Shown here piece after piece: positions 1 to 48,759 of a stretch of DNA of 48,759 nt. The first letter of the stretch is position 1; the number at the start of each line of letters is the position of its first letter. Position numbers and translations under genes: made by a program. The notes beneath the pieces were generated by a model, which worked only from the letters and a program-made list of their open reading frames with translations, was not told the origin of the DNA and did not search any database. The stretch lies in sequence record SRR31156797_15306; one strand, 5' to 3'.

Positions 1-71
1 TTCCACTTTCTTTTGAGGTGACCAAAGTGTGCACCTGCTTCAAGTAAATCGTTAAATTGAATTTTTGGCAT
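1..71 (-). CDS. rpsB: 30S ribosomal protein S2 (5' part only, runs off window)
   Basis: Manual translation from ATG at 71: MPKIQFNDLLEAGAHFGHLKRKW, the S2 N-terminal GxHFGH motif; follows rplM-rpsI as is usual in Bacteroidota. Confidence 0.95.
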   Translation of the reverse strand, partial: MPKIQFNDLLEAGAHFGHLKRKW

Positions 72-88
72 AATTTTTTTCTTAATTA

Positions 89-163
89 CAAGTTTACGTT
101 CTTCTTTTTAGGCAACCAACAAGTAGCTCATTTGAGATCTTGCCAGTTTAGATGCTAAACTTG
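89..163 (-). promoter_or_regulatory. Structured rpsB leader, putative S2 autoregulatory RNA element
   Basis: 8-bp inverted repeat 89-96/156-163, alternative hairpin 145-151/155-161, inner stem 111-115/140-144, between rpsI and rpsB. Confidence 0.5.
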
Positions 164-183
164 AGTTATCAAATCGATAAAGA

Positions 184-570
184 TTAACGTTTTGAGAACT
201 GAAATTTCTTACGTGCTTTTTTCTGACCTGGTTTCTTACGCTCAACTTCACGAGGATCACGTACCATAAACCCTTGGTCTTTCAATTGTTTTTTGTCGTC
301 AGGATTGATTTCTACCAATGCACGGGAAATACCAAGACGTAATGCTTCAGCTTGACCAAATACACCACCACCCACAAGGTTAACCTTGATATCGTAGTCA
401 GTTAATTTATCAAGTAAGCGTAATGGTTGCTCCACCAAATACTGCATGTTTTGAGTTGTAAAGTACTCTTTGTAATCACGTTTGTTAACAGTGATTTTTC
501 CAGTTCCTTCACTCACGTAAACACGTGCAATTGCAGATTTTCTACGACCAATTGTTTTTACAACTTCCAT
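184..570 (-). CDS. rpsI: 30S ribosomal protein S9
   Basis: GRRK N-terminal motif, GGG..GQA..LR.GISRAL, C-terminal ERKK.G.KKARK..QFSKR. Confidence 0.98.
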   Translation of the reverse strand: MEVVKTIGRRKSAIARVYVSEGTGKITVNKRDYKEYFTTQNMQYLVEQPLRLLDKLTDYDIKVNLVGGGVFGQAEALRLGISRALVEINPDDKKQLKDQGFMVRDPREVERKKPGQKKARKKFQFSKR

Positions 571-572
571 AC

Positions 573-1031
573 TTAAATCTTAATTGAATTTAAATTAATT
601 TCTTTAGGCTTTTGAGCATCTTGCTTGTGCTCAGGGCCTGCATACACAAATAGGTTTTTCATTAATTTGCGTGCCAAACGATTTTTTGGTAACATACCTT
701 TAACGGCGTGCTCCATAATCTCTTTGGGTTTCTTAACGAGCATTTCTTCTGCTCTCATTTCACGCTGACCTCCAGGATATCCGGTGTAACGGATATACTT
801 TTTTTGTTGCCATTTGTTACCTGAAAAAGTTACCTTATCGGCATTAATCAAAATAACATTGTCTCCGCAGTCTACGTGTGGTGTGAAATCCGGCTTGTGC
901 TTACCGCGCAAAATTTTTGCGACAGCAGAGGCCAAGCGTCCCACTGGTTGATTTGCAGCATCAATCACAACCCATTCTTTCTGAACGGTTTCCTTGTTCG
1001 CTGATACTGTCTTGTAACTTAATGTATCCAC
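573..1031 (-). CDS. rplM: 50S ribosomal protein L13 (GTG start)
   Basis: W.VIDA, GRLAS..A..LRGKHKP.FTPHVDCGD, TGYPGG, AVKGMLPKN. Confidence 0.98.
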   Translation of the reverse strand: MDTLSYKTVSANKETVQKEWVVIDAANQPVGRLASAVAKILRGKHKPDFTPHVDCGDNVILINADKVTFSGNKWQQKKYIRYTGYPGGQREMRAEEMLVKKPKEIMEHAVKGMLPKNRLARKLMKNLFVYAGPEHKQDAQKPKEINLNSIKI

Positions 1032-1086
1032 TCTTCCTCCTTAAATTTGATTACACAATTATTTAATTAAAAACAATTTTGGGCTG

Positions 1087-1118
1087 CAAAAGTACAATAA
1101 GTATTCAAAACTTGCAAT
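1087..1118 (-). promoter_or_regulatory. Bacteroidota housekeeping promoter of rplM operon
   Basis: -7 box TACTTTTG (1094-1087) fits TAnnTTTG; ATTG -33-like element (1118-1115) 20 nt upstream. Confidence 0.7.
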
Positions 1119-1206
1119 AATATGAACAACTAATTGTTGATAAAATTCTGATTTTAAATTGAAAGAGGGGATAAACAGAAAATATCGCTATTAAATGAAT
1201 TTTTTT

Positions 1207-1224
1207 AACCATTAAGAAGTTAAG
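1207..1224. repeat. REP/REPIN-like arm
   Basis: AACCATTAAGAAGTTAAG identical to 27765-27782; no intact partner arm nearby. Confidence 0.65.
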
Positions 1225-1330
1225 AAAAATAAAGTCTCCTTGTTTTATTAATGTATATCTAAAAAAACTTACTTATACCCCTATGCAGTATCATATCAAT
1301 CTCAATACTCACGCTCAATACTGATTTCTT

Positions 1331-1867
1331 CTATTTCGCTTTATACCGATTTACCCAAGCTGGATCTGTAACTGCTTTTAGGAAACTAATGAGGCTATCA
1401 CCAAATATTAAATCAGCTGGGTGATTGATGCCAAAAGGCTTTAGCATACCCATTTGTACTTCATTTGGGATATATTTTCCTCCAGCCCACCCTGGTTTGG
1501 GTTGCATGCCAAAAGGATATTCGGGATAACGTACTTTCCATAAATATTCAAAAACTAAAGGATCAATTTTATACTCATTAAAATAGTTTTTTCCATCCGG
1601 ATTAGCCTTTGAGGCTGTAATACCCGAAAACTGACTCATAAAATCCCGTTTTGTAATCACCTTATAATTTTTTGTACTGTCGTAATATAAAGTGTAAATA
1701 ACATAGGTAATTGGATTGCTTTGTGCTGTGGGCATTAAACGAATGCCAAAATAATGCTTTGAGAGTATGGTTTCTATATGACTTCCTCTTTCTTTTGGAA
1801 TTATTTGAGCATAGGAAACCATAATTGAAAAAATCAGTATAAAGAGAATAAGGGTCTTTTTAGCCAT
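1331..1867 (-). CDS. Hypothetical exported protein
   Basis: 178-aa ORF with Sec-type signal peptide (MAKK + hydrophobic core + SYA-Q); no recognised domain. Confidence 0.75.
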   Translation of the reverse strand: MAKKTLILFILIFSIMVSYAQIIPKERGSHIETILSKHYFGIRLMPTAQSNPITYVIYTLYYDSTKNYKVITKRDFMSQFSGITASKANPDGKNYFNEYKIDPLVFEYLWKVRYPEYPFGMQPKPGWAGGKYIPNEVQMGMLKPFGINHPADLIFGDSLISFLKAVTDPAWVNRYKAK

Positions 1868-1940
1868 TTGATTTTATTTTTTAGCTCTTGCTAATTTTTA
1901 TTTAAATACGAAAATACTAATTTTAAGATATTAAATTACT

Positions 1941-3173
1941 GTGTATCCTATGGAAGATTCAGATAAGTTCTCCAGCAAAGTTTCATTTGAGAAAAACGCC
2001 CTGATGCCTCAGGAAGAGAAACTTGAACAAAAAAAGAAAGAAAAAAAATTCATTATCGGTGTTCCTAAAGAATCTTCGGTAAATGAAAACCGTGTTTCAC
2101 TTGCGCCTCACGCAGTGGAACTCCTTGTGAATCACAATCATAGGGTTTTGGTTGAATCCGGTGCCGGTGAGAGAGCTAATTTCTCTGACAAGCAATACAG
2201 TGAGCATGGAGGAGAGATTGTCAAAACAAATAAAGAAGTTTTACAGGCAGATATAATTATAAAAGTTGCTCCGCTTACCGCAAAAGAAATTAAATTATTA
2301 AAGGGCAAACAAATTATTATTTCTTCTATTCAAATCTCAACACAGGAAGCATCCTATTTTAAAGAGTTACAAAAAAAGAAAGTTACTGCGTTGGGTTTTG
2401 AGTTTATAAAAAGTGCCAGCGAAAATGTATTCCCAGTAGTTGAATCGATGAGCGAAATTTCAGGAAGCACTTCCATTTTAATTGCTGCTGAATATCTGAG
2501 CAATGTAAACAATGGTAAAGGAGAAATGCTAGGTGGAATTTCAGGAATTTCCCCAACAGATATTGTGGTTTTAGGTGCTACAACAGCGGGTGAATTTGCC
2601 GTTCGCACTGCTCTGGGTTTGGGTGCATCAGTGAAAGTGTTTGATAAATCCATTACAAAATTACGCCAACTTCAGCGAGATTTGGGCTACCAGGTTTCGA
2701 CAAGTATTATTCAGCCTCGTGTGGTAATGAAAGCTCTCAAAACAGCTGATGTAGTTATTGGCGCATTAGCAATGGAAGAAGAAGTTCCATTTCTTGTGAG
2801 TGAGGAAGCAGTAATGAACATGAAACCTAATTCGGTCATCATTGATATAGGAATTGACCATGGTGGTTGTTTCGATACTTCTGAAGTATGTACACACGAA
2901 AGTCCAACATTTAAAAAATTCAATGTGGTGCATTATTGTGTGCCGAATATTCCTTCACGCGTAGCGCGAACCGCATCATACGGCTTGAGTAATATCTTTG
3001 GTCCTTTATTGCTTGAAATTGGTGAAAGTGGAAGTTTGAACCAATTAATAAGAACGAATAAGGGCATCCGTCATGGAGTGTATTTATTCAATGGTATTTT
3101 AACCAAAGAAAGTATTGGTCGTAGATTCGATATTTCCAGTCGCGATATTGATTTACTGATGGCGGCGTTTTAA
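1941..3173 (+). CDS. ald: Alanine dehydrogenase-family protein with N-terminal extension (start GTG 1941 or ATG 1950)
   Basis: IGVPKE....ENRV, IIKV, MSEISG, G.MLGGI.G, DIGIDHGGC, HYCVPNIPSRVARTAS. Confidence 0.85.
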   Translation: MYPMEDSDKFSSKVSFEKNALMPQEEKLEQKKKEKKFIIGVPKESSVNENRVSLAPHAVELLVNHNHRVLVESGAGERANFSDKQYSEHGGEIVKTNKEVLQADIIIKVAPLTAKEIKLLKGKQIIISSIQISTQEASYFKELQKKKVTALGFEFIKSASENVFPVVESMSEISGSTSILIAAEYLSNVNNGKGEMLGGISGISPTDIVVLGATTAGEFAVRTALGLGASVKVFDKSITKLRQLQRDLGYQVSTSIIQPRVVMKALKTADVVIGALAMEEEVPFLVSEEAVMNMKPNSVIIDIGIDHGGCFDTSEVCTHESPTFKKFNVVHYCVPNIPSRVARTASYGLSNIFGPLLLEIGESGSLNQLIRTNKGIRHGVYLFNGILTKESIGRRFDISSRDIDLLMAAF

Positions 3174-3520
3174 TACAAAAATTTTTCAAATATTGAGAAC
3201 TCTGATTAAACTGATTAATTTAACATTACGTTTCTTTATTATGCTTAATTACCCAAAACAAGTGACTCGTTTTCATTATTTTGTCGAAAATATCTAAGAT
3301 ATCCTGATTTTCGTGGATTATCAGCTCCAATCTGTTTTGCGAAGCAATTCTTTTAAAAAGTATTTAATTTCACAACATAAAACCAGGCAGCTCTGCTCGG
3401 TAAAACAATTAACTTATTTTTATATCCGTTTTATCCACATTCTAAAAAATCTAAAACCAATTTTTTACGCTGGATTCAATTTTTTGTCTGTTTTCGTTAG
3501 ACTGATAATTGAATAAAATA

Positions 3521-4198
3521 CTAAAAGTTCACTTTTGGTTCCTCATCTTCGAACATGAGTGCGTCATTGAAATAATCATTGAATGGTTTCAGTACTTCAA
3601 ACCGCTCTACAATATAATCAACCGGATTATCCAATAGTACAGCTTCATTGAATTGGTGCGTAGCCACAAAGTCTTTATGGCGTAATAAATCAATATCCGG
3701 ATGATCTTTTGGATAATCACGTGGAGCTGACTTCAATTGTTCACCCTGAATAGATCCATAAACAGATTTAAAACTCTTTTCTGCAATAATATCTCGAAGG
3801 GTTTGGGCATTATAATCAATTTGAGCTCTAACTTTTTTTAAGCTATCCGCAGGTGGATGGTATAAACCTCCTCCAAGGAAACACTCACCAGGAGCAATAT
3901 GAAAATAATACCCTGCTTTCGTACTTTTTCTACCATTTTCAGCCAAAAAAGCTCCAAAATGGGTTTTGTATGGACGTTTATCATTACTAAAACGCACATC
4001 GCGATAAATTCTAAATACTGAAGCTTTAGATGTTAATCCAACTACTTGCGGTTCAAAAGAACTTAATCCTACAATAACCTTGTCCACAAGGTCTACAAAT
4101 GCTTTCCTTGCCACGTCATAATCTTTTTTGTGGGCTTTAAACCAATCGCGGTCATTATTATCAGTAAGGTCTTTTAGAAAAGGGAGTATTTGATCCAT
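3521..4198 (-). CDS. DUF2461 / TIGR02453 family protein
   Basis: NNDRDWF..HK..Y, FRIYRDVRFS.DK.PYK, GYYFHI.P, HP.IDLLR.K. Confidence 0.9.
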   Translation of the reverse strand: MDQILPFLKDLTDNNDRDWFKAHKKDYDVARKAFVDLVDKVIVGLSSFEPQVVGLTSKASVFRIYRDVRFSNDKRPYKTHFGAFLAENGRKSTKAGYYFHIAPGECFLGGGLYHPPADSLKKVRAQIDYNAQTLRDIIAEKSFKSVYGSIQGEQLKSAPRDYPKDHPDIDLLRHKDFVATHQFNEAVLLDNPVDYIVERFEVLKPFNDYFNDALMFEDEEPKVNF

Positions 4199-4276
4199 GG
4201 TATATTTATTAGATATGATAAATAGTTTAACAAATTACTAAATTAGTTAGTTTTGTAAAACTAAACAATCCTGATT

Positions 4277-4963
4277 ATGACTGTTCAGAATTCGCAAAAT
4301 AAAGGAGTAATAATTGTTGCTGGAGGCAGTGGGAAACGCTTTGGTAGTGAGTTACCTAAACAGTTTCTTGAAATTAATGGAAGACCTGTCTTAATGCATA
4401 CGATCCAGCAATTTTATAATGCTTTCCCGAACATCAAAATTGTTGTGGTTTTGCCTGAAACACATCACGAAACCTGGACAAAGTTATGTGATGATCATCA
4501 ATTCGAGATTGAACACGAGGTTGTTCAGGGAGGAAAAGAACGATTTAACTCTGTAAAGAACGGACTGGAAAAAGTTTTGGATTGCGATATTGTAGGGGTA
4601 CAAGATGGTGTAAGACCATTAACCTCAACAGGTCTAATACAAAAATGTTTTGAAACAGCTCAACGACATGGGACTTGTGTTCCGGCTATTCCTGTAACAG
4701 ATTCATTAAGAAAAGGAAATCATACAAACAACATCCCAATTAACCGGGAGGGCTTTTTTAGAATTCAAACCCCACAAGTATTTAGGAATACCTGGTTACA
4801 AAAGGCGTATGATCAAGTATATGATCCTGATTTTACTGATGATGCCTCTGTGGTTGAAAAAGGTGGATATCAAATAATATTGACAGAAGGCGAAGAATCC
4901 AATATAAAGCTCACTAATAAAAGTGACCTCAAATTAATTAATCTATATTTAAAAGAAATATAA
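4277..4963 (+). CDS. ispD: 2-C-methyl-D-erythritol 4-phosphate cytidylyltransferase
   Basis: AGGSGKRF...PKQF, GG.ER..SV.NGL, DGVRP, IQTPQ.F, TDDASVVE, NIKLT. Confidence 0.93.
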   Translation: MTVQNSQNKGVIIVAGGSGKRFGSELPKQFLEINGRPVLMHTIQQFYNAFPNIKIVVVLPETHHETWTKLCDDHQFEIEHEVVQGGKERFNSVKNGLEKVLDCDIVGVQDGVRPLTSTGLIQKCFETAQRHGTCVPAIPVTDSLRKGNHTNNIPINREGFFRIQTPQVFRNTWLQKAYDQVYDPDFTDDASVVEKGGYQIILTEGEESNIKLTNKSDLKLINLYLKEI

Positions 4964-4975
4964 TTACGCATTGAA

Positions 4976-6523
4976 ATGACAAGAACCTGTCATCTAATAA
5001 TATACTTATTACTTGCTTTAAGCTTTTCTTCTAACGTAATTGGGCAAAAGGATAAAATATTAGTTGATTCTTTACTTCGAAGTTCTGAAATAAAATCAGC
5101 TACATATCCTGATATAGCCCTAATTGACGCTAATGAAGCTTTGAATATATCAAGGAGCATTAATGATGATAAGCTTATTATTTATAGTTTATTGCAAATA
5201 GGAAAATGTAATTATCTTGGAGCAAATTATAAAAAGGCTATAACGAATTACAACAATGCCAGAATTAGCGCCGAGAACCTTGAATTATCGATTTTAGAAG
5301 GTGATGCTTTAAATGGCTTAGCCCTCGTATATTTAGAACTTCAAGATGTAAAAAACTCACACAAACTTCATCGCAAAGCACTAAAGATTAGAAAAATAAA
5401 CAAGGATAGCTTTGGCCTTAGGCAAACTTATAATAATATAGGAATGGCCTTTTTTAAACTAAATAATTTTGACAGCGCATTAGTTTATTACATGAAATCC
5501 CATGCTTTGGTTAAAAACACCAAAAGCATGAATGCCATATATTCTCTTATCAATATTTCTAACGTCTATTCAGCGACCAATAATTATAATGCTGCAATTA
5601 TAAACTATAAGAAAGCGCTAGAAATTGCTGAGTCATTTAATCAGCCAACCTATATTTATATGTGTAATTTCAATATCGGATCACTATACAGAGATCAGGG
5701 CGATTTTGAAAAAGCATTTGATTATTACACGCTAAGCAAAACAATTCTCGACACACTTGCCAATATTAATTTAGAAATCCATTATCATCATGTAATGCAT
5801 GAAACATTTGCCATGCAAAATAAATTTGAAAAGGCTTTGTTTCATTATAAAAAGTCAAAGAACCTAAATGACAGCGTACTTAACATAGAAGCAAAAACGC
5901 ATGCTGATGAACTAAAAGAAAAATATGAAAGTGTAGAAAAGGAGAAAAAAATTGCTATTCAAAACTTAACAATTGCGCAAAAGAATCGAATAATATATAT
6001 TATGATTCTGGTTACTATCATTATAGTTTTACTACTTGGAATTATTTTATACCAATACCAACAAAAAAGTATTGCCTATAAAAAACTGGTTGAAGAAAAC
6101 ATTAAAAATGTACTTCCTATTAAAAAAGTTATTAAACTGAATGCTGACAAGGATTCTGACAATACATTAATTAATATTTACAATCGATTAGAGGAATTGA
6201 TGGGGAATGAAAAACTCTTTCTTGATAAATCATTACGTTTAGAACAAACAGCAGAGTTGTTAAACACAAACAGAACCTATTTATCAAACGCTTTAAAGGA
6301 GTTTGCGAACAAATCATTCAATAATTATATTAATGAATACAGAATTTACGAAGCTAAATTGCAATTAATTAGTAACGAATTTGATCATTTTTCCATTGAA
6401 GGAATTGGAAACAATGTTGGATTCCAATCTAAAACAACCTTCAATAATGTATTCAAAGAAGTTACTGGAGTAACACCTTCCTTTTTTAGAAAGAATAGAA
6501 TTCCACAAATCACTACCTCCTGA
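4976..6523 (+). CDS. Membrane-anchored TPR sensor / AraC-family HTH regulator
   Basis: Signal peptide, multiple TPRs (YNNIG..., NIG.LY..QG.F.KA..YY), one TM helix, AraC C-terminus (NRTYLS, F..YIN.YR, GF.SKTTF...FK..TG.TP..FR). Confidence 0.9.
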   Translation: MTRTCHLIIYLLLALSFSSNVIGQKDKILVDSLLRSSEIKSATYPDIALIDANEALNISRSINDDKLIIYSLLQIGKCNYLGANYKKAITNYNNARISAENLELSILEGDALNGLALVYLELQDVKNSHKLHRKALKIRKINKDSFGLRQTYNNIGMAFFKLNNFDSALVYYMKSHALVKNTKSMNAIYSLINISNVYSATNNYNAAIINYKKALEIAESFNQPTYIYMCNFNIGSLYRDQGDFEKAFDYYTLSKTILDTLANINLEIHYHHVMHETFAMQNKFEKALFHYKKSKNLNDSVLNIEAKTHADELKEKYESVEKEKKIAIQNLTIAQKNRIIYIMILVTIIIVLLLGIILYQYQQKSIAYKKLVEENIKNVLPIKKVIKLNADKDSDNTLINIYNRLEELMGNEKLFLDKSLRLEQTAELLNTNRTYLSNALKEFANKSFNNYINEYRIYEAKLQLISNEFDHFSIEGIGNNVGFQSKTTFNNVFKEVTGVTPSFFRKNRIPQITTS

Positions 6524-6600
6524 CTGTCAATCCTTTGTAAATATTGAACGCCTAGATTGTTTTATCTGAACATTTAGAAGTTGTAAAAATGCATCACTAA

Positions 6601-6608
6601 TAATTTTG
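6601..6608 (+). promoter_or_regulatory. -7 promoter box for T9SS adhesin gene
   Basis: TAATTTTG fits TAnnTTTG, 36 nt upstream of ATG 6645. Confidence 0.45.
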
Positions 6609-6644
6609 AATACTACTTTAGGATCCGAATCAAAATTTAGTAGT

Positions 6645-9600
6645 ATGAAGAAGTTAATTATTGCAACCTTAATTAGTTTACTTTCCTTAACAAGTATTGC
6701 ACAAAACATTACTTATATAGGAGATGGTACAATTGTAAATGTATATCCACCACAAACATCAGTATGGGATTATTCATGGTGTGATATGATCTATACCTCT
6801 GACGAACTTGGAGGTGAAAAAACCATTAATGAAATTGGATTCGATCAAACTGTTGATTTCGGAACAGGCTATTGGAATTATGCTCAAACAGCAAATCAAA
6901 AAATATATATGAAGCTTCGTTCTTCAGATTCTTTTGCCTCTGAAGCATATCCAGATCCAACCAATGTCAACAATGGATATACATTAGTTTATGATGGAAC
7001 AGGTAGTTCAATCCAGTTTAATTTAAGTTGGTCATTTATTGAATTAGATACACCTTTTGATTATGATGGAACGAGCCACCTTGAAATACTTTGGGTAAGT
7101 GAGATGGGAAATGATCCTGCAATGGTCAATGTAAAATTTAATAGCACAGCATTAGAGACTAATTTGCGCGTAAAAACAAATGGATCTGATGCTTCAGTTC
7201 CAACTGAAAATGGAACTTATAATAGTGAAAGACCTAATTTGGCCATTAACTATACATCTGATTCAAACGAACCGGCAACTCCTATTAATCCCTTTCCCAT
7301 TAATGATGAATATAAGTCATATTATAAAACAAATATATCATTCGACCTGGGGATTAATACAGATACATACGATATATATTTTGGAGAAACTGAAGGAACG
7401 ATGGCACTAATTCTTGAGGATGGTGCTTTTTCATCAATTGGGACTCACACACTTGAATTTTCAAGTGTTGGAATTACACTAGATCCTGAAACACAATACT
7501 TCTGGAAAGTAATAGCTAAAAATACAACGGCCTCTACAGAATCTGAAACATGGAACTTTCGCACTGAGCAAGTGCTTGAAGTACCATATTTTTATGGTTT
7601 TGAGGATTCATTAATTAACAACTCACAAGGACCTTATTCAAGCTGGGAATGGGGATGGTATGGTCCTTCAAACTGGAGAACCACAGATATAGCCGATTGG
7701 GTTTATTCCGGAAACTTTGCACTTCAGTGTAATGTATGGTTACATCAAGGTGATTTCAGCCTGATTACGCCAAGAATTAATCTTGAAGAAGGTTATAGAA
7801 TTAACTTCATGTGGAAACTTGCCACTGCTAAAGAAGGACAAGAAGAATCAAAAGACTTACAAGCTATTGTACATTTAGAAATATCTGAAGATAATCAACA
7901 AACCTGGGATCTACTGGAAACATTTGAATCATCTTCATCAATGAACGAATGGGAACAGTGTCTTGCAGACATAAGTGAGTATTCAGGTGATAACGTATTT
8001 ATTAGATTCCGCTACTACACCGATGCAGAATACAACGCAACAAATTTCGTAATGGACGATCTTAATATTGAGCCTATGCCAAATGGTGCTGTTAGTCACA
8101 TTCAATTGCAATCATTAGAATTTGAAGCAGTAGTAATGGGTGGATCAACTTATCTTGAGTTACCCGTTAAAAATATTGGAAATGAAATGCTTTACATAGA
8201 TAATTTTGTTACAAGTGCCCCATTCAGCGGTGAATTTAATGACTCAATTGCTCCTGGCAATACTAAATCAGTAATTGTGCATTTTTCACCTGAAACAAAT
8301 TCATTTTTTAATGGAAATTTTACAATAGAAGGAAATTTCACAGGAGACAATACTATTTCAGTAAATGGTCAAAGTATGATTCCAATGAGTAGATTCTGGG
8401 AAAATTTTGATTTATCTACTGAAATCCCTGAGCATTGGAATATTGTAAGAACTTCTGATCCATATGACTATTATACAACAGTTTCAATAGTTTCTGGATC
8501 ATATGATCCAAATTCATATCCAAACGCAGCGAAAATGCAAAAAATGAACGATACTATTTCACCGTTGGTTTTTATAACTCCTGGAGTATCTGATTTCGAA
8601 ACTAATGAACTCATATTCTCTGCAAAAACTAGCATGCCTGATTACACATTGCAATTAGCTGTAGGTGTGATGAGTGATCCATATAATTTTTCGGATTTTG
8701 ATACAGTTGCTGTATTTGATATTGATGGTACACACGATTGGGACACTGTTACTTTTGCAGGAAAAACTGGTCCATATATTGGATTTATGTTAGTTGGCGG
8801 GGCATATGCTCAAGCTATCATTTTAGATGATATATCCTGGGATCTTCCTATTTCTGAACCACCATACCCAGCTAATAATATTTATCCAACACATGGTTCA
8901 GCTAATGTTGATATAATGACAAAAATGCCTTTACAATGGACAAGTGGAGGTGGAGGACCCCTTGGCTATACACTTTATCTGGGAACAAATGCCGCAGCAG
9001 ACAACCTAATCAATGGATTGCCTATAACAGATGCATTAACACATGATGTCATTGCTTCAATGAATTACAGCACACACTATTACTGGAAAATAGTTCCTTA
9101 TAATGAATTTGGCTCAGCAACTAATATAGAAACATGGGAGTTTACTACAATGGGTGATCCAGTAATTACAAGTTTACCTTATAGCGAAAACTTTGATGCT
9201 GTAACTCATACTTCAGCATTTGATTATCCCCTGGGATGGTCAATTGAAAATGGAAATGAAGATAATTTTGCATGGGATATAATTCAAAACTATGCCTATA
9301 GTGGATTAGCCCACTCTGCACCAAATTCGATGCATATGGTCTTCTCTCTTCAAACAATGAACGATTGGATGTATTCTCCACCTATCCAACTTGAAGAAGG
9401 TGAATCTTATAAATTAAGCTTTTGGTACCAAACCCTGGGTGATCAATATGTGCCAAATCCAATTGAAAAAATTAAAGTAGCCATAGGTAGAGATAACAAC
9501 TCATCATTTATGACTCAGATTCTATATACAAATGAAGAAATAACAAATCAAGAATGGGAACTTGCTGAAATCTTTTTCACAGCTTCAGACAATGACGATT

Positions 9601-9923
9601 ACTTTATCGGCATTCAAGGATATAGCGATCCAAATCAGGGAATTCTAACCATTGATGATATTACCCTTGAAACTTACAATGATATCATAGAACAAAATCT
9701 AACTAAAAGTAAAGTATATCCCAACCCTGCTTCGGATATAATATATATATCAGGTGGAAAAGGAAAGCAAATTAAAGTTATTAATGCTTCAGGAGTTTTA
9801 CTTTATGAAGACATTCTAAATTCTAATCACAGCATCAATACATACGACTTCAATAAAGGTATTTATATCATTCAAATCACTGACGAAACTTCTGTTGAAT
9901 CTCATAAGATCATAATAAAATAG
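6645..9923 (+). CDS. T9SS type A CTD surface protein with cleaved-adhesin/choice-of-anchor J-like and Ig/FN3-like domains
   Basis: Start likely ATG 6645 (MKKLIIATLISLLSLTSIA-Q signal peptide); LPYSENFD...W and DWMYSPPI.L jelly-roll modules, YYWK FN3-like repeats, C-terminal VYPNPA...KGIYII.I...KIIIK. Confidence 0.88.
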   Translation: MKKLIIATLISLLSLTSIAQNITYIGDGTIVNVYPPQTSVWDYSWCDMIYTSDELGGEKTINEIGFDQTVDFGTGYWNYAQTANQKIYMKLRSSDSFASEAYPDPTNVNNGYTLVYDGTGSSIQFNLSWSFIELDTPFDYDGTSHLEILWVSEMGNDPAMVNVKFNSTALETNLRVKTNGSDASVPTENGTYNSERPNLAINYTSDSNEPATPINPFPINDEYKSYYKTNISFDLGINTDTYDIYFGETEGTMALILEDGAFSSIGTHTLEFSSVGITLDPETQYFWKVIAKNTTASTESETWNFRTEQVLEVPYFYGFEDSLINNSQGPYSSWEWGWYGPSNWRTTDIADWVYSGNFALQCNVWLHQGDFSLITPRINLEEGYRINFMWKLATAKEGQEESKDLQAIVHLEISEDNQQTWDLLETFESSSSMNEWEQCLADISEYSGDNVFIRFRYYTDAEYNATNFVMDDLNIEPMPNGAVSHIQLQSLEFEAVVMGGSTYLELPVKNIGNEMLYIDNFVTSAPFSGEFNDSIAPGNTKSVIVHFSPETNSFFNGNFTIEGNFTGDNTISVNGQSMIPMSRFWENFDLSTEIPEHWNIVRTSDPYDYYTTVSIVSGSYDPNSYPNAAKMQKMNDTISPLVFITPGVSDFETNELIFSAKTSMPDYTLQLAVGVMSDPYNFSDFDTVAVFDIDGTHDWDTVTFAGKTGPYIGFMLVGGAYAQAIILDDISWDLPISEPPYPANNIYPTHGSANVDIMTKMPLQWTSGGGGPLGYTLYLGTNAAADNLINGLPITDALTHDVIASMNYSTHYYWKIVPYNEFGSATNIETWEFTTMGDPVITSLPYSENFDAVTHTSAFDYPLGWSIENGNEDNFAWDIIQNYAYSGLAHSAPNSMHMVFSLQTMNDWMYSPPIQLEEGESYKLSFWYQTLGDQYVPNPIEKIKVAIGRDNNSSFMTQILYTNEEITNQEWELAEIFFTASDNDDYFIGIQGYSDPNQGILTIDDITLETYNDIIEQNLTKSKVYPNPASDIIYISGGKGKQIKVINASGVLLYEDILNSNHSINTYDFNKGIYIIQITDETSVESHKIIIK

Positions 9924-9966
9924 TAACCCGTTAGTACTTAAGCTAAATCTCTATTCTATCAACCTC

Positions 9967-9993
9967 AAAACTCCCGGAATCCCGGGAGTTTTT
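9967..9993. terminator. Bidirectional intrinsic terminator
   Basis: AAAACTCCCGG-AATC-CCGGGAGTTTTT between convergent genes. Confidence 0.85.
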
Positions 9994-10932
9994 TTATTTA
10001 TTCGCATAACAATACAAACAACCATGCCCACACGTATTATACTCCCCAATATCTTTTGAAGGAATACAATGGCAATTTTTTCGTTGCGAAGGGTCATCTT
10101 TAATTAATGTATTTTGCCCACCCAAAAACGCCATAAGCTTTTCATTATCAGGGAATAATTTTCTTAAAAGTCTATCGTCGATGCATCGTGAAGAAGCTAT
10201 TCCATAAGAGCTATAATCTTCAGGCATACCACATGCCTGTACTGCAAATTGAGGATTGTTTATTTGCCAATCACGTTGCAATTGGGATAAAAACTGAAGC
10301 ACCTTTTCCTGATCATTTTCAGTAGGAACAAATTCATTGACATCATCCATGCTTACTTTAAAGACTCGGGATAATCTTTGTCTTGCAGCACGATAGCCTT
10401 TCAACGTTAAAAAACTGAATGTCAATCGGTCTGAATAGCCTTTTAATTGACTGGCAACAAAACTGATCCTTTCTAAAACATTATCCACTGTCATATTCGG
10501 GGTAACCAAAATTGGGTCAAAGCGCCATAAAAGCCTCTCCTTTCCATAAATATCCACAAGAGATTTAAATGTATCAATCCGTTCTTGTACTTTCGGCACA
10601 TTTGGTTCCAAACCAGTTTGATCGTAATTATTTAAAGTGAACTGAAAATAAAAATCCTGCTTAAATTTTGCCAATTTTGATATAAACTGAACAGGATTCT
10701 TACTCCAAAAAATAAAAACAGACGCATTTTGAAGACTTATATAATAGTTCTTTCCGGAAAAAGGATTTCGACGTTCCACATATCCTTTCTTTAATCGATC
10801 AAAAAACCAATCTCCTTTAAACGCAGGAATATCCGTGGCTCTGCTGGCAGAAATAATCACAGGAGCAGCTGCACGATAAGCTTCGTGGCCAATTTTTATT
10901 TTTTCGAAAGAAATTGTGCCCGATTTAGGCAT
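9994..10932 (-). CDS. DUF1848 domain protein (radical-SAM/SPL-like)
   Basis: IISASRATDIPAF, FWSKNP, LEP.VP, WRFDPI, C-terminal C.C..SKDIG.YNTCGHGCLYCYA. Confidence 0.88.
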   Translation of the reverse strand: MPKSGTISFEKIKIGHEAYRAAAPVIISASRATDIPAFKGDWFFDRLKKGYVERRNPFSGKNYYISLQNASVFIFWSKNPVQFISKLAKFKQDFYFQFTLNNYDQTGLEPNVPKVQERIDTFKSLVDIYGKERLLWRFDPILVTPNMTVDNVLERISFVASQLKGYSDRLTFSFLTLKGYRAARQRLSRVFKVSMDDVNEFVPTENDQEKVLQFLSQLQRDWQINNPQFAVQACGMPEDYSSYGIASSRCIDDRLLRKLFPDNEKLMAFLGGQNTLIKDDPSQRKNCHCIPSKDIGEYNTCGHGCLYCYANK

Positions 10933-10940
10933 GTGTGCTT

Positions 10941-11771
10941 TTACTTAGTAAACCCGCCGTATTTTTTCAGATCCTCCCTCGGATTAATGCACATCACAGG
11001 GATTTTTGCACTGTTAGCAATAATGTATTGCTCATTTGCACTCATCATATAATCCTTAAAACCTATATTTTTGGTAGTCATCACCACAATAAGGTCTGCA
11101 TTATTTTCTTTGGCAAATGCTATAGTTGCATCTGCATATTTCATAGCAGATCGGTTCTCAAGTATATCGAATTTTATGTTGTATTGATTCAACATTTTCT
11201 TGGCAAACATCAAGTTACGATTGATTCTCATATTCAAATGATCATCTTTTGCAGCTTCTTTGAAGAAAAGAATTTCGCTTCTATAATATCGCGCCAGGTA
11301 TATTACCCATGGAATTTGCTCCTTATTCTCATTTTTGAAATTAATCGGAACAACAATTTTATTGAAAGGACTCTCGCTTGGTGGAGATTGAACTACTACA
11401 AATGGCACCATTGAACCGGCAATCACTTTAAGCGCCCAACTTCCCGTAAGTTTCTGCATTCCTTTAATCCCATGAGTTCCCATAATTACCATGTTTGCTT
11501 CAATTTCTGCCGCAACCTGGCTTATGCTTGTGAAGATGGTCCCCTCCTTAACAATTACAGATGGTTTAATGCTATGGGTGATATCTGTTTCAAAAGCTAC
11601 TTCTTCTAATCTTTTTTGGGCATTAGCTGATTCTTTGGCATTTTTAACAATATGAATAATTGTGATGTCATTATCCACAATTTTGGCCACACGAATGGCA
11701 TGCTGAAGCGCATAATTTGATACTTCAGTAAAGTCCCAGGTAACAAGTATTGATTTTCGTTCCATTTTCAT
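10941..11771 (-). CDS. Tandem universal stress protein
   Basis: ILV.WDF...S..A...A, VIMGTHG..G, second USP domain IVVPI.F and ADLIVV. Confidence 0.9.
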   Translation of the reverse strand: MKMERKSILVTWDFTEVSNYALQHAIRVAKIVDNDITIIHIVKNAKESANAQKRLEEVAFETDITHSIKPSVIVKEGTIFTSISQVAAEIEANMVIMGTHGIKGMQKLTGSWALKVIAGSMVPFVVVQSPPSESPFNKIVVPINFKNENKEQIPWVIYLARYYRSEILFFKEAAKDDHLNMRINRNLMFAKKMLNQYNIKFDILENRSAMKYADATIAFAKENNADLIVVMTTKNIGFKDYMMSANEQYIIANSAKIPVMCINPREDLKKYGGFTK

Positions 11772-11896
11772 ATTCTTAATAATAAACGAAATTACGCAAT
11801 TTTATTATTCAAAGCCACATTTTTTATGTAATCATAAAATCTTTCTATCCATTTATTGAAAATACAGCACAAAATGAAAGTGATAATTGTTTGTGT

Positions 11897-11926
11897 TTTG
11901 TAAGTTAACAAATAGGCATATCTTTG
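11897..11926 (+). promoter_or_regulatory. lepA promoter
   Basis: TATCTTTG -7 box (11919-11926) with TTTG at 11897-11900. Confidence 0.55.
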
Positions 11927-11976
11927 TACGTTCTAATATTTTGTAAAATACAAAGGCTTCTAATTGCAGGAGAAAT

Positions 11977-13764
11977 ATGGATAAAATTCGAAACTTTAGC
12001 ATTATAGCTCACATTGACCATGGTAAAAGTACATTGGCAGATCGTATGTTGCAGTTGACAAAAACGGTTGGTGAGCGGGAATATAAAGATCAAATGCTGG
12101 ATGATATGGATTTGGAGCGGGAAAAGGGAATTACCATTAAAAGCCACGCTGTTCAAATGAAATATGAGCATAAAGGTGAAGAGTATAAACTTAACCTGAT
12201 TGACACTCCCGGACACGTAGATTTTAGCTACGAAGTGTCACGCTCAATCGCTGCCTGTGAAGGAGCCATATTAATTGTTGATGCTACACAAGGTATTCAA
12301 GCACAAACCATTTCTAACCTATACATGGCTATAGAACATGATTTAGAAATTATACCTATTGCCAATAAAATTGACTTACCAAATGCTCAACTAGACGAAG
12401 TAAAAGATCAAATAGTTGACCTTTTAGGATGTGAAAGAGATGATATTATTGAAGCTTCAGGAAAAACGGGTGAAGGAGTGGAAGATATATTAGAAGCCAT
12501 TGTGGAAAAAGTACCACCACCAAAAGGTGATCCTGATGGTCCTTTGCAATGTTTGATTTTTGACTCAGTGTTTAACTCCTTTAGGGGAATTATAGCGTAT
12601 TTTAAAATTGTAAATGGTACTTTGCGTAAACGCGACCACGTTAAATTTTTTAACACTCAACATGAATATGATGCAGATGAAATAGGTGTTCTAGGGTTAG
12701 GAATGCATCCTCGTGATGTGCTTTCAGCAGGAGATGTAGGATACATCATTAGTGGTATCAAAACCTCCAAAGAAGTTAAAGTTGGAGATACTATTACGCA
12801 TGTTGAAAATCCTTGTGATAAAGCCATTTCAGGATTTGAAGACGTAAAACCAATGGTGTTTGCCGGAATTTATCCTGTGGATGCCGATGATTATGAAGAC
12901 CTGCGGGCTTCAATAGAAAAACTACAATTAAACGATGCTTCATTAACTTTTGAGCCTGAATCATCAGCCGCTTTAGGATTTGGATTCAGATGTGGATTCC
13001 TCGGACTGCTACACATGGAAATTATTCAGGAGCGATTGGACAGAGAATTTGATATGGATGTAATTACCACTGTTCCAAACGTATCATATAATGTTTATAC
13101 CAATCAACAAGAAATAATTGAGGTTCATAACCCTAGCGGCTTGCCTGAAGCCACGCATATGGATCGCATTGAAGAACCTTTTATTCATGCACAAATTATC
13201 ACACATGCCGACTACATTGGTCCAATTATGAAATTGTGTATTGACAAACGTGGTGAATTAAAAAATCAAATATTCCTTACCGGAAACCGTGTAGAAATTA
13301 CTTTTGAAATGCCACTGGCTGAGATTGTATTTGACTTTTATGATAAGCTTAAAAGTGCTTCACGCGGATATGCTTCATTTGACTATCACACAACAGGTTA
13401 CCGACCAGCAAAATTGGTTAAGCTTGATATTCTTCTCAACGGAGAAAGTGTGGATGCATTATCGACTTTAATTCATGAAGCCAATGCCTATGACCTGGGT
13501 CGTAAAATGTGCGTGAAGCTTAAAGAATTAATTCCACGACAACAATTTGATGTAGCCATTCAAGCTGCTATTGGAGCTAAAATTATTGCCCGTGAAACTG
13601 TTAAAGCAGTGCGTAAAGATGTAACAGCCAAATGCTATGGAGGTGACATCACACGTAAACGTAAACTTTTAGAGAAACAGAAAAAGGGTAAAAAGCGTAT
13701 GCGCCAGGTAGGTAATGTTGAAGTGCCTCAAAAAGCTTTTTTAGCAGTGCTGAAACTCGATTAG
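11977..13764 (+). CDS. lepA: Elongation factor 4
   Basis: [65 protein letters not shown]. Confidence 0.99.
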
Positions 13765-13827
13765 TCAAATAGCCAAAAGTTCATATTAAAACTTTTTATA
13801 CCTTCGTATGCAGCTAATAATTGTGGT

Positions 13828-15528
13828 ATGAAAAGGTTTTTATTTGCAAGTATTTTTTTATTTGGAGCATTGCTCCCATTTCATTTATTTAGTCAAGCTA
13901 TACCTGAGCATGTTAGCAATGAAGCTATTTATGAATTTTTAGATGAATTGGCATCCGAAAAAATCATTGTAATCCACAGTGGTGTCAAACCCTATACCAA
14001 GCAATTCATCACTCAAAAACTTCAAGAAGCCCAAAAAGCAGACACGCTCTTAAATAAGCGACAAAAAAAAGAAGTTGCATTTTATCTAAAAACCTATCAG
14101 ATTTGGGATAATCAATATGATAATCCTTATCTGGCAGAAAAGGTTAATTTACTCAGAAAATACAGCAAGAAATCTGCATTAAGCACTACGCATTTGGGGT
14201 TTGTTTATCGTGATAGTAATTTCAAAGCTGTTGTCAATCCAATTTGGGGATATCGCTATCACACAAACGACAACGGAACTTTAGATCATTTTTGGGGTGG
14301 TGCAGAAGCAAATCTGAGTATTGGAAAGCATATCGGAATTTGGGCCTCTTTGCGTGATAATACTGTTTCAGAAATATTGGCCTTACCCGGAAATTTCACG
14401 CGGCAAGATGGAGGAAACTATAAACTTGGATTAAATGGTAAAGGCAGTGGGGATTATTCTGAAATGCGCGGAGGGATTTCTTTGGGATGGAAATGGGGAC
14501 ACGTTTCACTTTCAAAAGATCATGTGCAGTGGGGCGACCACAATCATGGGCCAAATATTATAGACTCAAGAGCACCTTCGTTTGCCATGATTAAACTTCA
14601 TCTTAAACCTGTTGATTGGTTTGAGTTTGACTATTTACATGGTTGGCTTGTCAGTGAAGTTGTGGACAGCACGTTATCATATGTAAGTCAATATGGAGAA
14701 GACAGAGAAGTTTTTCGTCCCAAAAACATCGCTTCAAATATGTTCACAGTACACCCATGGAAACACACCAGTTTCTCATTTGGTAATTCAATAGTTTACA
14801 GCGATATGGGTGGTGCCCATCCGGCGTATATGATCCCGTTTTTGTTTTACAAATCCATTGATCACACTTTAAATCACAGCATTCAAAACCAAAACTCTCA
14901 GCTTTTTTTAAATGTTAGCATTCGAAGAATTAAGCATTTACACCTCTATGGGTCTATGTTTGTGGATGAATTTAAAAAAGACCGGGTGGGAAATGATACG
15001 ATGCATAACTTCTTCTCCTACAAAGGAGGAGCAAAATTACAAAATTGGCCAATTCCAAATGTGAGCCTGACATATGAAATCACCCACACCTACCCTATTA
15101 CTTATAAACATAGAATTAAGACTACAACCTACGCTACAAACAACTATGGACTAGGACATTACCTCGGCGACAATAGTCAGGAACACTATTTCTCTGCTAC
15201 AATAAAACCTATTTCGAAATTGAGAATAAAGGCAGCCTATTGGTTTGCATATCATGCCAATGAATATCAATATGATGTAAGCCAGGAAACCAGTATTGAT
15301 GCACTACCAGTACTTGAAGATAAAACCTGGCAAAACAAATCATTTGTTCTCAGCGCAAGCTATGAAATACTGCAAAATGTGTATTTCAAATTAATTTACG
15401 AAAACAGCAGCATAAAAGGTTTTGATGTAGATGGAGAAACGGCTCAGTACTATTTGAACATGTATACTCCTGCCTATTATCAGGGTAATCAGCAAACCAT
15501 ATCATTTCAATTTAATATTGGGTTCTAA
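13828..15528 (+). CDS. Capsule assembly Wzi-family-like outer-membrane protein
   Basis: Signal peptide, YEFLD.LA N-terminal helix, WG...G..I...APSF, DHT...NQN, LGHYLG.NS, terminal Phe. Confidence 0.7.
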   Translation: MKRFLFASIFLFGALLPFHLFSQAIPEHVSNEAIYEFLDELASEKIIVIHSGVKPYTKQFITQKLQEAQKADTLLNKRQKKEVAFYLKTYQIWDNQYDNPYLAEKVNLLRKYSKKSALSTTHLGFVYRDSNFKAVVNPIWGYRYHTNDNGTLDHFWGGAEANLSIGKHIGIWASLRDNTVSEILALPGNFTRQDGGNYKLGLNGKGSGDYSEMRGGISLGWKWGHVSLSKDHVQWGDHNHGPNIIDSRAPSFAMIKLHLKPVDWFEFDYLHGWLVSEVVDSTLSYVSQYGEDREVFRPKNIASNMFTVHPWKHTSFSFGNSIVYSDMGGAHPAYMIPFLFYKSIDHTLNHSIQNQNSQLFLNVSIRRIKHLHLYGSMFVDEFKKDRVGNDTMHNFFSYKGGAKLQNWPIPNVSLTYEITHTYPITYKHRIKTTTYATNNYGLGHYLGDNSQEHYFSATIKPISKLRIKAAYWFAYHANEYQYDVSQETSIDALPVLEDKTWQNKSFVLSASYEILQNVYFKLIYENSSIKGFDVDGETAQYYLNMYTPAYYQGNQQTISFQFNIGF

Positions 15529-17114
15529 TGCAAAAATACCTGATTGCCATATTGCTTTTTTTCTCAACCCTTTCGATTTTGAAAGCTCAGCATTTATTGC
15601 CTTTACATAGACACAGGACCGTTGCCGCAGAGCATCAGATGAATAAAGAAAAAAATGCGCAATTTACAGCATTAAAGCCATTGGTAATTAATGATACAAG
15701 TGAACTATTTAGAACTGTCTACACTCGCAAAGGAACAGGAAAAAACTGGTTTTGGCGCAAACTTCGTTATGAAAATCTAATCATGATTGAAAATGAAGAT
15801 TTTCGATTAACTGCTGATCCTGTAATACACTTTGAAATAAGCAAAAACCAGAATGTTGATGAATTTTTATTTCGAAATACCAGAGGTTTTCAAATAGCAG
15901 GTCGCATTGGGGAAAAAGTAGCTTTCCATTCTGTACTATATGAGAATCAGGTTGCATTCCAACCTTATGTAAATGAATTTATTGCAAAAAATGATGTCAT
16001 TCCTTTTGCTGCCAAATACAAACCTTATGAAGCACCTTTAAGTCGCCTATCACCAAATGGCTATGACTTTGCTGTAGCTGAGGGAATAATTTCATGGAAT
16101 GCACTTCCATTTTTAAACATCCAATTTGGTCAGGGGAAAAATTTTGTGGGTGAAGGTTATAGGTCGTTATTGCTAAGTGACAATAGCTATAGTTATCCAC
16201 ATCTTAAAGCAATAGCCACTTTTGGTAAATTTCAGTACAGTATGATGTATGCAGAATTGATGGATTATGACTTACCTACTACAACTGAAGGAGGTTTTCA
16301 TAAAAAGCGATTCAATATGCATTTCCTCAACTGGAAAGCTTCTAAATGGCTGCAAATTGGTTTATTTGAAGCCACAATATATAATCCGGAAGACTCTACC
16401 GGATATAATCAATTCAAAGCAAATTATATCAATCCACTTATACTTTCCAGAAGTGCCGAATATGGCTTGAATACTAAAAACAATGTCATACTTGGATTGA
16501 ATTGGAAAGTGCTACTACCAGATCAAATTCAGTTGTATGGACAATTTGTTTTGGATGAATTTGCTGAGAATATAGAAGAAAACCTGTCGGACAAATCAGA
16601 TAAATATGGATTCCAAATTGGTGGAAAATGGTTTGATGCCATGAATATTGATAACCTATATTTGCAAGGTGAAATCAATTCAGTTGAACCATTTACTTTT
16701 GGGCATGAAAAAGTATCTCAAAACTATGGCCACACCAGACAAACTCTGGCTCATCCAATGGGTGCGAACTTTACCGAGTTAGTTGGGATATTAAACTATC
16801 AATACCGTGATTTTGCCATTGAATTACAGGCAAACTTTGCATCTTACCAAACAGATACAACAATGAATGTGTCAGGTAAAGACTTATTTATTCCTCATAA
16901 TGTCACTTTTGTTGACAATTCATCAACCACTTTCGACACGAAATTTGCATATGCCCATGCGCAGCTTTCTTATCTCTTAAACCCCAGAACAGACATGAGA
17001 TTGTATGCGGGGATGGCTTTGCGAAAAGAATCCAGCGACATTAGCGATTCGGAGGATATTTTCGTATTCTTTGGTCTTCGAACCTTTTTGTCTAATCGCT
17101 TGTTTGATTTCTAA
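15528..17114 (+). CDS. RemB/Wzi-like outer-membrane beta-barrel protein
   Basis: Signal peptide, G.GKNF.G.GYRSLLLSD, LYGQF.LDEF, NYGH..Q.LAHP.GANF.E, terminal FDF; TAATG overlap with upstream gene. Confidence 0.75.
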   Translation: MQKYLIAILLFFSTLSILKAQHLLPLHRHRTVAAEHQMNKEKNAQFTALKPLVINDTSELFRTVYTRKGTGKNWFWRKLRYENLIMIENEDFRLTADPVIHFEISKNQNVDEFLFRNTRGFQIAGRIGEKVAFHSVLYENQVAFQPYVNEFIAKNDVIPFAAKYKPYEAPLSRLSPNGYDFAVAEGIISWNALPFLNIQFGQGKNFVGEGYRSLLLSDNSYSYPHLKAIATFGKFQYSMMYAELMDYDLPTTTEGGFHKKRFNMHFLNWKASKWLQIGLFEATIYNPEDSTGYNQFKANYINPLILSRSAEYGLNTKNNVILGLNWKVLLPDQIQLYGQFVLDEFAENIEENLSDKSDKYGFQIGGKWFDAMNIDNLYLQGEINSVEPFTFGHEKVSQNYGHTRQTLAHPMGANFTELVGILNYQYRDFAIELQANFASYQTDTTMNVSGKDLFIPHNVTFVDNSSTTFDTKFAYAHAQLSYLLNPRTDMRLYAGMALRKESSDISDSEDIFVFFGLRTFLSNRLFDF

Positions 17115-17138
17115 CGAAAATGCTCAAATAGTTGAAAG

Positions 17139-17711
17139 ATGCCTTCTATCAAGAAAAAAAATATAGCCATTGCAATTTCCGGAGCCAGTGGAGCCATTTA
17201 TACCCAGCGATTACTTAAAAAACTCAAACTGCTGGATAATCAAATAAATAAAATCTCCCTTATTTTTAGCGACAATGCCAAGCAAATATGGAAAGAAGAA
17301 CTTAGTAAACCTTTACCTGTAGGACAGGAAATGCAAATTTTTAATAATGATGATTTCTATTGCCCTCTGGCATCAGGATCTAATGATTTTGACACGATGG
17401 TCATAGTGCCAGCATCTATGGGTATAGTGGGTAGAATAGCCAATGGTATTTCAAACGATCTAATTTCGCGGGCAGCTGATGTAATGCTTAAAGAACGCAG
17501 AAAATTAATTGTCGTTCCGCGTGAAACTCCTTATAACCTGATTCATATTCAAAATATGGAAAAAATTACACTGGCGGGTGGAATTATTTGTCCGGCCACA
17601 CCATCCTTTTACCAAAACCCTCAGAACATTAACGAACTAGTTGACACAGTGGTAGATCGAATAATTGATTTGATTGGCTTACAACAAAAAAGCTTCCGTT
17701 GGGGAGAATAA
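17139..17711 (+). CDS. ubiX: Flavin prenyltransferase
   Basis: ISGASGAIY, ASGS, P.SM....IA.G.S..LI.RAADV.LKERR.LI...RETP, P.TPSFY. Confidence 0.93.
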   Translation: MPSIKKKNIAIAISGASGAIYTQRLLKKLKLLDNQINKISLIFSDNAKQIWKEELSKPLPVGQEMQIFNNDDFYCPLASGSNDFDTMVIVPASMGIVGRIANGISNDLISRAADVMLKERRKLIVVPRETPYNLIHIQNMEKITLAGGIICPATPSFYQNPQNINELVDTVVDRIIDLIGLQQKSFRWGE

Positions 17712-17808
17712 ACCTTGACGCAATCGATTGTTTTCTTTTTTTTATGCTCAAAAAATAATAAATTGCCAAACCAATTTTGAATTAATCTATTTATCCGGTT
17801 TAAATAAG

Positions 17809-18510
17809 GTGAAGCACCGTAAAAACATAGAATGCAAAGACTGCACACTCAAAACATCCGTGTTATTTGAACAACTCACAGAAGAGGAGTATGCGCTACT
17901 AAACTATGACAAGAACTGCCAGGTTTATAAACGCGGTGATTTTATTTTTCATGAGGGCAACCATGCCACCGGTTTTTATTGTGTAAACGAAGGAATTGTT
18001 AAACTTTTTAAAACCGGAACTGAAGGTCGCGAACAAATTATTGCATTCGCCAAAAAAGGCGATATCATTGGTTACCGCTCTGTACTTAGCAAAGAAACAT
18101 TTTGCACAACAGCTAAAGTTATTTCTGAAGCTTTTGTATGTTTTATTCCTGCTACACGATTATTCAAACTGGTAGAAAGCAATCACGATTTTTCTCTTAA
18201 ACTCATTCAACAGGCTTGTAAGGAGCTAGGGACAGCCAACAAGTATATCACCGACATTGCGCAAAAAACAGTAAAAGAGCGATTAGCTGAAGTTTTACTT
18301 ACTTTACTTGAACAGTTTGGCGTAAATGAGGATGGTTATTTAAACATTCCGCTTACACGTGAAGAGCTAGCTAATCTTGTTGGCACTGCAACCGAATCTG
18401 TTATTCGAATGCTCTCGCAATTCAAATCACAAGAACTCATTGAACTAAAAGGTAGAAAAATTAAAATTCTTGATGAGAAAGAATTGCAAATGATTTCAGA
18501 TCAGTTTTAA
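17809..18510 (+). CDS. Crp/Fnr-family regulator with N-terminal Cys motif (start uncertain, GTG 17809 preferred over TTG 17728)
   Basis: CKDC N-terminus, cNMP-fold (IF.EG..., G.VKL), HTH LTREELANLVGTATESVIR. Confidence 0.88.
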   Translation: MKHRKNIECKDCTLKTSVLFEQLTEEEYALLNYDKNCQVYKRGDFIFHEGNHATGFYCVNEGIVKLFKTGTEGREQIIAFAKKGDIIGYRSVLSKETFCTTAKVISEAFVCFIPATRLFKLVESNHDFSLKLIQQACKELGTANKYITDIAQKTVKERLAEVLLTLLEQFGVNEDGYLNIPLTREELANLVGTATESVIRMLSQFKSQELIELKGRKIKILDEKELQMISDQF

Positions 18511-18554
18511 AATGTGTATTTACACTGGACTCTGTTAATTATTAAAACCCTATT

Positions 18555-19814
18555 ATGAAACCGCTGATTATTATTCTCGTTAGCCTACTATTTCTAAACA
18601 CTTGTGCTACAATTTTCCTGGGACCCACTCAAAGTATTCAGTTAAACACTACTCCAAACGGCGCTGATGTATATATTAACGGCCAAAAAACAAGTAAAAA
18701 AACGCCTTGTATTGTAGAAGTGAAAAGAAGAGTAAAATCAAGTGAATTTAATAGTAGAAATCAATACAATTTTACTTTTGAAAAAGAAGGATACACCAGT
18801 GCAACACAAATAAAAGACGGCTCATTGCATTGGGCATATATTATGGATTGGTTTTATTATTTGGTGCCTGGAGTTGTAGACTTTGCCGTTGGTGCTACTC
18901 ACAAATACGATCAATTTGTCACAGCCACATTATCTGAAAAACAAATTCAAACCATAGTAAAAAAAGAGTTGGTTTATGTAGGCAATAATAATCAATACGT
19001 ATTTGATAGAAATTCATCGGTAGATCACAATATCCCTCAAATACCTCAAAAACATGAGATGCGTTTTGCATTAATAATTGGGAATGAAGATTATGCGTCT
19101 CACCAACTTGATCTCAATACTGAAGTGAATGTTGATTTTGCCCGGAATGATGCCAGTGCATTTAAAGAATATGCGATAAACACCCTCGGAATACCGGAAA
19201 GCAATGTCATATTTTTATTGGATGCCACATCTGGAAAAATGCAACAAGCCATTTCTAAAATGAACCTCATTATAAAAAATACAAATGGAAAAGCTGATGT
19301 ATTTGTTTATTATGCCGGACATGGTTTACCTGAAGAAACAACTAAAACTCCTTATTTAATGCCTGTGGATGTAAATGGTAAATATGCAACTTCAGGTATT
19401 AAGCTTCAATCCCTTTATGAAAAACTTACAGAATACCCTTCAAAACGCATTACCGTATTTATTGATGCTTGTTTTAGCGGAGGAGCTCGTAATCAGGGTC
19501 TTATTGCCGCAAGGGGCGTTAAAATAAAACCTAAGGAAGATAATCTGAAAGGCAATCTAGTAGTATTCTCAGCCAGTAGCGGAATGCAATCATCCCTTCC
19601 ATTTAAACCTGAAAGTCATGGCATATTTACATACTATTTACTTAAAAAACTTCAAGAAACTAGCGGAAAACTTAGTTATGAAGAGCTTTCCAGTTATTTA
19701 AACGAGAAAGTTCCGCTCAAATCAATCCTGCTTAATGATAAAGAGCAAACACCAAAAACTATTGTTAGTCCATCTGTTTTAACTAATTGGAAAGACTGGA
19801 AGCTAAATGAATAG
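18555..19814 (+). CDS. Lipoprotein with PEGA-like domain and caspase-family (peptidase C14) domain
   Basis: Lipobox-like LNT-C, P.GADVYING...KTP PEGA-like, FALIIGNEDY, YYAGHG (His) and IDACFSG (Cys), HGIFTYYLLK.L. Confidence 0.85.
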   Translation: MKPLIIILVSLLFLNTCATIFLGPTQSIQLNTTPNGADVYINGQKTSKKTPCIVEVKRRVKSSEFNSRNQYNFTFEKEGYTSATQIKDGSLHWAYIMDWFYYLVPGVVDFAVGATHKYDQFVTATLSEKQIQTIVKKELVYVGNNNQYVFDRNSSVDHNIPQIPQKHEMRFALIIGNEDYASHQLDLNTEVNVDFARNDASAFKEYAINTLGIPESNVIFLLDATSGKMQQAISKMNLIIKNTNGKADVFVYYAGHGLPEETTKTPYLMPVDVNGKYATSGIKLQSLYEKLTEYPSKRITVFIDACFSGGARNQGLIAARGVKIKPKEDNLKGNLVVFSASSGMQSSLPFKPESHGIFTYYLLKKLQETSGKLSYEELSSYLNEKVPLKSILLNDKEQTPKTIVSPSVLTNWKDWKLNE

Positions 19815-19825
19815 TATTTAGGTTT

Positions 19826-20137
19826 TTACAAAAACCCCAATTCTAATTTAGCTTCTTCACTCATCATTTCCTGATCCCAGGGAGGATCAAATGTAAGGTT
19901 TACAAAGCAATCGTTAATACCTTCAATGCTTTTAACATTTTCCGTTACATCAGAAACTAATTGTGGAGCAACCGGGCAGTTTGGTGCAGTTAAAGTCATT
20001 AATACTTCAACTTCATTATTATCATCCACATCAATTTTATAAATCAATCCCAGATCGTAAATATTTACAGGGATCTCAGGATCGAATATCGTTTTGAGTT
20101 TTTCAACAATTATATCTTCAGAAACTTTTTCTGCCAT
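19826..20137 (-). CDS. DUF59 / SufT Fe-S assembly protein
   Basis: DPEIPVNIYDLGLIY, MTLTAPNCP, FDPPW...MMSEEAKLELG. Confidence 0.93.
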   Translation of the reverse strand: MAEKVSEDIIVEKLKTIFDPEIPVNIYDLGLIYKIDVDDNNEVEVLMTLTAPNCPVAPQLVSDVTENVKSIEGINDCFVNLTFDPPWDQEMMSEEAKLELGFL

Positions 20138-20180
20138 AACAATTCCTTTCGTTCAATAATTCAAGATCTTTCTACTCTAA

Positions 20181-20606
20181 TTATTTACCGTACTTGGCTT
20201 TATAAGCCATTGCGTAAAACTTAATTTGCTTTATCATGGAAGTAAGCCCATTGGAGCGCGTAGGAGAAAGGTTCTCCTCTAACCCAATCTCCTTAATAAA
20301 CCATGGTTCTGCATTAATAATGTCATCCGGCGTTTCATCAGAATATACTCTAATTACCATAGCAACTAATCCTTTGGTTAGAATAGCATCGCTATCAGCA
20401 GTGAAATACAATTTACCATCATTATAATCAGCATGTAACCAAACTTTACTTTGGCAACCACTTATGACGTTATTATCAGTGCGATTTGCATCATCTAATC
20501 CACTCAGTTCTTTACCCTGTTCTATAAGGTAAGCGTATTTATCCATCCAGTCATCAAATACTGAATACTCTTCTACTATTTTCTGCTGTTTGGTTTGTAT
20601 ACTCAT
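20181..20606 (-). CDS. sufE: Cysteine desulfurase activator
   Basis: W.DKY.YLI..G, GCQSKVW, DSDA...KG, LSPTRSNGL. Confidence 0.95.
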   Translation of the reverse strand: MSIQTKQQKIVEEYSVFDDWMDKYAYLIEQGKELSGLDDANRTDNNVISGCQSKVWLHADYNDGKLYFTADSDAILTKGLVAMVIRVYSDETPDDIINAEPWFIKEIGLEENLSPTRSNGLTSMIKQIKFYAMAYKAKYGK

Positions 20607-20616
20607 AATCAGTTTT

Positions 20617-21837
20617 TTATCTCAACATAGACAAAACTTGTTCTAGTTTTTCCATGAGGTAATCAATTTCTTCTTTGGTATTATACATTGCAAATGATGC
20701 GCGGACTGTTCCGGGAACTCCATACCAATCATGTAATGGCTGAGTACAATGATTTCCTGTACGAACCGCTATACCTGTTTTATCAAGCAAAACGCCAATG
20801 TCATATGGATGCACCCCATCAACTACAAACGACATAACACTACTTTTTTGCTCTGCAGTTCCAATTATTTGAACCCCATCAAAAGCTAAAATTTTTTCTG
20901 AGGCATATTTTAAAAGCACCTCTTCATAATCGCTTATAGATTTAATTCCAATTTTATTTACAAAATCTAACGCAGTACCTAATGCAATAGCTCCAACATA
21001 ATCAGGAGTGCCTGCCTCAAATTTAAATGGTAATTCGTTATAAGTGGTCTTTTCAAATGTTACATTCTCAATCATCTCACCTCCACCCTGCCAGGGAGGA
21101 AGTTTCTCCAACCACTTTTCTTTTCCGTATAGTATTCCGATACCAGTAGGAGCATATATTTTATGACCTGAAAACACATAAAAGTCGGCATCTAAGTCCT
21201 GCACATCAACAATTGTATGTTGCACTGCCTGAGCCCCATCAACCAGTACTGGAATTTCTTGTGCATGTGCTAATGCAATCATTTCTTTCACTGGATTAAT
21301 GGTTCCCAGTGTATTTGAAATATGTGTGAAGGCAACAATTTTTACTTTATCCGATAAAGCTTTTTTATATGATTCAATATCTAAAACTCCATTTTTATGA
21401 ATATCCACAACCTTAAGCTGGGCTCCATATCTTTCACAAGCCATTTGCCATGGTACAATATTAGAATGGTGCTCCATACGTGTAATCACTATCTCATCTC
21501 CTTTCTTCAAAGCTTGTTGAGAAAAAGTTTGAGCTACCAAATTTATTGATTCAGTTGTACCTCTGGTAAAAACAACCTCATGAGAATGAGCAGCATTTAA
21601 GAACTTTTGAACTTTCCTACGAGCCGTCTCAGTGGCCTCTGTACATTGTGAACTCAAAAAATGAACACCCCTATGAATATTAGCATTATATTTCTGATAA
21701 TATTCATTCAAAATGTCAATTACAGGCTGTGGCTTTTGCGTAGTTGCAGCATTATCAAGATAGACAAGTGGTTTATTATACACTTGTTCTTCCAAAATTG
21801 GAAATGCTTTTCTTACGGTAGCAATATTAAAACTCAT
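20617..21837 (-). CDS. sufS: Cysteine desulfurase (group II)
   Basis: YLDNAATTQKP, NIHRG.H, EHHSN.VPW, SGHK, FEAGTP, RTGNHC. Confidence 0.96.
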   Translation of the reverse strand: MSFNIATVRKAFPILEEQVYNKPLVYLDNAATTQKPQPVIDILNEYYQKYNANIHRGVHFLSSQCTEATETARRKVQKFLNAAHSHEVVFTRGTTESINLVAQTFSQQALKKGDEIVITRMEHHSNIVPWQMACERYGAQLKVVDIHKNGVLDIESYKKALSDKVKIVAFTHISNTLGTINPVKEMIALAHAQEIPVLVDGAQAVQHTIVDVQDLDADFYVFSGHKIYAPTGIGILYGKEKWLEKLPPWQGGGEMIENVTFEKTTYNELPFKFEAGTPDYVGAIALGTALDFVNKIGIKSISDYEEVLLKYASEKILAFDGVQIIGTAEQKSSVMSFVVDGVHPYDIGVLLDKTGIAVRTGNHCTQPLHDWYGVPGTVRASFAMYNTKEEIDYLMEKLEQVLSMLR

Positions 21838-21864
21838 ATTGAGTGATTGGGGTTTATATAATTT

Positions 21865-23217
21865 CTAGTGACACTGAATCTCACAATTATTGCATCGTGA
21901 TAATTCACCTCGTAAACGTTTATTTACAAGATCTTCAATACGATCTGCAAGCGGTTTCACTTTCACCTTTTCAATCACTTCAAATGCAAATGCATACATC
22001 AGCAGAAGCTTAGCTTCTCTCGTATTGATACCACGTTGTTGCATATAAAATAGTGCATCATCATCCATTTGACCGGTTGTAGCTCCATGTGAACATTTCA
22101 CATCGTCAGCATAAATCTCTAACTGCGGACGGCTATTTGAAGAAGCCTCATCAGTCAATAATAAGCTTTTATTACTTTGATACGCATTGGTATGTTGAGC
22201 ATCAGGATGAACTAAAATTCTTCCGGTAAAAGCTGTTGATGATTTTTCATCTAAAACGCTTTTAAAGAACTGGTTACTTGTGCAGTTTGGCACACAATGC
22301 TCAATAAATGTTTGATTATCTACATGTTGCTCTCTATCAGTTAATGATAGACCAGAAGCATCAGCATGTGCTCCTTCACCCACTAGCGCAATACGTAAAT
22401 TATTCCTAATGATTCCTCCATGCAAACTAATAGTGCTGGAGTGAAAAGTCCCATCTTTATGCACATTAGCAAATACAGATGTAATTTGAGAAGACCCGTT
22501 ATGTTGATTTTGAATATTGTAATATTCTAAAAGTGCACCTTCGCCCACAACAACTTCAGTTACACTATTGTCAAAAAACCTTTCAGCGCTTAGCGTATGA
22601 TCACAAATTACAATTTGAGCATGAGATCTCTCTTCAGCCACAATCAAATGACGCTTATGTGTAAGCAATGGCTTATCACCCAACAACAAGTTTACAACTT
22701 GAATTGGTTTTTCAAATACTGCACCTTTGGGCACATAAATAAATAACCCATCAACAGACATTGTTCTGTTTAAAGCAATAAGACTGTCTGTATTTTGAGT
22801 TGCTTGTTTGTAAAGGTGTTTTTTTACCAGTTCAGGATGTTTTTTGCTCATTTCAGCCAATCCTCCGATGATCATCCCCTCAGGCAAAGTGCTTTCATCT
22901 CCCTGAAACTCATAATATTGACCATTTACAGTTAAAACAATGTTTGTGTCAAGGTTAGGTACATCACAACGGAAAATATCTTCAATATTCTTGAAAGGAT
23001 AGGGTGCATTATAATCAGGCAACATCCATTCTTGATTGTATAAGGGCAACAAATTAGTGTATTTGTAGTCCTCATTTTTAATGCTTGGAATCCCCTTTTT
23101 GCTGAAAATATCTCGTGCTTCTTGCCTTCCACTATTCATTACCTCACTTGACAATGACTCCACAGTTTCAACATTATCTGCAACAAGTTGATTATATTTT
23201 GAATTTAAATCTGCCAT
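21865..23217 (-). CDS. sufD: Fe-S cluster assembly protein SufD (start at ATG 23217)
   Basis: G.P..KNEDYKYT, PQLEIYADDVKCSHGAT.G, FY..QRGI; the ORF-track start overlaps sufC so the downstream ATG is preferred. Confidence 0.95.
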   Translation of the reverse strand: MADLNSKYNQLVADNVETVESLSSEVMNSGRQEARDIFSKKGIPSIKNEDYKYTNLLPLYNQEWMLPDYNAPYPFKNIEDIFRCDVPNLDTNIVLTVNGQYYEFQGDESTLPEGMIIGGLAEMSKKHPELVKKHLYKQATQNTDSLIALNRTMSVDGLFIYVPKGAVFEKPIQVVNLLLGDKPLLTHKRHLIVAEERSHAQIVICDHTLSAERFFDNSVTEVVVGEGALLEYYNIQNQHNGSSQITSVFANVHKDGTFHSSTISLHGGIIRNNLRIALVGEGAHADASGLSLTDREQHVDNQTFIEHCVPNCTSNQFFKSVLDEKSSTAFTGRILVHPDAQHTNAYQSNKSLLLTDEASSNSRPQLEIYADDVKCSHGATTGQMDDDALFYMQQRGINTREAKLLLMYAFAFEVIEKVKVKPLADRIEDLVNKRLRGELSRCNNCEIQCH

Positions 23218-23227
23218 AGTCGAAATT

Positions 23228-23980
23228 TTAAGCTTCCATTTCTTTCTTAATCCAGTCGTAACCATGTTTCTCAAGGTCAAGTGCTAATTCTTTACCACCT
23301 GACTTCACAATTTTACCCTCATAAAGTATATGTACTACATCAGGTACAATATAGTCAAGCAAACGCTGGTAGTGCGTAATTACGATTGTAGAGTTCTCAG
23401 GTGTCTTTAATTTATTTACACCATTGGCTACAATTCTAAGCGCATCGATATCCAAGCCAGAATCAGTTTCGTCCAAAATACTCAATTTTGGTTCAAGCAT
23501 GGCCATTTGGAAAATCTCATTTTTCTTTTTTTCTCCTCCACTAAAACCCTCATTCACGCTACGGTTAGTCAACCTTGAATCAATCTCTACCAAAGCTTTT
23601 TTATCACGTAATACTTTCAAGAAATCTGATGATTTTAATTCCGGTTCTCCCCTATGCTTGCGAATTTCATTAACTGCTGCACGCATAAAATTAACCATGC
23701 TCACGCCTGGTATCTCAACAGGATATTGAAAGCTAAGGAATAGTCCTTCTTTTGCTCTTTCATCGGGTTCCTTTTCTAATAAATCTTCACCTAAAAATGT
23801 CACTTCTCCATCAGTCACATCAAATATATCACGACCTGCCAGCACTGAAGCCAGGGTACTTTTACCGGAACCATTGGGCCCCATAATGGCATGTACTTCG
23901 CCAGGTTTAACTTCAAGGTTGATTCCCTTTAATATTTCTTGTCCCTCAATTGAGGCGTGTAAGTTTTTTATTGATAACAT
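23228..23980 (-). CDS. sufC: Fe-S cluster assembly ATPase
   Basis: [55 protein letters not shown]. Confidence 0.98.
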
Positions 23981-24012
23981 GTTATTATGATTTGCTAATT
24001 GATATCTAATTT

Positions 24013-25461
24013 TTATCCAACACTTCCTTCCAAACTTATTTGAAGTAATTTCTGAGCTTCAACGGCAAATTCCATTGGCAATTTATTAATTACTTCTTTG
24101 GCATAACCATTTACAATCATTCCAATGGCATCTTCTGTTGAGATACCTCTCTGATTGCAATAAAAAATTTGATCTTCACCAATTTTTGAAGTGGTTGCTT
24201 CGTGTTCTACCTGTGCAGATTCATTGTTGATTGTAAGGTATGGGAAAGTATGCGCTCCGCATTTATCTCCAAGCAATAAACTATCACACTGTGAAAAGTT
24301 ACGTGCATTTTCTGCTCTTTTAATTACTTTAACCAATCCACGATAGCTATTCTGACTTTTACCTGCCGAAATACCTTTTGAAATGATCGTACTTTTCGTA
24401 TTTTTTCCCAAATGAATCATTTTAGTGCCGGTATCAGCTTGTTGATGATTATTTGTAACTGCCACAGAATAAAATTCGCCAACAGAATTGTCACCCATCA
24501 ACACACAACTTGGATATTTCCATGTGATGGCCGAACCGGTTTCAACCTGTGTCCAACTAATTTTTGAATTATTCCCTTTTGCAATTCCACGCTTAGTAAC
24601 AAAATTGTAGATTCCACCAACACCTTCACTGTTGCCCGGATACCAGTTTTGAACGGTGGAGTATTTTACCTCTGCATTTTCCATTGCCACAATCTCCACA
24701 ATAGCCGCATGCAATTGGTTTTCATCACGCATTGGAGCAGTACAACCCTCCAAATAACTCACATAGCTGTCATCGTCGGCAATAATAAGCGTACGCTCAA
24801 ATTGTCCGGTATTGGCAGCATTTATTCTGAAATAGGTTGACAGTTCCATTGGGCAACGCACCCCTTTGGGGATATACACAAATGATCCGTCAGAGAATAC
24901 TGCTGAGTTCAATGCCCCGAAGAAATTATCATCTGGTGGCACCACAGTTCCAAGGTATTTCTTTACTAAATCAGGATGTTCTTTCACTGCCTCGCTAATA
25001 GAGCAGAAAATTATACCTTTCTCAGCCAGGTTTTCCTTAAATGTTGTTTTCACAGATGTGCTATCCATTACGGCATCAACAGCTACACCAGCCAGAACTT
25101 TCTGTTCTTCCAAAGGAATCCCGAGTTTGTTGAACGTTTCAATCAATTCAGGATCAACGTCATCCATTGAGTCTAATTTCGGTTTCTGTTTAGGTGCCGA
25201 GTAATAAATTATATCTTGAAAATCTATTTCAGGAATTTTAAGGTGTGCCCAATCTGGCGTCTCCATTTCCTTCCACTTACGAAAAGCATCGAGTCGATAC
25301 TCCAACATAAATTCCGGTTCATTCTTTTTAGCTGAAATCTGACGAATTGTATCTTCATTCAATCCTTTGGGCAATGCATCAGCCTCAATTTCAGTTACAA
25401 AACCATATTTATATTCGTTCGTCGTTACTTCGTCTAATATTTTATCTTGTTCACTGGCCAT
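24013..25461 (-). CDS. sufB: Fe-S cluster assembly protein SufB
   Basis: [50 protein letters not shown]....LEGSVG. Confidence 0.98.
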
Positions 25462-25478
25462 AAGCCCTACTATTATAT

Positions 25479-25499
25479 TATTTTTAATTAATCTAAATA
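25479..25499. promoter_or_regulatory. Putative Fur-like operator upstream of sufB
   Basis: Imperfect palindrome TATTTTTAATTAATCTAAATA 17 nt upstream of the sufB start. Confidence 0.4.
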
Positions 25500-25715
25500 C
25501 ACAAAATACATTCCAAATGTATAAAAAAAAACAAGTGTTTATATAGCATTTTTCGCCACAAAAATAATGATTTCAAATTCATACACTTTGTATCATTGGT
25601 TACAAGTTTTTGTTAAAATTGTTTTAATTTCAACACTAACTATTGTTTTCGGCACGTTTTTGATATCAAATGCTTGAATTTGACCTTAAAAATTATGTGT
25701 TCAACTCTTAATGAG

Positions 25716-25723
25716 TATATTTG
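25716..25723 (+). promoter_or_regulatory. -7 promoter box
   Basis: TATATTTG fits TAnnTTTG; implies the true start is ATG 25771. Confidence 0.55.
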
Positions 25724-25770
25724 CCATTATTTTTCAAAAAGAGAAATTCATTGAAAAACGAATCAATAAA

Positions 25771-26709
25771 ATGAATACCGAAAATTTTGATCACAACCTT
25801 ACGGATAGCAACGGAAGCAAAAACCGTTCAAATCTATTTTATAATATTACGCTTGCCATTTTGACACTTGCCGTTATTGGTTTGGCCTGGCTTTATTACA
25901 CTGAAAAAGAGAAAAACAAAGTACAGGTACAGGAAAATGTTGTGCTAAACATCAAAAAAGACAGTCTGGAAAACAATCTGGAGAATATGATTGCAGAATA
26001 TGAATCATTGCAAACTAACAATGAGGAAGTAAATAAGGAATTATTGGCAGAAAAAGAGCGTGTGCAGGAATTACTTACAAAATTAAGAAACGAGCGCTAT
26101 TATAGTCGTGCAAAATTTAAAGAGTACGAAAAAGAATTGGGTACTATGCGTAAAATTATGCGTAGTTATATTGTACAAATAGACTCTTTGAACCAAAGCA
26201 ATATTGCATTAAGGCAAGAGAACAGGCAGGTTCGTACTAAATATAAAGATGTACAAACGAAAAACGAAGAGCTTACTACACAGGTTGAAGAAGCATCTCA
26301 AAAAGTAGAGGTTGCATCCATTTTAAGAGCCATCAATATTGTTTCTGTGGGATTGAATGAAAACGGAAAAGAAAGAAGCCGCACTAAGCAAATCAATAAA
26401 TTCAGAGCTTGTTTTACTATTGATCAAAACCGTGTAGTTGAGGCAGGTGCAAAAACTATTTATCTTCGAATAATTTCACCGGCTGATTTTGTGATGGAAA
26501 ATCAACAATTAGATTCGGTAAAGGTTAATAATATAAATGTGATGTATTCTGCCAAACGTGATTTAGAATACAATAACGAAGCAATTGATATGTGTATTTA
26601 TTACCAGGTTTATGAGGCACTTCCTCCGGGAATTTATAAATTTGAAATAATACATGGAAATCATATTATTGGTACATCACAAATGGAACTTAAGAAGTCA
26701 ATTTTCTAG
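25771..26709 (+). CDS. Single-pass membrane protein with long coiled coil and C-terminal beta-sandwich (unknown function)
   Basis: TM helix YNITLAILTLAVIGLAWLYY, heptad-rich middle, C-terminal C.F....N.....G.K.IY.RI..P / G.Y.FEI. Confidence 0.8.
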   Translation: MNTENFDHNLTDSNGSKNRSNLFYNITLAILTLAVIGLAWLYYTEKEKNKVQVQENVVLNIKKDSLENNLENMIAEYESLQTNNEEVNKELLAEKERVQELLTKLRNERYYSRAKFKEYEKELGTMRKIMRSYIVQIDSLNQSNIALRQENRQVRTKYKDVQTKNEELTTQVEEASQKVEVASILRAINIVSVGLNENGKERSRTKQINKFRACFTIDQNRVVEAGAKTIYLRIISPADFVMENQQLDSVKVNNINVMYSAKRDLEYNNEAIDMCIYYQVYEALPPGIYKFEIIHGNHIIGTSQMELKKSIF

Positions 26710-26712
26710 TAT

Positions 26713-27738
26713 ATGATACTTATCACTGGTGCTACCGGTTTATTAGGTAGTCACCTTACATATCACCTTCTCAAGCAAGGACATCAGGTCAGGCTTTTAA
26801 TAAGAAATGAAGCCAGAAAAGATCGATTGTCCAAAACATTTAGCTTTTACAATGCCAGTTTGTCTGATTTTGAAAATCAAATTCAATATGCCGAAGGTGA
26901 TGTAACTGATGTATACTCATTAGAAAATGCTATGGCCAATGATATTGATATTGTGTTTCATTGTGCCGGATTGGTTTCCTTTTCTCCACTAGATAAGCGT
27001 AAACTGCTAAATATCAACCAGGAAGGCACTGAAAACATGATCAATGCCTCCTTAGAAGCCAATGTAAAAAAGTTTGTATACGTTAGCTCAATTGCAGCTT
27101 TGGGTGAAAGTACAAGCCCAATGATCAATGAACACAACCAACATTTTGAGTATAACCCTACATCGGTATATGGCAACTCAAAACACTATGCTGAATTAGA
27201 GGTTTGGCGAGGCGTAGAAGAAGGATTAGATACCGTAATTGTAAATCCTACTGTAATAGTTGGCCCTGGTGAATGGGATCAGGGAAGTCCGCGATTTTTT
27301 CGAACCGTTTGGAAGGGCATGCCATTTTTCACCACCGGAAGTACCGGTTTTGTTGATGTGCGTGATGTGTGCAGAATTATGACAGATTTGGCCTTCAGTG
27401 AAGTAAAGAATCAACAGTTTATTCTCAATAACGAAAACCTCAATTACAAGCAATTTTTTAGTATGGTGGCAGACCAGCTCAGCGTCCGCCGTCCACGTTT
27501 TGAAGCCCAACCATGGATGATGTACGCCATTGCAGGAATTATGGGTTTTTTCAGTAAAATTACCCGCCGACCGGCCCAAATTAACGCTGACACAGCTGTT
27601 TCAGCCTTTACCAAAACATTGTACGATAATTCCAAAATACAGGAAACCTTACAAACCAATCTCAAAGGTATAGAAGAAGCCATCTCATTTACCGCCAGTT
27701 GCTTTTTGCAGGATATCAAGAAGACTTCGGCTGAGTAA
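26713..27738 (+). CDS. NAD-dependent epimerase/dehydratase (extended SDR)
   Basis: ILITGATGLLG, HCAG.VS, YVSSIAALG, YG.SK..AE, VIVNP....G. Confidence 0.92.
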   Translation: MILITGATGLLGSHLTYHLLKQGHQVRLLIRNEARKDRLSKTFSFYNASLSDFENQIQYAEGDVTDVYSLENAMANDIDIVFHCAGLVSFSPLDKRKLLNINQEGTENMINASLEANVKKFVYVSSIAALGESTSPMINEHNQHFEYNPTSVYGNSKHYAELEVWRGVEEGLDTVIVNPTVIVGPGEWDQGSPRFFRTVWKGMPFFTTGSTGFVDVRDVCRIMTDLAFSEVKNQQFILNNENLNYKQFFSMVADQLSVRRPRFEAQPWMMYAIAGIMGFFSKITRRPAQINADTAVSAFTKTLYDNSKIQETLQTNLKGIEEAISFTASCFLQDIKKTSAE

Positions 27739-27764
27739 ATTGAAAACATTTTGATTTGAATTCT

Positions 27765-27875
27765 AACCATTAAGAAGTTAAGGTTCATTAAGAACAATGT
27801 CTCAGGTAGAGTCTAACAACAAGTCTTATATCCACTTAATGATAGGACTTAATTATTCTTAACTTCTTAATGGTT
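27765..27875. repeat. REPIN/MITE-like element with 18-bp terminal inverted repeats
   Basis: AACCATTAAGAAGTTAAG (27765-27782) and its perfect reverse complement CTTAACTTCTTAATGGTT (27858-27875). Confidence 0.8.
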
Positions 27876-27942
27876 TTAAAATGTCTTATTAATTGGCATT
27901 ATTCCTTTTTTATAGTAAATTCAATTTGCAAAATTTTAGAAC

Positions 27943-29004
27943 ATGGCCAGATTTTTAAAAAACAGGGAAAAAACACGTGGGCAATCACCTGGATCATTGA
28001 TTTTTCAAGGAGAAAAAAAGCAAGATAACGCTAAAATAACTCTTCGCACCTACAATGAAACATCATTAGAGGAAGAAGAAATTAGTCTTGATGAACTAAA
28101 TGGTGATCTAACTCCTGGATTTATACAGTGGATTAATGTAGATGGTTTACATGAAACAAATGTGATAAAAAAAATTGGAGAAGTTTTTAATATTTCGACA
28201 TTAGCTTTGGAAGATATTCTGAATACCGACCAACGACCGCGCTATTTTGAAGACGAACATCAATTGATAGTGATCATGAAAGCCCTAATGCTTAATAAAG
28301 AGACGGAATTTGTTGATGCTGAGCAGGTTTCATTTGTTGTTGGAAAAGACTATTTAATCAGTTTTCAGGAAAAATCTACGCCTATATTTGATGATTTGCT
28401 TTACAGATTAAGAAACAATAGAGGCCGATTAAGGAAGGCGGGCTCTGATTATCTTGCATATGCACTAATGGATACTTTAGTAGACAGCTATATTCTTAAT
28501 ATTGAGGCGTATGGTCGCATTATTGAAGATTATGAAAAGGAATTATTGCACCCCACACAAAAGCTCTCTGAAGCCATTTTCAAACATAAAACAGAAATAG
28601 CTTTTTTCAGAAAAAATATAAGGCCGCTTAAAGAGGTAACAAACCGCTTTCAAAAGTCAGAATCCGGTCTCATAAAAAAAGCCACAAGACAACATTATAT
28701 TCCTGATTTAGATGACCTTGTAACACAAGCCCTGGATGCCATCGAGATTTATTATACCATGGTAGCTGATCAACTAAATATTTATAACACAAATGTCACC
28801 AATCGGGCAAATGATGTTATGAAAGTATTAACCATTTTTGCTGCCATTTTTATTCCCTTAACATTCATTGCCGGAGTTTATGGAACCAACTTCAAATACG
28901 TACCTGAATTGGATTTCAAATATGGATATTTTGGCATGTGGGGCATTATGATTGTGGTTGCTGGAATTATGTTAATTTACTTTAAAAGAAAGGGTTGGCT
29001 GTAG
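27943..29004 (+). CDS. corA: Magnesium/cobalt transporter CorA family
   Basis: WINVDGLH, LEDILN..QRP, EQVS, N.VMKVLTI...IFIPLTFIAG.YGTNF..PEL. Confidence 0.93.
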   Translation: MARFLKNREKTRGQSPGSLIFQGEKKQDNAKITLRTYNETSLEEEEISLDELNGDLTPGFIQWINVDGLHETNVIKKIGEVFNISTLALEDILNTDQRPRYFEDEHQLIVIMKALMLNKETEFVDAEQVSFVVGKDYLISFQEKSTPIFDDLLYRLRNNRGRLRKAGSDYLAYALMDTLVDSYILNIEAYGRIIEDYEKELLHPTQKLSEAIFKHKTEIAFFRKNIRPLKEVTNRFQKSESGLIKKATRQHYIPDLDDLVTQALDAIEIYYTMVADQLNIYNTNVTNRANDVMKVLTIFAAIFIPLTFIAGVYGTNFKYVPELDFKYGYFGMWGIMIVVAGIMLIYFKRKGWL

Positions 29005-29132
29005 TTTTTAGAAAATTTTCCTGTTCTTTTTAAATAGATATCAACAATAACCCAATTTTAACCTATTTTAACATTTTAACCCCACATTTTTTGTAACTTA
29101 GTTGCCCATTTTCATAAAACTATTATAACGAT

Positions 29133-29927
29133 ATGCAAGCATATCTTGATTTATTGCAACACGTATTGGACAACGGTGTAGAGAAGTCAGACAGGACGGG
29201 AACTGGAACAATTTCTGTGTTTGGACACCAATTTCGTGTTGATCTTTCAGAAGGATTTCCTGTTACAACCACAAAAAAACTTCATCTCCGTTCAATTATT
29301 CACGAATTATTATGGTTTTTGAAGGGTTCAACCAACATAGCTTACCTAAAAGAAAATAACGTTCGCATTTGGAACGAATGGGCTGATGAGGACGGCAATC
29401 TCGGTCCTGTGTATGGTTACCAATGGCGCAGCTGGCCAACACCAGACGGAAAACATGTCGATCAAATTACGCAACTAATAGACGGACTGAAGAAAAACCC
29501 GGACTCACGAAGACACCTGGTTTCGGCATGGAATGTGGGACAAATTGATCAAATGGCACTACCGCCTTGTCATATCTTGTTTCAATTTTATGTTGCCAAT
29601 GGAAAGCTAAGCTGTCAGCTTTATCAGCGTAGTGCTGATTTATTCCTGGGTGTTCCTTTCAACATTGCTTCATATGCTTTATTAACATTAATGGTTGCAC
29701 AAGTTACAGGATATGAACCCGGTGATTTTGTACACACATTTGGTGATGCACATATTTATTTAAATCATATGGATCAGGTGAAATTGCAATTGCAAAGAGA
29801 ACCTTATCCGCTTCCTCAAATGAAAATTAATCCGGATGTGAAAAACATCTTTGATTTTAAATTTGAGGATTTTGAGTTAGTGAACTATGAGGCTCACCCA
29901 CACATTAAAGGAGAGGTGTCAGTATGA
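29133..29927 (+). CDS. thyA: Thymidylate synthase
   Basis: [55 protein letters not shown]. Confidence 0.99.
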
Positions 29928-30424
29928 AACAAAATTATAAATTATCGATGATTGTGGCTACTGATACAAATAAAGGGATTGGTAAAGGCAATGATATGCC
30001 ATGGTATATTTCATCTGATTTAAAGCGCTTTAAAAAATTAACCACAGGACATCCTATTGTGATGGGACGTAAAACTTGGGAGTCGCTTCCCCAAAAACCA
30101 CTACCCAAAAGAGAAAACATTGTTCTTACACGCAATTTAAACTTTAGTGCTGAAGGAGCAACGGTGATTAATTCTGCAGGAGACCTAAAAAAACTCAATT
30201 TGAAGGGAGAGATCTTTATTATTGGAGGAGCGGAAGTGTACAGACTTTTTTATCCTCAGATTTCTAATCTTTATCTTACAAAAGTAAAAGATACATTTGA
30301 TTGTGATACTTATTTGGACTTTTTAGAAATGGACAATTGGGAAACACTAAATGAAAGTAAAGTACTAACTGATGAAAAATCAGGCACAATGTTTCAATTC
30401 ATCGACTTAAAGCGCAAGAAATAA
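29924..30424 (+). CDS. folA: Dihydrofolate reductase
   Basis: IG....MPW...D...[30 protein letters not shown] overlap with thyA. Confidence 0.97.
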
Positions 30425-30542
30425 CATAAATATAAAACCCAATTAATATCGAAATAAACTTTAAAAACAAACTTTACAGCTCTATTTACAAACAAAACAA
30501 AACAATAAAATAATTAAATGTCAAACTAAATTTTTATTTATT

Positions 30543-33500
30543 ATGAGAAAACTAACGACTACGATGAAAGCCCTCATGCTTGTAGCAGCCTTTATTTGGT
30601 CTGCAACAGGTGCGACGGCTCAAACGCTAATTATTAGCGAAGTAGTGGATGGCACCGGTAGCGGTGGTTATCCAAAATATGTTGAAATTACAAACGTAGG
30701 TGGTGCCTCTGCAGACCTTACAGGTATGAAAATTCGCAAATCATCTAATGGTGGTGCATTTGCAGATGCATATACATTTGGTGCTGTTTCATTACCTGCA
30801 GGCGAGAGTATTGTTGTTGCAAATTTAGACAATGCTACTGCAGGTCAATTATGGACAGATTTCGGTTTAACTGCTCCAACCAACGTGATTCATGGTGCAA
30901 CAAATATAAATGGTAACGGTGATGATGCCTATGCTTTTACAGATGGTTCTGACGTTATTGTTGATATTTACGGTGCAGAAGCTGATGGAACTGGACTAGA
31001 TTGGGAATACCTTGATAGTTATTCTTACAGAAACGCTAGTGTAGTTACTCCAAACACTACATTTGATGCTGCTGAATGGACTCTTCCTGGAATTAATGTA
31101 TTGGATGGTCAAGCAGCAGATCTATCATCATTCTTAACTCCTGGAACACACACATTTGATTCAGGCTCAGTTGATCCGGAACCAACCAACCACGTTACAA
31201 GTTTTGCAGCTGCTGAAGATGACGCATTTTCTATTACTTTAACTTGGGCAGACAATGACGGAGCACAAGCAGCTGATGCTTTCTTAATTAAAGCTAACAC
31301 AGGAGCAATTACTCCTCCTGTTGACTTAACTGAAGAAGCTGATGATACTGATTTAAGTGACGGTGCAGGAGCTGTAAATGTTGCTCACGGAACTGAAACT
31401 TATTCATTCACAGGTTTAGATGCTGCAACTACTTACAACTTTGAAATTTATCCTTACACTAACTCCGGTGCTGATATTGATTTCAAAACTGACGGGACTG
31501 TACCTTCTGCAAGTGCTACAACAATGGCTGGTGGAACTTTAGGTTGGTACAATCTTCAATGGCCGCACGATAGTACAACTACTGTAGGTGCTGAATATAT
31601 TGTTTATGCTCAGGCTTGGGAAGATGGTGTTACAAACGCTGCCGGACAAGGAGCTGGAATTGAAGTATGGATTGGATATAGCACTGACAATACTGACCCA
31701 AGTACATGGACAAACTGGGTACCTGCTTCTTATTTTGGAGAGTCAGGAAATAATGATGAATATACAGCTGACTTAAGCACAGCTTTAACTTCTGCTGGTA
31801 CTTATTACTATGCAAGTCGTTTCCAATTTAATGGTGGAGACTATATGTATGGTGGTACTACAGGTCCTTGGGATGGAACTGGTAGCATAAGCGGCGTAGT
31901 TAATATTACATGGGAGCCTATATCTTTACCTTACACTCGAGATTTTGAGACCGGTGATTTAAACACCGATGGTTGGACTACACAAGTTGTAGTTGGAGCT
32001 AATGATTGGTACTATAAAGAATTTAGTGGAGATCATTTTGCCGAGATGAAAAACTATTACGGAGGAAATACTGCTGCTGAAGCATGGTTTATATCACCAA
32101 CAATTGACCTTTCCGGTGCAACTACACCTCTATTTAGTTTCAACAATGCTTGCAACTATTCAGGTGATGATATAGCGGTTTATGTATCCACAGATTTTGC
32201 AGGAGATGTTACAACTGCAACGTGGGATACTCTTGCTCCTGTTTTATCTACTGGTGGTTGGAGTGAAGTAAATTCTGGAGATCTTGATCTAACTGCTTAT
32301 GTAGGTGGTGATGCTTATGTTGCCATAAAATATCTAGGAACTGATTCTGATGGTAAAACATGGCAAATTGATGATATTACACTTGTAGAAGCACCGCTTC
32401 TTCAAGCTCCTGTTATTGCTGATATTGCAACAACACCGGAATATCCAACTTCAAGTGATGCTATTTCAGTTTCAGCTGATGTTACAGATGCTGATGGAAC
32501 TGTTTCAACAGTTACATTAAACTGGGGAACTGAGTCAGGTACTTTAGGCAATTCAATTGCTATGATTCAAACTTCTAAAGCATACTACGAAACAGAAACA
32601 GATATTCCCGTTCAAGCAAATGGAACAACTGTATATTACGAAATCGTTGCAGAAGATAATGATGCACAAACTACAACTACAGAAGAAATGATGGTTGAGG
32701 TAATTGATGCTGCAACAACAACTATTCCTTATAATGAAACTTTTGATGCTGATTTAGGTGCAGCTTATCCATTCAGTGTATTAGGTGATACAAAAAATTG
32801 GTATCACAATGGATCAGATGCCGCTGCAAAAATGAATGGATACAACTCTGGTGAAGATGAAGAAGACTGGTTGATTTTACCAGCTGTTGATCTATCAGCT
32901 AAAGCTAATGAAGTAATTAGTTTTGATTCTTGGATGGATTATAGTTTTGCTGAGGATGCAACAAATTATTTCAAATTAATGTATTCAGAAGATTATGCTG
33001 GTACAGGTGATCCTTCAGCTGCAACATGGAATGAATTAACATTTGTAAAGCCAGCAGCTGATGATACATGGACTAGCTCAGGTGATGTTGATCTTTCAAG
33101 TATTAATGGAGCAAGCGTATATATTGCTTTCAAATATTACTATGATGCTGGAACTTATGCAACATGGCAAGTAGATAACATCAGTATTCGTGAATACAAT
33201 CCTGCAACTCAATTAGTAGTAACTTCTGTTACTCCAGAATCTCCTTATGTAGGACAATCATTCGAGGTTGTTGTTGAAGCACAAGATGCATCTGGAATTG
33301 CATCAAATGTTGAGCAAGATACAGATTTACAACTTAATTTAGCTGTAGGTACAGGTGCAATCACAGGTACCACAACAGGAACGATTACAACAGGTACTAG
33401 TTCGTTTACTTTCAGTGGATTAGCTTATGATGTTGTTGAAACAATTGAAGTAAATATTTCTGCTACAGCAGGAATGGCACTAACTACTACAGCTAACGAA

Positions 33501-35996
33501 AGTATTGTGGTTAATGAAGTGCCTGCTATCCCTAATGTATTTATCTCAGAATATATTGAAGGTTCTTCAAATAACAAAGCAGTTGAAATTTATAATGGTA
33601 CTGGCGCAGAACTTGATCTAACAAGTTTCTCTTTACAAAAGTCATCTAATGGTGATGGCGTTTGGGATAATGAAGCCGTATTAACTGGAACACTTGCTGC
33701 TGGTGAAGTATTTGTTGCTGCTAATGATGCTGCTGATGCTTCTATTTTAAATCTTGCTGATGCTGCTTATAGTTATCCGAGTCCTATTCACTATAATGGT
33801 AACGATGCAGTTGGGCTATTCTATAACGGACTATTAATTGATGTTATTGGAGTTCCTGACGAGGATACAATCTGGACAGTTGCTGGTGTTGTTGAAGCTG
33901 CAGCAGAACACACACTCGTTCGTAAATACCCTGATGTAACTATTGGTAATACAGATTGGGCTGCTTCAGCTGGTACAAATGCTGATGATTCAGAGTGGAT
34001 TGTTTATGATCAAAATGAATTCTCATACATTGGATGGCATGGTACACCTCCTACGGAGCCTGTTATTAACAATATTGTTGTTACACCGGAAGCTCCAACA
34101 TCTACTGACGCTGTTTCAATTTCAGCTGTTGTAACTGATGATGGAACTGTTGACTCCGTTTCTCTAAGCTGGGGATTAGTTTCTGGTACTTTAGACAACG
34201 TAATTAACATGTCTCTAAGTTCAGATGATATTTATGTAACCGACACTGATATTCCTGCTCAAGCTGATGGCACAATTGTATATTATCAGATTGTAGCTAT
34301 TGATAATGATATGAGTGAAACAATGACATCAGAAATGATGTATGAAGTTGAAGACATTAATATTGTAACGGTTCCTGATATCGCTACATTAAGAGGAAGC
34401 GCTCAAGATGGAACTGTTTATGAAATAACTGGTGAAGTAATTGTTACTTATCAGCAAGCAGAAGGTCCAAGAGTATTCTTACAAGATGCAACTGGTGGAA
34501 TCATGATCTATGATAGTAATGATGAAATCACAACTGTTTATGACAGATATGATGGTATTACTGGTGTGACTGGTACGCTAACAGAGTTTTCTGAGCTTGT
34601 AGAATTAGTTCCAACTGAAGATGCTGGCGCTCCAACATCAACCGGAAACACAATTACTCCAGAAACAGTTACAATTGCTGATCTGTTAGCTACTGTTTCT
34701 GATTATGAATCTGAGCTAATACTTCTTGAAAGTTTAACTTTTGAAGATGCTGGTGGAACTTTTGCTGCCGGAACAAATTACGATCTTACTAATGGAACTG
34801 AAACATTAACATTCAGAACACAGTTCTCAGAGGCTGATTATATTGGTGAAACAATTCCTTCTGGGCCTCAAAACATAGTTGCATTAGTTGGTAATTATAA
34901 TGGTACAGCGCAAATTACATCTCGTGATTTTGCTGATATGACAGCTGCTGCAACGGATGCTCCAATTGTTTCTAATATTGTAATTGATCCTGTTCAACCT
35001 ACAACTGCTGATGAAGTAAATGTAACAGTTACTGTTGTAGATGCTGATGCAAACTTAGCTTCAGTTGTGTTAATGTGGGGAGAAGAGTTAGTTGACAATG
35101 AAATTACTATGCAATTGGTAAGTGGTGACACTTGGGAAACTTCAAGTCCAATTCCTGCCCAAGACAACCTAACTGAGATTCATTTTACAATTACAGCAAC
35201 AGATGATGATAGTAATGAAGGTTCAGCAAGCAGTATGTATACTGTGTACGATCCTTATACTGGAGATCTTCCATTTGTTGAGCCATTCATTACAAGCTTA
35301 AATGAAATGACTGGTGTGAATGTTTCAGGTGATCAGGATTGGTATTGGGATGAATATGAAGGAGATACTTATGCAAGAATGTCTGGCTATGCTGGAGGGG
35401 CTGTTGCAAATGAAGATTGGTTGATTACTCCAGCTTTAGACTTCTCAGAAGTTACTAATGCCTCATTGATATTTGACGAAGCATTCAGATATGCTGGCGT
35501 AGCTGATGATGAATTAGAAGTGTATGTATCTGCTGACTATGACGGTGCTGGAGATCCATCTACTGCAACATGGACAGAAATGGTTATTACTGGACGTGCA
35601 TCTGGATTTGATCTTAACTTTGTTACTGTAAACGAAATTAGTCTTGACGATTATGCTGGAGAAGCTTCAGTATATGTAGCATTTAAATATACATCAACAG
35701 ACGAAATCGCTGCAACATGGTTAGTTGATAATATCATGATTGACGGTGGAGTTGGCATTGCAAACACAACTGTAAACAACCTATCTATCTATCCTAACCC
35801 TGCACAAAACGAAGTATTTGTAGCTGGTGTTGAGAACATTACTAATGTTCAGATTCTTTCATTAGACGGAAAAGTTGTAATGAGCGAACAAACTAACAAT
35901 AACCGTATCGATGTTTCATCTGTAAACGATGGAATGTACATCATGCGCGTTATTAGCGGAAATGAAGTTTATACTACACGTTTCGTGAAAGAATAA
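30543..35996 (+). CDS. Large acidic T9SS type A CTD surface protein with lamin-tail, jelly-roll (DUF5017/choice-of-anchor J-like), Ig-like and OB-like modules
   Basis: Signal peptide; LTD-like IISEV...YVEITN and FISEYIEGSSNNKAVEIYNGTG; 3x WLI.P..D.S...F.Y...WQ.D modules; 3x Ig-like repeats; C-terminal IYPNPA...GMYI...FVKE. Confidence 0.88.
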   Translation: MRKLTTTMKALMLVAAFIWSATGATAQTLIISEVVDGTGSGGYPKYVEITNVGGASADLTGMKIRKSSNGGAFADAYTFGAVSLPAGESIVVANLDNATAGQLWTDFGLTAPTNVIHGATNINGNGDDAYAFTDGSDVIVDIYGAEADGTGLDWEYLDSYSYRNASVVTPNTTFDAAEWTLPGINVLDGQAADLSSFLTPGTHTFDSGSVDPEPTNHVTSFAAAEDDAFSITLTWADNDGAQAADAFLIKANTGAITPPVDLTEEADDTDLSDGAGAVNVAHGTETYSFTGLDAATTYNFEIYPYTNSGADIDFKTDGTVPSASATTMAGGTLGWYNLQWPHDSTTTVGAEYIVYAQAWEDGVTNAAGQGAGIEVWIGYSTDNTDPSTWTNWVPASYFGESGNNDEYTADLSTALTSAGTYYYASRFQFNGGDYMYGGTTGPWDGTGSISGVVNITWEPISLPYTRDFETGDLNTDGWTTQVVVGANDWYYKEFSGDHFAEMKNYYGGNTAAEAWFISPTIDLSGATTPLFSFNNACNYSGDDIAVYVSTDFAGDVTTATWDTLAPVLSTGGWSEVNSGDLDLTAYVGGDAYVAIKYLGTDSDGKTWQIDDITLVEAPLLQAPVIADIATTPEYPTSSDAISVSADVTDADGTVSTVTLNWGTESGTLGNSIAMIQTSKAYYETETDIPVQANGTTVYYEIVAEDNDAQTTTTEEMMVEVIDAATTTIPYNETFDADLGAAYPFSVLGDTKNWYHNGSDAAAKMNGYNSGEDEEDWLILPAVDLSAKANEVISFDSWMDYSFAEDATNYFKLMYSEDYAGTGDPSAATWNELTFVKPAADDTWTSSGDVDLSSINGASVYIAFKYYYDAGTYATWQVDNISIREYNPATQLVVTSVTPESPYVGQSFEVVVEAQDASGIASNVEQDTDLQLNLAVGTGAITGTTTGTITTGTSSFTFSGLAYDVVETIEVNISATAGMALTTTANESIVVNEVPAIPNVFISEYIEGSSNNKAVEIYNGTGAELDLTSFSLQKSSNGDGVWDNEAVLTGTLAAGEVFVAANDAADASILNLADAAYSYPSPIHYNGNDAVGLFYNGLLIDVIGVPDEDTIWTVAGVVEAAAEHTLVRKYPDVTIGNTDWAASAGTNADDSEWIVYDQNEFSYIGWHGTPPTEPVINNIVVTPEAPTSTDAVSISAVVTDDGTVDSVSLSWGLVSGTLDNVINMSLSSDDIYVTDTDIPAQADGTIVYYQIVAIDNDMSETMTSEMMYEVEDINIVTVPDIATLRGSAQDGTVYEITGEVIVTYQQAEGPRVFLQDATGGIMIYDSNDEITTVYDRYDGITGVTGTLTEFSELVELVPTEDAGAPTSTGNTITPETVTIADLLATVSDYESELILLESLTFEDAGGTFAAGTNYDLTNGTETLTFRTQFSEADYIGETIPSGPQNIVALVGNYNGTAQITSRDFADMTAAATDAPIVSNIVIDPVQPTTADEVNVTVTVVDADANLASVVLMWGEELVDNEITMQLVSGDTWETSSPIPAQDNLTEIHFTITATDDDSNEGSASSMYTVYDPYTGDLPFVEPFITSLNEMTGVNVSGDQDWYWDEYEGDTYARMSGYAGGAVANEDWLITPALDFSEVTNASLIFDEAFRYAGVADDELEVYVSADYDGAGDPSTATWTEMVITGRASGFDLNFVTVNEISLDDYAGEASVYVAFKYTSTDEIAATWLVDNIMIDGGVGIANTTVNNLSIYPNPAQNEVFVAGVENITNVQILSLDGKVVMSEQTNNNRIDVSSVNDGMYIMRVISGNEVYTTRFVKE

Positions 35997-36125
35997 GCGC
36001 TACCGCGCGAATCTTTCGCGTGGGTGTACGAACTAAAATAAAAGTAACAAAAGAGGCCACCTCTCGGTAGCCTCTTTTTTTTGCTTACGCACACCTCACT
36101 AACTCTCCTAAAGGAGAGAACCTCC
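35997..36125 (+). repeat. REP-terminator-REP module, copy A
   Basis: AATCTTTCGCGTGGG shared with 45691-45705; hairpin AGAGGCCACC..GGTAGCCTCT; ACCTCACTAACTCT shared with 48725-48738. Confidence 0.75.
36049..36082 (+). terminator. Intrinsic terminator after T9SS gene
   Basis: AAAAGAGGCCACC-TCTC-GGTAGCCTCTTTTTTTT. Confidence 0.8.
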
Positions 36126-36680
36126 AACGCACCCGCTATCTAAGGCATAGTGTTTTAAGAAAACTCAAAATTCAAAAGCGAAGTGAATTGGATTTTGTAA
36201 GTTGAACGAATCCCGATACGCTGCGCTATCGGGATAAGCCTGGGCGCACCTTCTTTTCCTAAAGGAATCCAGCCCGCAGGAGCTGGGATTGGAATAAATT
36301 TATAGACATCCGTAATAGGGCGCGTGAGGGTTTCCCCCTTTAGAGCCTGTCCCGAGAATCGGGAGGGTTGGGGGGTGCGCGTATGGAGGTTCACTCACAC
36401 CTTCTTGTCCTAAAGCCTGCCTGACAGACAAGCATATAGACCTAACAGGTTTTTGAAACCTGTTAGGTCTTTTGTTTTTCCAGCTCACACTCAGTGCGTC
36501 TTCAAGACGCGCCTAGTGTTTTGCAAAGGTTTTATTGCTATTGCTCCGCAGGCCATTGAGCACTTCTACGCTCAGTGACCAGCATGAAGTTGGGAAAGCG
36601 CATATCAAAATGGCCGTTCGTTTCGATTCACATAACCCAACGCTAAGAGCCACTCAACGAACTACCGTTTCGATTCATTT
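36104..36680. repeat. Mosaic cluster of unrelated palindromic REP-like elements
   Basis: ATCCCGATA..TATCGGGAT (36210-36235), TCCCGA..TCGGGA (36350-36364), perfect 15-bp-arm palindrome AGACCTAACAGGTTT-TTG-AAACCTGTTAGGTCT (36438-36470), GCGTCTT-C-AAGACGC (36496-36510), direct repeats 36247-36264/36398-36415 and 36619-36630/36666-36677. Confidence 0.8.
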
Positions 36681-36890
36681 TTTTTCACTCATAAAGAATT
36701 TTCAAATGCTGGAGTTAATAAAAACAAAAAATCTGCTTTCTCACCCACCCTTTTCCGTTAATTCAACTCTTAAAAAGCACAAAACCCCACGTAAAAACAC
36801 CTGTTCATGTTGTTACAAAACTCTTATTGCACACAATGTGTAATCTTTAATAATGGCTTAATTATAAGCTGATTATAATTTTTTACAATA

Positions 36891-36924
36891 ACCGCTTATA
36901 CAAAAAACCATACCGCTTATACAA
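36891..36924 (+). promoter_or_regulatory. Direct-repeat operator (LytTR-type spacing)
   Basis: ACCGCTTATACAA at 36891-36903 and 36912-36924, 21-bp period, just upstream of a promoter. Confidence 0.6.
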
Positions 36925-36949
36925 TTGTGAAAAATAACATTCCACAGCT

Positions 36950-36981
36950 CTTGCAGGTATTTTTACCTGGTTTTATATTTG
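36950..36981 (+). promoter_or_regulatory. Promoter of the fibre/T9SS/Rhs cassette
   Basis: CTTG (36950-36953) - 20 nt - TATATTTG (36974-36981). Confidence 0.65.
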
Positions 36982-37030
36982 CGCCATTATTTAACTAATT
37001 GTAAATTAAAAATTTAACGGAAAACAGATC

Positions 37031-38785
37031 ATGAAAAAAGTGATTACAGTTTTAGTGATCGTGTGCAGCACATTATCACTATTTGCTCAAAATGAAACAA
37101 AAATTGAAAACAGCAAAGGGACACAACCTTTACCCGCAACAGAAGATGCATTCACATTTGACGGAAGATATATTCTTTCTAATCGGGATGCTTCCAGAAT
37201 TGGACTAGGAACATCTAGCCCCTTAAAATTCTTCCATGTACAAGGAGATAGTTATTTCTCTTCAAAAGTTGGAATAGGGACCTCTAATCCTAGTACTGCT
37301 TTAGATGTAAATGGAACAATTAAGGCAACTAGTATTGAAGCTTCTAACTATATTGGTATAAAAGAAGGATTATGGGAAGAAAGAGCCACGGGAACTATCT
37401 ATTATAATGGAAGTATCGGCATTAATATTGCAGAGCCTAGAGAAGCTTTTCATATAGGAACTGGAAATGCATTAATTGAAGGTAATATTACGGGGAATAG
37501 TAATTTATTCATAAATGGCAAAGTAGGAATTGGAAAAGAAACAGCAGATTCAGAACTTGATGTTGCTGGTGATTTTTCAATCATTGGAGACAACACAGCC
37601 TTTGGGAAAGGAAAACTGATTTTTAGTAATAATAGTCAAGTTACAAAATTCCACCAAACCAGCGAGGGTTTAAATATAGTACCGAGTACTGATCTTGATA
37701 CAAGGACTATTATTAAATCAAATGGAGATGTTGAAGTTGGGGGTGATTTTAAATCACATAGTATTATTACGGGAGGAGTTACTGCAACAAGTTTAAATCT
37801 TGCGATGCCTTTTAGCAATTCAGAATTAAACTTTTCTGCTGCAAATGGTGTAACTTCTAAAATTCAATACTCTGAAAATGGATTAATTATTTTTCCGGGA
37901 GAAGAACTAGATACTGAAACAATATTGCGACCAAATGGAGATTTAGAAGTAAGTGGAAAAATTCAAACTGGAACCGTTAGTTCCGGAAAAGTTGAAACCA
38001 CCAATTTAGAATTAATAATGCCTTTTTCTCCAAATAAATTTAATTTGACGCAAACATCAGAAGGTCTAGAAATTATTCCTTCAGAAGATCCAACCAAGAA
38101 AACTATATTTAAGTCAAACGGGGATGTGGAATTCACTGGGAATATTATTGGAGTTGAATCATCACATTGGAATTTCGAAAATAGCAATTTAACTTTTACA
38201 GAAGGCAATGTAGGTATTGGAACAGATAACCCAGATTACAAACTTGATATAAGAGGATTTGTTTCAATTGGTGGAAGTGATTTAAGATTAGGGATACATG
38301 ACGGACGAGATCAAGGTACAAAGTTAGCAAATAGAGCTCTGGTACATGGTGAATTAGATAATTTAATTATCAATTATAGTGGCGACTTTGAAGGTGGTAT
38401 TAGAATGATGGGTCCTAAAGTTTCTGTAGATGGAGATTTTACAACAGGCGTTACCAAACTTCTATCAGACAAAATGGTAGTAGACGGAACAATCTATGCT
38501 ACAGAAGTACAAATCGTAAATAGCTCAGAATTACCACAATCTGACTACGTTTTTGAATCTGATTACAAACTACGTACATTAGAAGAAGTTGAGCAATTTG
38601 TGAAAACGAACAAGCACCTTCCTGAAGTTCCTTCAGCAGCTGACTTTAAAGAAAACGGATACTCAATTGGACAAATGGATGATATCCTTTTACGCAAAGT
38701 GGAAGAGCTTACCTTATACATTATTGCTCAGGAAAAAAGAATTCAAAAGCTTGAAGAAGAGAATAATAAGCTGAAAGGAGAGTAA
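37031..38785 (+). CDS. Secreted tail-fibre-like protein with VGIGT repeats and C-terminal peptidase S74-like chaperone/coiled coil
   Basis: Signal peptide; repeated (V/I)GIGT..P...LDV.G; three internal repeats ending NGD(V/L)E..G; C-terminal DYVF..DYKL..L.EVE.FV..NKHLP.VPSA...LL.KVEELTLY.I coiled coil. Confidence 0.8.
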   Translation: MKKVITVLVIVCSTLSLFAQNETKIENSKGTQPLPATEDAFTFDGRYILSNRDASRIGLGTSSPLKFFHVQGDSYFSSKVGIGTSNPSTALDVNGTIKATSIEASNYIGIKEGLWEERATGTIYYNGSIGINIAEPREAFHIGTGNALIEGNITGNSNLFINGKVGIGKETADSELDVAGDFSIIGDNTAFGKGKLIFSNNSQVTKFHQTSEGLNIVPSTDLDTRTIIKSNGDVEVGGDFKSHSIITGGVTATSLNLAMPFSNSELNFSAANGVTSKIQYSENGLIIFPGEELDTETILRPNGDLEVSGKIQTGTVSSGKVETTNLELIMPFSPNKFNLTQTSEGLEIIPSEDPTKKTIFKSNGDVEFTGNIIGVESSHWNFENSNLTFTEGNVGIGTDNPDYKLDIRGFVSIGGSDLRLGIHDGRDQGTKLANRALVHGELDNLIINYSGDFEGGIRMMGPKVSVDGDFTTGVTKLLSDKMVVDGTIYATEVQIVNSSELPQSDYVFESDYKLRTLEEVEQFVKTNKHLPEVPSAADFKENGYSIGQMDDILLRKVEELTLYIIAQEKRIQKLEEENNKLKGE

Positions 38786-38787
38786 TC

Positions 38788-39258
38788 ATGAAAAAGATAA
38801 CCATATTAATGTGGTTGCTTATGGCTTTGGGTTTCCATGCCATAGGGCAATCAACCTATGAAGTACAGTTTGATTATGATGCTGCAGGCAATCGCACAAA
38901 AGTAATTGTAGTAAATTTACTTACCCAGTTACAAAGCACTAATGAAGAGTTGATTACTGATGGTTTAATCAGCGAGGAACAATTCATTAACGAAGAAAAC
39001 GGTATAAGCGATAATGTATCTGACCAGCAATTCACCATATACCCCAACCCTACCAAAGGATTGGTATATTACCGAAGCACTGTACCTGAAAACACAGAAG
39101 GTACAGTAATAATTGCAGATGCAAATGGTCGTATTGTAGAAAATACCCAATTACAAGCTAATGGTACGTTGGACTTCTCCAAGTTTTCCAACGGAATATA
39201 TTTCGTAAGAGTGACCCTCAAAGGTGACACCTCTTATTGGAAAATAATTAAAGAATAG
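38788..39258 (+). CDS. Small T9SS type A CTD protein with N-terminal YD (YDAAGNR) strand
   Basis: Signal peptide, FDYDAAGNR, acidic linker, IYPNPTKG...GIYFVRV...WKIIKE. Confidence 0.85.
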   Translation: MKKITILMWLLMALGFHAIGQSTYEVQFDYDAAGNRTKVIVVNLLTQLQSTNEELITDGLISEEQFINEENGISDNVSDQQFTIYPNPTKGLVYYRSTVPENTEGTVIIADANGRIVENTQLQANGTLDFSKFSNGIYFVRVTLKGDTSYWKIIKE

Positions 39259-39279
39259 AAAACAGCTAAATAATTAATT

Positions 39280-42200
39280 ATGAAATATATAATATTCATA
39301 ATATTACTATTAACGGGTAATATTATATATAGTCAAAATAAGTCCGAGAAATCTGATGAAAAGGAAAGTGTTTTTCCACCAATGCAAGTTTTATTGGATG
39401 ATGATAATGATGGAATCTCTGTTGGGAATGAGTTGCTTAACCCAAATTTCATTTGGAATGAAATAGATCCAATTACGCTTGAAATTATTGAATATGAGGA
39501 ACCTGTGCACAAGTTTGCCAAAGCAAGAGATGTGATTAAATTACAGGAAGGATTCTCATATACTGCAATACCAGATGCAAAATTTTCTGCGAAAACAGAC
39601 CAGACAATAATTCTACCTGCAACAGATCATTACGCAGAATTTAGCAGCATTGACTTTTCAGCTTTTGATATGTCATTACCTGTTGGAAGCATAAACGGTA
39701 GTTTTAATGTAACTCCAACAGGAGCTGCCACCTACTCTATGCAAATCGAAGTTCCTCAAGGAATTCAAGGTTTGCAACCAAACCTTTCCGTATCATATAA
39801 TAGTATGGCTGGGATGAGTAATATGGGTAAAGGTTTTAGTTTATCTGGTGTAAGTGCAATTACCAGAACAAACCAAACACCATATTATGATGACAAGTGG
39901 GAAGAAGTTGATTTTATGGGTGATAAATTTATGCTTGATGGCCAACGATTAATTGTAACTAACTCTCTAGTTTATGGCGCTGACGGTACAGAATATGGTA
40001 CTGAGTCTTATTCTCCAATTAAAGTTACCTCCTACGGAAGACATGGTAATGGATCAAATAACCCAAGATTTTTTGAAGTGCAAAATGCTGCAGGACAAAC
40101 TCTAACATATGGCCAGGGTGGTAACTCTTTCCATAAGGTGGGTGGTTTTGAGGATGAGTATTCCCCCGCATACATGTGGTTGTTACATGAAGTAAAGGAT
40201 AAAAACGACAATAAAATGTTATACCATTATGGTGTAAGAGATGGTGAGCATTACATTCAAAAAATTGAATACATCAATAACGGATCAGAGTACTTGGGCG
40301 AAATAGAATTTATTCATGAAGAGCACGGACATCCTCAAATAAAAAATGTGGGTGGAGAAATGTTTAATGGTTATATTAACCAAACACTTCTTTTAAAAGA
40401 AATTAGGGTTAACCTTAATGGAAAATCTTACCGCAGGTATGAATTTGATTATTTTGAAGACATTTTGCCCAAATTATACCAGGCAACTGTTTTTGATGGT
40501 AATGGAAACAAATTGAATAGCACAAAATTTGATTGGGGAGGAGTTTTAGAAGACCAATTAGATTTTGAAGTCGAATCTTTATGCCCATCGTCTGGCGATA
40601 ATATTTCATACTTTCCTTGCGATTTTGATGGTAATGGAAGGACAGATTTATTGAAACTTTTAGATTATAGTAATGGATTTACAATGTATAAAACATTACA
40701 GTTTTATCAAGCTGGAAGCTCTCAACAATGTGACAATTTTAAGCCATTAGGATCATTTAATTTTGGGTACCCAGATATTGTTGCTCCTCTTTTTTGCGAT
40801 TTTGATGGAGATGGTAAAGATGATATTCTTTATATGACTTTTAATAGTTCCAATGGAGGGAACTATAATGATGGAGATTATACTTTTCATTTTGTAAATA
40901 ATGTCCCACCTTTCGGAAGCACACATGGCCCTGCAGTTGAAGATTATGGTTTTGTAATGTATGAGGATGTTGATTTTAACAACTACGATAATTATCCAGG
41001 CCCATTTTATCTTACAGGTGATTTCGATGGTGATGGTAAATATGAAATTTGCTTTAATGACGATCATCACTTGCGTTTTCTTAAATATGATGAAACAAAT
41101 TTTATACAGGAGTATAGCAATATTTCATTCGATGGAAAACCAGGTAACGACGATCCTTATCCTTTAGTTGGTGATTTTAATGGAGACGGTATTCATGATA
41201 TCTTTTTTGTTCAAGATAGTGAAGTTAAAGTTTTCACATTTGAAGATGATTTAACAACTATAAAAAAAATTAGTGAACTAGATCTGCATGCGGTCTTTAA
41301 TGACATCCGAGATCCCAAACTTGCAGATATAAATGGAGATGGTAAAAGCGATTTATTTTTCCGTATTCCAGGATATAATTGGAAAATGGCTATATCGAAT
41401 GGTGAGGGATTTAGCGTTATTGACTTCGATGAAATTGATGGTATAAATCTGAATGCTGATGAACATGAATTGTATTTTACTGATGTGAATAGTGATGGAA
41501 TAACTGATATAGTACATGTGGATAACGGTATTATAGAAAAGTCGGGTACTGTTATTAATTTTTACTTTGGGGATAACAGTTTTAAATTTAAAAAATTAGT
41601 TTGGGAGGAACCTACAGATTTAGGAAATTTCAAAATAATTAAATCCATGGTTGATGGCAAAGATGTAATGACTGATATGAATGGAGATGGTTTTGTTGAT
41701 TTTTTAATTGATGGTGAAGGATGGCATGAAACACTTCAATTAATAAAGTTTTCATTTGATCCCGCAACTAATCCAAATAATATCAAGAATATAAAAAATG
41801 GGTTAAATAATAACATACAAATTCAATATAAATCTGGATTAAAACTTGTTGGAATTGAAGAGCATGAGAATGAAAACATTCATTCTTTACGCCATCGTAC
41901 AATGCGCATGGTCTCAAACACTAATACAATAGGTGCAAACATTACTTACACTTATGGGCCTATGTTTTATCACAAACAAGGCAAAGGATTTTTAGGAACA
42001 AAGAGTTTTGGTACTTATAATTCTACGACGAAACAAAGAACAGAAACTGAATTTACAATTAACTCAGATTTTTTTGTCAACTATGTTTCTAGCGTTACTA
42101 ATAAACTTATAAACGAAACTGTTTCATCTAGCAGTTCAGTATATGAATTTGTATCGATAAATAATCAATTTTATCAAAAATTGGATAAATCAATATCAAC

Positions 42201-45200
42201 AGATGAATTAGCAGATATTCAAACGGAAACCTCTTATACTTATAATAATACCTACAAGGTAAAAACAGTAACATCAGAAATAAGCAAATCCGGAGGTGCT
42301 GCAGAAAAAACAGTATTAGTTGAAAACTTTTATGTGGATGAATCTGGATTAACAGATAACCGGATTGACTATAAAACCACAACAACAACTATTGGTGCTA
42401 ATTCTCACACTCAAACTACTGATTATTCTTATGATGGAAATTGGAACATAACTGCCAATAATGTTAGTTTTGGAGATGGACGGTTCTTAAATAAAGCTTA
42501 TTCAGAATTTGTAAAAGGTAATCCGGGAAAAGTTGTAACAAGTGGAACCAATATGGATCATATCCAAACAGATAAATTTGAGTATGATAATTCGAAAAGA
42601 TTTGTTACTAAGCATACCTTACCCAATAATGACTTTACAACAAGCTCTTTAGATCCATTTACAGATTTAGTTTTATCAAAGACCGATGCTACAGGAAAAA
42701 CTATTTCTATGAGATACGGCAAATTTGGTGCACTTGAGGAATCCATAGATGCTTTTGGAAACTCAACAACTTTTTCATCATCATACACCTCAGAAAATAA
42801 TGCTTTTTATAAAAAGACAGTTAAAACTGCGGGAATGGGAATAGCTGTAGAATATTTTAACGAACGGGGTCAAAGTGTATTAAAGGAAACTCCGGGTGCA
42901 AATGGTACGGTACAAACCAGAAAAGAGTATTATGATGAAGCTGGAGAGGACTTTGGAAAACAAAAACTAGTATATGAACCTTCATATGGAGCTGCCACAG
43001 AAATAGCAGCGGAATATTGGTATGATGATTATGGTAGAGTGGATTATGTTATAAGTAAAAATGATAATAATTTGACAACAGATTATGAAATTACTTCCAG
43101 TTCATTAACAACTACTGTAACTCAGCCCAATGGATTGTATCAAACAACTCAAAGCAATGCTTGGGGTGGAACAATTAGTGTTACTGATAATGGTGGAACC
43201 ATTAATTATAGTGGTTTTAGTGCCTTGGGTATGCCTAAATATGTATCTTATTCAGGCGCCTCATGGTGGTTTAATTATGATGATCAGGGACATAGAACAC
43301 GCTTAAATGATCCTGATGCCGGAGTAAGAGAATTCGTTTATGATGCCATAGGCAATATTAAATCAAAACAGTTACCTTCTAATGAGATTGTGGGATATGA
43401 ATATGATGAACTTAATAGGTTAAAAAAGAAAACCAATACAACCCCCGGTGAAGGTGAAATAAATTATAGTTATGTTCAAACAGGCAATGGTAAAGGTCAA
43501 TTAAAAAGTATTGTCAACTATAATAGTATTGATTACAATATGACCTATAATTCTGATGACAGAGTTTCGAAAAAAACATATGACATAGTTGGAGAACAAT
43601 TTAATGTTGAATATGAATATGATGAATTAGGAAGAACAACTTTAAAAACCCTTCCAGATGGCACTACTATTGGCTATAGTTATTATGAAACTGATGGTTC
43701 CATCAAAGAAATATTTGTAAATGGAAATGTTGTCGCAAAAGATATCATTTATGATGCCAAGGACAGAGTTACTAATATGGACTTAGGATCTGTTATGAAC
43801 TTTAGTCAGGAATTTAATAAGTATGACTATCCAACATTCAGAAAAATTGAATTAGATGGAAATCCAATTTTCCATCAGTTATACATTTTTGATGAAAAAG
43901 AAAATTGGCTACTTATGCGTAAAGATGTAGTTAAAAGTATAATTGAGAAATTTGCATATGATGACCAACAGAGATTAATAAGAAGTGTTGTGAACAATGT
44001 AGTTCAAATTGATATGGGGTATTATCTCAATGGTAATATTGATTATAAAAATGATGTTGGAACCTACCAATACGAGAATGGAAACCATGCTGTTACTAAT
44101 ATCTCCCCATTAGACGAATCATATTTCAATGATCTGGGTGGATTTACAGGAGATACTGTTCAGGATATTTCATATAACAGTTTTAATAAACCAGTTAGAA
44201 TAGAGTTTGGTAGTCATGTAATGAATATAGAATATGGACCGGATAAACATCGCAGACATTTTGTCTTAACCCAAGATGGTACAAAAATTTGGGAGTGTTA
44301 CTATGCTGATGATTTTATTTATGATTGGCGAAATGGCCAGGAAAGAACAATTGTAACAGTTGCTGGGCCTGATGGATTATTGGGTCTCAATATCACAGAA
44401 AATGATGAATCATATTTCTATTATGCAGCCACAGATTATTTAGGGTCACTATTAGCATTATATACTCCTGAAGGTAATTTAATGGAGGAATACAACTACG
44501 ATGCCTGGGGTAGAAGAAGAAATGCAGATACCTGGACTTATGATAATGTACAAACACCAACATTAACGCGCATTGGATATACTGGCCATGAGCATTGGGA
44601 TGAACTCCAACTAATAAATATGACTGGCCGTATGTACGATGCACGCATTGCTCGTTTTTTAAGTACGGACCCATATGTGCAAATACCAGGTAATACGCAA
44701 AATTTAAATAGATATGCCTATGCTTTGAATAATCCATTAATATATTCGGATCCTGATGGAGAGTTTATTGTGGGAGCAATTATTGTCGGAGCATTAGTTG
44801 GTGCATATACTGGAGGAATGATAGCTAATGGAGGTGAAAAGAATCCACTACAGTGGGAACTTACATCTGGTGAAACTTGGGGGTATATGGCAGCAGGAGC
44901 TCTTATTGGTGGTGCTGCTGGAGCTGCTGGAGGTGCTGCAGGGAGTGCAGCTATGAAGGCTGCCGGTGGAGGAATTGCAGGAGGTATAGCTGGTGGCGCG
45001 ATAGGCGGAATGTCTAGTGGAGTTATAAATGGAGGAGGAATGGCTGCACTTGCTGGAGGAAGTAAAAGTGATATCTTTAGAGGCATGAGCAGAGGTTTCA
45101 TGCTGGGTACTGTAACTGGTGCAGTAGGAGGAGGATTATTTGCGGGTGCTCACAAACTACTTAATAGTAATGCGACTTACTTATTACCTGTGAATACCAT

Positions 45201-45633
45201 ATCATATATGACTGCTTCAACAGGTTCTCAAGTTGCCGCAAATTTGATTACAAACAAAAGAGCTTTCAAAGGAAATGATTTTGGGTTTAATATGGGTATT
45301 ATTAGTCCATTAAATGCTGACAGAAAGGCTTATAGTTCTAATTATATCGAAAAGAAGTTGTTCTATAATGAAATTGAAGAAATGTATAGAAACCCTAAAA
45401 CGACAAAGGTCACAAGATCCAAGTTGTTTTGTCTTTTTAAGAAGCCAGTAACAACATTAAATTCAAATGGAGACTTAACAATGCAAGTTCAATTTAAGGA
45501 GCACAAACATAAAACATGGGGAATATTTGGCTTCAAATGGCCTTACATAGGTGTTGATCGCCATACTTTTACGAAGATTTACCAACCTGATTTTCAAAGT
45601 AAGGTGAACATGAGCTTTTTTCTGTATGAGTAA
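39280..45633 (+). CDS. Signal-peptide Rhs protein, TcB-TcC-like fusion (SpvB-like N-terminus, FG-GAP propeller, YD shell, Rhs core, variable C-terminus)
   Basis: G.F.V..TGAATY...I.VP.G..GLQP.LS..YNS SpvB-like; multiple (G)DF(D/N)GDG..D repeats; G.GFLG; YD repeats; DYLGS, YDAWG.RR, GYTGHE, R.YD..I.RFLS.DP, NRYAY..NNP..Y.DPDGE at 44749-44763. Confidence 0.92.
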   Translation: MKYIIFIILLLTGNIIYSQNKSEKSDEKESVFPPMQVLLDDDNDGISVGNELLNPNFIWNEIDPITLEIIEYEEPVHKFAKARDVIKLQEGFSYTAIPDAKFSAKTDQTIILPATDHYAEFSSIDFSAFDMSLPVGSINGSFNVTPTGAATYSMQIEVPQGIQGLQPNLSVSYNSMAGMSNMGKGFSLSGVSAITRTNQTPYYDDKWEEVDFMGDKFMLDGQRLIVTNSLVYGADGTEYGTESYSPIKVTSYGRHGNGSNNPRFFEVQNAAGQTLTYGQGGNSFHKVGGFEDEYSPAYMWLLHEVKDKNDNKMLYHYGVRDGEHYIQKIEYINNGSEYLGEIEFIHEEHGHPQIKNVGGEMFNGYINQTLLLKEIRVNLNGKSYRRYEFDYFEDILPKLYQATVFDGNGNKLNSTKFDWGGVLEDQLDFEVESLCPSSGDNISYFPCDFDGNGRTDLLKLLDYSNGFTMYKTLQFYQAGSSQQCDNFKPLGSFNFGYPDIVAPLFCDFDGDGKDDILYMTFNSSNGGNYNDGDYTFHFVNNVPPFGSTHGPAVEDYGFVMYEDVDFNNYDNYPGPFYLTGDFDGDGKYEICFNDDHHLRFLKYDETNFIQEYSNISFDGKPGNDDPYPLVGDFNGDGIHDIFFVQDSEVKVFTFEDDLTTIKKISELDLHAVFNDIRDPKLADINGDGKSDLFFRIPGYNWKMAISNGEGFSVIDFDEIDGINLNADEHELYFTDVNSDGITDIVHVDNGIIEKSGTVINFYFGDNSFKFKKLVWEEPTDLGNFKIIKSMVDGKDVMTDMNGDGFVDFLIDGEGWHETLQLIKFSFDPATNPNNIKNIKNGLNNNIQIQYKSGLKLVGIEEHENENIHSLRHRTMRMVSNTNTIGANITYTYGPMFYHKQGKGFLGTKSFGTYNSTTKQRTETEFTINSDFFVNYVSSVTNKLINETVSSSSSVYEFVSINNQFYQKLDKSISTDELADIQTETSYTYNNTYKVKTVTSEISKSGGAAEKTVLVENFYVDESGLTDNRIDYKTTTTTIGANSHTQTTDYSYDGNWNITANNVSFGDGRFLNKAYSEFVKGNPGKVVTSGTNMDHIQTDKFEYDNSKRFVTKHTLPNNDFTTSSLDPFTDLVLSKTDATGKTISMRYGKFGALEESIDAFGNSTTFSSSYTSENNAFYKKTVKTAGMGIAVEYFNERGQSVLKETPGANGTVQTRKEYYDEAGEDFGKQKLVYEPSYGAATEIAAEYWYDDYGRVDYVISKNDNNLTTDYEITSSSLTTTVTQPNGLYQTTQSNAWGGTISVTDNGGTINYSGFSALGMPKYVSYSGASWWFNYDDQGHRTRLNDPDAGVREFVYDAIGNIKSKQLPSNEIVGYEYDELNRLKKKTNTTPGEGEINYSYVQTGNGKGQLKSIVNYNSIDYNMTYNSDDRVSKKTYDIVGEQFNVEYEYDELGRTTLKTLPDGTTIGYSYYETDGSIKEIFVNGNVVAKDIIYDAKDRVTNMDLGSVMNFSQEFNKYDYPTFRKIELDGNPIFHQLYIFDEKENWLLMRKDVVKSIIEKFAYDDQQRLIRSVVNNVVQIDMGYYLNGNIDYKNDVGTYQYENGNHAVTNISPLDESYFNDLGGFTGDTVQDISYNSFNKPVRIEFGSHVMNIEYGPDKHRRHFVLTQDGTKIWECYYADDFIYDWRNGQERTIVTVAGPDGLLGLNITENDESYFYYAATDYLGSLLALYTPEGNLMEEYNYDAWGRRRNADTWTYDNVQTPTLTRIGYTGHEHWDELQLINMTGRMYDARIARFLSTDPYVQIPGNTQNLNRYAYALNNPLIYSDPDGEFIVGAIIVGALVGAYTGGMIANGGEKNPLQWELTSGETWGYMAAGALIGGAAGAAGGAAGSAAMKAAGGGIAGGIAGGAIGGMSSGVINGGGMAALAGGSKSDIFRGMSRGFMLGTVTGAVGGGLFAGAHKLLNSNATYLLPVNTISYMTASTGSQVAANLITNKRAFKGNDFGFNMGIISPLNADRKAYSSNYIEKKLFYNEIEEMYRNPKTTKVTRSKLFCLFKKPVTTLNSNGDLTMQVQFKEHKHKTWGIFGFKWPYIGVDRHTFTKIYQPDFQSKVNMSFFLYE

Positions 45634-45654
45634 TTAAAAAAAAGCTAAGATTCT

Positions 45655-45796
45655 CCCCCGCCAGTGCGCAAAAAGTAGTTCGACAAAATCAATCTTTCGC
45701 GTGGGCGTACAATATAAAAATTACAAACGCTATAATAGAGGCTGCTGAAAGGTGGTCTCTTTCTTTTTGTCTTGTTTTCACACCTCACTGATTCTC
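45655..45796 (+). repeat. REP-terminator-REP module, copy B (continues at 46827-46843 after the IS)
   Basis: AATCTTTCGCGTGGG, ACAAACGCTATAA-AGAG.CTGC...AAGGTGG.CTCTTTCTTTTTG, CACCTCACTGATTCTC. Confidence 0.75.
45737..45768 (+). terminator. Intrinsic terminator after Rhs gene
   Basis: AGAGGCTGCT-GAA-AGGTGGTCTCT followed by TTCTTTTT. Confidence 0.7.
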
Positions 45797-45804
45797 ATAT
45801 AATA

Positions 45805-46826
45805 ACGTGAGTTCGATGTAAGAAATATTCAATTTTATTTGAAAAAGAAGAGGTTTTTGATTACATTTAAGTATCTAACATTCAAATATTTAAAACCAAA
45901 ACCTCTCTTAAAATGATAGATAAAATTACTGAAATTTTCTGTTTAATCGATGATTTTTGCAAAGAATATGACAAAGCCAAGGAGGGACATACCCTTGATG
46001 AAATAAGCGGGAAAAAACGGCGTAATCGTAAGTTTAAAAGTCTGATAGCGAGGTAATTACTATTCTTGTTGTTTTCCATCTAAAGCAATTTAGAAATCTC
46101 AAACACTTCTATATCAACTATGTACGGAAGCACATGCAAAAAGAATTTCCCGAAACAGTATCATATAATCGGTTTGTTGAACTTCAGCAAAAAGCTTTTC
46201 TTCCAATGTGTGTATTTCTTCAAACATGCTGTCTGGGAGAATGTACTGGGATTTCGTTCATTGATTCAACACCCATTAGAGTATGCCATATAAAGAGAGA
46301 AAAGCAACACAAAGTTTTTGGTGAGTTTGCAATGAAAGGACATTGCTCAATGGGTTGGTTCTATGGATTTAAGCTTCATATAGTCATAAATGACAAAGGA
46401 GAAATTATTGACTTTTTATTTACTCAAGCTAATGTTGATGACCGTGAACCTCTGAAAAACAAAAATTTTCATGAAAAACTATTCGGAAAGCTATTTGGTG
46501 ATAAAGGATACATTAGTCAAAGCCTGTTTGAGCAACTATTCATAGATGGTATTCATTTAGTTACAAAGGTCCGTAAGAATATGAAAAACAGCTTAATGCA
46601 TACTTCAGACAAAATATTACTTCGCAAACGAGCTCTTGTTGAAACAGTTAATGATGAGCTGAAAAACATGTGTCAAATTGAACATACCAGACACAGAAGC
46701 GTCGATAATTTCCTTTCTAATCTTATATCAGGCTTAATTGCATATCATTTTCTTCCTAAAAAACCATCATTAAATCTGGAAGTCGTTGATGAAAAACGAA
46801 TTAGAAGAGCTGCTTAGAACTCACGT
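45805..46826 (+). mobile_element. IS982-family insertion sequence (1022 bp)
   Basis: Terminal IRs ACGTGAGTTC (45805-45814) / GAACTCACGT (46817-46826); 7-bp target duplication TATAATA (45798-45804, 46827-46833); IS982-type DDE transposase. Confidence 0.92.
45913..46817 (+). pseudogene. Frameshifted IS982 transposase
   Basis: Frame from ATG 45913 (MIDKITEIFCLIDDFCK...RRNRKFK) shifts at ~46039-46040 into SDSEVITILVVFH...SYNRFVEL...IDSTP...WFYGFKLH...GDKGYIS...R.LVETVNDELKN; consistent with a 1-bp deletion (AAAAGTCT for AAAATGTCT). Confidence 0.85.
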
Positions 46827-46863
46827 TATAATAGAAAACCTCTAGCCCACTTAAGATTTCGAG

Positions 46864-47340
46864 ATAACCTGACTCGTCCTAAAAAATGCTTACAGGTAAG
46901 TGCGCAAGGTTTTACCCCATTTGGGTTATTTAAAATTTTGAACAGTACTTAAGAATGATTCCACATATAACAATTCTAGATAAAAAATGAGTGAAAAATT
47001 AAAGACCGCTTATAATCTATGCTAGATATGATGTAGTTGAAAATCAATTTAGGAAAAAATCAGGAAAAACAAAAATATCGAAAAAGGAAATAGCCATATC
47101 CGCAGAGCAATGCATATGCCAGCTTTCAACATAGTGAGACATAACTAAGGGAATATGTCATACCATTATAACAAATTGGTGGAAAGTACTAAAAAAAAGA
47201 AGAAAGGATATGTAGCAATACAAAGAAAGTTGTTAATGTTTATGTACACACGTCGAAAAAAATGAAGCGTTTGATCCAAAATATTATAAGTCTTCCGGTA
47301 ATGATGAGTCTAAACTCCTCTTTTCGCAATTGCAAATGTA
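46864..47340 (+). mobile_element. Internally deleted, degraded IS110-family element remnant (boundaries approximate)
   Basis: 47018-47290 translates, with 2 frameshifts and a stop at 47146-47148, as YARYDVVENQFRKKSGKTKISKK(G)NSHIRRAMHMPAF...KGYVAIQRKLL.FMYT..KKNEAFDP, the IS110 transposase C-terminal domain; flanked by non-coding sequence. Confidence 0.72.
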
Positions 47341-47457
47341 CAAAAAACGAAAGTACCTAGCGCCAGTTGGGATTTTAATTTGGAACTGAAGTTTCATGAA
47401 TAACGTTAATGCTAAGTTTAATTATTCAACTTTCTGTTAATAAAATATCAAATCACA

Positions 47458-48570
47458 TTATTGTTGTTTTTCTTCGATACGGTCCAAAATCTGAATTCCA
47501 CTTGTTTTAGCCTTTAATTTATATGTTATTAAAATACTATCGTTTTCCTTTAAGATTAGCTTTAATCGAACTAAAGAATAATCAATCATTTCATAAGGTA
47601 TTGCTTTTTGTTTGGCAATTTCAGCAATAAAGTCTAAATAACTTATTTCTGAGGGGTTTACAACAATCAAAGAATCAACATTTACTTTATATAAATGATT
47701 CGCCGTTTGGAATTTAATATTAAAATCTACCAGTTCTATACTGTCAAGCAGGGATTGAAGTGACTGCCTATTTCCTGAATTCTTAATCAAATCAATGATA
47801 AACAATGAATCTTTAGTAATAGTTTCAGAATGCATTGCAAAAAACTCCTCTACCATCAAACCTGCTTCTTCCATATCAGCGGGTTCAATATCTTTCAATT
47901 TTTCAACCATCTTCAATTGATCCCAAATGCTTACCTCATCATTATTTTCATATACCACCTCTTTTTTATGTTTCCTTGGTAGCTTGGGCTTTTCCTTTTT
48001 TAGTTCAGTTGAAGCATCAGTATAAATGGCTGTCCATGTATCACAATAGTCCTGAATTGGGACTATGAATACAATTGTTTCTCGTTTGTTTTCATGGTTA
48101 ACAACTAAAGCATTTTTAGATTTACCAATTTGAACCTTGTTAGTTTCAAATAAAAAGAAAACAGGGAGAAATGGAAGCATAAACACTCTAGTCCTAAATT
48201 GAAAATAACCATTCTTAAGCTTGCCTTTAAAGGTTTTGCTAGCAATCACAGTATCCTCGCGTAACACATTTACATTTAGATTCTTATGATTTAACATGTT
48301 TAATTTTATCTCATCGGCATTACTCCACTCTTTTTTATCATTTATAAAAAATCGATCAATTAAGGATTGATTCTTCTCTAATTGACTATAAAAACGCAAA
48401 TGCTGTTCATCAAATACCGTGTCTTGTGTATTATGATACGATCCATTTAAAATTTGATAGTTACTTTTGTCCAAATAGATAATTTCATATTCAGATGAAC
48501 TAAGGTTTTCCATCGGTTTACAACCAATGAAAAATAGAATAATAAAGAAAGTGTAGAATACCTGTTTCAT
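47458..48570 (-). CDS. Hypothetical lipoprotein
   Basis: 370-aa ORF, lipobox FIG-C after hydrophobic stretch; no recognised catalytic motif. Confidence 0.75.
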   Translation of the reverse strand: MKQVFYTFFIILFFIGCKPMENLSSSEYEIIYLDKSNYQILNGSYHNTQDTVFDEQHLRFYSQLEKNQSLIDRFFINDKKEWSNADEIKLNMLNHKNLNVNVLREDTVIASKTFKGKLKNGYFQFRTRVFMLPFLPVFFLFETNKVQIGKSKNALVVNHENKRETIVFIVPIQDYCDTWTAIYTDASTELKKEKPKLPRKHKKEVVYENNDEVSIWDQLKMVEKLKDIEPADMEEAGLMVEEFFAMHSETITKDSLFIIDLIKNSGNRQSLQSLLDSIELVDFNIKFQTANHLYKVNVDSLIVVNPSEISYLDFIAEIAKQKAIPYEMIDYSLVRLKLILKENDSILITYKLKAKTSGIQILDRIEEKQQ

Positions 48571-48612
48571 TTTGTGCTTGGTATATATTGAAACCTCAAA
48601 TATAGCAATAAT

Positions 48613-48759
48613 CCCCCTCTAGCGCAAGCGTCCGTTTGTGCTGGATTTGAACAAGAAAGTAAAAGAACACAAACGCTATAAAAGAGACTGCCGTAAGGTG
48701 GCCTCTTTCTTTTTGCCAGCGCGGACCTCACTAACTCTTCCCGATTTTTTCGGGACAGG
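48613..48759 (+). repeat. REP-terminator-REP module, copy C (runs off window)
   Basis: CCCCCTCTAGCGCAAGCGTCCGTTTGTGCTGG, ACAAACGCTATAAAAGAGACTGCCGTAAGGTGGCCTCTTTCTTTTTG, ACCTCACTAACTCT followed by TCCCGA..TCGGGACAGG. Confidence 0.75.

Follow-up and report, generated by a model that had tools for sequence, protein, structure and literature searches.

The genes between positions 37031 and 45633 of the window, a 48,759-nt stretch of record SRR31156797_15306, are best explained as an operon of three genes that produces a secreted polymorphic Rhs toxin, one of the Bacteroidota 'SpvB/TcB-type'. On the plus strand they encode a fibre-like secreted protein (37031..38785, 584 aa), a small protein with one YD repeat and a T9SS C-terminal sorting domain, the mini YD-CTD protein (38788..39258, 156 aa), and a TcB-TcC-like Rhs protein (39280..45633, 2117 aa). 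Going by domain anatomy and gene neighbourhoods, we put at roughly one half the probability that the YD-CTD protein couples the Rhs cocoon, which has no CTD, to the T9SS and the cell surface, with fibres or fused lectins supplying the targeting. The gene trio had been pointed out in an earlier note on this DNA; as an observation it was confirmed as a whole, its association is beyond chance according to neighbourhood statistics, and the interpretation offered at the time was partly supported.

The co-orientation of the three genes and the gaps of 2 nt and 21 nt between them, as first described, were borne out exactly by the ORF coordinates. The single terminator also stood. A terminator-like hairpin with a T-run closes the operon 3' of the Rhs stop (45737..45770, plus strand) and sits inside a repeated intergenic element, and the sole other plus-strand hairpin within 37031-45633 is weak (6 pairs) and lies inside the Rhs gene. 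The single promoter that had been claimed was not confirmed. The Bacteroidota -33/-7 promoter consensus is TTG / TAnnTTTG, and a candidate Bacteroidota-type promoter matching it by eye (36951..36981, plus strand, with TTG at 36951-36953 and TATATTTG at 36974-36981) ends 50 nt 5' of the fibre start codon; a sigma-70 promoter scan of the sequence gave chance level (50 sites versus 48.5 expected). To judge by sequence, all three proteins start with a Sec signal peptide, as noted before, and have Gln at +1, with cleavage junctions LFA/QNE in the fibre, AIG/QST in the small protein (MKKITILMWLLMALGFHAIG followed by QST) and IYS/QNK in the Rhs protein, and in AF2 models the fibre and the small protein have a helix at the N-terminus (residues 3-18 in the latter).

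The Rhs protein is a single chain whose domain make-up (SpvB-like, FG-GAP, YD and Rhs core) had been read correctly and was recovered by Pfam and TIGR matches. Behind the signal peptide follow, all on the plus strand, an SpvB-like region (residues 146-328, 39715..40263; PF03534, 5.9e-12), an FG-GAP beta-propeller (residues about 450-770, 40627..41589; FG-GAP_3 in four stretches and a TcdB2 propeller match), TcdB_toxin_midN (residues 797-931, 41668..42072; PF12256, 8.2e-9), a YD/RHS-repeat shell (residues about 932-1739, 42073..44496; RHS_repeat, YD_repeat_2x and Rhs-core profile matches, with PF05593 at 5.2e-6 and TIGR01643 at 2.6e-8) and the Rhs-associated core (residues 1740-1827, 44497..44760; TIGR03696, 3.8e-17). 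PF03534, PF13517/PF01839 and PF12256 all scored above their cut-offs, and at 40798-41707, around the FG-GAP region, the DNA itself holds five copies of a repeat. Core residues R1784, D1787, D1797, D1824 and G1827 are invariant across 23 aligned sequences, the last two as part of YSDPDG, which contains the DPxG motif ahead of the toxin, and this conserved core is the presumed autoproteolysis site. In profile searches against the PDB, positions 104-286 of the family profile align to YenB 32-247 and positions 535-877 to TcdB2 396-790, and the shell matches solved T6SS Rhs cores (4.5e-53 to 1e-32).

With the Tc BC subunits (TcdB2-TccC3, YenB/YenC) this protein shares the SpvB-like start, FG-GAP propeller, TcdB_midN, RHS shell and Rhs core. 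It differs from them in that it is one polypeptide, bears a Sec signal peptide and is longer at the N-terminus by about 100 residues, in its Bacteroidota host, in a cargo that starts with a glycine-zipper segment, in the lack of a TcA gene in the window, and in having a T9SS-tagged YD hairpin protein, at some loci together with a fibre, as its partner. The T6SS Rhs effectors (Tse15, Tre23, Tse5, RhsP), which gave the best PDB shell matches, have the YD shell, the core motif and a polymorphic C-terminal toxin in common with it, but the Rhs protein here has a TcB-like front, is probably Sec-exported and is without PAAR, VgrG and prePAAR. Domain searches gave no match to PAAR, VgrG or Por_Secre_tail in it, in agreement with the earlier reading, and to judge from its sequence it carries no export tag of its own. 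No T6SS genes lie within the window. The window also holds no TcA-sized or TcA-family ORF, which upholds, by ORF size and family searches, the absence of a TcA gene; PF18276 was found in 0/5 related genomes, a weak search since the control genomes were equally without match.

The C-terminal cargo (44761..45630, plus strand, 290 aa) begins with a hydrophobic glycine-zipper segment (a weak match, E 0.035) and continues into a domain of unknown function that is rare, with 20 representatives at E<=1e-3 among 1.84 billion; an atlas search with the cargo gave no lead. In alignments, the C-terminal ends of homologues share the hydrophobic Gly-rich beginning and diverge beyond it. One related Rhs gene has a Tox-URI2 end, and other homologues show HExxH-like ends. 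No plus-strand ORF of at least 30 aa that could be an immunity gene lies between 45633 and an IS element at 45913, maybe because this element inserted just downstream; in genome G111 small ORFs, possible immunity genes, trail the Rhs genes.

The small protein consists of the putative signal peptide, a single YD repeat (residues about 24-45, YEVQFDYDAAGNRTKVIVVNLL, 38857..38922), a variable acidic/polar linker that is predicted to be disordered (residues about 46-83, 38923..39036) and a T9SS type-A C-terminal sorting domain ending in WKIIKE (residues 84-156, 39037..39255), all on the plus strand. The sorting domain scored 48.9 bits with PF18962 (Por_Secre_tail; 8e-13, cut-off 27) and 54.3 bits with TIGR04183 (1e-14, cut-off 23). 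Its family has at least 174 relatives at E<=1e-3, in which the YD repeat is the sole conserved element beyond the CTD and the linker varies in length and sequence. Across 36 diverse aligned members, which are 27-38% identical with the exception of the four closest, Y30, D31, G34 and N35 as well as W151-K155 of the WKIIKE ending are invariant. AF2 gave pLDDT values of 88-96 for the CTD beta-sandwich, below 50 for residues 39-67, and about 58-64 at the YD hairpin, the last being consistent with a hairpin that is unstable alone. The modelled anatomy of hairpin, disordered linker and CTD fits an adaptor or tether. Among the longer relatives listed, 30/120 have another domain ahead of the YD-linker-CTD module, and in some of them precomputed Pfam matches assign this domain to LTD (PF00932) or to ConA-like lectins (PF13385); going by Pfam, several of these added N-terminal domains are lectin- or adhesin-like. 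Since the hairpin is internal in the fused forms, a free N-terminus is not required.

In a set centred on the small gene (52 YD+CTD ORFs in 50 loci of public genome contigs), a homologous SpvB/Rhs gene lies 3' of 44 of the 52 YD-CTD genes. It starts at most 400 nt downstream in 40 cases and past an intervening gene in four more, and the same arrangement is seen at L009 and L015. No SpvB/Rhs neighbour was present at any of the 27 control loci, where all CTD proteins were of the ordinary kind, so that the YD-CTD and SpvB/Rhs genes, on whose co-occurrence the earlier reading depended, are tightly linked (44/52 versus 0/27), and this in many Bacteroidota. Viewed from the Rhs side, a small YD-CTD gene lies upstream of 6/8 SpvB genes in five genomes, and 27 of 48 SpvB sites from a 401-genome phylum sample (4 kb upstream covered, downstream in G111 only) have a linked YD-CTD gene, 22 upstream and five downstream (all in G111). 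Over the same range it is missing at 20 of the 48 sites, and four genomes (G375, G327, G351, G141) have Rhs homologues but no full-length mini YD-CTD gene genome-wide at E<=1e-12. Conversely, six YD-CTD genes have no Rhs gene within 3.8 kb or more downstream, three of them being orphans (L027, L029 and L040), and those at L027 and L040 adjoin tsaE/clpB/htpG. Fibre genes occur at 12/53 mini-centred loci and at 11 of the 48 SpvB sites, 10 of which have all three genes. Three gene orders were seen, namely fibre-mini-Rhs as in the window, mini-fibre-Rhs and fibre-Rhs-X-mini. The recurrence claimed for the trio holds for the YD-CTD/Rhs pair, with the fibre joining it in a minority of loci only.

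The fibre protein carries repeated 'GIGT..P...L.V.G' motifs, which are common to solved fibres, and a conserved C-terminal module of about 80 aa (ADYVF...HLPEIPS...EELTLY) ending in a long helix; in the AF2 monomer helices 517-583 are confident and the remainder is poor. The profile of its C-terminal 200 aa matches Bdellovibrio fibre structures (8OND, 5.5e-12; 8OML, 1.2e-8), with a further fibre profile match to 8ON4 (1.8e-6) and weak PHROG tail-fibre matches (1e-7). A 'GIGT..P..L.V.G' motif is shared with the Bdellovibrio mosaic adhesive trimer fibres (8OND, 8OML; PMC10769870), and the C-terminal module occupies the position of the Peptidase_S74 chaperone ends of phage tail fibres and is profile-related to S74-type fibres. 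Unlike these fibres, the one here is encoded beside an Rhs toxin and not in a phage or predator invasion locus. Its description as 'S74-like' stands as a profile-profile relation to the S74-type fibres of other loci (hhalign, 97.6%), four of which (L005, L011, L019, L022) do match PF13884, with S216, D217 and K221 invariant in the S74-type set. It does not extend to the peptidase, since the fibre matched no Pfam family at E<=0.01 and no NCBIfam family, hence not Peptidase_S74, and the Ser-Lys dyad is absent, the aligned stretch of its set (P.ADYVF) having neither an invariant Ser nor an invariant Lys. Its trimeric state is putative.

The window holds three CTD genes, the small protein and two further ones, and SprA is present in 5/5 genomes carrying the homologous pair, as well as in G161, G253 and G257. 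In P. gingivalis 381 the rhs gene PGN_1818 has on its upstream side PGN_1817, which encodes a T9SS cargo, and this region is induced together with T9SS genes (PMC6775972); in Apibacter, SpvB-type rhs genes adjoin sorting-domain genes (PMC8125069). Going by these descriptions, both cases resemble our locus in that a T9SS-cargo or sorting-domain gene adjoins a CTD-less rhs gene. Both reports suggest a T9SS link, and in their available portions they give no mechanism and describe no single-YD hairpin, fused lectin forms, fibre partner or secretion test. The statement that such gene sets had not been characterised thus holds, within these portions, for the mechanism, but the adjacency was already in print (2019 and 2021, respectively). 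The TANFOR toxins of Bacteroidetes are likewise polymorphic and have no CTD. Their genes are enriched beside CTD-bearing T9SS substrates, and the toxins were proposed to be T9SS-dependent; their scaffold is not Rhs, and their neighbours are large SprB/Fn3/PKD proteins and not a minimal hairpin-CTD protein (PMC7073777).

In the coupling mechanism that we propose, the YD hairpin would pair in the periplasm with an edge that the Rhs beta-sheet shell leaves exposed, and the CTD would then bring the complex to the T9SS. Once the CTD is processed, the hairpin-linker stub would hold the cocoon on the cell surface as a tether. Targets would be recognised by the separate, putatively trimeric fibre at this locus or by lectin/adhesin domains fused ahead of YD-CTD at others, and upon contact the autoproteolysed cargo would exit the shell, its glycine-zipper segment aiding entry into the target membrane. 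WapA-type Rhs toxins of Gram-positive bacteria are Sec-exported, held at the surface via wall-binding repeats and act in contact-dependent inhibition. The Rhs protein here would share with them the Sec signal and a YD shell kept at the surface, but retention would here use a separate T9SS-processed partner, and the Gram-negative envelope demands an outer-membrane step that WapA-type toxins do not need. Coupling is favoured by the mini-Rhs linkage seen from either side, the anatomy of the small protein, the modularity of the fused forms, the return of fibre genes in three gene orders, the tight operon, the T9SS context and the published P. gingivalis and Apibacter cases. Against it stand the SpvB sites without a partner, the orphan YD-CTD genes, the internal hairpin of the fused forms, the size of the cocoon relative to the T9SS pore, which may be a problem, the fibre, which likewise has no CTD, and the lack of an immunity gene 3' of the toxin in the window. 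A more specific form is tentative and rather doubtful, namely that the one-hairpin YD protein serves as an in-trans sorting signal, completing or extending the beta-sheet of the ~240-kDa Rhs cocoon, pulling it through the T9SS and leaving it tethered at the surface.

The same gene linkage and small-protein anatomy would also fit if the T9SS-exported YD-CTD protein merely captured and retained at the surface a cocoon that exits by OMVs, lysis or an unrecognised signal. A lectin or LTD domain, where present, would then also be displayed there. Many Rhs genes of this type have no YD-CTD partner, which rules out a general dependence of export on it. The pore of SprA measures about 70 A, and a folded cocoon may be too big for this translocon. 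Smaller T6SS Rhs cores already measure about 100 x 60 A (bioRxiv 2024.02.26.582050), and PGN_1818 appears in an outer-membrane-vesicle proteome table (PMC13744359). However, no alternative exit route for the cocoon was identified, extracellular capture would require the partners to meet after separate export, and the tight operon coupling, with gaps of 2 and 21 nt, is at least as compatible with assembly ahead of export. We regard this explanation as unlikely.

Somewhat less probable still is that there is no physical coupling, the YD-CTD protein being an independent T9SS cargo that is merely co-regulated with rhs and whose YD motif is a relic of rhs descent. Candidate roles for such a protein are those of a small surface adhesin, lectin stalk, folding seed or regulator. 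The orphan copies beside housekeeping genes, the Rhs genes without YD-CTD and the resemblance of fused forms to ordinary small CTD adhesins agree with it. Four invariant residues (Y, D, G, N) over 36 members of such low identity are unlike a relic, which moreover would not stay beside rhs across several orders and three gene orders, and the linkage is not seen at ordinary-CTD loci.

An anti-eukaryotic Tc-like toxin, with the cocoon as BC unit and a trimeric fibre replacing TcA in receptor binding and membrane crossing of the cargo, would suit the TcB-like front, the co-encoded fibre and the missing immunity gene, but is improbable, since the fibre has no TcA similarity or predicted channel-forming part, most loci lack it, homologous Rhs ends are typical of antibacterial polymorphic toxins, possible immunity genes follow the Rhs genes of G111, and the IS element may explain their absence here.

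If the YD protein does act as an in-trans sorting signal, the Rhs cocoon would be the first cargo to hitch-hike on the T9SS, and also the first Rhs shell to have one of its repeats encoded by a separate gene. With the fibre gene and fused lectins as interchangeable targeting parts, it would then be a modular contact-dependent weapon of Bacteroidota. The recurrent gene set may reveal how toxins that carry no export tag get to the cell surface.

We show that the gene for a TcB-TcC-like Rhs protein with a Sec signal and without a type-A C-terminal sorting domain (CTD) of the T9SS is linked phylum-wide to a T9SS cargo gene, and that a YD hairpin (a single YD repeat) on a flexible linker is the only conserved element of this cargo besides its CTD. 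The cassette at 37031..45633 is a real and recurrent arrangement. It comprises, all on the plus strand, a fibre gene (37031-38785, 584 aa), a small YD-CTD gene (38788-39258, 156 aa) and the Rhs gene (39280-45633, 2117 aa). Fibre and small gene are 2 nt apart, small and Rhs gene 21 nt, and a single terminator-like hairpin lies 3′ of the Rhs gene (45737-45760), which bears out the three co-oriented genes with one terminator described in the earlier note. The ~1 kb upstream of the cassette is non-coding and contains hairpins that resemble terminators. A sigma-70 promoter scan stayed at chance level (50 sites observed, 48.5 expected). By eye, TTG at 36951-36953 and TATATTTG at 36974-36981 match what we take to be the Bacteroidota promoter consensus and form a candidate promoter.

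Pfam and NCBIfam place in the Rhs protein an SpvB domain (residues 146-328), FG-GAP repeats, a TcdB_toxin_midN domain (797-931), RHS repeats and the Rhs-associated core (1740-1827), and give no match to PAAR, VgrG or a CTD, in agreement with the composition first read from the sequence. The front half of a profile built from 23 homologues aligned to YenB 32-247 and TcdB2 396-790, regions shared with the BC subunits of Tc toxins, and its shell part aligned to solved Rhs cores of T6SS effectors, from which the protein differs in missing PAAR/VgrG. These matches make the protein a TcB-TcC-like cocoon in one chain, with an N-terminus of Sec type. Since the residues of the Rhs core motif are invariant in the homologue alignment, autoproteolysis is likely by analogy. 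The C-terminal cargo (290 aa) opens with a glycine-zipper hydrophobic stretch; a hydrophobic cargo start is common to many homologues, whose C-terminal ends diverge after that point. The final 168 aa are rare (20 representatives at E<=1e-3 among 1.84 billion), with no family match and no atlas lead (best atlas score 0.75). A TcA family search found no match in any genome and is uninformative, because the control genomes gave none either.

The small protein consists of a putative signal peptide, YEVQFDYDAAGNR, a polar linker and the CTD, which scores above both curated cut-offs. At E<=1e-3 we found 174 relatives of about its size. Across 36 diverse members, Y30, D31, G34, N35 and the final WKIIK never change, whereas the linker differs in both length and sequence. 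AF2 gave a confident CTD sandwich (pLDDT 88-96), a disordered linker (pLDDT <50) and low values in the hairpin region (~58-64). A complex prediction of its residues 22-156 with Rhs residues 22-880 (the front 40%), run with alignments unused and controls absent, scored 0.00 in both runs and bears neither way.

Linkage was counted from either gene. A scan using one genome per species yielded 79 loci; by their record titles, the hosts range over Bacteroidales, Marinilabiliales-type and other Bacteroidota. At 50 of these loci we found 52 ORFs whose YD motif lies 100-170 aa from the CTD end. Forty of the 52 are followed on the same strand by a gene similar to P0003, the window's SpvB/Rhs protein, starting within 400 nt, and four more have the Rhs gene behind an intervening gene (a fibre gene in L028, L046 and L073). 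One precedes an orphan Rhs C-terminal fragment, and for another the flanking DNA was too short to judge. No Rhs gene follows the remaining six (L027, L029, L040, L045, the second L069 copy and L077, where the YD-CTD call, at 407 aa, is dubious). Two further small genes, one with a variant motif (L009) and one frameshifted (L015), likewise stand ahead of an Rhs gene; L039 ends at a contig edge. None of the 27 control loci with ordinary CTD proteins only had such a neighbour.

Three of the orphan YD-CTD genes end in WKVVKE (L027 587-1045, L040 9995-10459, L029 482-952); they come from Bacteroidales MAGs, of which record titles place two in water-buffalo gut. At L027 and L040 the gene is followed by tsaE, clpB and htpG, with no Rhs gene. 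At L069 (5558-12109) two YD-CTD genes alternate with small ORFs and with C-terminal Rhs pieces that stand alone (444 and 472 aa), next to a Mutator-family transposase; the array looks like the product of internal deletions.

Counted from the Rhs side, six of eight SpvB genes in five pair-carrying genomes follow the small gene; the remaining two encode 3.3-kaa proteins and are preceded by a different gene. One protein of this size (L088 2123-14210, minus strand) has 3329 aa with SpvB, FG-GAP, TcdB_midN and RHS regions and a Tox-URI2 end. The gene 16 nt upstream encodes a 693-aa protein that lacks a YD motif and whose end is only weakly CTD-like (E 5e-4); it represents a second type of partner, seen with larger Rhs proteins. 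In a phylum sample of 401 genomes, 52 genomes gave 78 SpvB matches. We kept 48 of these (frames of 1,625-2,415 aa, E>1e-30), fetched 4 kb upstream of each, and dropped 30, namely 15 strong canonical-type matches, seven in frames >=2,825 aa, six in frames <1,600 aa, the centre genome and one second stretch of the same gene. Upstream of the 48 sites we found the small gene alone at 17, fibre and small gene at five, fibre(s) only at six and neither at 20. Five of the fibre-only sites belong to genome G111, where each is followed, a few kb further on and in the same orientation, by a small gene of full length; at two of them the ORFs run fibre, Rhs, small unknown ORF, YD-CTD gene. The trio occurs in three gene orders. 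Over all 48 sites, whose copies are not independent (five from G111, four from G347, three from G127), a YD-CTD gene is linked to 27, fibres to 11 and both to 10. The co-occurrence of three families anticipated in the earlier note therefore stands for the small/Rhs pair (44/52, controls 0/27) but only in a minority of cases for the fibre and the full trio. Nor is the small gene universal, because genomes G375, G327, G351 and G141 have no full-length copy genome-wide at E<=1e-12.

About 13 Bacteroidota genomes carry a full-length canonical SpvB in frames of 2,450-2,750 aa (E 1e-76 to 1e-115, e.g. G336:C53 and G266:C118), a class that is closer to classic TcB. Among these genomes SprA was absent from at least G314 at the default threshold, and from G266 at E<=1e-40.

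The YD-linker-CTD module also occurs behind other domains of the same protein, such as an LTD (L012) or a DUF1565-like beta-helix (L035), and behind larger regions in L024, L002, L033 and L041. A search for longer proteins found it C-terminally in 30 among the 120 matches listed, 29 of the 30 ranking within the 34 best-scoring. Precomputed Pfam columns assign to the fused forms PF00932 (LTD), PF13385 (a ConA-like lectin according to one source), PF00754, PF13306 and PF03724. The hairpin does not require a free N-terminus, because the fused forms place it inside the chain. A YD-repeat protein with a CTD in cis was found at L079 (4541-10228; 1895 aa with DUF6531, 12 RHS-repeat stretches, DUF7619 and its own T9SS CTD), and P0307 and P0380 resemble it.

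The fibre has no Pfam family and only weak PHROG tail-fibre matches. When the C-terminal 200 aa of ten locus-linked homologues were built into a profile, it matched solved Bdellovibrio fibre proteins (8OND, 5.5e-12; 8OML, 1.2e-8) over a shared repeated GIGT..P..L.V.G motif. Its C-terminal module (last ~80 aa; ADYVF...HLPEIPS...EELTLY and a long helix), present in hundreds of Bacteroidota proteins, occupies the position of the Peptidase_S74 chaperone in other fibres and is related to S74-type fibres by hhalign (97.6%), but lacks their invariant Ser, Asp and Lys, so that the description 'S74-like' is only loosely right. The AF2 monomer (mean pLDDT 54.5) was left out of fold searches. Fibre partners elsewhere are of Peptidase_S74 type (L005, L011, L019, L022) or carry a Gp34_trimer domain (L045) or an LTD (L028). 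Fibre presence does not track an N-terminal extension of the Rhs protein, as L115, L116 and L118 have a fibre and no extension. At L134 of genome G172 (498-4300, minus strand), three tandem genes of the type of P0001, the window's fibre, lie upstream of an SpvB site, with no YD-CTD gene within the fetched 4.3 kb.

Elsewhere the window carries ordinary chromosomal genes (rpsI/rplM, suf genes, lepA, thyA/folA). Two more T9SS CTD proteins are encoded there, one at 6606-9923 and the other immediately before the cassette, at 30543-35996 (1817 aa, two Lamin Tail Domain stretches, DUF5689); at other loci an LTD is joined to the YD-CTD module (L012) or to a fibre (L028). A 419-aa caspase (Peptidase_C14) protein at 18555-19814 adjoins a Crp-family regulator. 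An intergenic element, a terminator-like hairpin followed by '...CACACCTCACT.A.TCT', occurs three times, 3′ of the upstream CTD gene (36075-36106), 3′ of the Rhs gene (45716-45795) and at the window end (48662-48738). An IS-type DDE transposase (45913-46817; DDE_Tnp_1_3, 5.7e-73), apparently split into ORFs of 47 and 227 aa, is inserted just past the Rhs terminator, the expected spot for an immunity gene, and the window has no immunity ORF directly 3′ of the Rhs gene. In related loci, ORFs of 166 and 132 aa that come after the Rhs genes (L139 and L140) are immunity candidates. A metagenome scan for close relatives returned two weak, uninformative loci only.

SprA was present in all eight carrier genomes checked. 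Across the 401 genomes it was found at E<=1e-40 in at least 291, and in at least 46 of the 52 SpvB-positive ones, which are lower bounds because this cut-off undercounts SprA (G161, G253 and G257 match at ~1e-23) and provide no valid test of association. We consider it probable (roughly 0.8) that the trio is one functional, T9SS-associated toxin module. In the mechanism that we propose from the sequences, the YD hairpin would pair in the periplasm with an exposed edge of the Rhs sheet, the CTD of the small protein would take the complex to the T9SS, and after CTD processing the remaining stub would tether the cocoon to the surface; fibres or fused lectin-like domains would supply target binding, and the glycine-zipper cargo start would aid membrane entry. 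For this mechanism as a whole we see about even odds. Against it count the many Rhs genes without a partner, the partners without an Rhs gene and the fibre, to which the mechanism gives no export route, and the size of the cocoon may be a problem for T9SS passage, smaller T6SS Rhs cores already measuring ~100 x 60 A (bioRxiv 2024.02.26.582050). The T9SS-coupled reading of the cassette is plausible and partly supported by co-occurrence.

Similar neighbourhoods have been described. A study of P. gingivalis 381 places the T9SS-cargo gene PGN_1817 ahead of the largest rhs gene, reports induction of this region together with that of T9SS genes, and suggests a mechanistic link (PMC6775972); PGN_1818 appears in an OMV proteome table (PMC13744359). 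Most rhs genes of Apibacter have SpvB/TcdB fronts and adjoin type-A sorting-domain genes (PMC8125069), so that both organisms share with the window a T9SS-cargo or sorting-domain gene beside rhs. The same coupling idea was proposed for TANFOR toxins (PMC7073777), and a 'TcdB/TcaC' trafficking class was defined in PMC3482391. In the main texts of open-access papers we found no study of how such a system works, in line with the earlier note, and none that deals with the single-YD hairpin, with fused forms or with a fibre as partner. How polymorphic toxins leave Bacteroidota cells is raised and left unanswered in PMC7073777, PMC6775972 and PMC8125069.

The locus is an Rhs polymorphic toxin system that carries a sharp hypothesis of T9SS-coupled export. 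Many SpvB-type Rhs and other polymorphic toxins of gut, oral, rumen and marine Bacteroidota have no known outer-membrane export signal, and the small partner, a YD hairpin joined to a T9SS sorting domain, is a concrete and easily tested candidate for the missing link. This suggests that T9SS cargo lists built on CTDs alone overlook hitch-hiking proteins, and its repeated association with fibres or lectin domains gives a way into how targets are recognised when bacteria compete.
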